UHGV virus genome: UHGV-0211239
Source of the DNA: a virus
Length of the DNA stretch: 41,840 bases
Strand: one strand, 5' to 3'
The position numbers were made by a program, and so were the translations under genes. Each line of letters begins with the position of its first letter. Position 1 is the stretch's first letter. This document shows, piece after piece, positions 1-41,840 of the stretch. The notes under the pieces were generated by a model. The model did no database searches and was not told where the DNA came from. It worked only from the letters and a program-made list of their open reading frames with translations.

Positions 1-9
1 ATTGAGAAT

Positions 10-30
10 ATAGTAGAGTGCTTCTATCAT
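10..30. promoter_or_regulatory. Arc operator (Oarc) in the divergent Pant/Pmnt control region
   Basis: Sequence atagtagagtgcttctatcat is the reverse complement of the 21-bp P22 arc operator as I recall it (two symmetric TAGA boxes); lies between arc and mnt. Confidence 0.75.
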
Positions 31-57
31 GTCAATACACTAACTTGGGGTGATGGC

Positions 58-306
58 ATGGCTAGAGACGATCCGCACTTTAACTTCCGTATGCCTTTGG
101 AAGTAAGAGAAAAATTGAAATTAAGAGCAGAGGCTAACGGAAGGTCAATGAACTCTGAGTTATTACAAATCGTTCAGGATGCTCTCTCAAAGCCATCACC
201 GATTGCAGGCTATCGAGACGAAGCTGAACGCTTGGCTGATCAGCAAGCAGAAATTGTTAAGAAGATGGTGTTTGAAACCCTGAAAAAAATGTACGAGACC
301 AGATAG
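58..306 (+). CDS. mnt: Mnt repressor (ribbon-helix-helix, Arc/MetJ family)
   Basis: 82 aa; N-terminus MARDDPHFNFRMP..EVREKLK.RAEANGRSMNSELLQIVQDAL matches P22 Mnt; divergent from arc; SD ggggtga upstream. Confidence 0.9.
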   Translation: MARDDPHFNFRMPLEVREKLKLRAEANGRSMNSELLQIVQDALSKPSPIAGYRDEAERLADQQAEIVKKMVFETLKKMYETR

Positions 307-348
307 GTCAATGTTTGTTCGTTGATATAAAATAACAAGGTATACATT

Positions 349-948
349 GTGATTGAGATAGGCGTTATGGCCATCCTGAATCAAGAGCCAGGAAAAATTG
401 AAAACGTTTTTTCTGACATATCAACATCTATCGAGCGTTCAATTTCAGACTTTGATCGCAGTCATAGCGGCTCTTTGTCTAAAAAACAGGCTTCTGAAGC
501 TCTTAGCAAGATCTACTGCGTTATGTCACCTGTAGAGGAAGTTTGCAAAAAGTACATTACATTCATTGACATATTAAGTAATGGTACGGAAGAAGATATT
601 TCCTCACTTGATATTCAACATGACGATGTAGATATGTTGAACGATCAAATATCTAAGCTTGATTATGGTATCGCGAAACTGTTGTATACCTTCTTCATCG
701 CTGAGAACAGCGATGCGTGGAAGCCCCATATGTCAACTCTTACAACAATGAAAAACCACTCAATAAATACTTTTATAGAATACAAAAGGCTAACTATGGG
801 GCTTGTGACGCTAGCAATGCAGCACATACCACTATCATATGCTGAACCTGAAGAGTTCACTGAAGAAGAGTTGGCTTCATTCAAGAAATCAGTTGAAGAT
901 TCACATAAAAGATTTGGCATGGAAGCACCAAAATGGAAAACCGCATAA
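349..948 (+). CDS. Hypothetical protein (first gene of cluster at sieA position)
   Basis: 199-aa ORF, GTG start at 349 (alternative ATG at 367); no motif recognised; 3' end overlaps next ORF by 16 nt. Confidence 0.5.
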   Translation: MIEIGVMAILNQEPGKIENVFSDISTSIERSISDFDRSHSGSLSKKQASEALSKIYCVMSPVEEVCKKYITFIDILSNGTEEDISSLDIQHDDVDMLNDQISKLDYGIAKLLYTFFIAENSDAWKPHMSTLTTMKNHSINTFIEYKRLTMGLVTLAMQHIPLSYAEPEEFTEEELASFKKSVEDSHKRFGMEAPKWKTA

Positions 949-1352
949 GCATTGTTGTAGATGCAGCGGCTGGACCATTAGAACAATACTTTGCGAAGGC
1001 TCTTGCAAACTACAAAAACAGAGGCACCGTTTCAGCTTATCTTGGTAAGATTGGTGGGTTTGAGAGAAACCATCACGCCGTCTTATCGGGAATTTACAAG
1101 TCGCACATCAGGATCCCTGGAGTAGATGATCCTTGGTTAAAAACAACGCCAATACATCGTAGAGTTAGCGATAACTTTTTGATATTTGCGGTACACAACA
1201 CATATCCAATTCATATCCAGATCATTGCTATCATTAAACCTGATGGTCATGAGAAGGTAAAAAAACTATTGCCAGCCATCATTGATATAACTGAAAAAAG
1301 ATTCCAATCTCTAAATGAGAGGGAGCTTAACTCGTTGATTTCATACAAATAA
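933..1352 (+). CDS. Hypothetical protein; weak RelE/ParE-like beta-strand/His pattern near C-terminus (unverified)
   Basis: 139-aa ORF, ATG at 933 overlapping upstream gene; segment HRRVSDNFLIFAV...IHIQIIAIIKPDGHEK is reminiscent of toxin folds, by eye only. Confidence 0.45.
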   Translation: MENRISIVVDAAAGPLEQYFAKALANYKNRGTVSAYLGKIGGFERNHHAVLSGIYKSHIRIPGVDDPWLKTTPIHRRVSDNFLIFAVHNTYPIHIQIIAIIKPDGHEKVKKLLPAIIDITEKRFQSLNERELNSLISYK

Positions 1353-1374
1353 AATATCAACTAAGGGGGTTAGT

Positions 1375-1704
1375 GTGCTTGAATGGTTTCTGTTGGCTGC
1401 ATTAGTCGTTTCTGGTTTGGTGTATGAGTATCGAATGCACTCTCTAACAAAAAAAATAGGAATTCTAGAAAACGAATATTGTGCTCTCAAATCCTCACTG
1501 GAACGTGATCAAGGAGACTTAAAAATCTCTCTGTCTAGCATTGAGCGTTCTATAGAGAGCCTAGAGGATAAGGTTGATCGTATAAAGAATGAGGATATTC
1601 ATGATATTAAGGACGACATATCCTTCTTAAAATCTTGGTTGAAAAATGTTGGGAAAATTGCCACATCAACACGAGATAAGCTCAATCCATCCATGGATGA
1701 CTAA
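1375..1704 (+). CDS. Small membrane-anchored coiled-coil protein
   Basis: 109 aa, GTG start with SD aaggggg; N-terminal hydrophobic helix WFLLAALVVSGLVY then heptad-rich region; convergent with and abutting gene 16. Confidence 0.5.
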   Translation: MLEWFLLAALVVSGLVYEYRMHSLTKKIGILENEYCALKSSLERDQGDLKISLSSIERSIESLEDKVDRIKNEDIHDIKDDISFLKSWLKNVGKIATSTRDKLNPSMDD

Positions 1705-3825
1705 TTACTCCTGTGCCATTCCACTTAGCGATGCCACAATTCCAGCCCTTGCTAAACGCTGGAACTCTTCGTTTCCTAGTGCCTCGCGTATTGCTTTTAC
1801 GGCGGCCTTATTTGCCATAAATCTGCGTTCCGCCGCCGCTAATGCACCATCACTTGCCCCAACCTTAACTGCCTTTGTTGCCTCTTGAACAGCCTTTTCA
1901 ATAGCGTAACGACCGCTTCTAGTTGCGGATAATTTCGCTATCGCTCCTTTTGCCATTGCATCAATTGCTCCACCTGCAGCGCCACCCGCTATTGCTCCAA
2001 TAACGCCTCCTCCAGAGAACCCTGCGATAGTGCCAGTAGTTCTAAAAGCGCCAGACAATGCGCTCTCTAAAACTGGATGAAGGCCATTCTCAAGAGTGCT
2101 AATGGCTGGCATAGATCGCCCTGTCTGTTCAACATATCGAAGTGGCTTTGTTGCTGCTCTTGCAAGTTCTCCGTATGAACTTGTAATCCTGCCAAGTTCT
2201 GGAGAATATCGACTAATTGCCTTCACGTTTTGTGGGGTAAGAATAGTCGCGATATGCTTAATTCCAGCCTCTTCAGACTTACCTCCGCGTACCCCTTGCG
2301 ACATTGCATCTTGTAATATTGATGCAATTGCTGGCGCGCGTTCCGACTCAGGTAGGGCGCTTATTATTTTATGGAACTGACCTGTTCCACTTTTTGCTGA
2401 GCCCTGTAACGCCTTAGAGCCATTATTTACCAACTGATCAGTTGCAAGGTCTCTGCCAAACGCTGCTTCAGCCTGTTCTTGTGCTGTAAATCTTGCCTTT
2501 GACAGGTCATTAGCTTTTTGCCAGTCATCAAGAAAACCGCCATTTTGAGCCATTATGCGCATATCTTCCGTTGCTGCATCACGAAGCTCAGCCATGCGCC
2601 TTGCCGTATTTGCCTCACCAGACCTTATATACTTCTGCTCTGCGTCAGCAAGTTTACTTCGCCATGCCTTCATGGCATCAAACGTGATTCCTTTTTTACC
2701 AGTTTTAGCATAAGCAGATGCGAATTGTTTCATCTCAGGAGTTAGCGGCATGCCAGCCAAAATATCACCCTGAATTGTAGCGTTCAGGTTTGACATTCTG
2801 GCCTTTGCGTCAGGCATCGTGGAGCGGACGCTATCCCATGCGGCCTTTTCTGAATTTTTCATTTTATCAATGCTTGCCAAAACCCTCTGTTTTATGGCTG
2901 CACTTTTTTCTGATGCAGTTCCTGCTTCAGCCCCAAACTCATCCAATGCTGAGTTAAATTTCGACTCTATTTCACTGAATGCTTTGGTGTGTGCATCCTG
3001 TGTAATTCCGGGCTTTGACGCCAGAATCCCCTCCGCCTGAGCAAGACCACGACTACCTGATCTCATGCCAGGAGTTAATGCGTTGATATCTATTCCAGCA
3101 GTATCTGCTGCTTTTGCTATTTCGTCTGACACGTTAGCTGACTGTCTGGCAATAATCTCTCTTCCTGTACCAGACTTTGCCATTTTCGAAACATCATTAG
3201 CAGAATTCAGTGCTGCACCACCAAGAGCCTGTGAAACCCTTGGCGCAATAACGCGCCCGACACCTGAAAGAACGCCTTGAGCACCAATATTGATACCACC
3301 GTTAATGGCAGCATTTTGTGCAAAGTCGCCCTCCTGATTTGCAGCATCAGCAAGAGAACCTGCAATCATGTTTCCTGCGGAACCGATATCTCCAGCGAGC
3401 TTTGCTGGCGCTCCAGCAACTTTTGCCGCTGTGCCAATTGGCAGGAGATACCCACCAATTGTTTCACCGGCTTGCGCGTAAGGGTCTGTCGGTCGATCTA
3501 CTGGACGATAGACATCATCCAAAACCTTGGGGCCACCAAGCCCCTGACTGATTGCATTAATCAGACTTGCGCCACCCTGCAATACGTCAAATGGTATGTT
3601 TACCAGACCACGACCAGCCTGTTCTGCAATTTGCCCTGCACTTTGACCACCAGTGAGCCAGTCAGTAGCTTTTCCCACCAGAGATTGTTCTTCTGGCTGC
3701 GATTGGTTTTGAGTGGATTGATCACCAGAAGACAGCATCTGAGCAATGCGACGTGCTCCCTCAGTATCGCCGGCAGCATCAGCATTCCTTAACGCCGTCA
3801 TCAACTGTTCACGACTATAGGCCAT
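1705..3825 (-). CDS. Ejection (internal/injection) protein, P22 gp16-like
   Basis: 706 aa; last of the gp7-gp20-gp16 triplet downstream of gp14; Ala/Gly-rich low-complexity composition. Confidence 0.8.
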
Positions 3826-5201
3826 TACTGCCCTCCGAGATATTTGCTAATTAATTCGTCATCGGACAATTGCTGTTGAGGTTGGCTATCGCCATAACTT
3901 GAGGAAAGAAAACGTTTTGCCGCAGAGTTCAATGATTCACCCTTCTTAACATCCATCCCCATGATGTTTCGGTTGCGATCAGATTGTCCTGGGCTGCCAT
4001 TTGCACTCATCCACTCTGACCTAAACTCGTTGAACTTCGCGTTATTACTTTCCATTTTTGCCATACCCCTTAACCATCGAGCCATGACCATTGGATTATC
4101 CGTTTCGCTTGGAATGCCTTTCCTTGCAAACTCAATATCCTTATCTGATGCAGGGCCGGGAGGGAGAAGCTTGGTTGCCTGCGCATTGGCTAGTTGGTTG
4201 AATCTAATCCGCATATCTCGGAGGTAGTTATCTTGCCCCGTAAGCTTAGTGAACATATTTTCAGCGTTACCGAACAAACCAGGAGTTGGCTTCTCCTTCT
4301 CAAGCGTGTCAGCAAGCGTTGTCATTGAATCGGCAGCATTACGACTAGCTGCCGCATCACCTGCTGATTTTTCTATAGCCTTTTCCATGTTCACGGATAG
4401 TTTTGGCGCAGCATTAATAAGTTCATCGGCCTTCTTTTGTGCCTGTTGTACTTCAAAACCGAATTTCTGCTTATCAAGTGCCAGTCTTTCTGCTGCAAGT
4501 CCGTGTCCTGTCATTGCTGACTGATAGGAAAGGTTTTGCCCTCTCGCCTGAAGTGCTTCTCCAGCCTGATTGCTGCGGATTGTCTCTGCCAGCCTACCTC
4601 GGTCAATCTCACGACCTGCCATCTTGTCCTGAACATTGAAGTAATCAATCGGACCAAGAGCAGCCATCCCAAGGTGATCAACAAACTCACCAAATCCTGA
4701 AGGATTCTGCTGATACATCTGAGCAACGTTGTTAGGATCAACACCGACGCGCGCCAGTTCCTTGGCGTTGTTTTGCAGCCATGATTGCATTGCTTCTGGA
4801 GACGATGATGCAAGGCGTGCGCCAGCCGCTAATGTGCCGATAGAATTGCGCTGGTCTTCATCAATGAATCCCATGCCTTTACGAACAGATTCAATCTGGT
4901 CTGGATATTGAGTAGCCAACTGACGCAAAGCACCGCGATCACCAGACGCATAAGCATTAGCGTATGCCTGCTGAAATTCTTTCTGCCGCTGAGCCTGCTT
5001 TTCCTGCTGAAAAACACCCGCAATACCTGAAATACCTTGCAAAGCAGTCAACCCAATATTATTGGCTCCTGAACGCTCAATATCATTGTTCTGCCTGATA
5101 AGCTGAAGCGTATTGCCGATGTCATTTACGCTCGGAGCGTTTGAGTTCACACCACCGATACCGGCCAACAATCCGCCATTTGATCCTTGCCAAGTAGCCA
5201 T
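3825..5201 (-). CDS. Ejection protein, P22 gp20-like
   Basis: 458 aa; position between gp7 and gp16 homologs; start overlaps gp16 stop. Confidence 0.8.
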
Positions 5202-5210
5202 GATTCCCCC

Positions 5211-5906
5211 TTAAAACAACGAGCCAAGCAGGCCAAGTCCGCCGCCAATTGCCGCACCTAATCCAGTGCCAAGTCCGGGAACAATAGAGCCAAGAGCAGC
5301 GCCAGTCATAGCTCCTGAAGCTCCGCCGCTAATTGCTGTCTGAAGGCCTGATGGTTTATTGGCGTTAGCAGCGGCAAGAGCTGCGCTTTGCTGTGCAATG
5401 CTGCTCATGTTGTTGGCGTATGTCTGCCCGGCGTTCGCCTGACCTTGCAGCGCACCAAGGCCAATGTTTGCCAGATTGTTGTAGTTGCTCATCTGGTTTG
5501 ATAACCACGACTGACCGAGAGTCGGAGCAATCGTAGCCAGTTGATTGCTTGTGGCTGTCGAACCAAGTCCCCCCGTCGCCTCCGCAGCAGCAAGATTCTG
5601 GTAGCGAGCCTGACCTGCCAAGTCTTTATACTGCTGAGAGTTGTAATACTGATTAAGTGCCTGCTCCTGACCTTCTAAACTGGAAAGATTCTGAAGCTGG
5701 TTAACATACTGCTCCGCAAGCGGCGTGAACGGAGCAAGGTTTTTCATGATCGTCTGCCACTGTTGATTTTGCAGGTCTGCGGCATACTTCTGAGCTTCTG
5801 CGGCATACTTTGCACTTTTATCAGAACTGCCACCTTTACCGCCTTTTTCAGGGCAATAAGGTTCCTCGCCGCGCAGTTTTCTGCCCAGCTTAAATGCATA
5901 TAACAT
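5211..5906 (-). CDS. Ejection protein, P22 gp7-like
   Basis: 231 aa (P22 gp7 about 229 aa); Gln/Asn/Ala-rich with Gly-rich hydrophobic C-terminus; synteny. Confidence 0.8.
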   Translation of the reverse strand: MLYAFKLGRKLRGEEPYCPEKGGKGGSSDKSAKYAAEAQKYAADLQNQQWQTIMKNLAPFTPLAEQYVNQLQNLSSLEGQEQALNQYYNSQQYKDLAGQARYQNLAAAEATGGLGSTATSNQLATIAPTLGQSWLSNQMSNYNNLANIGLGALQGQANAGQTYANNMSSIAQQSAALAAANANKPSGLQTAISGGASGAMTGAALGSIVPGLGTGLGAAIGGGLGLLGSLF

Positions 5907-5908
5907 GG

Positions 5909-6367
5909 CTATCTCCCGTGATTCAGGAAGTCGATTAGTTCTTCGCGTGTGGCGCTGTAAAACGTCACGTCATCCACGCCTTTGAAGTATTTCTTGATGG
6001 TTCCTACACGCTTAAGGCCAATCATTGCGCAGTACATCTGCCCGTGGCGGAATTTGCGTGCGGCGAACGATGTGACGCACTGAACGGTGGTGTTAGTCAG
6101 AATGTATCGCCAGAACGCCAGACCGATTTCCTTGCTGAATCCACGAACCTCTGGCAGGTACATGGCGTGGCAATCGAATGTAAGCGGCTGAATCTCCTGA
6201 TAGTAAACAATGCCGCCGAACTGCCCGTGCACGTTCACCTCGAAGTAACGGCATTCAGGCTTGTAGTCGTATCCATCACCGTTGTTGCTCCCGGCGATAA
6301 TGTCGGGGTGATTTCCCACGGCTTCTATCAGGTCGATGTTTCGCGTTGGTTTGAACTGAATCATCAC
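5909..6367 (-). CDS. Head-completion/DNA-stabilisation protein, P22 gp14-like
   Basis: 152 aa ORF between tail needle and gp7; assigned by synteny. Confidence 0.65.
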
Positions 6368-7317
6368 TGCTCCGCGATTATCTTGATGGTTGTGGCAGTA
6401 AACGCCGCACCATTCGACTGAATGGTTAACGTACTGCCATTTGTGGCAAGAAATCCGTCTTTATCCACGCTGAAGAATGTAGCTAACAGGATGTTGTCGG
6501 TTGTTGTCGCCGCATTACGACTGCTGACCAGCGTATCAGGAACAGAGCCGGAAAAAGTTAGCTGCATTGACCTGTTGGCGGTTCCGCTGGGCCACGTCCC
6601 GACGATCGACAGCTTGAAGAACAAGGTTTTGTTCTCGTTGAACACAACCATCTTGTTGTTAACGGTGTCGAAGAATGGTGCCAACGTGCCGGATGACGGC
6701 GTGAGCGTTTTCAGCAGGCTAACAAGGTTGGTAGGCGCTGTCGGAATTGTTACCGATACCCCTGAGTAAACAACCTCTGATTTCTTGCGCGTGGTGGCAT
6801 ACTCAAGCGCAGATATTCTTGTTGAGTGATCACCAACTGTGCTTTGTAGCGTCGAAATACTTCCCTCTGCCGCTGTGAGCCTGGTATCAAGTGCGTCGAT
6901 ATCGGTTGTATTCTGAGTTATGCGCGCATCATGGTTTGCTAACTCAGATTCATTGGCAGCAATTCGCGTCTCGTGATCAGCCAGCTCTGTTTCAGCAGCC
7001 GTAATCCTTGTTTCATGATCTGCAAGAGTGCTTTCCGCTGCTGCAATTCTATGTTCATGATTGATGAGAGTTGCTTCAGCAGCTTCAATTCTGGATTCAT
7101 GGTCTGCAAGGGTGACATCCTGCTCATCGTTCCTGACCTGTGCATCATAAGCGCCCTGTCCGGCCTCGTTGGCTTTGTTAGCCACGTTACCAACATCAGT
7201 GCCCTGTGCGATAACGTAAAGCAGATACGACTGCGAGAAGATATTGCGTGGAAGGACTGATGTGTCGAGCCGTGTGGCCTGAATGATTACCGGAACATTG
7301 AGATTCGAATCCGCCAT
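6364..7317 (-). CDS. Tail needle (P22 gp26-like) with extended coiled coil and C-terminal knob domain
   Basis: 317 aa; N-terminus [43 protein letters not shown] matches gp26 N-terminal domain; heptad repeats (ADHETRI motif several times); about 130-aa C-terminal extension. Confidence 0.8.
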
Positions 7318-8735
7318 TACTCAATCCTTATCTGAGCGCCAGACAGAGTGACAGGTGACTTCGTGATAACGCGCAATTTGAAACCAATGTTTTTCCTGAT
7401 GCGCCCTACTTTCTTCCACAAAACGCGTTTGTCGTAAACGAACGGTTCATTCTGCTCAATCATCTGCTCACGACCGTAATTTATGCCGTCAGTGGTTGCA
7501 GAGAGAAAAAGGCGGTCAGCGTACTGAGCAACACCCGTCGATGATTCCACCTCCAGATCAAAGCATCTGGCGTTATCTGCTTTGAAGAGTGGAGTAAACA
7601 GCAGGTGTTCCTGCTGCTTGTCATACTGGCTGCTGATATCGAACTGCAATTTCCCGGTCACGGATTCCAGCTTATCGCCGCACGTTATCTGATTGCCTTC
7701 GTAAATGAAGTCGATAGCACGGTACACATCGTCATACAAGCCAGTTTTCAACACACACCATTGCGGACCATTGGCGCTTGAAGATGCGTCGTACACGAGA
7801 ACATGGCGCGGAAGGTGGATAATCAGCAACTCATGAGCATCAAATCGCAGCGATTCCATCACACCATCAGCCAGTTCATCAGCAGTGTAGGAGCGGAGGA
7901 TTTTCTCAATGCTCGCGCTGGCGATTGGTGACACCTGACCGGAGCCGATGATGTATACAGACGGCGCACCTGTTGCCGGATTGCTGATGAACGCATACGA
8001 GTCAGCGAATGGCGTTTTGCAGTAAGTCCCGGCGATGCCTTTTTGCACCATCAGTGATGGCTGTGCGACATACAAAGCTGCACCAACGGTGGTTGCACCA
8101 GTCAGGGAGAAATATTCAATCGTCGATGAACCAAAGCAGACGATGAAGTCTCGCCATGTGCCGATGCCGATGATGCCGTCCGGCTGCGATTCTGCGCGAT
8201 ATTGTGCGCTGTAGCGGTCAGGATGCGATTCGTCTTCAAGATCAGTGATAAACCATGAATCAGTTCCGTCTTTTGACCACGCATAACGCCCACGTAAGCG
8301 CGTAATATCGCGGACTGAGCCTAACTCATACTGAGTGAATCCGCTGTCTGTAGGCCAGTTTGAGACGGTTTTAACCGTGCCATCATAGCGATACTCGACC
8401 AGTTGACCATTAACGCCTACCGCCTGTGATGTCCTACCATGCGCCATTGATACGCGACCACTTCCGGAGACGTCACCGACTTCGCTTTCGCCTTTGTAAA
8501 GCTTCCCACCACACACGCGATAAACAGCACTCTGCGCCATGTTGTACTCGACGCCGCGAGATACACCGTTCACATCAGAGCGTTTGGCAATGCCAGGGAA
8601 TGAGCGAAGATATCCCGATGAATTCAACACCTCCTTGGGCGTAGCTAAAAGATTGACTGGAAGTTGGTCTATATAATCAGCATTAACCGCACTTTTCCCT
8701 AATCCCTTCATTAGTGGTAGTTGTTGTATTGCCAT
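7317..8735 (-). CDS. Tail accessory/head-completion protein, P22 gp10-like
   Basis: Start set to ATG at 8735 ([14 protein letters not shown]...); the track start at 8744 is TTG; stop overlaps gp26 start (TAATG). Confidence 0.85.
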
Positions 8736-9267
8736 TGGAATCAACCTTTATATGAACCCAGTTAGCATCACGCTTTAGCCTACTTGCCCAAGTCTTAGAT
8801 ATCCCGTACTTAGCCGCAATTACTGACAAGCTTTCTTTTGATGACTTGATTGCAAGAACATCGTCATCACTCAACTTGTGTTTTGGGTGCTTGGTTCCGA
8901 AAAACTTGATTGGTTTCTTTAATCCTGTGGCGTATGCATGTTTGATGTTTTCGCTTTGAGTGCACCACTCAAGATTATTGACGTTATTATTGAGTGGATT
9001 GCCATCAATATGATTTACCTGAGGCTTGTTTTCAGGATTTGGCAGGAATGTCATTGCAACGATTCGATGGGCAAAAGTCCATTTTGCTCCGATATTATAA
9101 AGCACCCTTCCCTGATTTATTTTAGGCTTTAACCAGCGCCCCTTTCTGAGTTGCGTGCTGCCATGCGCAGCCTTAACAACACGTGAGTGAGAATACACCC
9201 TGCCATCTTCTGTTACGGCATAAACACCTTCAAATCCAGGTATATCTTTAGCATTCTCAGAAAGCAT
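8683..9267 (-). CDS. HNH homing endonuclease (NUMOD4 - HNH - C-terminal HTH)
   Basis: 194 aa; GFEGVYAVTEDGRVYS (NUMOD4-like), HIDGNPLNNNVNNLEW...N (HNH), C-terminal DDDVLAIKSS..LSVIAAKYGISKTWASRLKR (HTH); SD aaggag; 3' end overlaps gp10 start in another frame. Confidence 0.8.
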   Translation of the reverse strand: MLSENAKDIPGFEGVYAVTEDGRVYSHSRVVKAAHGSTQLRKGRWLKPKINQGRVLYNIGAKWTFAHRIVAMTFLPNPENKPQVNHIDGNPLNNNVNNLEWCTQSENIKHAYATGLKKPIKFFGTKHPKHKLSDDDVLAIKSSKESLSVIAAKYGISKTWASRLKRDANWVHIKVDSNGNTTTTTNEGIREKCG

Positions 9268-9303
9268 ATCTACTCCTTAAAGTTTCGATTTTTCATGTAC
9301 TTA

Positions 9304-9408
9304 TTATATCAAAATTGCCAGCATATTCACTGGCAGATAGTCGATATAGTCAGCGTTTCGAAAGTCTTTGCCGACACCTTTCATAAGCGGAAGTTGCTGA
9401 ATCGGCAT
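9304..9408 (-). pseudogene. Duplicated 5' fragment of gene 10 (34 codons then stop)
   Basis: Translates [34 protein letters not shown], paralogous to the intact gp10 N-terminus; ATG abuts the gp4 stop as expected for the native gene 4-10 junction. Confidence 0.7.
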
Positions 9409-9909
9409 TTATTCGCTCCCGTTATCGCAAGGTTCCTTTCGGTGGAAGTAATTCCAACCGTTCCACTTCGCCAACTGATTACCGCTACCAACAGGCATAC
9501 GGTTTGGATAACCGGACTTACATTTAGCGGCTTTTGCTCTGTCCATTGCAGACAGTTTGACGAGTCGCTCTTTCCCGTATCTGGCAGTGGTTATAAGTTT
9601 TGCAGACGCTTCCAGCGCATAATCTGGAGCAATGCGGCAGGCAAGGTTGAAAATGACGGCATTGATAGCGTTATTTGACAAACCGTGCTCATCGCCAGGA
9701 TCCGGAGCGACATCTGCATCAGCGAAAATGTAGCCAACGTTGATACCAGGTGACGCATCACCGCCAAGCCATTCAGCCATCATCATTTCAAGGTCGTTGA
9801 CGCCGTCTTCCATAGACTGCGGTTCGACATCGGTTAACGTGGCATTTGATGCAACACCGAGCTTACGTAATGCTGCAAGGACTAAATCACCCTTCGTTGT
9901 CAGGTTCAT
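9409..9909 (-). CDS. Tail accessory/head-completion protein, P22 gp4-like
   Basis: Start re-set to internal ATG ([33 protein letters not shown]...) giving about 166 aa as in P22 gp4. Confidence 0.8.
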
Positions 9910-10129
9910 CTGCTGCCGCCTTAGGTTTTCGACCAGGCTTTTTACGCTGTTTTTCTTCTGGCTCTGGCTCTGGCTCTGACTCTGCAACATCCTTCAGAAG
10001 GTCATCGGGATGTGCAAACCAGCCAGCATCCAGATATTCCTGAAGCTCTTCGGCTTTCACGATTTCAAAGTCGTATCCAACGCCTTTCCACTTCTTCATG
10101 TCTCCATGACGAAAGATCATGTGTGTCAT
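9887..10129 (-). CDS. Small acidic hypothetical protein between coat and gene 4
   Basis: About 80 aa from ATG at 10129 ([14 protein letters not shown]...), SD ggaga; C-terminus has (EP)n encoded by a hexanucleotide repeat; overlaps gp4 start. Confidence 0.4.
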
Positions 10130-10144
10130 GCTTGTCTCCAGATA

Positions 10145-10166
10145 AAAAAGGGAGCCGAAGCTCCCT
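10145..10166 (-). terminator. Intrinsic terminator/attenuator after coat gene
   Basis: Minus-strand RNA gggagc-uucg-gcuccc followed by UUUUUU, directly after the coat stop. Confidence 0.6.
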
Positions 10167-10173
10167 CTGGTTA

Positions 10174-11469
10174 TCACGCGGTCTGGTTAGGCAGACCAAC
10201 ACCAATTGCCTCTGGTCGTACAGCACATGCTGAATACCACACAGCAATACGGCACTTACCAGACAGAGTATTGATATCACCCTGCGTTGCGAAGATGCCG
10301 TTAACACCAATACCAGGAATGCTGAAGGAAGACGTTTTCATGCCAGCAAACAGTTCATGGGTTACCGGGATCGGCTGAGACAGCAGACGGATTGAGTCAT
10401 CAGCCCAGAACACGTTAGCGGTGGTTGTTGCCACGTTCAGAACGTTTACCGTAGTGGCATCAGCAAGAGAGGTGTTTACGTTAGCGTAAGCCTTCTCTTC
10501 TTTTGTCAGTGACGCGTCATCCAGTGCAATCGGTTTCGGCGTGATTTCGATGTGAGTACCATCGATCACACGGGTGATTGAGAAAGTCGCATCATCAGTC
10601 AGCACGTTCTTCGCCATCTGAGACAGGAATTTCACACCAGTGAAGCTGATTTTGTCGCCGCGCTTAAATCCGGTGGTGGAGGATACGGTCACCGTTGCAA
10701 CACGGTTGTCGACGTTCTCTTTGTTACCATCGGTATCAAGGGTGTATGCCTGCGGCTTAAACTTCTGCGCACCAGAAACAGTTACACCAGTAGCGGTTGA
10801 CTTGGTAACTGCAGGAAGTTTCGGTGAGCGAAGAATTTCATCAAAGCCAGCAATCTGACGCTGAATAGTACCGTTGCGATAAGCTTCTTCAGGAACGCGC
10901 CCAAAGATGTCACCATCTACCAGGTTGCGGCCTGCTTTGCGGTAATCGTCAGGGTTCAGGAAGTAACTGATGCCCATGTCGCGGTTGAGTTCGCGGGAGA
11001 ACATCAGGCGCTCTGCATCAGACACAAAATCCCAGCCAGACAGGCCAGTAGATGGACCAATTGCGCGGGTATCGTGAACAACAAGCGAGCCCATTTCAGT
11101 TGCCTGTTTGGCAATCGCTGACTCAATGTTATTCGCCAGTTTTTTGGCGGATGCCTGGATGCGGCGACGGTAAGAACGCTCATCACGCAGGTCATCTGCA
11201 CGAAGCTCGAAGAAATCGTTATCCGGATCGCCCATGTTGCATTTCACGGACAGTTCCAGAATACCGGTAGCGTTGCCAGTTAAATCCCAGCCAGTCTGAG
11301 TTGGCGCTTCCTGCTCAACAGGCATCCACACGGTGTTGCTTGAACGTTGCATGGATTCTGCCGGAGGGGTGTATTTTGTCACTTTGGACGCCATTGGCGT
11401 CAGGTTCTGGACGGTTTCGATGATTTCATCCAGAGCATACGTGACCAGTTGACCTTCATTTAATGCCAT
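10174..11469 (-). CDS. Major capsid (coat) protein, P22 gp5-like
   Basis: 431 aa; collinear high similarity to P22 coat as recalled (MALNEGQ.VT...[14 protein letters not shown]...NRDMG.SYF.NP.DY.KAG...LSG.CRIA.WY...[13 protein letters not shown]). Confidence 0.95.
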
Positions 11470-12380
11470 TATCGAATTCCTTTATTCAGTTGCGCCTTGA
11501 GCTTGCGGTATGTCTCTACATCCCCTTTGTTTGCTGCCGCTTCCATCTGCTTTTCAATCGCAGATATATTTGCAGCAACAGCGTGTCCCTGAATGGGTTC
11601 ATCAGGTAGCGGGGCTTCTGAAACAGGTTTGGCTCGAGGCTTGAGAGTTAAACGTTCTGACAGTCGAGTGAGTTCAATCAGCGCGGATTGCCCGTCCATC
11701 GCCAGCAACTGGCGTGTTTTCTCAGGATTAGCACCAAGGTGATACATGAGAGCGGCGGATTTCTCCGGGAAGAGGCGCATGATGTCGGCACCGACTGCTG
11801 GCGGCACCAGTTGCATGAATGCATCCTCTTTCTCCTGATAGTCAGGGATATTGAGCTTTTCCGCTGCGTCGTAGTGCTTACGGGCTGCCTCGACGTATTG
11901 CGCTGATTGCTGGGTGAACTCCTGAGTTTTGCGCCCCTGCTCGGCGACAGCCTGGCTTCGTGCGTCCATAGCCTTGATCTGCCATTCACTGTTTGCCTGC
12001 TGGAAGGCAGCCAGTGCGCGGCTCTGGTCATAGTCGTACTTAGCCAGTGCATCTTCGGAAAGATAATCGTTAGGGTCTGGTTGTTTTGGTAACTCAGGGT
12101 TCACCCGCAGGTGCTCCGGCAACTCTCCACGCTTAACCGCCTCCATCTGCTGCTCAAGCTCACGCTGGCGTTTGCGTTCGATGCGGCGACGGGCAAATTC
12201 AGCATTAGTTGCCGGGTCTTGTTTTGGTTTCTCATCGTCTTTCAGGACAATCTCGAAGCCTTCTTCCTGACCTGCGTTGTCGTTGGCATTATCGACAACT
12301 AAGCCATCAGCAGATGCCGCTGCATGATTGCCGGGCAGGGTTAATTCTTCAGAAGCCTGAATGTCGGTGGTTTGGTCCAT
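11469..12380 (-). CDS. Scaffolding protein, P22 gp8-like
   Basis: 303 aa (same as P22 gp8); charged, helix-rich composition; between portal and coat. Confidence 0.85.
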
Positions 12381-12393
12381 GATTAACTCTCTC

Positions 12394-14559
12394 TTATTGA
12401 GGTGTCTCGGCTACTCCGCCGGAGGGGATTTGAACTTGACGCATAAGATTCGCGAAATCCATGCGTTGTGAATGAGTCTGGTCTGCATCTTTAAGAAGCA
12501 GCTCAGCGTTAGCACGAGCATCTTTGCTGCGCTGTTGCTGGAATTGACCTACGAGCTTGAGGTACTCACGCAGTTCTGCCTGCTTGTCGAGGTCCATATT
12601 GTTGAAGATTTCTGCAATCTTCGCGGCGTTGAGTTGGTTTTGGGCTTCAACCTTGGCGGCTTCAACCTGAATCTGCGCCTGTTGGTTCTCTGCCTTGAGC
12701 AATTCAGCCTGACCTTGCAGAAGGATACCCTGAGCCTGAATTTGCTCTGCTGATGGCTGCTGCGGCTGTTGTTGTGCCTGCTGTACCATCTCCATCTCTT
12801 CAGGTGTTTCTGGTTTCTTCAGCCCCATCATCACCAGTTGCTTGTTCGCGTACTCTCGCATCATCTCGACGCCTTTACCGTCAAGCAGCGTGAAGTATTG
12901 CAGCATCAGCATCTGGAACTCTGGAGTACCTTGCGGAACCTTGGTGAGTAACTCCTGAATCTCTGCGCGGTTCTGTTCCTTCATGCTCTGGAAGGATGGC
13001 CCAACGTCCGTATAGCACTCATAGCGACCGCGAATGTCGTTGAGTGTGACCACATTGCCGGACTGGTAATCTACAACTTGCGCATAGAGTTGAACGTCTT
13101 TCTCGCTTCCATCTTCAAGTGTCAGCGTTACATGACGAGGAACGTCATAAATATCGTTGACCATTGAGGCATAAATCTCGCCATCACGTCGCATTGCGGT
13201 AGCAAGGTTATCCTGAAACACGTATGTCTCAAGGTCTGCCCGCATGTTCAGTTGATTGACGGTATCGAAAGCGACCTGACCATTTGCCGCCTGCGCATCC
13301 ACGCCAAGACTAGCCACCTCTTTCACTGCGTTGGTGGCTGCCTCAAGCATGTAAGCGTTGGCTTGCGGCACTTCAGGGTTTTCCATGTAGGAGATTGGAC
13401 CAATCGGCAGGTCGTTGCCGTTTTCATCGGTCTTGTTCTGCAAATAGTACGGATAGTCATCATTTCCACCGTACATGTATTCGTAGCCTTCGATTTGCTC
13501 AGGGAAGAAGGTCGGTTTCTTCTTCGGTGAACGAGCAACAATATCGGCGTTGAATGACATGATCATGTTACGAAGGCGTTGACCGTCTTTCGTCAGCCTT
13601 ACCACTCCTTCGTAGCACTCCTTGTCACCAGCGAATGACCATTCGCCATACACTGGAACGATTGGAATATGCTCTCCGGCTATCTTCTCGCGGTCTTTCA
13701 GTATCTGCGTGCAGGTGATGATCGACTTATACACACGCCGACGCTTGACCTTACGCTCTGCTACCTTAATGAATCCACGATTAGCCAGGTCATCGATGAC
13801 GTCTTTGATATCCTGCTGGTAATAGCTGACCGGCTCACCTGTCAGCGGGTCGCGGTAGATGAAGACTTTCTCCTTCTTCTCTTCTACCTCGTAATACTCA
13901 GCGACGTAGACGACATCATTCGACACCCAAGGAAACAGCCATGTGTCGTTCGGATTCTGGAAAGATGGCAAGGTGTCCGGATCAATACCGTAATCCTCTG
14001 CGAACTCTTTCCAGCCATTGCGTGACAAGGCGTTAATCACCGTGCAGTGCTTAGCGTCGCTCTTATCCATCTGCTTGCTGTTGGCGTCCCATATGACGTG
14101 TGAGCAGGCTTCATGGATTGGCAGGCGTCGGATTACCTGATTGTTGCTTGTTGGGTCGTTGTCTTCGTACTGGGTGACCAGACGCCATGCACCAACGCCG
14201 GACTCTATCTGCTCACGAACGCCAACGTTAACGGCAATCTTTGCCGTGTTATGGCGCATATCAGTACGATACATTCCCATCAACACATCGGCAGCATCAG
14301 GATTAGCGCCGTCTTTGGGTCGGAAGAGAACGTCGATAGGGTTCCGTCGCATCTCTGCTACCAGTTTCCTGACCACCGGGCGAACAACATCGAATTGTCC
14401 GCGATATTGCAGGGTAGTGTAGTTTGATAGCCAGTCATCCCATTGCGACACTCGGCTAAAATACAGGTCATTTGTCGCCTCGGTTCTGGCTTCATCGCTC
14501 GCCATCCAGTCCGCGTCAAACTTACACAGAATGGAATTGAGTCTGTTTTCGTCGGCCAT
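12394..14559 (-). CDS. Portal protein, P22 gp1-like
   Basis: 721 aa; N-terminus [23 protein letters not shown] and long Gln-rich C-terminal helical barrel typical of P22 portal. Confidence 0.9.
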
Positions 14560-16059
14560 TTAAGTTCTCCGTGCGATGGGCCTGATTGGGGCTGGTATCT
14601 TTTTCTCTTTTGGTTTTTTGATGTCGCGCATCATTTTGGCGAAGCGGCGCATCATGTATGCATAGCGAACGGCTGAGAGAACGTCGTCGTTAAGCTTGAC
14701 GATTTTCCCGTTTTCATCACGGTGATAGAGGCGGAACTCCTCAAAGAATGGCTCACAGGTGTTGAATACTTTGAAGCGACCATCGAGCATCATGTCGCGC
14801 AATTCAGTGATGCCAGGCTCCACAGCATTACCGCCATCAGGCCATGTCGCATGCTCCTGCAACATCATAAAACCAGCATCTGCATACTGCCCTTTGAGCT
14901 GCTCACCGCCGCCCTTCTCGTGCTGGTTTCCGTCATGAGGCCATGCGGTTGGCACTTTATGCGCCCATGATTTAACAGCTCCCCATGCCTGAACGGCTGT
15001 TTTTTCTTTCGCCTTCCACACGCGTGAAACGTAGATTGTGTCTGCGTCCTTATCCCACCAAAGCTGAACCTGCGCCTGTGGGTGATCCCATCCGAAATCC
15101 ATCCCGCCAATTACGTAGAAGTGATCAGGACACTCGAACGGCTGACACTTAATCGTCTCTTCCGGTATCTGGAAGATTCGACCACTACCCATCGTAGGAA
15201 TACCGCGAGCACGCGCCTCTCTCTCATGCTCGGGATAGGATGCGATGATTTGCTCTTTCTGCTCGTCTGTGTAGTGCTCAGCGTCGTAGATGGTCATGTT
15301 GACCACTTTCTGTGACTTGCTGGGATTCTTCAGGAACTTGGTAACAACGTCAGACATCCCCATCAGCGGGGTAAACGTCAGAATTGAGAATTGCCCGTAT
15401 TTGTTGGTACGGGTAAGACCTTCGCCATAAATGCTGTATGGTGGCTCTTCGTCAAACCACACGCCGTGGATTGTGTCACCCTGCCAGCGAGCACGGCCTT
15501 GCGAGTATGGTTTGAAGTAGCAGATTGAAATGCCATCTTCAACGCCATCAGCCGTGTGATGCTTAACCAGAAGATGATCAACAAGGTTCGGAAAGAAAGG
15601 AGACTTCTTCCAGCTAATGATGTCTTCTTTCGGTATGGAACCGTAGCCAGGCTCATCATTCTCTTCGATACGACCGCACAGGATACGTTGAGTCGTTTTG
15701 GTTACAGTCTCGTTTGTCTCGCCGCCAATCCAGAAGACAACAGGCTCATAGAAACGCTTACCTTTCCACTCCCCGCCATATTTACCATCAGCCGGATAGC
15801 CTTTTGTGCCCGGATAACGCCCGGTAAGGTGAAACGCGACTTCAGCAGCACCAGTAAATGACTTACCAAGCTGGTTACCAGCCATAAAACATCGCTCTGG
15901 ATAGTCATGTCCGGCGTCGATGAACTCACGCTGTTTGCTGTATGGCGTAAATTCATATAGCAAGTGTGTGTTCCGGTAGTTCTCTTCTTCTTCGAGTAGC
16001 TCGAGCAACTCGATTTGCTCTTCGTCGCTCAGGTTATCAAGAATCGCGTCCAGTTCCAC
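14560..16059 (-). CDS. Terminase large subunit, P22 gp2-like
   Basis: 499 aa (same as P22 gp2); ATPase and nuclease regions; directly upstream of portal. Confidence 0.9.
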
Positions 16060-16531
16060 GGTTGAATAGCTCCTTGATACGAGAACGTCGCTTATCGCGA
16101 TCTCCCTTATCAGGTGTCACGTCTTCAACTTGCGACTGCTCTTTGAGGCCCAAATCACGGGCGATGATGTTAGCGTTGAGAAGGTCAGCGGCTGCGCCAG
16201 AGAATTTCTGGTCGTAGATGATGTCTTCCGCTCGTGATGTGACGTCAGAAAAACCTTCCATTGACCGGAAGGTTCCCCATGTTTGCCTGGTGATATCAAG
16301 GAAGGTACACAATCCTGAAATCGTCATGGCTCGCATCTTAGGGACATTAGCCTTAATTATTTCTCCCTGATATGAAAATACCTTACCCTCCCATAGCGGG
16401 TTATCATCAGCCCACTCGAAGTATTCACAACAAGCAGCCCACAGCGCCTCAGGCGATTCGAATTTAGGATTTCGCCCATGACTACTGCGGGCCTCCCAAA
16501 ATCGGTTGCCCTTTGGTGCTGCCATATTCAT
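16037..16531 (-). CDS. Terminase small subunit, P22 gp3-like
   Basis: 164 aa; [46 protein letters not shown] matches P22 gp3 N-terminus; overlaps terL start. Confidence 0.9.
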
Positions 16532-16560
16532 CTCACTTAGTTGTTATTTCAGGTTGAGCA

Positions 16561-16803
16561 TCATGCTCCGGTAGTGAACAGGTCTAACGCTTCCTTCGAT
16601 TTACGCACTGCTTCGAATGTGCGGATCGTGATATCTGAATTAGCGCCGCCTGACTGGAAGTGAATTTTGAATAACTCAAGCTTCAGTTCGTCAGTGCCAA
16701 TGAACTGAAATGCTTCTTCTGCGGCTGCGTTCTGGTTCATGACCAGTTTGTAAATCTCTAACTGGAATTTCTGTTCTTCAGTCATGGGAATAATCTCTGC
16801 CAT
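16561..16803 (-). CDS. Hypothetical protein between lysis and packaging genes
   Basis: 80-aa ORF with ATG start; no motif recognised. Confidence 0.45.
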   Translation of the reverse strand: MAEIIPMTEEQKFQLEIYKLVMNQNAAAEEAFQFIGTDELKLELFKIHFQSGGANSDITIRTFEAVRKSKEALDLFTTGA

Positions 16804-17107
16804 TGTTGGCTCCGTTTATCCGTTAAAAGGGATATCAGTTAAGTTATCCCGTGTAGGGTATAAGCCATTATCAAAGCCACTCTGTAGGAAGTGGCTTTTG
16901 TAATGGCAATAAAAAGCCCCGCGAATGCGAGGCTAAATCCTGGTATTTGTAATGACTGGCTCTTATCTCAACGCAGCCCCTTACCGCGCGCAAAATGCTC
17001 AATATCAAGCATCAGCAATGAGATGTTTAATCTGGATTCACTCCAGAAGTGAGCACCACCCTGTCTACAGAGCCAGATGTGAAGGATGATGAGTAAAATT
17101 ATCGCTA

Positions 17108-17575
17108 TCATCGAAGGCATTGCGTCCTGATGTATTCCTGAAGCGTTCTCAGTGCTGTTTGGTCGCGGATAATTCCGTCCCGGATACCGAGAACGTTTCG
17201 TCCAGCAACTGGAGAGAGTTCGACGGTGGCATCATTGCCCATGCCGGAGGCGCTGGAGGTTTCGTCTGAGGATGGCACAGGGCATTTTCCTTTGACGAGC
17301 ACCCTGCCACCATTATCAAGCTTGCGCCGAAGAGCATCATTTTCAGCTTTCGCATCAGCTAACTCCTTCGTGTATTTATCATCGAGTGCATCAGCATCAC
17401 GCTGGCGCTGCTGCATGTCAGTAATGGTGGCGTTCGCCTTCTCCAGTTCACTGGCCTTGTTATCGCGCTGTTCTTTGTAGGCGATTGCATTATCACGGTA
17501 ATGATTAACAGCCCATGACAGGCAGACGATGAAGCAAATAACCAGAGCGGAGATAATCGCGGTTACTCTGCTCAT
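17108..17575 (-). CDS. Rz: i-spanin Rz
   Basis: 155 aa; N-terminus [31 protein letters not shown] matches lambda Rz; C-terminal half diverged. Confidence 0.85.
17149..17355 (-). CDS. Rz1: o-spanin Rz1 (lipoprotein, embedded in Rz in +1 frame)
   Basis: 68-aa ORF inside Rz; lipobox LIMVAGC followed by Pro-rich PPAPPAW. Confidence 0.75.
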
Positions 17576-18048
17576 ACCTCAATCTCTCTGACCGTTCCGC
17601 CAGCCTCTTTGAATTTTGCAATCAGGCTGTCAGCCTTATGCTCGAACTGACCATAACCAGCGCCCGGCAGTGAAGCCCAGATATTGCTGCAACGGTCGAT
17701 TGCCTGACGGATATCACCGCGGTCAATCATCGGCAAAGCGCCACGCTCTTTAATCTGCTGCAATGCAACAGCATCCTGGCTTTTAGGAGAGAAGTCTTTC
17801 AGGCCAAGCTGCTTACGGTAGGCGTCCCACCAACGGGAAAGAAGCTGGTAACGGCCTGCAGCTGTTGATTTGAGTTTGGGGTTTAGCGTGACAAGTTTGC
17901 GAGGGTGATCGGAGTAATCAGTGAATAGCTCTCCGCCAACAATGACGTCATAACCATGATTTCTGGTTTTCTGCCGTCCGTTATCAGTTCCCTCTGACCA
18001 CGCCAGCATATCGAGGAACGCCTTACGTTGATTATTGATTTCCACCAT
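17572..18048 (-). CDS. R: Endolysin (lambda R-type lytic transglycosylase)
   Basis: 158 aa; near-identical to lambda R as recalled ([35 protein letters not shown]...). Confidence 0.9.
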
Positions 18049-18355
18049 CTTCTACTCCGGCTTTTTTAGCAGCGAAGCGTTTGATAAGCGAACCAATCGA
18101 GTCAGTACCGATGTAGCCGATGAACACGCTCGTTATATAAGCGAGGTTGCTACTTAGTCCGGCGAAGTCGAGAAGGTCACGAATGAACCAGGCGATAATG
18201 GCGCACATCGTTGCGTCGATTACTGTTTTTGTAAACGCACCGCCATTATATCTGCCGCGAAGGTACGCCATTGCAAACGCAAGGATTGCCCCGATGCCTT
18301 GTTCCTTTGCCGCGAGAATGGCGGCTAACAGGTCATGTTTTTCTGGCATCTTCAT
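18032..18355 (-). CDS. S: Holin/antiholin S (dual-start MKM)
   Basis: 107 aa; [43 protein letters not shown] matches lambda S. Confidence 0.9.
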
Positions 18356-18598
18356 GTCTTACCCCCAATAAGGGGATTTGCTCTATTTAATTAGGAATAA
18401 GGTCGATTACTGATAGAACAAATCCAGGCTACTGTGTTTAGTAATCAGATTTGTTCGTGACCGATATGCACGGGCAAAACGGCATGAGGTTGTTAGCGCA
18501 ACCTCCTGCCACCCGCTTTCACGAAGGTCATGTGTAGAAGGCCGCAGCGTAACTATCACTGATGAATTCAGGATAGCCAGTGGCTACGGCTCAGTTAT

Positions 18599-18673
18599 GG
18601 TGCTGGTTAACGGACTTGAACCGCTACACATTCGCTTACAAGGCGACTGCTCTACCATTGGAGCTAAACCAGC
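18599..18673 (-). tRNA. tRNA-Thr-like (anticodon UGU)
   Basis: Manual cloverleaf on minus strand: 7/7 acceptor stem, 4-bp D stem, anticodon loop CUUGUAA, T stem with loop UUCAAGU, discriminator A then CC; one non-WC pair at 27-43 and C at position 14. Confidence 0.55.
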
Positions 18674-18678
18674 ATATT

Positions 18679-18753
18679 TGGCGGGACAGCGTGGACTCGA
18701 ACCACGATAAGAAGGTTAACAGCCTTCCGTAATGACCTTTATACGACTGACCC
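18679..18753 (-). tRNA. tRNA-Asn-like (anticodon GUU), possibly degenerate
   Basis: Manual cloverleaf: anticodon stem 5/5 with loop CUGUUAA, T arm CGUGG-UUCGAGU-CCACG, encoded CCA; acceptor stem has one U-U mismatch, D stem 3 bp. Confidence 0.45.
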
Positions 18754-19010
18754 AAATAAAAAATCCCGAAACCGTTATGCAGGATCTAACTATTACCTGC
18801 GAACTGTTTCGGGATTGCATTTGCAGACCTCTCAGCCTGCGATGGTTGGAGTTCCAGACGATACGTCGAAGTGACCAACTAGGCGGAATCGGTAGTAAGC
18901 GCCGCCTCTTTTCATCTCACTACCACAACGAGCGAATTAACCCATCGTTGGGTCAAATTTACCCAACTTTATTCAAAAAGTCAATATCATGCCGTTAATA
19001 TGTTGCCATC
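18754..19010 (-). promoter_or_regulatory. Late promoter PR', qut and 6S-RNA/tR' leader (lambda-type)
   Basis: Minus-strand sequence ttgactttttgaataaagttgggtaaatttgacccaacgatgggttaattcgctcg...cccgaaac...ggtttcgggatttttt matches the lambda PR'/6S leader ending in the tR' hairpin and U-run. Confidence 0.65.
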
Positions 19011-19026
19011 CGTGGCAATCATGCTG

Positions 19027-19650
19027 CTAACGTGTGACCGCATTCAAAATGTTGTCTGCGATTGACTCTTCTTTGTGGCATTGCACCACCAGAGCGTCAT
19101 ACAGAGGCTTAACAGTGCGTGACCAGGTGGGTTGAGTAAGGTTTGGGATTAGCATCGTTACAGCGCGATATGCGGCGCTTGCTGGCATTCTTGAATAGCC
19201 GACACCTTTGCATCTTCCGCACTCTTTCTCAACAACTCTCCCCCACTGCTCTGTTTTGGCTATATCAACCGCACGGCCTGTACCGTGGCAATCTCTGCAT
19301 CTTGCGCCCGGCGTAGCGGCACTACGACAATAATCCGCATAAGCGAATGTTGCGAGCACTTGCAGTACCTTTGCCTTAGTATTTCCTTCAAGCTTTGCCA
19401 CACCACGGTATTTCCCCGATACCTTGTGTGCAAATTGCATCAGATAGTTGATAGCCTTTTGTTTGTCGTTCTGGCTGAGTTCGTGCTTACCACAGAATGC
19501 AGCCATTCCGAATCCGGCTTGTGATTGCGCCATCCCCATAGCAGCCATCACATCAGTACCGGAAAGAGAGTCAGAAGCCGTAGCCCGTGGTGAGTCGCTC
19601 ATCATCGGGCTTTTTGGCGAATGAAATTTAGCTACGCTTTCGAGTCTCAT
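19027..19650 (-). CDS. Q: Late antiterminator Q (lambda-type)
   Basis: 207 aa; essentially identical to lambda Q as recalled ([28 protein letters not shown]...). Confidence 0.9.
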
Positions 19651-20312
19651 GCGCCTTCTCCCTGTACCTGAATCAATGTGAGGTTTCCGCAGAACACTGC
19701 GCCGGTATCGATATACATCTGGTTGGCAAACTTGAGTGGTTTCACTGCTGGCGTATGACCAAAGATGAACGTGTCCGCTCCTTTGATTTCTTTTACGATC
19801 CCGTCTTGTGAGTTGCTGATTCGTTCGCGGTTCCAGATTACCTGCTGATGATCAACTGGCTTTCCAAACTCGTATTCGTCACAAGGATAATCGGCGTGGC
19901 AGATGACATATTTTTTATCTTTGCTCACCAGTTCGATGATTAACGGAAGTTCATCTGCTTTATGGGCAAGAGCTTTAGCCAGAATTTCTTTGTCGTAATC
20001 GAGATTAAAGAACCAGCCACCGCCATTAAGCATCCAGTGATTGACGTTTCCGCGCTCTGATAAGCCATCAATCATCATTTGCTCATGGTTTCCACGTACA
20101 GCTCTGAACCAGGGGAATGTGATTAATTCCAGGCATTCGACGTTCTCTGTACCGCGATCGACCAAATCGCCAACCGAGATAAGCAGGTCTTTTTTGGTGT
20201 CGAATCCTATCGTCTCCAGTTTTTTCATCAGGTTCGTGTAGCATCCGTGCAGATCGCCAACTACCCAAATATTTCGGTATTTGCTGCCATCAATTTTTTC
20301 GTAATAGCGCAT
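19647..20312 (-). CDS. ninI: Ser/Thr protein phosphatase NinI
   Basis: Start re-set to [25 protein letters not shown] (track start is upstream); metallophosphatase motifs GDLHG, GDLVDRG, GNHE. Confidence 0.9.
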
Positions 20313-20496
20313 CTCTTTCACTCCATCCGCGATGAACCATGAGAACGTCGTTGACGATGGCGTGCATTTTCCCGTCTTTATCATCAACGTATTTTCTGAC
20401 CGTACCGCGACTACATTTCAGTCTGCGTGCTACTTCTGTCTGGTTTCCGTATGCTTCAACGAGCATGTCTGGAATGGTTTTTACTGAGAACGTCAT
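20290..20496 (-). CDS. ninH: NinH
   Basis: 68 aa; [37 protein letters not shown] matches lambda NinH. Confidence 0.85.
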
Positions 20497-21104
20497 GCGG
20501 CCTCACTTCTGCTATTTCGCAGGTCTTTGAGTTTCTGTTGGTACTCTGCCTTGATCGCCTTGCACTCTTCGATAGTCCAGCGATGGCGGTTATGGTTTGA
20601 TTCGATTTCGTCTACTGCTTCCTGCCCGATGCGATTAATCAGTTCGACGCGATACGGAACGAGATTTCCGCTTTTGTGCTGGTTGCACACCACGCATTGC
20701 TTGTGAATATTGCGTTCATCAAATCGGAGTTGAGGTGCCGCAGCAGTTGTCCGGTAATGTCCGGCATCCCACTGAGCAGACGTGAGCGTTCCGCACGAGA
20801 TACATGGTAAGTCGCGGTCTCTTTCTCTGATGAAGGCGTTTACGGCTTGTTGGGCTTGTTTAATCCAGTAACTGCGGGGCTTTAAGGCGAGTTTTCGAAT
20901 CTTCAGTTTATCTTTCTGTTTCTGCTCCTCTCGTCGTAGTTTCTTCTCTGCTGCTTTTTCCGCTTTTTCGCGTTCTTTACTTCGTCGTTCGAGTGCTATC
21001 TTTGTTCCACACTCTGGAGAGCACCACCACTGATTAGCGAATGCAGGGTGAAACCATTCCCGACATTCATCGTTTTTACATCGTCTTCGCGCTGGTTTAG
21101 CCAT
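20493..21104 (-). CDS. ninG: NinG (Rap) recombination endonuclease
   Basis: 203 aa; Cys-rich [20 protein letters not shown]...; matches lambda NinG. Confidence 0.85.
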
Positions 21105-21273
21105 CGTCTTCTTCCTCGTACATTGAGCTATTCGGATCGCTCATCAGTTCTGCGCAGCAGTGCTCACACACGTGAACTTCCAGCACATGCAGCTTCTGGC
21201 CGCAGTTAGCGCACGTTAAAGCCCGCTCGAAGCTTTCTTTCTGGTATTGAAGGGATTGGGATGGGCTAAGCAT
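21097..21273 (-). CDS. ninF: NinF
   Basis: Not in ORF track (under 60 aa). Manual translation [58 protein letters not shown]; overlapping start/stop with neighbours. Confidence 0.75.
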
Positions 21274-21638
21274 TATTGGATTCTCTGCATCATGAGAAAG
21301 ACAATCATGGCGGCGCGGAGGGGATTTTCATGTATAGCTCGCTTAGATTTACAGTAGGCCACACCGCGTGCACCCCACTCGTCTTCATCGAGATTGATAA
21401 TGCTAATCCTGTATTTTTCAATAATCGGCCATGCGTCTGCTGGGTTTACGCATGGGTTAAATGATCCGCGCTCAACTTCTACTTCAACTGCGTCTCCGTT
21501 TACAACGTCTCCCTCAAATGAGACAAACACCATATCGCCATTCTCACCTTCTTTGTAATCCGGTGATCCGTTATGAATGGCTTCGAATACCGCCACGTTA
21601 ATTTCAAAATCACTTAACTGTGAATAATCCATTGTCAT
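21273..21638 (-). CDS. nin-region hypothetical protein
   Basis: Start re-set to [15 protein letters not shown] with SD gaggaa; acidic protein. Confidence 0.55.
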
Positions 21639-21811
21639 TTCCTCGCACGATGTCTTAGCCACCGGATATCCCACAGGTGAGCCGTGTAGTTGAAGGTTTT
21701 TACGTCAGATTCTTTTGGGATTGGCTTGCGTTTATTTCTGGAGCGTTTCGTTGGAAGGTATTTGCAGTTTTCACAGATTATGTCGGTGATACTTCGTCGC
21801 TGTCGTCTCAT
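21635..21811 (-). CDS. ninE: NinE
   Basis: Start re-set to [27 protein letters not shown]...; ATGA overlap with ninB stop. Confidence 0.7.
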
Positions 21812-22218
21812 TCGTACCTCCTGTCGGTAAATCTGACACCCTGACCAATAGCCCAAGCTGTTGTGTACTCGATAAGACTTGCCATACGCTTCACACTCAT
21901 CTGCGCGCTGCTTTCGCGAATGTTGACGTATTCGCCTTCAAGCCCGGGCAAAACATCAGCTTCCTGTTTTGTTGCCACTGCATGACCGCTGATCAACAAA
22001 ACCTTCCATTGTTCCGGTTTTAACCATTTTCCGCACCATTGAACCTGACGTGCGATATCCGCCAGCATCGCGTGAAATTTTGCGTTCTGGTCAAGGTTGC
22101 GCTTGTAGTCAGTAATGCGGATGGTGACTGGCTTGTCTTTATCGAGTGGTGTTGCGAGGATGGCATTTATTGCAGCTTGCTGTTGTTGCTTAGTTCGGAG
22201 GAAGATTGTTTGCTTCAC
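21808..22218 (-). CDS. ninB: NinB (Orf-family recombination mediator)
   Basis: 136 aa; ...[24 protein letters not shown]... resembles lambda NinB. Confidence 0.8.
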
Positions 22219-22229
22219 TGAATACTCCT

Positions 22230-22421
22230 TTATTTTTTATGCCTGTAACCCCATTCTTCCAGCAACCTTGCGGCGTACCACCCAAGAAACAAAGGAAAGT
22301 ACATTACAATGAGATATTCCCCGCCACGGTCAATGTTCGAAATTGACCAGATTACGATGTAACCAGTGCAGGACAGGAATATTACAAACCCCAAAAAGCT
22401 ACTTCGTCGACTCATGCTCAC
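22230..22421 (-). CDS. Small hydrophobic protein (two predicted TM helices)
   Basis: 63-aa ORF, FLGFVIFLSCTGYIVIW and FPLFLGWYAARLL segments. Confidence 0.4.
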   Translation of the reverse strand: MSMSRRSSFLGFVIFLSCTGYIVIWSISNIDRGGEYLIVMYFPLFLGWYAARLLEEWGYRHKK

Positions 22422-22732
22422 TCCTTCACTTTTATTCCAGCGGCGCGGATGTTTTCCTCATAAGCATCCATTGCATCACCGAAGCCATTGGAATAATCAA
22501 CAGTAAACCCTTTGGCTAATGCTTCTCTGCTGTCGATAAACTTTGGCGCGATTATTTCAATAGCTGCTCGCGATGCCTGCCATAAAGCCCACCACTCATT
22601 TAAGGAGTGACGAATATCCATGCTTGAAAATGCAAAGTACCTATCACCATTTCTTGCCTCGGTTATCATCTCGAATGGTAATCTCAATTTTTTGGCAACG
22701 TATTCCTCAAACTGCTTTCTTGATTCGTCCAT
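22418..22732 (-). CDS. nin-region hypothetical protein
   Basis: 104-aa ORF; ATGA overlap with downstream gene. Confidence 0.5.
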   Translation of the reverse strand: MDESRKQFEEYVAKKLRLPFEMITEARNGDRYFAFSSMDIRHSLNEWWALWQASRAAIEIIAPKFIDSREALAKGFTVDYSNGFGDAMDAYEENIRAAGIKVKE

Positions 22733-22749
22733 CGATACTTACCCTCAAT

Positions 22750-22956
22750 TCAACTAACAAAACGCCACGCCATTTTTGCTACGACAACAGGCATAACACC
22801 GATAATCACCCAGACAAATGCAGCGCCAAACAACGTATACCATGGGTCTTTACCGTCATTCACAAGACGAATGTAGCTATGCAGAACAATAAAAAACGTC
22901 AGAAGAATCCATCCAACGCCAACGCATTTGAATGCGACGAGCATAAACTCAGCCAC
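22750..22956 (-). CDS. Small hydrophobic protein (two predicted TM helices)
   Basis: 68-aa ORF with hydrophobic segments GVGWILLTFFIVL and FGAAFVWVIIGVMPVVV. Confidence 0.4.
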   Translation of the reverse strand: MAEFMLVAFKCVGVGWILLTFFIVLHSYIRLVNDGKDPWYTLFGAAFVWVIIGVMPVVVAKMAWRFVS

Positions 22957-22975
22957 GATTTACTCTCCCCCAAAT

Positions 22976-23002
22976 AAAAAGGCCTGCGATTACCAGCAGG
23001 CC
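22976..23002 (-). terminator. Intrinsic terminator after replication genes (tR2-like)
   Basis: Minus-strand RNA ggccugc-uggtaatc-gcaggcc followed by UUUUUAUUUG, just downstream of the helicase stop. Confidence 0.6.
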
Positions 23003-23031
23003 TGTTATTAGCTCAGTGATGTAGATGGTCA

Positions 23032-24483
23032 TCAGAATCCTCCTTTCTTCTTGGACTGCGGTTCCTCACGTTCACGGCGGCGCATTTCAGCAGACTGTTG
23101 GTCTGTGTCATAAATAGCGCCATTTGCCTGTATGCAATACACCGTGCCGGTATTGCCATGACGATTGAGGCGAAGGATTAGTTCGGTTTCACCAGGAGGA
23201 ACGCTGTCATCAAAAGCACCTTCCCGATGGATCCCAACCCAATAATCGCAATCCTGTTCAATCTGCCCTGTATCTCGCGAGTCACTTGGTAATGGGCGTT
23301 TATTGGTTCGGCTTTCCAATGCGCGGTTAAGCTGCGTCAGAAGCACAACAACGCAATCAAGCTCTTTGGCAAGGTTCTTCAGTCCTTTGGTGATCATGCC
23401 GTAAGCAAGGTCGTTGCGATCGGCCTTTTCAGCGGTCATTAGTGTCAGGTAATCGACCAGAATCATGCCAACACATCCTTTTTCTCGCTTGATTAGACGG
23501 CTTTCGCTGACGATTTGAGCCAGAGATAATCCCGGCGTGTCGTCGATGTAAAGCATGTCGATTTCACTCAAGCGATTGGCTGTTTCGATCGCCCTGTTGA
23601 AGTCACCATCGTAATCACCCTGATAGCCGTCATCAGCGTCATTTGTCGCCGGAAGGTAAAAAATATTCGGGTTAACACCTGACTTCTGTCCTACCAGTTT
23701 TTCCAGTATCTGGTCACCGGGCATTTCAAGGCTGAACATCAGAGCGGGCTTTTTCTCATGCACTGCGCAGTTGATTGCCATCTGGCTGTATAGCGTCGTT
23801 TTCCCCATCTTAGGGCGAGCGCCAATGACAAACAGAGAGCCTTTCACCAGACCTTTCGGTGACAGCATCCTGTCCAGCGATGGGATCCCTGTGCTCATTC
23901 CTCGTTGTTCGCCTGACGGGTCAAATCGCTTCTCAAGGTCGCTAACCCAGTCTTCCATGACCTCACCAAATGAGCGAAGGCCGCGACGCGATCCGGTTTT
24001 TGCATGGTCTGTCAGTTGCGTGAAAATCGCCTGAATAGCTTCGTACTTCTGCGTTGCAGTCATTCCGTTGCGGGAATAGAGCAATTCCGTCGCTTCAGTC
24101 ATACGGTTGATGGCGTAGCGTTCCATTGCGGTTTCGCGAACCTGCATTGCATAGGCAACGATGTTTGCGGCGCTCGGCGTGTTCTTTGCGATCTCAGCGA
24201 TATAAGCAAAACCGCCAACAGACGCCGTTAACGATTTACGCTCCAGTTCATCGAAAAGCGTCAGGCCATCTACTGGCTTTTGCTCCCGGTGCATTCTGGT
24301 TATTTCTTCGAAAAGGATTTTGTGTGGTCGGCTGTAAAATGAATCAGGCTTCAGCATCGCCAGAACTTTCCGGACGCGCTCACTGCTGTCATCATCCAGA
24401 AGCAATCCACCAATAACCGCCTGCTCTGCCTCGATGCTATGGGGCGGCGCATAAAAATTATCGGTCATCGTGTTCACCCTCAC
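23032..24483 (-). CDS. Replicative DNA helicase (DnaB-like; P22 gene 12 analogue)
   Basis: 483 aa; Walker A GARPKMGKTT; DnaB-like N-terminal region. Confidence 0.9.
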   Translation of the reverse strand: MRVNTMTDNFYAPPHSIEAEQAVIGGLLLDDDSSERVRKVLAMLKPDSFYSRPHKILFEEITRMHREQKPVDGLTLFDELERKSLTASVGGFAYIAEIAKNTPSAANIVAYAMQVRETAMERYAINRMTEATELLYSRNGMTATQKYEAIQAIFTQLTDHAKTGSRRGLRSFGEVMEDWVSDLEKRFDPSGEQRGMSTGIPSLDRMLSPKGLVKGSLFVIGARPKMGKTTLYSQMAINCAVHEKKPALMFSLEMPGDQILEKLVGQKSGVNPNIFYLPATNDADDGYQGDYDGDFNRAIETANRLSEIDMLYIDDTPGLSLAQIVSESRLIKREKGCVGMILVDYLTLMTAEKADRNDLAYGMITKGLKNLAKELDCVVVLLTQLNRALESRTNKRPLPSDSRDTGQIEQDCDYWVGIHREGAFDDSVPPGETELILRLNRHGNTGTVYCIQANGAIYDTDQQSAEMRRREREEPQSKKKGGF

Positions 24484-25357
24484 GAACTTTCAGGTAGGTA
24501 TTGTCGTTAAGCAGGAAATCAAATCCCTTTTTGTGCCAGACGGTTCCGCGTTGATGGTTTGGACGTTCTTCGAACATCCATCGGCAATTTTCGCCTACGT
24601 AGATCAAATAATTTCTCCAGTCCTGCATCGTGAACCCATGCCCGTCAAGCTGGCGGGTTATCACTCCGGCTTTGCGCCAGAACGTTCGGATCTGGTTTTT
24701 ACGCTTGTCATTCAGTGCGCGGATTTTTGGCGCTTCAGGAAGGATTTCGTGGTAAGCATCGACAACATCCTGACAGCTAACGGAAGGTTTTTTCTTGTCA
24801 GACTTTTTGTCTGCTGTGGCACTCTCTAATACGTCAGTATTAGAGATAATATTATTATATTCTTTATCTGTGGTAATTTGCTGGTAATCTGCTGGTACAG
24901 TATTGCTTACAGGCATTGGTATTGCTGGATTTGAGGTGGTAATTTGCTGGTAATCTGCTGGTACAAAATTTGACTGATAATCGTCATATTTCTCTACCGA
25001 GAAAACTGAGAATTTACCGTGTGAAACCCAGTCAATCATGCCGAGTTTTTTGAACTTTCTAAGCAGGTACTGAACGCGATCTGGTTTGAGTCCTGTTTCA
25101 AACGCCAGAGAGTTTCTACCGCCAAGTAGCTTCCCTCTGCCTACCAGAATTTCTCCTGCGTCAGTCATTACATACTCAGGCGTATGCTTTGCTTTGAGGA
25201 TTAAGTGAACCCACAGATGCGCTGCTTCTGCGTCCTTGTAAAACGGCACATCCATAATTTTACGGTGCAGCAAGGCATACCCCTTACCGCTGCTTTGATG
25301 CGGTTGTTGTAGCCTTCTGGCCTCTCTGGCTTCGGCTAGATTAGATATGTTACTCAT
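24458..25357 (-). CDS. Replication initiator (lambda O-like; P22 gene 18 analogue)
   Basis: 299 aa; O-like N-terminal domain; internal duplicated peptide [10 protein letters not shown] encoded by the ori iterons. Confidence 0.85.
24838..24960. repeat. Origin of replication: iterons plus AT-rich stretch inside the O-like gene
   Basis: Two copies of ggtaatttgctggtaatctgctggtaca separated by about 60 bp, adjacent AT-rich tract attagagataatattattatattc. Confidence 0.65.
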
Positions 25358-25486
25358 GACCTTTCTCCTTCTGCATCAGCTTCACCTTTTCCAACTCAGC
25401 CCGGAATCGACCAGGCTGCTTGAAGCTGGACAGGAAGCGATCACGTAGTATGTGTTTGTGAATTTTGTCCTGGTAAGGACTGAGTT
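25343..25486 (-). CDS. Small ORF between cII-like gene and replication initiator
   Basis: Manual translation [48 protein letters not shown] (47 aa), SD aggag; not in track (under 60 aa). Confidence 0.3.
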
Positions 25487-25518
25487 GTTTTGTCATAATT
25501 ACTCCTGTGGATTGATCC

Positions 25519-25815
25519 AGTAATTCCCTCAGAATTGCATATCAATTTGCTTAAAATCCTCGGTGGCGGCCGGGGATTTTTTCTTTGTGATTTCATCAAG
25601 CGCATACTTAAAAGCCCTGCTAATCGGACTGATGTCTGATGCCATTCCGAAAGCACACAAGACCGAAGCAATAAATCTTCAGTCCGTTCTGCTTATCTTC
25701 GATTCATGACAGCCAATCATCTTTGCCAGACCGCGCTGGGTAATGGCTGACAGATTGATAAGTAAATCTGTTTCTGCGCGATCAACGTCACGCTGTGATA
25801 GTTTGCTGTAACTTG
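25519..25815 (-). pseudogene. cII-like transcriptional activator interrupted by in-frame TGA at codon 49
   Basis: MERTSYSKLSQRDVDRAETDLLINLSAITQRGLAKMIGCHESKISRTD-TGA-RFIASV...[24 protein letters not shown]; HTH and C-terminus KK.PAATE....Q..F resemble lambda CII; the TGA aligns with a Trp codon. Confidence 0.6.
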
Positions 25816-25900
25816 TTCTTTCCATTTCTTAAGATTTCCAATAGTGAATAGTTAGTTGAAAGGTATGCGTGGAAACGCATATGGCCTTAGTTGGTCAGAT

Positions 25901-25917
25901 ATATTGGGACTCGCTTT
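25901..25917 (-). promoter_or_regulatory. nutR boxB hairpin (P22 type)
   Basis: Minus-strand ucgcUGACAAAgcga downstream of cro; same loop as the nutL hairpin. Confidence 0.55.
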
Positions 25918-25963
25918 GTCAGCGACGTAGGACGAATGTCCATTGTGAAAATAGCGGTGTTAC

Positions 25964-26191
25964 TTATGCAGCCAGAAGGTTCTTTTTGCTTATTTCAAGC
26001 ATTTCGCTTGCTTGATATTTGCCACCAGAAATCTCTTCGATTTTTGATGCGTATTTCGTTTTCCCAAAAAACTCAGTCTTAGGGAGGAAGCCGTTTTTGA
26101 GCCACTTATAGACAGCCCTTTCGCTAACTCCACAAGCCTTCGCAACTTCAGGGATGCCGACACCTTTAATCGGCTCATCAAGATTTTGCAT
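25964..26191 (-). CDS. cro: Cro-like repressor
   Basis: Start re-set to MQNLDEPIKGVGIPEVAKACGVSERAVYKWLKNG (HTH), SD aagga; divergent from the CI-like gene. Confidence 0.75.
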   Translation of the reverse strand: MQNLDEPIKGVGIPEVAKACGVSERAVYKWLKNGFLPKTEFFGKTKYASKIEEISGGKYQASEMLEISKKNLLAA

Positions 26192-26194
26192 AGG

Positions 26195-26269
26195 GATATC
26201 CTTTTTCGTACTTTCAGTACGCATTATGATTGAACTGAAAGTTTTTGCAAGTGCTTTAGTATCGTACTC
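26195..26269. promoter_or_regulatory. OR operators with divergent PR/PRM
   Basis: Palindrome cgtactttcagtacg plus repeated half-sites (actgaaagt, tcgtact); minus-strand TTGCAA-17-ATAATG as PR; repressor ATG directly at 26270 suggests a leaderless PRM transcript. Confidence 0.6.
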
Positions 26270-26977
26270 ATGGTTCAGAATGAAAAAGTGCGCAAAGAAT
26301 TCGCCCAGCGGCTAGCGCAAGCCTGTAAAGAAGCTGGTCTTGATGAACATGGTAGGGGAATGGCTATAGCCCGTGCCCTTTCTCTTTCGTCCAAAGGCGT
26401 TAGCAAATGGTTTAATGCTGAGTCTTTACCGCGTCAGGAAAAAATGAATGCGCTTGCGAAATTTCTAAACGTTGATGTTGTTTGGCTTCAGCACGGCACT
26501 TCGTTAAATGGAGCGAATGATGAAGATACTCTTTCATTTGTTGGCAAATTAAAAAAAGGGTTAGTGCGCGTGGTTGGTGAGGCAATTCTTGGTGTTGATG
26601 GTGCCATCGAGATGACCGAAGAGCGCGATGGGTGGCTCAAGATTTATAGCGATGATCCAGATGCCTTTGGTCTTCGTGTGAAAGGAGACAGCATGTGGCC
26701 TAGAATAAAATCAGGAGAATATGTACTCATTGAGCCTAACACCAAAGTATTCCCGGGTGATGAGGTGTTTGTCAGAACCGTTGAAGGACACAACATGATC
26801 AAAGTTCTTGGCTATGACAGAGACGGAGAATACCAGTTTACAAGCATCAACCAGGACCATAGGCCAATAACGTTGCCTTATCATCAAGTAGCAAAGGTGG
26901 AGTATGTGGCTGGTATTCTGAAGCAATCTCGCCATCTGGATGACATCGAGGCAAGGGAGTGGCTGAAAAGTTCGTGA
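26270..26977 (+). CDS. CI-like prophage repressor (HTH_XRE + S24 LexA-like peptidase domain)
   Basis: 235 aa; N-terminal HTH (MAIARALSLSSKGVSKWF), C-terminal GDSMWP motif with downstream Lys. Confidence 0.9.
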   Translation: MVQNEKVRKEFAQRLAQACKEAGLDEHGRGMAIARALSLSSKGVSKWFNAESLPRQEKMNALAKFLNVDVVWLQHGTSLNGANDEDTLSFVGKLKKGLVRVVGEAILGVDGAIEMTEERDGWLKIYSDDPDAFGLRVKGDSMWPRIKSGEYVLIEPNTKVFPGDEVFVRTVEGHNMIKVLGYDRDGEYQFTSINQDHRPITLPYHQVAKVEYVAGILKQSRHLDDIEAREWLKSS

Positions 26978-27020
26978 CTTCATCGTCACATAGCTGATAG
27001 CCAGTGGCCTGAAGAGACGT

Positions 27021-27049
27021 TTGGGTGATGAAACCACTTTTATCTACAA
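27021..27049 (+). promoter_or_regulatory. Putative sigma70 promoter for the two-gene operon
   Basis: TTGGGT-17 bp-TACAAT between repressor stop and the operon start. Confidence 0.35.
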
Positions 27050-27067
27050 TTTACAGGGCGGTAAACA

Positions 27068-27625
27068 TTGGCAAAAATAGATGATTATCAGCCAAGCCAA
27101 GTAGAAGTTGATAAAGTACTTTATTGTAAAAAAATAGTTAACTTTTCTGGCGTTAAATGGAAACAGAAACCAAGTCGCTCTGATATGTGGCTACAAACTC
27201 ATATCATCCCCTTGGATGAGGATTGTATACCTATACAAGGGCTAAAGTTTGAACTGAAATGGAAACCAGATCAGGATTCAGAACCTGATGACCCGATTTC
27301 TTACCCTAAAATAAATATTATTGCTTTCTATCATAACAAGAGGGTTTTCGCGGTAGATACCTATCACTTTGACAAACACACGAATAGTTACAAGGTCGAT
27401 CATCCGAAGTACCAAGATATCATTTACGGTGCTCACTACCATGTATACTATGAAGAAGCTGGATACTATAGTGATAGAATAGCGTTTCCAATCGAAGATG
27501 ACATAAACCCAGATGACCTGGTAGGGTATTGGAATTACTTCTGTAAACATCTGAACATAACTTACTCTGGGAGAATACCTTTACCACTTGAAGATGAGTC
27601 GGGGCAAATGGGGTTTGGAATATGA
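27068..27625 (+). CDS. Hypothetical protein A of candidate two-gene system at rexAB position
   Basis: 185 aa, TTG start with SD agggcgg; AT-rich codon usage; His/Tyr-rich segment HYHVYYEEAGYY; no recognised domain. Confidence 0.55.
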   Translation: MAKIDDYQPSQVEVDKVLYCKKIVNFSGVKWKQKPSRSDMWLQTHIIPLDEDCIPIQGLKFELKWKPDQDSEPDDPISYPKINIIAFYHNKRVFAVDTYHFDKHTNSYKVDHPKYQDIIYGAHYHVYYEEAGYYSDRIAFPIEDDINPDDLVGYWNYFCKHLNITYSGRIPLPLEDESGQMGFGI

Positions 27626-28374
27626 TGTGCTCAACAGTGATCTCACAACTAGGTTTCGAATGCCATCCAATAGGCAAGACCTTGAGAATTATCAGTCCAT
27701 TCACTTACTGTGATGATGGAGAGCATGTCGGTGCCTTTATCCGTGAAGTCAATGGTAGGTATTTAGTTAGTGATAGATGCGATGCCTTAATGAATATGGA
27801 GGCAAGAGGGATCTCGCTTACCAAAAAACGACTTGATGAGATACGACAATTACTGCTTAAAGAAGGCGCAGAGCTCAATGATCGAGGAGAAATCATTGCT
27901 TGGGCAACAGAAAAGGATGTCGGTGCGATTACATCGAACATAATTAGAGCTGGTATACTCGCATCAACTTTGTCGTTAGACTGGTATCAGCCAGTTCAAG
28001 CTGAAAAGTTTGAAAGTATGGTTATTGATTATCTATATCACACAGAGCTTAGAGACGCACTTTCTCTTCGTGAAAACGTATATGGCTTGAGTGGACATCA
28101 AATTACCGTCCCTGTAACAATAAAAACCGACATACCTAAATACGTTTTTACATCAAGCGTGAAACACGGAGGAAGCTGGAATAGTGCTTACTCATTGCTT
28201 GGGAAACTAATTGATCTTAAAGCATCAAGTGAGGAGTATAACAACAGATTTGTTGTTATAGACAGCGAAGCAATTGGTGACCAAATGCAACAACTCTCCT
28301 TACTCTTCCATGAATCAAGCCAAGTTCTACCATTCTCCAAAAGAGAGACTTGGGTTAAGAGACTTGCAGCATAA
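27622..28374 (+). CDS. Hypothetical protein B of candidate two-gene system
   Basis: 250 aa; ATG overlaps stop of gene A (ATGA); AT-rich; followed by a terminator; no recognised domain. Confidence 0.6.
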   Translation: MMCSTVISQLGFECHPIGKTLRIISPFTYCDDGEHVGAFIREVNGRYLVSDRCDALMNMEARGISLTKKRLDEIRQLLLKEGAELNDRGEIIAWATEKDVGAITSNIIRAGILASTLSLDWYQPVQAEKFESMVIDYLYHTELRDALSLRENVYGLSGHQITVPVTIKTDIPKYVFTSSVKHGGSWNSAYSLLGKLIDLKASSEEYNNRFVVIDSEAIGDQMQQLSLLFHESSQVLPFSKRETWVKRLAA

Positions 28375-28379
28375 TACAA

Positions 28380-28405
28380 CCCGGCCTCAGCGCCGGGTTT
28401 TCTTT
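28380..28405 (+). terminator. Intrinsic terminator
   Basis: cccggc-ctcagc-gccggg followed by ttttcttt, six bases after gene B stop. Confidence 0.7.
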
Positions 28406-28569
28406 GCCTCTCGCCCAAAAAAAACACATAACCAATTGTATTTATTGATGTAACTCGCTAAACCATACAGTTCTGATCCCTGCCGCATAACCTTCATCAG
28501 CCACATTTTCAAAAATAAATTTCCTTATATATCAGAATCATACTTCGTAGAGTTAATAAATCACCAAAA

Positions 28570-28615
28570 TTCGTACCAATAGTTCTTGATAATGTCGAAC
28601 TATTGGTTCATTATT
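28570..28615. promoter_or_regulatory. Putative OL/PL
   Basis: Inverted repeat accaatagttc / gaactattggt sharing half-sites (tcgtac, tYgaact) with the OR region; overlaps TTGATA-17-CATTAT. Confidence 0.4.
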
Positions 28616-28683
28616 ATCGTCATCAGCAGGACGCACTACTCACCAGGGCGGTGAATATACAACGATTCGAATATGAATCTACG

Positions 28684-28698
28684 GCGCTGACAAAGCGC
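28684..28698 (+). promoter_or_regulatory. nutL boxB hairpin (P22 type)
   Basis: gcgcTGACAAAgcgc upstream of the N-like gene; identical to the P22 boxB as recalled. Confidence 0.6.
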
Positions 28699-28863
28699 AA
28701 TAACCAAAGTGAACTTTGGGGTGTGGTGAAGGGTTCATGGACGGGAATATGTCGCACGTAAAGCGGCGAGGCCTGCGGGACTATTGCCGAATTGAAGTAG
28801 GCCGAAACAGGTCGAAATGGGTCTCCCACCTACCACACCACCAAAGTTCATCAGGAGGTCTAT

Positions 28864-29247
28864 ATGACACGCAGAACTCAGTTCAAAGGCAATTCACGTT
28901 CTCGTCGTCGTGAGCGTTTAAAGGCAAAGGCATTAGCTAACGGCGTACTGGCCCGCGAAGAAGCAATAAGTTCAGAAGTATTACACCGCCCTACTCTAAG
29001 CAGAGCGCAGATTCAGGCTAAAGGTACTCACGAAACGCCTGAGCGCATAGAAGACGCTAAGCCAATTAAGTTCATTGCACAGGACGTGATCTGGCAACAG
29101 AAAGAATACAGACGCAATCTGGAGCGAGCGGCCATTGTGTACGCGAATGAGTTTGGACATAAGCAACCAGAAACTGGTGTATGTCTTCCAAACGTAGCCA
29201 TTTACGCGGCAGGATACCGGAAATCAAAACAACTGACAGCGAGGTAA
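28864..29247 (+). CDS. N-like transcription antiterminator (P22 gene 24 analogue)
   Basis: 127 aa; N-terminal arginine-rich motif RRTQFKGNSRSRRRERLKAKA; first gene after the PL/nutL region. Confidence 0.7.
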   Translation: MTRRTQFKGNSRSRRRERLKAKALANGVLAREEAISSEVLHRPTLSRAQIQAKGTHETPERIEDAKPIKFIAQDVIWQQKEYRRNLERAAIVYANEFGHKQPETGVCLPNVAIYAAGYRKSKQLTAR

Positions 29248-29250
29248 GTG

Positions 29251-29475
29251 ATGAATCAGACATACATTCCATCATGCTTGAGAAATCTGCCAAAGCAGAA
29301 AGCAAAGCCCCGCAAGCAAGCCATAAAGGACGCTAAGGCAGAGGTTATTGATCAAGCAATACAATTGCTCAGGGAGGAGTTAAGAAGTGGCAAGCTCGAA
29401 GGAATGATGATGCCCTATCAGCGCGGATATCTATCGGCGATTAGTAAGTTGGAAGTATTGAAGAGTGAATTATGA
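29251..29475 (+). CDS. Small early hypothetical protein
   Basis: ATG at 29251 (track start 29248 is GTG); 74 aa, basic. Confidence 0.4.
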   Translation: MNQTYIPSCLRNLPKQKAKPRKQAIKDAKAEVIDQAIQLLREELRSGKLEGMMMPYQRGYLSAISKLEVLKSEL

Positions 29476-29537
29476 ACTATCTGGAATTTCCGGATGGTTC
29501 ATTGTTTTGGCAGCAAACCACTTATTTGAGGTGAGAT

Positions 29538-30008
29538 ATGACAAAATCATGGAGCGTACCTTTTCCTGAATCAGAAACTGAACATGATGGAATGCCTGTT
29601 TTCTGGAGATTCCAAGCGACAGTTGAAGAAGATGGAATCAAAATATTCGCACTTCAATATATAGCTTTTCATCAGACAGAGCATTATGCATGGTTGGTTC
29701 CTGCGCATTGGATTGTTGATTTTAAACCAGCACCAAATCAATGGTTACGGGAATGGAAACAAAGGATAAATAGATATGCAATTAAGAAAGTAGCAAAAAA
29801 TGCAGAAAGATCTTTTGCATTCCCAACGAAGAAACTTGCCATTGAGAGTTTATTGCGCCGGAAGAAATACCATTTAATGAGAATCAAACAAGATTTGGCT
29901 GTTGTATCAACTCTTGTTGATGGGATGAAGAATATTGATACATCAACACCAGATATTGAATATAACTTTGGACACAACCAAGAAACAGAAAATTGGGTAT
30001 TCTACTAG
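29538..30008 (+). CDS. Hypothetical early protein (AT-rich moron at esc/sieB position)
   Basis: 156-aa ORF; no TM segments or recognised motif. Confidence 0.5.
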   Translation: MTKSWSVPFPESETEHDGMPVFWRFQATVEEDGIKIFALQYIAFHQTEHYAWLVPAHWIVDFKPAPNQWLREWKQRINRYAIKKVAKNAERSFAFPTKKLAIESLLRRKKYHLMRIKQDLAVVSTLVDGMKNIDTSTPDIEYNFGHNQETENWVFY

Positions 30009-30151
30009 GACGCATAGTCGACCTTTATTTTTGGCATAAACAACAGAATAAACACTGCACTGTGTATTCATTCCAACGAGTGAATACACGGAGCAATGTC
30101 GCTCTTAACTAAACAGGAGCCGACTTGTTCTGATTATTGGAAATCTTCTTT

Positions 30152-30177
30152 GCCCTCCAGTGTGAGGGCTTTTTTAT
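30152..30177 (+). terminator. Intrinsic terminator within early-left operon (tL-like)
   Basis: gccctc-cagtgt-gagggc followed by tttttt. Confidence 0.6.
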
Positions 30178-30241
30178 ATGCATACCAATAACGCTTCACT
30201 CGAGGCGTTTTCGTTATGCAATCAAATATAAGGAGTTACCC

Positions 30242-30376
30242 ATGATGCACTTTCAGCTCGCGGGTAGCGGCGTCATGTCCGCTTTCTACCCGCACGAATC
30301 TGAATTATCACGCCGAGTTAAACAATTAATCAGAGCAGCAAAGAAACAACTGGAGGCGTTATGCGCAATGAAATAG
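30242..30376 (+). CDS. Small early protein (Kil-like position)
   Basis: 44 aa from ATG with SD aaggag (MMHFQLAGSGVMSAFYPHESELSRRVKQLIRAAKKQLEALCAMK); the track's longer start lies inside the terminator. Confidence 0.35.
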   Translation: MMHFQLAGSGVMSAFYPHESELSRRVKQLIRAAKKQLEALCAMK

Positions 30377-30594
30377 CCATCAATCACCAGATGCTTCGTG
30401 CTGCACAGAACAAAGCAGTAATAGCCAGATTTATTGGTGATTCCAAAATGTGGCTTGAAGCAAATAAAGCGATGAAATCAGCGATCAACACTCCGTGGTA
30501 TCGCAGGAAATGAGTTTTACAGATAACTGGTCAGGCGAAGAATTCATTCGTCAGATGAACAAAATGCTCAATCAGCACAAAGAACAGGAGAAAG

Positions 30595-30906
30595 ATGATG
30601 ATTCTGACTCTGAATGATAAGCGCGAAATATCACAAATAATCGCAAGTTTTACTGATGCAGATTACGAGCGAATCAACAGTGAAGTTGATCGCCTCTGCA
30701 AACGTTGCGACCCAATAAGCGAAATGCTTCGCTCATATAAACCAGATGAACACACTAAGGACGCCATCGACTGGCTGGAAGATGATGACTGTAACTATCA
30801 GGAAAAAGCCGCTGAATGGTTCTGGGATGCAATAACCGAAAGAGTTAAGGCTGAATATGCCTTCGCAATATTCAAACGCAGACATATTTATGGAGAAGCT
30901 GCATGA
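30595..30906 (+). CDS. Hypothetical protein upstream of recT (possible Abc/Gam-position anti-RecBCD function, by position only)
   Basis: 103 aa, SD aggaga; acidic. Confidence 0.45.
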   Translation: MMILTLNDKREISQIIASFTDADYERINSEVDRLCKRCDPISEMLRSYKPDEHTKDAIDWLEDDDCNYQEKAAEWFWDAITERVKAEYAFAIFKRRHIYGEAA

Positions 30907-31805
30907 GCAATATCGTTGAATTCGTTAAACAGCAAGAGCAGTTATTCTGCGGAGCATTGACTGAACAGACGGTGACATGGGCTAAGGAAAGCCAGTTTGC
31001 AATTCAGTATTTCCAGAAAAACGATTACCTTGCTAAAACGGCACTGGCAAATCCAACCAGCGCACAGAACGCCATCATCAATGTTGCGGCGATCGGTATC
31101 ACCTTAAACCCGGCTAGCAAACTGGCTTATCTGGTTCCGCGCGACGGCATGGTTTGCCTTGATATCAGCTATATGGGATTACTTCATCTTGCGCAATCGA
31201 CAGGCTCAATTAAGTGGGGGCAATGCAAACTGGTGTACTCAAACGACACCTATGAATCAAATGGCCTTGATTCAGCACCAACTCACAAATACAACGCATT
31301 TGGAGAGCGAGGCTCTATTGTTGGTGGTTATTGCACGGTAAAAACAGCAGATGGTGACTACCTGACTGAAGAAATGAGTCTGGCAGAAATTAAAGCAGTG
31401 GAAGCAACGAGCAAGGCAAAGAATGGACCGTGGAAAACATTCTGGGAAGAGATGGCGCGTAAAACAATAGTTAAACGCGCCAGCAAATACTGGCCTAAAG
31501 CCCAGCGACTGGATAATGCCATTCACCTGCTTAACGAAGATGAAGGTATGCATCAGGAACCAGTTATGCCGCACAAATCAGAGGAAGATATCCGCGAAGA
31601 TGAACGGAAACGCCAGCAGGAAATAATGGATAAAGCACAACTTCTTTGCGATGAAATGGCTCAGGCAGAAAACATGGATGATTTGAAGCGATATTTTGCA
31701 GAAGCATATCGCCTGACATCTGGAATGAAATTGCAGCAGAACGTACAAGCCATTTACATAGAATGCAAAGCGAAACTGGAGGTTGCCAGTGAGCAAACTG
31801 TATGA
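30903..31805 (+). CDS. recT: RecT-family single-strand annealing recombinase
   Basis: 300 aa; NGPWKTFWEEMARKTIVKRASKYWP resembles RecT signature region as recalled. Confidence 0.8.
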   Translation: MSNIVEFVKQQEQLFCGALTEQTVTWAKESQFAIQYFQKNDYLAKTALANPTSAQNAIINVAAIGITLNPASKLAYLVPRDGMVCLDISYMGLLHLAQSTGSIKWGQCKLVYSNDTYESNGLDSAPTHKYNAFGERGSIVGGYCTVKTADGDYLTEEMSLAEIKAVEATSKAKNGPWKTFWEEMARKTIVKRASKYWPKAQRLDNAIHLLNEDEGMHQEPVMPHKSEEDIREDERKRQQEIMDKAQLLCDEMAQAENMDDLKRYFAEAYRLTSGMKLQQNVQAIYIECKAKLEVASEQTV

Positions 31806-32271
31806 AATAGCCAATGAATACGCAAAGCTGATGGATTCAGATTTAGAGCCAGAGATGATTGCTGACACAATAGAAGGCATGGAAGGAGAATTTACCGATA
31901 AAATAGAGCAACTTCTTGCCATTATTAAAAATGAATCTGGTTATGCTGAACGCCTCAAGGAAGAGGCAAAGTCACTGAATGAGCGAGCCGCAGTAATTCA
32001 AAATAAGATTGAGAGCATCAAATCATATATAGCGTCATCGCTTGAAATGGTTGGCAAGAAAAAGATTCGAGCAGGTATTCACCAGGTAACAATCCGCAAA
32101 CCGTCAGAAACTGTAGAAATCATCGACTCAAGCGCCCTTCCTCCTGAATACGTTGAGTTTGAAACGACAATTAAAGCCGACAAACTGGCAATCAAACACC
32201 AACTAAAAGCAGGAATAAATATCCCCGGCGCTCAACTCAAAGTTGGGAAACCTTCACTTCTTATCAAATAA
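31789..32271 (+). CDS. Hypothetical protein (Gp157-like partner often seen with phage recombinases)
   Basis: GTG start at 31789 with SD ctggagg; coiled-coil-rich; family assignment from memory, unverified. Confidence 0.45.
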   Translation: MSKLYEIANEYAKLMDSDLEPEMIADTIEGMEGEFTDKIEQLLAIIKNESGYAERLKEEAKSLNERAAVIQNKIESIKSYIASSLEMVGKKKIRAGIHQVTIRKPSETVEIIDSSALPPEYVEFETTIKADKLAIKHQLKAGINIPGAQLKVGKPSLLIK

Positions 32272-32282
32272 CGGTATCGACT

Positions 32283-32597
32283 ATGAAAAAGACTCCATGG
32301 GAGAAATGGGAAGTCGATTTCTTGCGCGAGGTAGCGGCGACAATGCCAGTTGAAGTTATCGCTGAAAAACTGGAAAGGACTGAAAAAGCAGTAATGGCGA
32401 AAGCAACAAGGATTGGCGCTGACATTGTTAGCCGACTTCGTGGAAGACGATGGACAAGAGCCGAAGTATCACTTTTCGGTAAGTTCTCCGCAGAAGAAAT
32501 AGCAATTGCAACCTGCCGCTCAATTTATTCAGTAAGAGCTATGCGATACAAGCTAAAAAAACTCGATGAAGAAAGAGCAGGCATACGAATAAATTAA
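32283..32597 (+). CDS. Hypothetical early protein
   Basis: 104-aa ORF with ATG start. Confidence 0.5.
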   Translation: MKKTPWEKWEVDFLREVAATMPVEVIAEKLERTEKAVMAKATRIGADIVSRLRGRRWTRAEVSLFGKFSAEEIAIATCRSIYSVRAMRYKLKKLDEERAGIRIN

Positions 32598-32613
32598 CAT
32601 GGAGTAATTAACA

Positions 32614-32895
32614 ATGAAGCTAAACATCGACCTTGGAAAATACGTTATTACCGGAACCAAACACGACCTGATTCTTAGTGAAAGAGGAATTATCAAAGAA
32701 GGCGAGAATGCAGGGAAAGAAACACTAAGTCGTATCGGTTATTACAGCAAGTTTGAGCATCTGGTTAAAGAGTTATGCAACCGTGAAATCCTGTTATCTC
32801 AGGCGCAGACACTACAGGATATTCAGCAGCATATCGAGACTTTAGGTGTATCACTTAGCACGGCTGTTGACCAGTTCGCGGAGAGTAAATCATGA
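32614..32895 (+). CDS. Hypothetical early protein
   Basis: 93-aa ORF with ATG start. Confidence 0.5.
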
Positions 32896-33055
32896 GAGGA
32901 CTTGCATACAATCCCGGCATTCTTCCGGCAGAAATGATTATTCGCCAACGCGTAAAGCCAATGCCATCGAGAGAGGAATTGCTCAAGAGAAATTCTTTTC
33001 CATCAGTAAATCAAAACAAATATCTGAATGCGATGTTGCGCAAAGGAGGTAACCA

Positions 33056-33541
33056 GTGACTGGACATGCAGCAATCCTCGACATGTGCTGTGGCAGTCGC
33101 ATGTTCTGGTTCGATAAGAAGGACGTCCGGGCGATATTTAGCGATATCAGAAAGGAAGAGCACACATTGTGTGATGGACGACGGCTGATAATTAGCCCTG
33201 ACCTGATAGCAGATTTTCGTGCATTACCATTTGCAGACGCATCGTTTCCGGTTGTTGTATTCGACCCTCCGCATCTTGAGCGTGTTGGTGATAACGCCTG
33301 GATGGGAAAGAAATATGGACGGCTGAATAAAGATACCTGGCGTGATGATTTGCGGCAGGGATTTAAAGAAGCCTTTCGTGTGTTGCGGCCATACGGCGTT
33401 CTGATTTTTAAATGGAATGAAACGCAAATACCTGTTCGCCAGATATTGGCACTGACCGACAGAAAGCCTGTTATCGGTCAACGAACAGGAAAAGGTGACA
33501 AGACCCACTGGATTATTTTTATGAAGGAGGGCAACCAGTGA
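33056..33541 (+). CDS. Putative SAM-dependent DNA methyltransferase (small phage MTase)
   Basis: 161 aa, GTG start with SD aaggagg; motif I-like ILDMCCGS and motif IV-like VVFDPPH. Confidence 0.4.
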
Positions 33542-34314
33542 ACAAGATTGACTATCAGGTACTGCGTGAAAAAGCAGAGAAAGCAACGTGTGGTGAGTGG
33601 TCGCTCGAATATGGAGAGAGCCGATTTGATTGTGATGATGCGCTAATTCATCGTGACGTTGTTGGATATCTTCCCATTTGCAGAATTGAAGGAGCGCATC
33701 CTGAAAGCGGTTTCGATGAAGATTTCCAAATGGAACAGCAGGCCAATGCTGAATTCATCGCTGCAGCCAATCCGGCTACCGTGCTGGCACTGCTGGATGA
33801 ACGGGAAAGAAACCAGCAATACATCAAAAACCGTGATCAGGAGAACGAGGATATTGCGCTAACGGTAGGGAAGCTGCGTGTTGAGCTGGAAGCCGCAGAG
33901 AACAACCTTATTGATAGTGAGTGCCATGTTGCTGAACTGGAAGAAGCGCTACGCGATAAGCAGGCGTTACTTGAAGCATCAGAGAAGCGCATAGCAGAAC
34001 TGGAAGCCGAACCTGTAAGCCAGGCTTACAAGTTGAACGCGCTGGATGGCAACTCTCCGGTAACTCCGGATGGTTGGGTTATAGTGCCGAAGAAACTAAC
34101 CGCTGAGAACGGCGCTAAGGGTGTGCTATCCGGTGAATTTTCAGAAACTACGTTTATAAGCTGCCCGGAATGCTTTGGTGATGATGATTGCGAAACTTGT
34201 GACGGCAGCGGGAGAATCGAAATCAAGGTTCCAGTCAGTTGGACAACTATCAAAACTATTTGGGCTAAAGGGTGTGAGTACTTTTCAATAGTAGCACCGC
34301 AGCAAGATGGGTGA
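33538..34314 (+). CDS. Ead/Ea22-like early protein
   Basis: 258 aa, GTG start with SD gaaggagg; central coiled coil; Cys-rich C-terminal CPECFGDDDCETCDGSG; family assigned from memory. Confidence 0.55.
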   Translation: MNKIDYQVLREKAEKATCGEWSLEYGESRFDCDDALIHRDVVGYLPICRIEGAHPESGFDEDFQMEQQANAEFIAAANPATVLALLDERERNQQYIKNRDQENEDIALTVGKLRVELEAAENNLIDSECHVAELEEALRDKQALLEASEKRIAELEAEPVSQAYKLNALDGNSPVTPDGWVIVPKKLTAENGAKGVLSGEFSETTFISCPECFGDDDCETCDGSGRIEIKVPVSWTTIKTIWAKGCEYFSIVAPQQDG

Positions 34315-34440
34315 TGAAAACAAGTATTTATAACTTAAAAGCATTAAAAAATCGCTTATAGATCAAAAGAAATCTACGTCAAATATTACTATATTTCAAT
34401 GTGTTATAATTACCCCGTACATAAAATGGGGGGACACAAA

Positions 34441-34683
34441 ATGTTCAAACGCTGCATCACCAAGTGTGGAAGCACACCTGACATCCAAGCTTTTATTAAT
34501 GAAGATGGTAAGCTTGTTGTTGAGAGGAGTGGTCCTTTTATTAGCAAACAACTTATCATTACCTCTCCAGCGGAGATGGCCGGGGAATGGATAGTTTCTG
34601 AACCAGAGGAGTTGCACATCCCGCTTCCTTATGGCCCTCAGGGACTGATTTATAACCGTTATGTTCAGAAGGAGGCGGGTTGA
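34441..34683 (+). CDS. Hypothetical protein
   Basis: Start re-set to ATG with SD gggggga (MFKRCITKCG...); 80 aa. Confidence 0.4.
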   Translation: MFKRCITKCGSTPDIQAFINEDGKLVVERSGPFISKQLIITSPAEMAGEWIVSEPEELHIPLPYGPQGLIYNRYVQKEAG

Positions 34684-34963
34684 CAATGTCAGGCATAACA
34701 TCGCCGAGAAATCGAAAGAAAAACAGAACAAGGTAAACGTTGACCTTGCAGCATCAGGCATGGAGTACAGAGAGCGCCTTAACATACCTGTTATCACTGA
34801 GCAGGTATCATGAGAGCAACCTGAGCACTCACGCGAGTATTTCATGGAGCGCATCAGATACTATCGCGAGCAGTCGTTAAACATGCCCAAGGGAAGCAAC
34901 CCATGGTATATCGATATGGATGAACAGAACGCCAAGAAGTAAACGCAATTTGAACGAATGCGA

Positions 34964-35018
34964 ACCCGCCGAGTGCGGGTTTTCTTTTATCTGAACTCGC
35001 TACGGCGAGTTTTGTTTT
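34964..35018 (+). terminator. Two tandem intrinsic terminators
   Basis: acccgc-cgagt-gcgggt + tttctttt, then actcgc-tacg-gcgagt + tttgtttt. Confidence 0.65.
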
Positions 35019-35031
35019 ATGGAGACAAGAA

Positions 35032-35376
35032 ATGTCAGATTTGGCTATGAAGGTTTTGAAATGGCAATCGACTGGCGATGTCGGCATCAGTAGCGCAACT
35101 CTTGCCTCAATCGCATGTGGACTGAAAAAGAATATCTATGGTCATCACTTCGGCGCTCCCCATGACGCAGCAGACTTTAGGCGATGCGTTGCACTTGTTG
35201 AGCAGATTCCAGAAATCAGAGATTCATTCGACAAGGTTGCAAAGCGCGTTCCGGCATTCAAAGGAATCCTCAACGAATGGGATTCACTCGTTGCTCTGTT
35301 GAAGTCTGAAATGAAGATACACGGAAACAAAGCACCAGAGACTTACAGAAGAATCAGCGAGCTACGCAAGGACTAA
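35032..35376 (+). CDS. Hypothetical protein upstream of xis
   Basis: 114-aa ORF with ATG start. Confidence 0.5.
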   Translation: MSDLAMKVLKWQSTGDVGISSATLASIACGLKKNIYGHHFGAPHDAADFRRCVALVEQIPEIRDSFDKVAKRVPAFKGILNEWDSLVALLKSEMKIHGNKAPETYRRISELRKD

Positions 35377-35476
35377 CCATGAAATAACACCGCCTCACAC
35401 TCGGTGAGGCCTGTTCATTGCTCAATGATATCCAGACCTACCGCAATAATACCAATTCAATAAATGGAGATTCCAA

Positions 35477-35824
35477 GTGGAAGAAGAAATCTTCACTCGT
35501 GAAGAAGCTGCGTCGTATCTGAAGGTAGACAAAGGCACTATCACGCAGTGGATACGAAGTGGACGACTTCAGGCCGCAAAGATAAATCCAGATAAACCTA
35601 AAAGCCCATATCGCATTTGCAAGTCAGACTGCATTGCGGCGCTTAAGTCTGTGAGACACAATAGCGCGGTGAATGCGGTTGATGTGCAGGAGGTTAAAGC
35701 ATGTCAATCAAACTACGCGGTGGCACGTGGCACTGCGATTTCGTCGCGCCAGATGGATCAAGAGTTAGACGCTCTCTTGAAACATCGGACAAAAGGCAAG
35801 CGCAAGAACTTCACGATCGTCTGA
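35477..35824 (+). CDS. xis: Excisionase (MerR-like HTH)
   Basis: TREEAASYLKVDKGTITQWIRSGRL HTH near N-terminus; immediately upstream of and overlapping int. Confidence 0.65.
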   Translation: MEEEIFTREEAASYLKVDKGTITQWIRSGRLQAAKINPDKPKSPYRICKSDCIAALKSVRHNSAVNAVDVQEVKACQSNYAVARGTAISSRQMDQELDALLKHRTKGKRKNFTIV

Positions 35825-36861
35825 AAGCAGAAGCGTGGAGAGTAAAAAATCTCGGGGAATCGCCGAAAAAGCTATTCAAGGAAGCCTGCATACGGTGGCT
35901 GCGTGAGAAATCGGATAAGAAGTCCATTGATGATGACAAGAGCATTATATCGTTCTGGATGTTGCACTTCAGAGAAACCATTCTCTCTGACATAACAGCA
36001 GAAAAAATAATGGAGGCGGTAGACGGGATGGAAAACCGCCGCCATCGCCTGAACTGGGAGATGAGCCGGGACAGGTGTTTGCGGCTTGGCAAGCCAGTGC
36101 CGGAGTATAAACCAAAGCTGGCAAGCAAAGGAACGAAGACGAGGCATCTGGCAATACTTCGCGCCATTCTCAATATGGCTGTTGAATGGGGATGGATTGA
36201 CAGGGCGCCAAAAATATCAACACCACGCGTTAAGAATGGACGCATTAGATGGCTTACAGAAGAAGAATCAAAGCGCCTGTTTGCAGAAATAGCTCCTCAT
36301 TTCTTCCCTGTTGTCATGTTTGCAATCACGACAGGCCTTCGCCGCTCCAACGTTACAGACCTTGAGTGGTCACAGGTCGATCTGGATAAGAAAATGGCAT
36401 GGATGCACCCTGATGAAACAAAAGCTGGCAATGCGATCGGAGTTCCTCTTAACGAAACCGCATGCCAGATATTAAGAAAACAGCAGGGTCTCCATAAGAG
36501 ATGGGTATTTGTCCACACCAAACCTGCCTACCGAAGCGACGGAACAAAAACAGCAGCGGTAAGGAAGATGAGAACCGACAGCAACAAGGCATGGAAGGGA
36601 GCGTTAAAGCGGGCAGGCATTAGCAACTTCCGATTCCATGACTTGAGGCATACTTGGGCAAGCTGGCTGGTTCAGTCCGGTGTCTCTCTTCTTGCACTTA
36701 AAGAGATGGGAGGATGGGAAACTCTCGAAATGGTTCAAAGATACGCTCACCTTTCAGCCGGGCATCTCACCGAGCACGCGAGCAAAATCGATGCGATTAT
36801 AAGTCGCAATGGCACAAATACGGCACAAGAGGAGAACGTGGTTTACTTAAATGTGAGGTAA
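35701..36861 (+). CDS. int: Tyrosine integrase (P22 Int-like)
   Basis: 386 aa; catalytic-domain motifs (HDLRHTWASWLVQSGV, MGGWETLEMVQRYAHL); attP adjacent. Confidence 0.9.
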   Translation: MSIKLRGGTWHCDFVAPDGSRVRRSLETSDKRQAQELHDRLKAEAWRVKNLGESPKKLFKEACIRWLREKSDKKSIDDDKSIISFWMLHFRETILSDITAEKIMEAVDGMENRRHRLNWEMSRDRCLRLGKPVPEYKPKLASKGTKTRHLAILRAILNMAVEWGWIDRAPKISTPRVKNGRIRWLTEEESKRLFAEIAPHFFPVVMFAITTGLRRSNVTDLEWSQVDLDKKMAWMHPDETKAGNAIGVPLNETACQILRKQQGLHKRWVFVHTKPAYRSDGTKTAAVRKMRTDSNKAWKGALKRAGISNFRFHDLRHTWASWLVQSGVSLLALKEMGGWETLEMVQRYAHLSAGHLTEHASKIDAIISRNGTNTAQEENVVYLNVR

Positions 36862-36876
36862 CTTATTGATTTAAAT

Positions 36877-36921
36877 GGTGCCGATAAGAGGAGTCGAACC
36901 TCCGACCTTCGCATTACGAAT
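36877..36921. other. attP core: 3' half of a tRNA-Thr gene (thrW-type)
   Basis: Reverse complement reads AUUCGUAAUGCGAAGGUCGGAGGUUCGACUCCUCUUAUCGGCACCA (anticodon loop, T arm, acceptor, CCA); 16 bp after int stop. Confidence 0.7.
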
Positions 36922-37250
36922 CTGTAGAACCAATCATAACTATCTGTTTTAGCAAGCATTAACCGCATTCACCAAGCAATAGTTGATGGCACAAACAGAA
37001 AGTTGATGCATGATGTTGTCATGTGTATGTCACAAATACGGCACAACGATCTTCAAACATGTAGCCACCCAGCATAGAAGAGCACAAAGCCTTGCAATCC
37101 AGTGCAAAGCTTTGTGTACCTTAGTTTTGTCTCATAGGTAATTCTGCTTTAACTGCGATGCAGGAATCTGTCACCAGACGCACGTCTCGTTGTCTTATGG
37201 TTTTCCGTTCATGATTAATATGTTAGCTTGTCAAAGTTTGTGTTTAAGAT

Positions 37251-37922
37251 ATGGTGATTGATGCAATGTTAAGCGTTCAGATGACTCCACAAGCAAAAGT
37301 TAGCTTCGAGGAGCAATGTTTTTTTCATGCTTCAGGTCTTGTTGTTGCCCCAATAAATGTTGGAGCATTCTCCTACTTTGGCGCTAATTGTATGCTCGGC
37401 GGCTTTACGATGGGTAGATTTTGTTCAGTTGCTCCAGGAGTAAAAATTGGCCTTGGCGAGCATGAAACTGGGTATTTTTCTACGCATCCTTTTTTCTTTG
37501 GCTCAAAAAATGGTTTTAAAATCCCTGATGGTATAGGAATGCAACGCGACCTCTCTCAACAGAAGCATGGTATACCAAGAATTGGTCATGACGTATGGAT
37601 AGGTGCAAATGCGGTTATCAGGCGAGGTATAACTATTGGTACTGGCGCTGTTATTGCTGCTGGCGCTATTGTCACCAAAAATGTCGAGCCATATTCAATC
37701 GTAGGTGGCGTTTCTGCAAAACACCTAGGGTACAGATTTGAGGAATCAATCATCAAAGAGTTACTGGATAGCCAATGGTGGGAATATGATTTAAGCTCAT
37801 TTATTGGGATTGATACAAGGACACCGACGACTTTTTTAGAGCAGTTTAATGCTGTAAAAGATAAAAAGAAGGCATCTTATAAGAGATTTACAATTCTTCC
37901 ATCCGGTGAAATTGTTGAATAG
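37251..37922 (+). CDS. Hexapeptide-repeat (left-handed beta-helix) acetyltransferase; candidate surface-polysaccharide O-acetylase
   Basis: 223 aa; repeats [31 protein letters not shown]; AT-rich; convergent with tailspike at the P22 seroconversion locus. Confidence 0.75.
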
Positions 37923-37941
37923 CGCATCCCTGCGCTATATT

Positions 37942-40308
37942 TTAAATAAACATAAGAATAAACATCAGAAGTTCCTCGTATCTGATACCATACTGATAAC
38001 CAGCAGGTTTAATAATAACCTGCCTTCCTGTGTAATATTCCTCGTCGTACCACTCTCCTGTTTCATTGTTTTTAACACTCCTAATTAATACCTCTGGAGC
38101 ATAAATATCATCCCATTCATCATAACACCAGAACGCATAGTTATTAGGGTCAAGACCGTATTTTCTGAGAATATTACCTACAGTTTGTGCACCAACACCG
38201 AAATGAATCCGAGCGCCATCACTCTTGATCTTTACTGCATCTTTAAATTTAAACCTCCAGATATTTTTCTTTATTTCAAGCGCAGCAAGACGCTCTGATT
38301 CTGTTGTTTTCTCGTCAGCCTCAATACGCAATTTCAGCTCTTCATTCGACGTGTTGATACTGCCAGTACCAGCGTATACCTGTGACCATCGAAATGCTGA
38401 TGTTCCGTTTGAGTTAACATTATCAACAGTTGGTTTTATAAGGCCAGAAAAATGAGTTTCAGGTGATGTATGAAGAAGATATCCGCCAGAATCGTTTTTT
38501 GTGCGTAATTCTATAGAGTCTACAATTATTCCACTGCGACGAATAATGATAGCGTTATTACCTTGTGCACCATTGTCTTTCTGAGTGGATAGTGTGTATC
38601 CGGTACGAGTATCTATCCTCCATCTTTTGGTATCTTCTGATGCTTCCTGATTATAAAGATAAATAGAGTTATCAGTGTAATTATTTTTGCCATCAATATT
38701 TGTAAGTGTAAATTTGTTATTTACTTTGTCATCATTGACCATGAAATTGGCAAGAGTGTAGAGAGGAGATGCAGTATACTGGCTGCAATTAAAACCACGT
38801 GCGTTTTGTATGTTAAGTAATGTTGTGACATTAGCATTAATGCTAATATTGGAAAAGTTTGTCGCCTGATTTGCTCCATGTATTGATGATGTTACTCCTA
38901 TCTGAGCTCCAATATCCAATGTACCAAAACTTACATTAATGAAGTTGTTTGCATCGCCACCATCTATAATTATTCCTTTTTTAGTCGTCGTATAACCTGA
39001 TGCACTGCTAATCTCCAATCCATTAATGGTGCACACTCTTGGTCTGATGAGTCTAATTCCTACCCATTCATTTCCGTGGTCATATCCTCCTCCTGCTCTA
39101 TGTATGGCTAGTCCATTAGCAATCAAAAGAAATCTGTTATCAAGATTAATAGGGTGAAGCTGGCTATTAATGATAACGTTTGTCCATATAGACTCACCAT
39201 ACGCATAGCGATTTGATTCGAACACTCTATCCTGAGCATCATAAACACCGTTTAGGGATCTAGCAACATCGACATTGGTAAGATTGAAATATGTCTTCTG
39301 CTTAATTTCAAAAAAATTGGCAACGTTATGCGTTGTGATATCACTCACACGCATGGATAAAATACCTTCTTCTGGAGCGGTGCGAATGAATCCATCAAGG
39401 AACTGTTCATTATAACTTTTGGCTATCTGATAACATCCAACAGCATCAATGCGTTCGATTGTGAACTGCCAACTATCACCACAGTTAAAAGACCATTCCC
39501 AACCGTACTTCTGTGCGAATTCATCAGAATCAATATTTGCAGTCTCAGAACAGAAAGATAAAAATCTAAATGTTGGTTTTGGCCTTAGATGATTAAGCCC
39601 GACACCTCTTGGGGTATATATGGCATTAGCTCCATTCCCGCCTTTGCTTTTAATTGTAAGGTGACTTAAACCAAATTCAACATCATGCTTAGTTGGTGCA
39701 GCGAAAACAAATCCATCTTTTGGTGATGTGGTATTATCAAACACAATAACTGTTTTACCCTGTCCATCGCCACACATATTCACTGGTGGTATATTAACTG
39801 GTCCAATTAAATTATATGTTCCAGTTGGAATATATAACTTTCCACCATCTCCAAGAGCATTTGCTGCTGCAATAAATGCCACCGTATCATCGTTAACACC
39901 GTCACCTTTCGCCCCATAATGCTGTGGCGTAATTAACAGCATACGGTCAGAAAAAATCTCTTCCCTAAGTTGATCAGGATCGTATTTTAATACATTTGGA
40001 AAATAAAACTGCTGAGTGCCATATGCATCATATACAGCCATAGAATGGCCTTGCACAGTTACGAATTTGGCAATCTGCCCGTTATATACCGGATATCCAG
40101 CAGCGTTAATGATGATTGGTTGCGAAACAGGAACATGAGAGCCGTCTTCGTTCTCTACATAAACCTGAATCTGGTTTTCAGGATTTACCGGGTCAGTATC
40201 AATTTTACCGATATAAATTTTGCCATTGGCTACGGATTTAAAAGAACGCGCCATAGTGAAGAGTTGCGAAGGCATACTCACTACAACATTGGCTGTAATG
40301 TCTGTCAT
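37942..40308 (-). CDS. Tailspike: P22-type head-binding N-domain, pectate-lyase-like beta-helix, C-terminal intramolecular chaperone (S74-like)
   Basis: 788 aa; N-terminal about 110 aa matches P22 gp9 ([11 protein letters not shown]...VLKYDPDQ); [13 protein letters not shown] motif; C-terminal SNEELK...[10 protein letters not shown] resembles self-cleaving chaperone domains. Confidence 0.8.
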
Positions 40309-40444
40309 TTAATTTGCTCCAGATACAATGAATCGCCGCAGCGTGGCCACGGTGAGTATTTGTTTGCTTTTTGCACTACACTTTTTGTGTAGTGCTATCT
40401 CTCAAGGCCATAGCCGCTGAGTAGCTACGGTGAATTTTGGGCAT

Positions 40445-40467
40445 AAAAAAACCCAGCCGAAGCTGGG
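40445..40467 (-). terminator. Intrinsic terminator after ant
   Basis: Minus-strand RNA cccagc-uucg-gcuggg followed by UUUUUUU. Confidence 0.65.
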
Positions 40468-40486
40468 TCGTTGAGTTGGTTATCTG

Positions 40487-41365
40487 TCAGTAGTTATGTA
40501 CTGAAGGAGGTAATTCTTTATTCTTAAGTCTCATCCATGCGGAAAGATTCGTTGGTCCGTCTGGCTCATTAATATCAACATCTCGTGTATGGTTGATTAA
40601 AACATCTCTCGCCATTCCGATAACATACGAGAACTCATGACCGTAGTCGTAGCATCTGCCGGAATAATTCGATTGAATTTGTTTTAATGCCGGATACAGT
40701 TCGCGGAATAATGCCTGTGAGCGGTTGGCATAATCCCATAACCATACAAGACTGTTTGCTTCTTTTGCAGAAAGCTCGTTGGTTTTCTTCTCTTGCTTGC
40801 CGATGAACTCACCTTCAAGCACTACCCTGTGGATGTACTCTACGGCCAGCGGGATTTGTTCAATTGAAAGTTCATCAATGCTGTCAATACCAAAACGCTG
40901 ATGAACCATATTGTATGCATCGTCATAGCGAAGTCCTTTCTTTCCTACCAGCATGTTTACTGCATCGCGTAGCGGTGTTCTTTCCTCAACAGTGGTTTTC
41001 TTTCCTTTTACATACTCGTCATGTTTGCGAATTGAAGGCAGAACTTCTGCTGTTACCCACTTGCGGAATTTGTGCGGGACTGAACCTTTATTGACTGCAT
41101 CGCGGCAGCGCAGAACCAATGTATACATACCTGATTCGCTCACAATGCTTATATTCTGCTCACCACCAAGGGTGTAACTTAAAGTTACTCCCTTTTCATC
41201 GTCATCAAGTGCAGTAAGCGCCTTGCGTGAGTTAGTCAAAGCTAAAGCATCACAAACATCTTTAGCTACAAACCACGGCTCGCCGCACTTGTTAATGACG
41301 CGAATTTCACTGTCGCCAAATTTGAAGATGGTGAAATCGTTTTGTGCCTTTGCTATACTTTTCAT
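40487..41365 (-). CDS. ant: Antirepressor (Bro-N domain)
   Basis: 292 aa; N-terminal [30 protein letters not shown] is Bro-N-like; downstream of arc. Confidence 0.7.
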
Positions 41366-41427
41366 GTCAATATTTCCTAATCCGATTTGTTGATACCGAA
41401 GCCCTGACTGTTACCGCAGTTGGGGCT

Positions 41428-41652
41428 TCAACTTTTCACTTCTTTAAAGTGCCTACCTTCTACAGTTGCTCTGAGATAAAAATTCTTATCTTTACCGTTT
41501 AGTGCTTCCCAAGCATCAACAATGCACTTATTACAGATGTGGACTTCTCGATAACCAATAGCTTTCCTGTCAATATTAGTGAACATAACAGTTTCTTTAT
41601 CTGTCAATGTGGATGCATGACAGAAGTCGCAATCTATATAAGATACCTTCAT
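41428..41652 (-). CDS. Small CxxC...CxxC zinc-ribbon protein between arc and ant
   Basis: 74 aa; Cys at 8, 11, 40, 43; ATG overlaps arc stop; SD gagaggggat. Confidence 0.5.
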   Translation of the reverse strand: MKVSYIDCDFCHASTLTDKETVMFTNIDRKAIGYREVHICNKCIVDAWEALNGKDKNFYLRATVEGRHFKEVKS

Positions 41653-41807
41653 ACCGTTATCCCCTCTCTCTTCAGGCTGTCCATCACTCGCTTGTAAATC
41701 TCAGAGTTAACAGATCGCCCGTTCTCTTCCGCCACCTTACGCACCAAATCCAATACTTCTTTAGGCCACCGCAAATTGAACTGCGGCATTTTGCTCATTC
41801 CTTTCAT
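41649..41807 (-). CDS. arc: Arc repressor (ribbon-helix-helix)
   Basis: Start re-set to ATG at 41807 (MKGMSKMPQFNLRWPKEVLDLVRKVAEENGRSVNSEIY...) matching P22 Arc (53 aa); SD gaggtg. Confidence 0.9.
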   Translation of the reverse strand: MKGMSKMPQFNLRWPKEVLDLVRKVAEENGRSVNSEIYKRVMDSLKREGITV

Positions 41808-41821
41808 ATTCACCTCACAAT

Positions 41822-41840
41822 ATAGGTCCACCGTGGACCT
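41822..41840. promoter_or_regulatory. Mnt operator (Omnt) palindrome, truncated by the window boundary
   Basis: taggtccaccgtggacct; with base 1 (a) it completes a 19-bp palindrome taggtccaccgtggaccta. Confidence 0.75.

Follow-up and report, generated by a model that had tools for sequence, protein, structure and literature searches.

The immI region of phage P22 is built around an operon of arc and the antirepressor gene ant, which is read from a promoter, Pant, that contains the Arc operator and adjoins the Mnt operator, with the mnt gene lying divergently. Its antisense RNA, sar (Rfam RF00262), consists of two stem-loops, is antisense to the ribosome-binding site of ant, and has its promoter inside ant. 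The immI region of phages P1 and P7, which comprises the c4 antisense RNA, icd and ant1/2, is another case of an antirepressor operon under the control of an antisense RNA. In P1, ant is preceded by icd, a short reading frame of some 73 codons. Expression of ant there depends on translation of icd, to which ant is coupled, and this translation is the target of the antisense RNA. The wider region around the P22-type ant gene has previously been described as a rapidly changing 'ant moron' (PMC2629481).

We analysed the UHGV virus genome UHGV-0211239, a stretch of 41,840 nt which is hereafter called the window, and in which a small zinc-ribbon gene lies between arc and ant. On balance, we favour an account in which the locus is a P22-type operon with a sar RNA, and the additional gene, Zn74, serves as early accessory cargo encoding a zinc ribbon similar to the N-domain of ClpX.

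The immI operon and its predicted sar antisense RNA

As judged from its sequence, the window is a whole P22-like (Lederbergvirus-type) genome in circular permutation, with the cut inside the immI region (Pant/O-arc/O-mnt). Since the cut falls inside the control region, the Pant promoter of the arc-ant operon is found at the opposite end of the window, while arc, the 74-aa ORF and ant succeed one another on the minus strand of its last 1.4 kb (Table 1). Positions 1-36 are the reverse complement of P22 ATTGACATGATAGAAGCACTCTACTATATTCTCAAT, which bears the annotated Pant and O-arc, and O-mnt differs from that of P22 by a single base change just outside the palindrome. The defining elements of a P22-type immI region, namely Pant with the Arc operator, the adjoining Mnt operator and a divergent mnt, are thus all present. 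The initial annotation had proposed a P22-type arc/ant operon and an extra CxxC...CxxC ORF between its two genes. The first proposal is borne out by the gene order, the Arc and Ant families and the operator matches, and the second by comparison with P22. On the minus strand, Pant would drive arc, then Zn74, then ant. The position of the terminator 3' of ant agrees with that of the annotated ant terminator of P22 and Emek, and the tailspike gene comes next.

Table 1. Features of the immI region in the window (positions are those of the 41,840-nt stretch)
Feature	Position	Strand	Remarks
Pant promoter with Arc operator between the hexamers	1..36	-	spans the circular junction; -35 TTGACA, -10 TATATT
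mnt repressor gene	58..306	+	divergent from Pant; Pfam Arc 96 bits, Repressor_Mnt 55 bits
Gene for 199-aa protein	349..948	+	directly downstream of mnt; without family match
Gene for 139-aa protein	933..1352	+	Pfam YafO_toxin 45 bits (cut-off 25); 16-nt overlap with the 199-aa gene
Intrinsic terminator 3' of ant	40450..40469	-	terminator scan; 8-bp stem, then TTTTTTTAT
ant antirepressor gene	40487..41365	-	292 aa; Bro-N and P22_AR_C (Pfam); PHROG 245, anti-repressor Ant, E = 5e-111
Psar promoter (predicted)	41331..41359	+	GTGAAA, 17 nt, TATACT with TG (extended -10); within ant codons 2-12
sar antisense RNA (predicted)	41366..41435	+	+1 and 3' end set by homology to the 70-nt P22 annotation
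ant Shine-Dalgarno AGGA	41375..41378	-	9 nt before ATG; complementary to the loop of sar stem-loop 1
sar terminator hairpin (predicted)	41398..41429	+	perfect 14-bp stem, 4-nt loop UUAC; then AACTTTTCACTTCTTT
Zn74	41428..41652	-	74-aa C4 zinc-ribbon gene; CDFC at residues 8-11, CNKC at residues 40-43
arc	41649..41807	-	52 aa; Pfam Arc 94.8 bits; aligned to P22 and Emek
Shine-Dalgarno-like GAGGGG for Zn74	41661..41666	-	in the E-G codons of arc, 8 nt before ATG
Mnt operator palindrome AGGTCCACGGTGGACCT	41824..41840		same as P22 under the annotated Mnt-binding site

P22 and the window agree in the order and orientation of the genes, in their operator and promoter sequences, and in the sar terminator and the -10 of Psar; both have a terminator after ant. 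The two Arc proteins share about 85% identity, and the window Ant has, like that of P22, a P22_AR_C domain. The two loci differ in four respects. In the window, arc and the sar terminator are separated by a 225-bp gene, Arc ends in ...DSLKREGITV here versus ...ESFKKEGRIGA in P22, the N-terminal domain of Ant is Bro-N here versus P22_AR_N, and in sar stem-loop 1 every pair has changed while pairing was kept, these fully compensated changes matching a different ant leader. The window ant is 98% identical to that of phage Kapi1 (locus L003), where a different Arc-family gene directly abuts the sar hairpin and an HNH endonuclease gene (1999-2499 in L003), absent from the window, lies between ant and the tailspike gene.

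A hairpin between the 74-aa ORF and ant had been noticed earlier and assigned to a sar-like RNA. Its coordinates stand, but it does not lie wholly between the two genes: its final two bases are shared with the TGA stop codon of Zn74 (the G and the A), so that the stop overlaps the base of the hairpin. The RNA itself belongs to the true sar family. The Rfam model RF00262 matches positions 41367-41433 on the plus strand with 72.7 bits (gathering threshold 43; E = 9.4e-15) and over its full length (model positions 1-68 of 68). The 69-nt sar folds into two hairpins with a minimum free energy of -29.7 kcal/mol (z = -7.3 versus 200 shuffles), the second stem-loop being the GC-rich terminator. The orientation claimed for the hairpin, antisense to the ant ribosome-binding site, was also confirmed, as the loop of stem-loop 1 exposes an anti-Shine-Dalgarno UCCU that faces the AGGA of ant, and a promoter-like site lies inside ant. 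The extended -10 of this site, TTGCTATACT, is invariant in an alignment with the annotated P22 Psar (promoter scan and alignment). The window RNA differs from the described sar in its stem-1 allele and in the T-run after the terminator, TTTT here versus TTT in P22. Among the related loci tested, sar scored above threshold in all 11, whatever cargo they carried.

We conclude that the hairpin is the terminator of a plus-strand sar homologue predicted to be antisense to the ant ribosome-binding site. The competing assignment, a minus-strand terminator between Zn74 and ant, was ruled out, as no T-run follows the hairpin on that strand. A generic terminator scan left the sar hairpin unlisted, its T-run being short, and it treated the annotated P22 sar terminator likewise. 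By homology to the P22 mechanism, Psar inside the first ant codons would give rise to an RNA of about 69 nt that ends at the hairpin and pairs with the ribosome-binding site of ant; following the P22 paradigm, it would block ant only. This part of the locus is already known biology, and finding the sar/ant circuit once more adds nothing new.

Two further observations concern the ant leader. M-x-S-I-A is the common beginning of Ant proteins whose N-terminal domains are unrelated (Bro-N, P22_AR_N, KilA-N), and ant codons 1-5 (41351-41365) are the opposite strand of the Psar extended -10. The M-x-S-I-A codons thus double as a promoter element, which suggests that the antisense promoter constrains the N-terminus of Ant. 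In three IMG/VR loci (L037, L066 and L076) the sar hairpin is kept and arc is absent, a promoter-like TTGACA region and a palindromic operator lying directly upstream of the hairpin; this layout suggests that the ant leader/sar module also serves another control arrangement.

Zn74, a conserved gene between arc and ant

The ATG of Zn74 (41652-41650) overlaps the arc stop codon TGA (41651-41649) as ATGA (41649-41652). Translational coupling of the ORF to arc, as the initial annotation had suggested, agrees with this overlap and with the GAGGGG inside arc, and we infer from these two elements that the start of Zn74 is coupled to the arc stop. The arc/ORF overlap is kept, as ATGA or GTGA, in all Zn74 homologues and, beyond this family, in all cargo types found at this position.

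The protein is one residue away from RefSeq WP_000868958.1, which is annotated as a hypothetical protein. Its homologues, of 42-97% identity, come from prophages of E. coli, Citrobacter and Salmonella. All of them are 74 aa long and have the same place in the order arc-ORF-sar-ant, overlapping arc by 4 nt and lying 62-66 nt from ant, with sar in the gap. The cysteines C8, C11, C40 and C43 are invariant in eight sequences spanning this range of identity. Shorter, 52-aa forms in Salmonella, which might have meant that the first zinc knuckle is dispensable, proved to be gene-calling artefacts: the 74-codon frame is intact, with a GTG start over the arc stop. Between the window and an 80%-identical homologue, dN/dS is about 0.16 (0.14-0.17) at a dS of about 0.75; in more distant pairs the synonymous differences are near saturation (pS 0.72-0.97, pN 0.23-0.42).

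The family is rare. It forms 7 clusters among 5.8 billion proteins and has 5 representatives among 1.84 billion; it occurs in 23 of 5,426 complete E. coli genomes and on 8 IMG/VR contigs. A tblastn search of 50,697 phage records returned no homologue in a deposited phage, and a pattern made from the N-terminal peptide had no match in GTDB representative genomes. The family was found only in arc-ant operons, where the Arc partner is of two types and the N-terminal domain of Ant of three. Pfam, PHROGs, NCBIfam and PADLOC gave nothing above threshold.

A lack of Pfam, PHROG and NCBIfam assignments, together with a RefSeq entry that is merely hypothetical, would be expected of a chance frame or a decaying remnant, in which case the hairpin would be no more than the terminator of the upstream genes. 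Decayed cargo does exist at the same position in other phages, as a 12-codon remnant of the gene V57. For Zn74, however, the dN/dS of about 0.16 and the retention of length and all four cysteines down to 42% identity argue strongly against this possibility, as do the missing minus-strand T-run and the place of the hairpin as the plus-strand 3' element of a full-length sar match; we regard it as highly improbable. Judged by its conservation, Zn74 is a real gene under selection.

It is not a moron of the classical kind. By the definition of Hendrix and Casjens, as quoted in PMC2629481, a moron is an independently transcribed inserted gene with its own promoter and terminator. Between arc and ant, a promoter and terminator scan revealed no site on the minus strand that resembles either element, and Zn74 overlaps the arc stop. 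The classical designation was therefore rejected, and Zn74 is best called an in-operon cargo gene within the larger 'ant moron'.

The slot between arc and the sar terminator

To survey this position, IMG/VR was scanned for the sar terminator hairpin and the sequence upstream of it was read. The hairpin is identical or nearly identical in at least 120 loci, which differ in cargo and in their sar stem-1 and ant alleles. In most of the loci listed arc itself ends at the hairpin, as it does in P22 (...FKKEGRIGA), while 45 of the 120 matches listed have a gene or a remnant in between. The occupants include a 67-aa CxxC protein (Zn67, phrog_7150) in at least 15 loci, a gene of the Emek orf73 type (phrog_11805) in at least 11, V57 (57 aa, GTG start) in at least 4 and its deletion remnant in at least 6, an 89-aa membrane/coiled-coil protein (TM89, WP_001555392.1, phrog_27312) in at least 3, a 60-aa protein with a Pfam-significant ClpX zinc finger of 43 bits (Zn60) in at least 2, and a 63-aa CxxC protein (Zn63) in at least 1. 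Zn74, which has no PHROG, was met in at least 3 loci of this survey and is the rarest among the common slot types. With the exception of the zinc proteins, the slot sequences are mutually unrelated.

Whatever the occupant, the frame around it is the same. The insertion point is shared with Zn74: at the junctions inspected, the occupant joins an Arc that ends in ...SLKREG(I/V/L)xV via GGGATAACGGT(A/G)TGA, and its stop codon sits at the base of the sar hairpin. The sar RNA, Psar and a spacing of 62-63 nt to ant are constant across cargo types, while the type of cargo, the stem-1 allele of sar and the type of ant are freely shuffled relative to one another, suggesting that the terminator hairpin acts as a conserved joint between the arc/cargo and ant modules. 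What is chiefly new here is that, on comparison of these loci, the stretch from arc to the sar terminator is a swap-in cargo slot for at least seven unrelated small genes. The literature searched held no description of this micro-slot.

One occupant appears to be caught in the act of leaving. V57 (VIRLDAVVKE...AAKKSKQ) is also present as a 12-codon remnant, VIRLDAAKKSKQ, produced by an internal in-frame deletion, in L027, L049 and four more IMG/VR loci (compare L011 and L068). The remnant shows what reads as cargo loss in progress, with the arc linker retained.

The survey bears directly on the earlier suggestion that the ORF provides extra regulation of antirepressor expression. Taken literally, this suggestion would make Zn74 an added immI regulator, either a nucleic-acid binder acting on ant translation or on sar pairing, or a modulator of Ant or Arc. 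Such a role would fit a gene that is always in the arc-ant operon and nowhere else, whose Ant partners all share the P22_AR_C domain, and whose stop codon always abuts the sar-target hairpin, where terminating ribosomes could affect the structure of the ant leader; P1 icd offers a precedent. The resemblance to P1 and P7 is limited, however, since sar in the window is aimed directly at the ribosome-binding site of ant, and coupling of the small ORF would be to arc rather than to ant; tblastn detected no similarity of Zn74 to any deposited phage, P1 included. P22 and most of its relatives run the same circuit with the slot empty, and elsewhere the slot accepts at least six other small genes, one of which encodes a membrane/coiled-coil protein. 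The sequence of sar, its promoter and its spacing to ant are independent of the cargo, the Zn74 family itself is combined with two Arc types and three Ant N-terminal domains, and the arc stop of P22 has the same place relative to the hairpin, so that the geometry is not new. An unchanged sar geometry around unrelated cargo is better explained by a swappable accessory gene than by a dedicated regulator of ant. The regulatory suggestion was therefore not upheld; Zn74 is probably not a dedicated ant regulator, and the added-regulator reading in either of its forms seems to us improbable.

The slot can thus be regarded as a natural catalogue of proteins made together with the antirepressor at infection, in a setting where sar and the geometry are fixed.

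Resemblance to ClpX, proposed role of Zn74, and the position downstream of mnt

The N-domain of ClpX is a dimeric module for the binding of proteins and peptides. It forms dimers on its own, and its ligands include MuA, FtsZ and the adaptors SspB and RssB (PMC5415555). The Pfam model of this zinc-binding domain (zf-C4_ClpX, PF06689; PDB 1OVX, 2DS5-2DS8) scores 19.0 bits on Zn74, which is below its gathering cut-off of 27; a sub-threshold match was obtained in all eight members of the Zn74 family, the best with an E-value of 7.7e-4. When the Zn74 profile was compared by hhalign with the zinc-domain segment of E. coli ClpX, the alignment reached 94% with E = 1.4e-7 and a score of 36.2, this being a pairwise comparison of shallow profiles. 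Shuffles of the ClpX segment in which the cysteines were held fixed scored 13.2 +/- 3.2 with a maximum of 24.6, and none of 200 reached 36.2. The zinc regions of rubredoxin, Ogr and DksA scored 9-13. The similarity to the ClpX domain thus exceeds what the cysteine pattern alone would give. Against the other zinc proteins of the slot, the Zn74 profile gave 85% and E = 6e-6. Among these proteins, Zn60 matches PDB 1ovx and 2ds5 with E of about 1e-7 (9e-8 for 1ovx), and Zn63 and Zn67 are linked to the ClpX zinc finger through PHROG.

Zn74 shares with the ClpX domain the CxFC(G/H) and (Y/H)ICxxC(I/V) knuckles followed by a helix. It differs in being a stand-alone protein, in having 7-10 more residues between the knuckles (according to two hhalign alignments), and in carrying a conserved C-terminal tail of 20 residues that is absent from ClpX. 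A search of PDB sequences with the Zn74 family profile returned only a spurious endothelin match. Structure prediction, which had been proposed as a check on the ORF, was partly successful. AlphaFold2 with 7 close homologues gave an unusable model (pLDDT 41); with three distant homologues added, the model was moderate (mean pLDDT 69), with residues 4-52 at 73-86. In this core a beta-hairpin is predicted, and after it a helix beginning at the second CxxC; the last 20 residues of the protein stayed unmodelled. Fold searches with the moderate model found weak generic zinc-finger matches, and ClpX was not among them. Taken together, Zn74 is probably a divergent zinc ribbon of the ClpX N-domain type, with Pfam membership below threshold.

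What might such a protein do? From the sequence context and the P22 paradigm, Zn74 would be transcribed from Pant only. Mnt would keep it off in the lysogen. Soon after infection it would be produced for a short time alongside Arc and Ant, until Pant is turned off by Arc, and its translation would begin at the arc stop. Most likely, Zn74 is an early accessory or host-interaction protein and a putative protein binder, which would act by binding a protein partner.

If a specific function is to be named, our preferred guess, and a tentative one, is that Zn74 mimics the ClpX N-domain as a free-standing protein. It would then compete for the adaptors or degrons of the N-domain, or pair with the ClpX N-domain itself, and would shift ClpXP-dependent turnover during the opening minutes of an infection. 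The literature searched contained no phage-encoded mimic of this domain.

The same evidence can be read as pointing away from ClpX, towards an early anti-defence or host-takeover protein for which the zinc ribbon is simply a scaffold for another target. Expression from a promoter that, by the P22 paradigm, fires only at infection would suit such a protein, and the slot is hypervariable, with many small genes replacing one another, as counter-defence loci typically are. The region has already been described as being in rapid flux (PMC2629481), and the family is rare and fast-diverging, Zn74 having fallen to 42% identity in a locus (L130) where arc is still at 85%. On the other hand, PADLOC found no match to known defence-associated families, and a specific target cannot be put forward. 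Zn74 resembles the ClpX domain by more than its cysteine pattern, and three more slot occupants are relatives of the ClpX zinc finger, a recurrence that would be unexpected if the fold were incidental. We consider this alternative doubtful, and equally so the targets one might envisage for it, a defence protein or a heteroimmune repressor of the host or of a prophage.

Returning to the mimic reading, one may ask whether it extends to the slot as a whole. In this most far-reaching version, the position would be a hot-swappable effector slot with recurrent ClpX N-domain mimics (Zn60, Zn63, Zn67 and the divergent Zn74), which would be decoys for, or partners of, the ClpX N-domain and would reprogramme substrate and adaptor selection by ClpXP. 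The slot also holds non-zinc proteins and is in itself uninformative on ClpX, and we regard this version as unlikely. Were the mimics real, a phage protein could be stabilised or protease-triggered abortive-infection systems could be blocked, and the occupants would represent a new class of phage-encoded protease modulators. That four slot families have ClpX-type zinc ribbons points to a connection, open to testing, between ClpXP recognition and the early functions of these phages. If the target of Zn74 is a different one, the slot would still be a compact place for counter-defence or host-takeover factors in Enterobacterial prophages.

The two genes downstream of mnt in the window (Table 1) look like a toxin-antitoxin-like pair in the prophage-expressed mnt operon. 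At the corresponding position, E. coli AZ146 has a hypothetical protein and a PIN-domain protein, and two further loci carry a Rap1a-like protein (L134) and a SieA-like protein (L136). The position 3' of mnt thus appears to be a second cargo slot, of the exclusion/defence type.

Follow-up and report, generated by a model that had tools for sequence, protein, structure and literature searches.

The 41,840-bp virus genome UHGV-0211239 (the window, meaning the whole stretch of DNA analysed here at its full length) raises the question of what its two ends are. The record is linear, 41,840 bases long, and runs as the reverse complement of the P22 reference, with arc at its 3′ end and mnt at its 5′ end. 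The questions are whether positions 41840 and 1 are neighbours in a circular phage genome, and whether the operator of Mnt was split where the circle was opened. The opening point corresponds to P22 coordinate 38302/38303 (AF217253), within the immI control region. We are highly confident that the window represents the complete circle of a temperate podophage of E. coli, P22-like (Lederbergvirus-type) and in the excised, non-integrated state.

The genes of immI and those around mnt and arc were located as follows.

58..306, plus strand: mnt, 82 aa, N-terminal sequence ARDDPHFNFRMP identical to that of P22 Mnt, ORF start MARDDPHFNFRMP (PDB, Pfam, tblastn).
349..1704, plus strand: three ORFs 3′ of mnt and in the same direction (199, 139 and 109 aa), replacing P22 ORF59/sieA (ORFs, PHROG, Pfam).
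40487..41365, minus strand: ant, antirepressor with Bro-N and P22_AR_C domains (tblastn, PHROG, Pfam).
41367..41433, plus strand: sar antisense RNA, complementary to the region just 5′ of ant including its ribosome-binding site (Rfam RF00262).
41428..41652, minus strand: 74-aa CxxC...CxxC ORF between arc and sar/ant, absent from P22 (ORF).
41649..41807, minus strand: arc, 52 aa, N-terminal sequence MKGMSKMPQFNLRWP identical to that of P22 Arc (PDB, Pfam, tblastn).

The Arc protein, a ribbon-helix-helix protein, matched PDB 1ARQ (E 3.8e-26) and the Pfam Arc family (E 1.7e-27) and was 90% identical to P22 Arc. Its residues 1-15 were identical to those of P22, and the N-terminal beta-strand PQFNLRW was present. 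Mnt matched PDB 1MNT (E 1.2e-40), was 84% identical to P22 Mnt, and had the N-terminus RDDPHFNFRMP. It combined a Pfam Arc (RHH) domain with the C-terminal tetramerisation domain Repressor_Mnt (PF11423, E 5.5e-15). The sar match scored 72.7 bits against a gathering score of 43 and ended beside the ant start codon. Ant matched phrog_245 ‘anti-repressor Ant’ (E 5e-111). Its C-terminal 184 aa were 81% identical to P22 Ant, and its N-terminal part was mosaic and, unlike the rest, unrelated to that of P22.

With the two ends joined, arc and mnt were separated by 33 + 57 = 90 bp, exactly the distance found in P22 (X01916). This intergenic region aligned to that of P22 without gaps, with 88 of the 90 positions identical. 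In X01916 (locus L001; arc 685..846, mnt 937..1188) window position 1 is position 880. Only two differences from P22 were found in the 90 bp. The first, at window 41823, is operator position 2, which is T here and C in P22. The second, at window 45, lies in the mnt ribosome-binding site, which reads GGGG here and GGAG in P22. The sequence-only reading had taken arc at the 3′ end and mnt at the 5′ end to be divergent neighbours as in P22 immI, and both the ORF matches and the intergenic identity bore this out. The last bases of the window read ...CACAATATAGGTCCACCGTGGACCT and the first bases ATTGAGAATATAGTAGAGTGCTTCTATCATGTCAATAC..., and the divergent pair of mnt and arc-ant with its short shared promoter region can be seen only after joining the ends. 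The control elements of the joined region were the following.

41822..41840, no strand: first 19 of the 21 bp of the Mnt operator Omnt, palindrome ATAGGTCCAC-C-GTGGACCTAT (palindrome search, P22 alignment).
1..2, no strand: last 2 bp of Omnt (AT), cut off by the linearisation (palindrome search, P22 alignment, Logan contig).
2..30, plus strand: promoter Pmnt, -35 TTGAGA at 2..7, -10 TATCAT at 25..30, spacer 17 (consensus scan and X01916).
7..35, minus strand: promoter Pant, -35 TTGACA at 35..30, -10 TATATT at 12..7, spacer 17 (consensus scan and X01916).
10..30, no strand: Arc operator Oarc, ATAGTAGAGTGCTTCTATCAT, 21 bp, identical to P22.

Across the junction, ATAGGTCCAC-C-GTGGACCTAT formed a 21-bp palindrome with ten-base arms and one central base, the longest perfect palindrome in the circularised sequence. 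Because operator position 2 is T, the perfect symmetry extends over 21 bp here, as against 17 bp in P22. The 17-bp P22 Mnt operator core AGGTCCACCGTGGACCT was found at 41824..41840, wholly before the break, and so were both GTGGACC half-sites of Omnt. GTGGACC is the highest-affinity Mnt half-site consensus (PMC2726951). The 17-bp and 21-bp definitions of the operator were taken from P22 records and general background, and the half-site from PMC2726951. The claim that the linearisation splits the Mnt operator therefore holds for the 21-bp palindrome, which crosses the junction, but only its outermost 2 bp are cut off and the core is intact. Likewise, the palindrome had been described as the last 19 bases plus base 1; the part from 41822 to 41840 stands, but the symmetry needs both bases 1 and 2. 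At 10-30, where an Arc operator had been proposed, the exact P22 21-mer was present. A literal literature search for the operator sequence gave no match.

The promoters were identified with a consensus promoter scan. Since window position 1 is position 880 of X01916, the hexamers are the -35 and -10 elements of the arc-ant and mnt promoters annotated in that record. Pmnt and Pant overlap face to face, and the predicted start of Pant lies approximately at the 41840/1 junction. Given these positions, Oarc falls between the two hexamers of Pant and takes in the spacer and -10 element of Pmnt. Omnt spans the predicted Pant start and borders the -35 element of Pmnt, and the break is close to the Pant start. 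Pant is predicted to transcribe arc, the 74-aa ORF (orf74) and ant across the break. With arc, mnt, the operators, the promoters, sar and ant all found, every part of immI is thus present. P22 immI (X01916; AF217253 37994..39468) has the same divergent mnt/arc-ant arrangement, Omnt core, Oarc, promoters and sar.

The additional ORFs of the region were less readily assigned. The ATG of the 74-aa ORF overlaps the arc stop codon (ATGA). This ORF had no PHROG match and only a sub-threshold match to a ClpX zinc finger, and its counterparts in E. coli prophages and NZ_LT599830 (‘phage_14408_1’) are labelled hypothetical. On the mnt side, the 199-aa ORF belonged to phrog_18235, which has no assigned function in PHROG, and the 109-aa ORF to phrog_5962. 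The 139-aa ORF, which overlaps the 199-aa ORF by 16 nt, matched Pfam YafO_toxin (E 1.1e-11). PADLOC, run on the 74-aa ORF and the ORFs on the mnt side, returned insignificant matches only. It is possible that the three ORFs 3′ of mnt make up a toxin or defence moron that the prophage expresses from Pmnt. The ‘ant moron’ of P22-like phages, as presented in the available text of Villafane et al. 2008 (PMC2629481), is similarly a variable, independently expressed set lying between gene 16 and the tailspike gene, and comprises mnt/arc/sar/ant and genes of unassigned function. In contrast, a complete P22-type immI together with a YafO-like ORF and an extra ORF between arc and ant is not among the combinations described in that text. 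We consider it improbable that the 74-aa zinc-ribbon-like ORF, translationally coupled to arc, and the YafO-like ORF, co-transcribed with mnt, endow the antirepressor switch with a new regulatory or defence layer, which could for example be a prophage-expressed toxin module under Mnt/Arc control, or, as a separate matter, that the position of the cut is physical.

That positions 41840 and 1 are contiguous had also been claimed from the letters, and was confirmed by the gapless alignment to P22 immI, by IMG/VR contigs and by a Logan contig of 100% identity. This contig, SRR9161516_104 (13,088 bp), was the sole contig returned by a look-up of the window's tailspike protein. It corresponds to window 33789 to 41840 and on through 1 to 5036, with 100.000% identity, 0 mismatches and 0 gaps. 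As it is gapless and identical across the break, no base is missing or duplicated there. Look-ups with the portal, helicase, gp3 and DUF1828 proteins, aimed at tiling the remainder of the circle with SRR9161516 contigs, gave unrelated long contigs only, these proteins being too common or their ORF start differing from that of the called gene. Closure of the circle rests on assemblies, and the Logan contig may share a sequencing run with the window, in which case it would be an independent assembly and not independent data. The exact 46-mer of the junction was present inside 43 IMG/VR contigs; it was not found in a one-genome-per-species collection. Single BLAST HSPs spanned the junction in 46 fetched loci, the best reaching 99.7% identity over 2,431 bp (L031); that in L014 covered 3,896 bp at 98.6%. 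In E. coli prophages the junction region was matched by one HSP, for example in H37 (96%, query positions 110-887, junction at 600/601), and matches to it were found in 730 of 5,426 E. coli genomes.

The position of the break is itself unexpected, as an arbitrary break would fall inside a given 21-bp site with a chance of about 0.05%. Neither window end coincided with an ORF start, and no terminal overlap, no loss of bases and no terminal direct repeat of at least 8 bases were found in the window. A gene start, a terminal overlap and an effect of the palindrome on the assembler were each considered as the cause of the break, and were contradicted by the ORFs, the ends and the Logan contig, respectively. 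The break was most likely an arbitrary choice by the assembler or depositor, without biological meaning, and its coincidence with the operator a matter of chance.

If the palindrome had caused an assembly artefact at the break, bases could have been lost, duplicated or inverted and the genome would be nearly, though not exactly, complete. The low odds of a random cut within the genome's longest perfect palindrome speak for such an artefact. It is nevertheless very unlikely: the joined intergenic region has exactly the 90 bp of P22, the ends do not overlap, and an independently assembled 13-kb contig crosses the break without mismatch or gap. Moreover, the 10-bp arms are far below usual assembly k-mers, and the unpaired centre means that the palindrome is not a self-complementary even-length word. 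Being short and having an unpaired central base, it should not trouble an assembler.

The gene content agreed with a complete genome opened at this point. A tblastn search with all 64 annotated P22 proteins recovered the P22 circular order in reverse orientation: genes 3, 2, 1, 8, 5, 4, 10, 26, 14, 7, 20 and 16, and also in P22 order mnt, arc, ant, the N-terminal part of gene 9, int and xis. The order 3-2-1-8-5-4-10-26-14-7-20-16-(morons)-mnt-arc-ant-9-attP-int-xis is shared with the whole P22 genome, as are integration at thrW next to proA and a headful-type terminase. The same search placed gene 23, genes 13 and 15, several nin genes and a gene 12-like helicase, and all P22 virion, packaging and lysis genes were present. 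PHROG scans added a CI-like repressor, an N-like antiterminator, O-like and DnaB-like replication proteins, RecT, an endolysin, a tail needle and gp4. The length is 41,840 bp, compared with 41,724 bp in P22. Taken with closure from 41840 to 1, this gene content in P22 order upheld the claim of a complete phage genome. Unlike in P22, the early-left, immC and replication genes were mostly non-homologous lambdoid alleles, a hexapeptide O-acetyltransferase stood in place of gtrABC, the body of the tailspike differed, the central part of gene 3 including pac was replaced, and an HNH gene and two tRNA genes were extra.

The CI-like repressor gene was directly followed, at the place where lambda has rexAB, by two ORFs of 185 aa (phrog_2017) and 250 aa (DUF1828) at 27068..28374 (plus strand). 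The trio of CI-like repressor, phrog_2017 and DUF1828 recurred in several otherwise different lambdoid prophages (L063-L067).

The integration genes and site were found inside the window.

35477..36861, plus strand: xis (35477..35824) and int (35701..36861) (tblastn, Pfam).
36870..36921, no strand: attP common core (matches to prophage ends); 36876..36921 is the reverse complement of the 3′ 46 nt of thrW.

The int product and P22 Int shared 54% identity. In hundreds of E. coli prophages the match to the int region stopped at window 36921, beside tRNA-Thr followed by proA and proB. In the lysogen TUM9803, window 36401..36921 was found at one prophage end (the int side) and 36870..37700 at the other (the acetyltransferase side), about 39.4 kb apart. 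The two arms overlapped only in 36870..36921, and this overlap is thus the attP core. Both attP arms in the window were phage DNA, with the core intact and internal, and the Logan contig SRR9161516_104 ran continuously through attP. ARAGORN found no complete thrW (tRNA-Thr, CGT) in the window, where the only tRNA genes detected were tRNA-Thr(TGT) and tRNA-Asn(GTT) at 18.6 kb, and no host genes were found in the window. The sequence-only reading was therefore right that attP is internal and that there is no host flank, the core at 36870..36921 having phage DNA on both sides and a complete thrW being absent.

The thrW site of TUM9803 (L050) held two tandem elements, another integrase-bearing one lying beside the P22-like prophage (6796..9222, 11608..11773). 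The TUM9803 P22-like prophage was without any immI or ant moron, its tailspike gene directly adjoining gene 16.

The same observations bear on the possibility that the window is a prophage, or a piece cut from a chromosome, with ends that are not contiguous and perhaps touched host DNA. P22-like prophages are certainly very common in E. coli, at the frequency of junction-region matches given above. However, integration would leave attL and attR at the two ends, as with the TUM9803 arms 39.4 kb apart, and attP is intact and internal here. Both window ends are instead phage immI sequence that abuts just as in P22 and in the Logan contig. With host genes and a complete thrW lacking as well, we regard this origin as extremely unlikely.

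The late genes, the packaging region and the tailspike gene occupied the following positions.

1705..16531, minus strand: late-gene block 16, 20, 7, 14, 26, 10, (HNH), 4, 5, 8, 1, 2, 3 (tblastn, PHROG).
16236..16257, minus strand: pac-homologous 22-mer GAAGGTTTTTCTGACGTCACAT in gene 3, 15 of 22 positions identical to P22 pac.
37942..40308, minus strand: tailspike at the gene 9 position, 788 aa (tblastn, PHROG).

The terminase proteins were homologues of P22 gp3 and gp2 (82% and 93% identity; Pfam GP3_package). A terminase of the P22 gp3/gp2 type packages DNA by the headful mechanism from pac in gene 3. In P22 the 22-bp pac lies in gene 3 at 23479..23500; this 22-mer was absent from the window at up to 5 substitutions. 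Both ends of gene 3 of the window (16037..16531, minus strand) were nearly identical to those of P22, but some 190 nt in the middle of the gene, among them the pac-homologous 22-mer, were replaced. This central allele swap suggests that the packaging specificity may have been swapped. Headful packaging is predicted, from the terminase homology, to start at 16236..16257, far from the window ends. If it does start in gene 3, the virion ends are unrelated to those of the window. The term ‘circularly permuted’ describes how the record was opened; permutation and terminal redundancy of the virion DNA are predicted from the terminase type.

It is similarly hard to see the window ends as the physical ends of the virion DNA, whether cos sites or direct terminal repeats. 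The only hint of this is the improbable position of the break, near the predicted Pant start. Against it are the gp3/gp2 homologues of the headful pac type, the absence of a terminal repeat, and the fact that the regulatory region at the ends is internal in all relatives, and we give it next to no credence.

Several other features were recorded in these parts of the genome. An HNH endonuclease ORF (8683..9267, minus strand; phrog_59, E 4e-53) was located between genes 4 and 10, overlapping the start of gene 10. Relatives had their HNH genes elsewhere in the late operon: L053 in the gap between genes 10 and 26, L061 between scaffold and coat genes. The tRNA genes Thr(TGT) and Asn(GTT) (18598..18753, minus strand) lay between the homologue of gene 23 (Q-type antiterminator) and the holin gene, and NZ_LT599830 had them too. 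The tailspike combined a P22-type head-binding N-terminus with a different receptor-binding body of pectate-lyase type. Next to it was a hexapeptide (CatB-related) O-acetyltransferase gene (37251..37922, plus strand). Many matches to E. coli prophages started at about 37075-37083, and the acetyltransferase and tailspike genes are suggested to form a shared cassette with its own boundary.

In phage, plasmid and E. coli collections, no record covered 80% or more of either half of the window, and an exact 52-mer of the tailspike gene was absent from IMG/VR. The genome is a new mosaic of an E. coli P22-like phage. The E. coli P22-like phages and prophages (APC_JM3.2, IME10, CUS-3 and NZ_LT599830) shared the virion module at 96% identity, with some 70% of the window's first half covered; CUS-3 matched on the mnt side only. 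NZ_LT599830 shared a block of int, attP, acetyltransferase and tailspike at 99.8% identity, and its arc and mnt are contiguous, as in the joined window. Its Arc was almost identical, whereas its Mnt-like protein was different (L003 26381..26473; N-terminus VARNDPQFNVRM). At the position of Omnt it reads GATAGTAC-C-GTACTACTAT, and the left half of its Oarc is altered. Judged by these sequences, NZ_LT599830 seems to carry an immI whose specificity differs. Several P22-like genomes of roughly 39-41 kb have been deposited with E. coli assemblies, either under plasmids or under ‘chromosome phage’ as records of their own (NZ_CP081778, NZ_CP063485, NZ_LT599830). Each of these was opened at a different arbitrary point, in NZ_LT599830 inside the terminase gene.

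The length of the palindrome alone is not significant: of 100 first-order Markov resamples of the genome, 10 had arms of at least 10 bases somewhere. What carries the weight is that it is identical to P22 and lies between arc and mnt. Those resamples are the argument for regarding the palindrome and the Oarc match as accidental resemblances that do not act as operators. This is extremely improbable: 17 of 17 and 21 of 21 operator positions are those of P22, and the spacing to arc, mnt and both promoters is unchanged; each site is unique in the window, where 0.05 (Omnt core) and 0.00 (Oarc) matches are expected by chance at up to 3 mismatches; the DNA-reading residues of Arc and Mnt equal those of P22; and the relative with the different Mnt-like protein differs at exactly these positions.

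Rejoining the ends restores the immI switch of P22. The repression logic set out here is carried over from P22 biochemistry. The P22 work drawn on, which PMC2629481 cites, is that of Sauer et al. 1983, Vershon et al. 1985 and Youderian et al. 1982. Under this model the leftward arc-orf74-ant genes would be read from Pant, and mnt rightward from Pmnt. In the lysogen, Mnt made from Pmnt would bind Omnt as a tetramer and shut Pant, so that the antirepressor would be off and Pmnt freed. After infection Pant would fire, and Arc would build up, bind Oarc and shut both Pant and Pmnt. The sar RNA would pair with the ant leader and limit translation of ant. Since the operators and the DNA-reading N-terminal residues are identical to those of P22, the same specificity is supported, and binding of Mnt and Arc at these sites, with repression of Pant and Pmnt by them, is probable.

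For annotation, the point of opening has practical effects. Read as linear, the record has an arc-ant operon without a promoter and an Omnt at its edge without the outer 2 bp. Pant, Oarc and Pmnt, at the window start, are parted from arc-ant and the Omnt core at the window end. The Mnt/Arc switch is then missed as a unit, and the genome could pass for a fragment. The remedy is to rotate the record, for example to start at gene 3 or just past the tailspike gene, as P22 references do. The observation is real and already known, and is useful for annotation without being a biological novelty. The Mnt and Arc operators and the residues that read them have been kept nearly base for base between a Salmonella phage and a mosaic E. 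coli phage. Such conservation of immI despite heavy mosaicism is as expected for the P22-like family.
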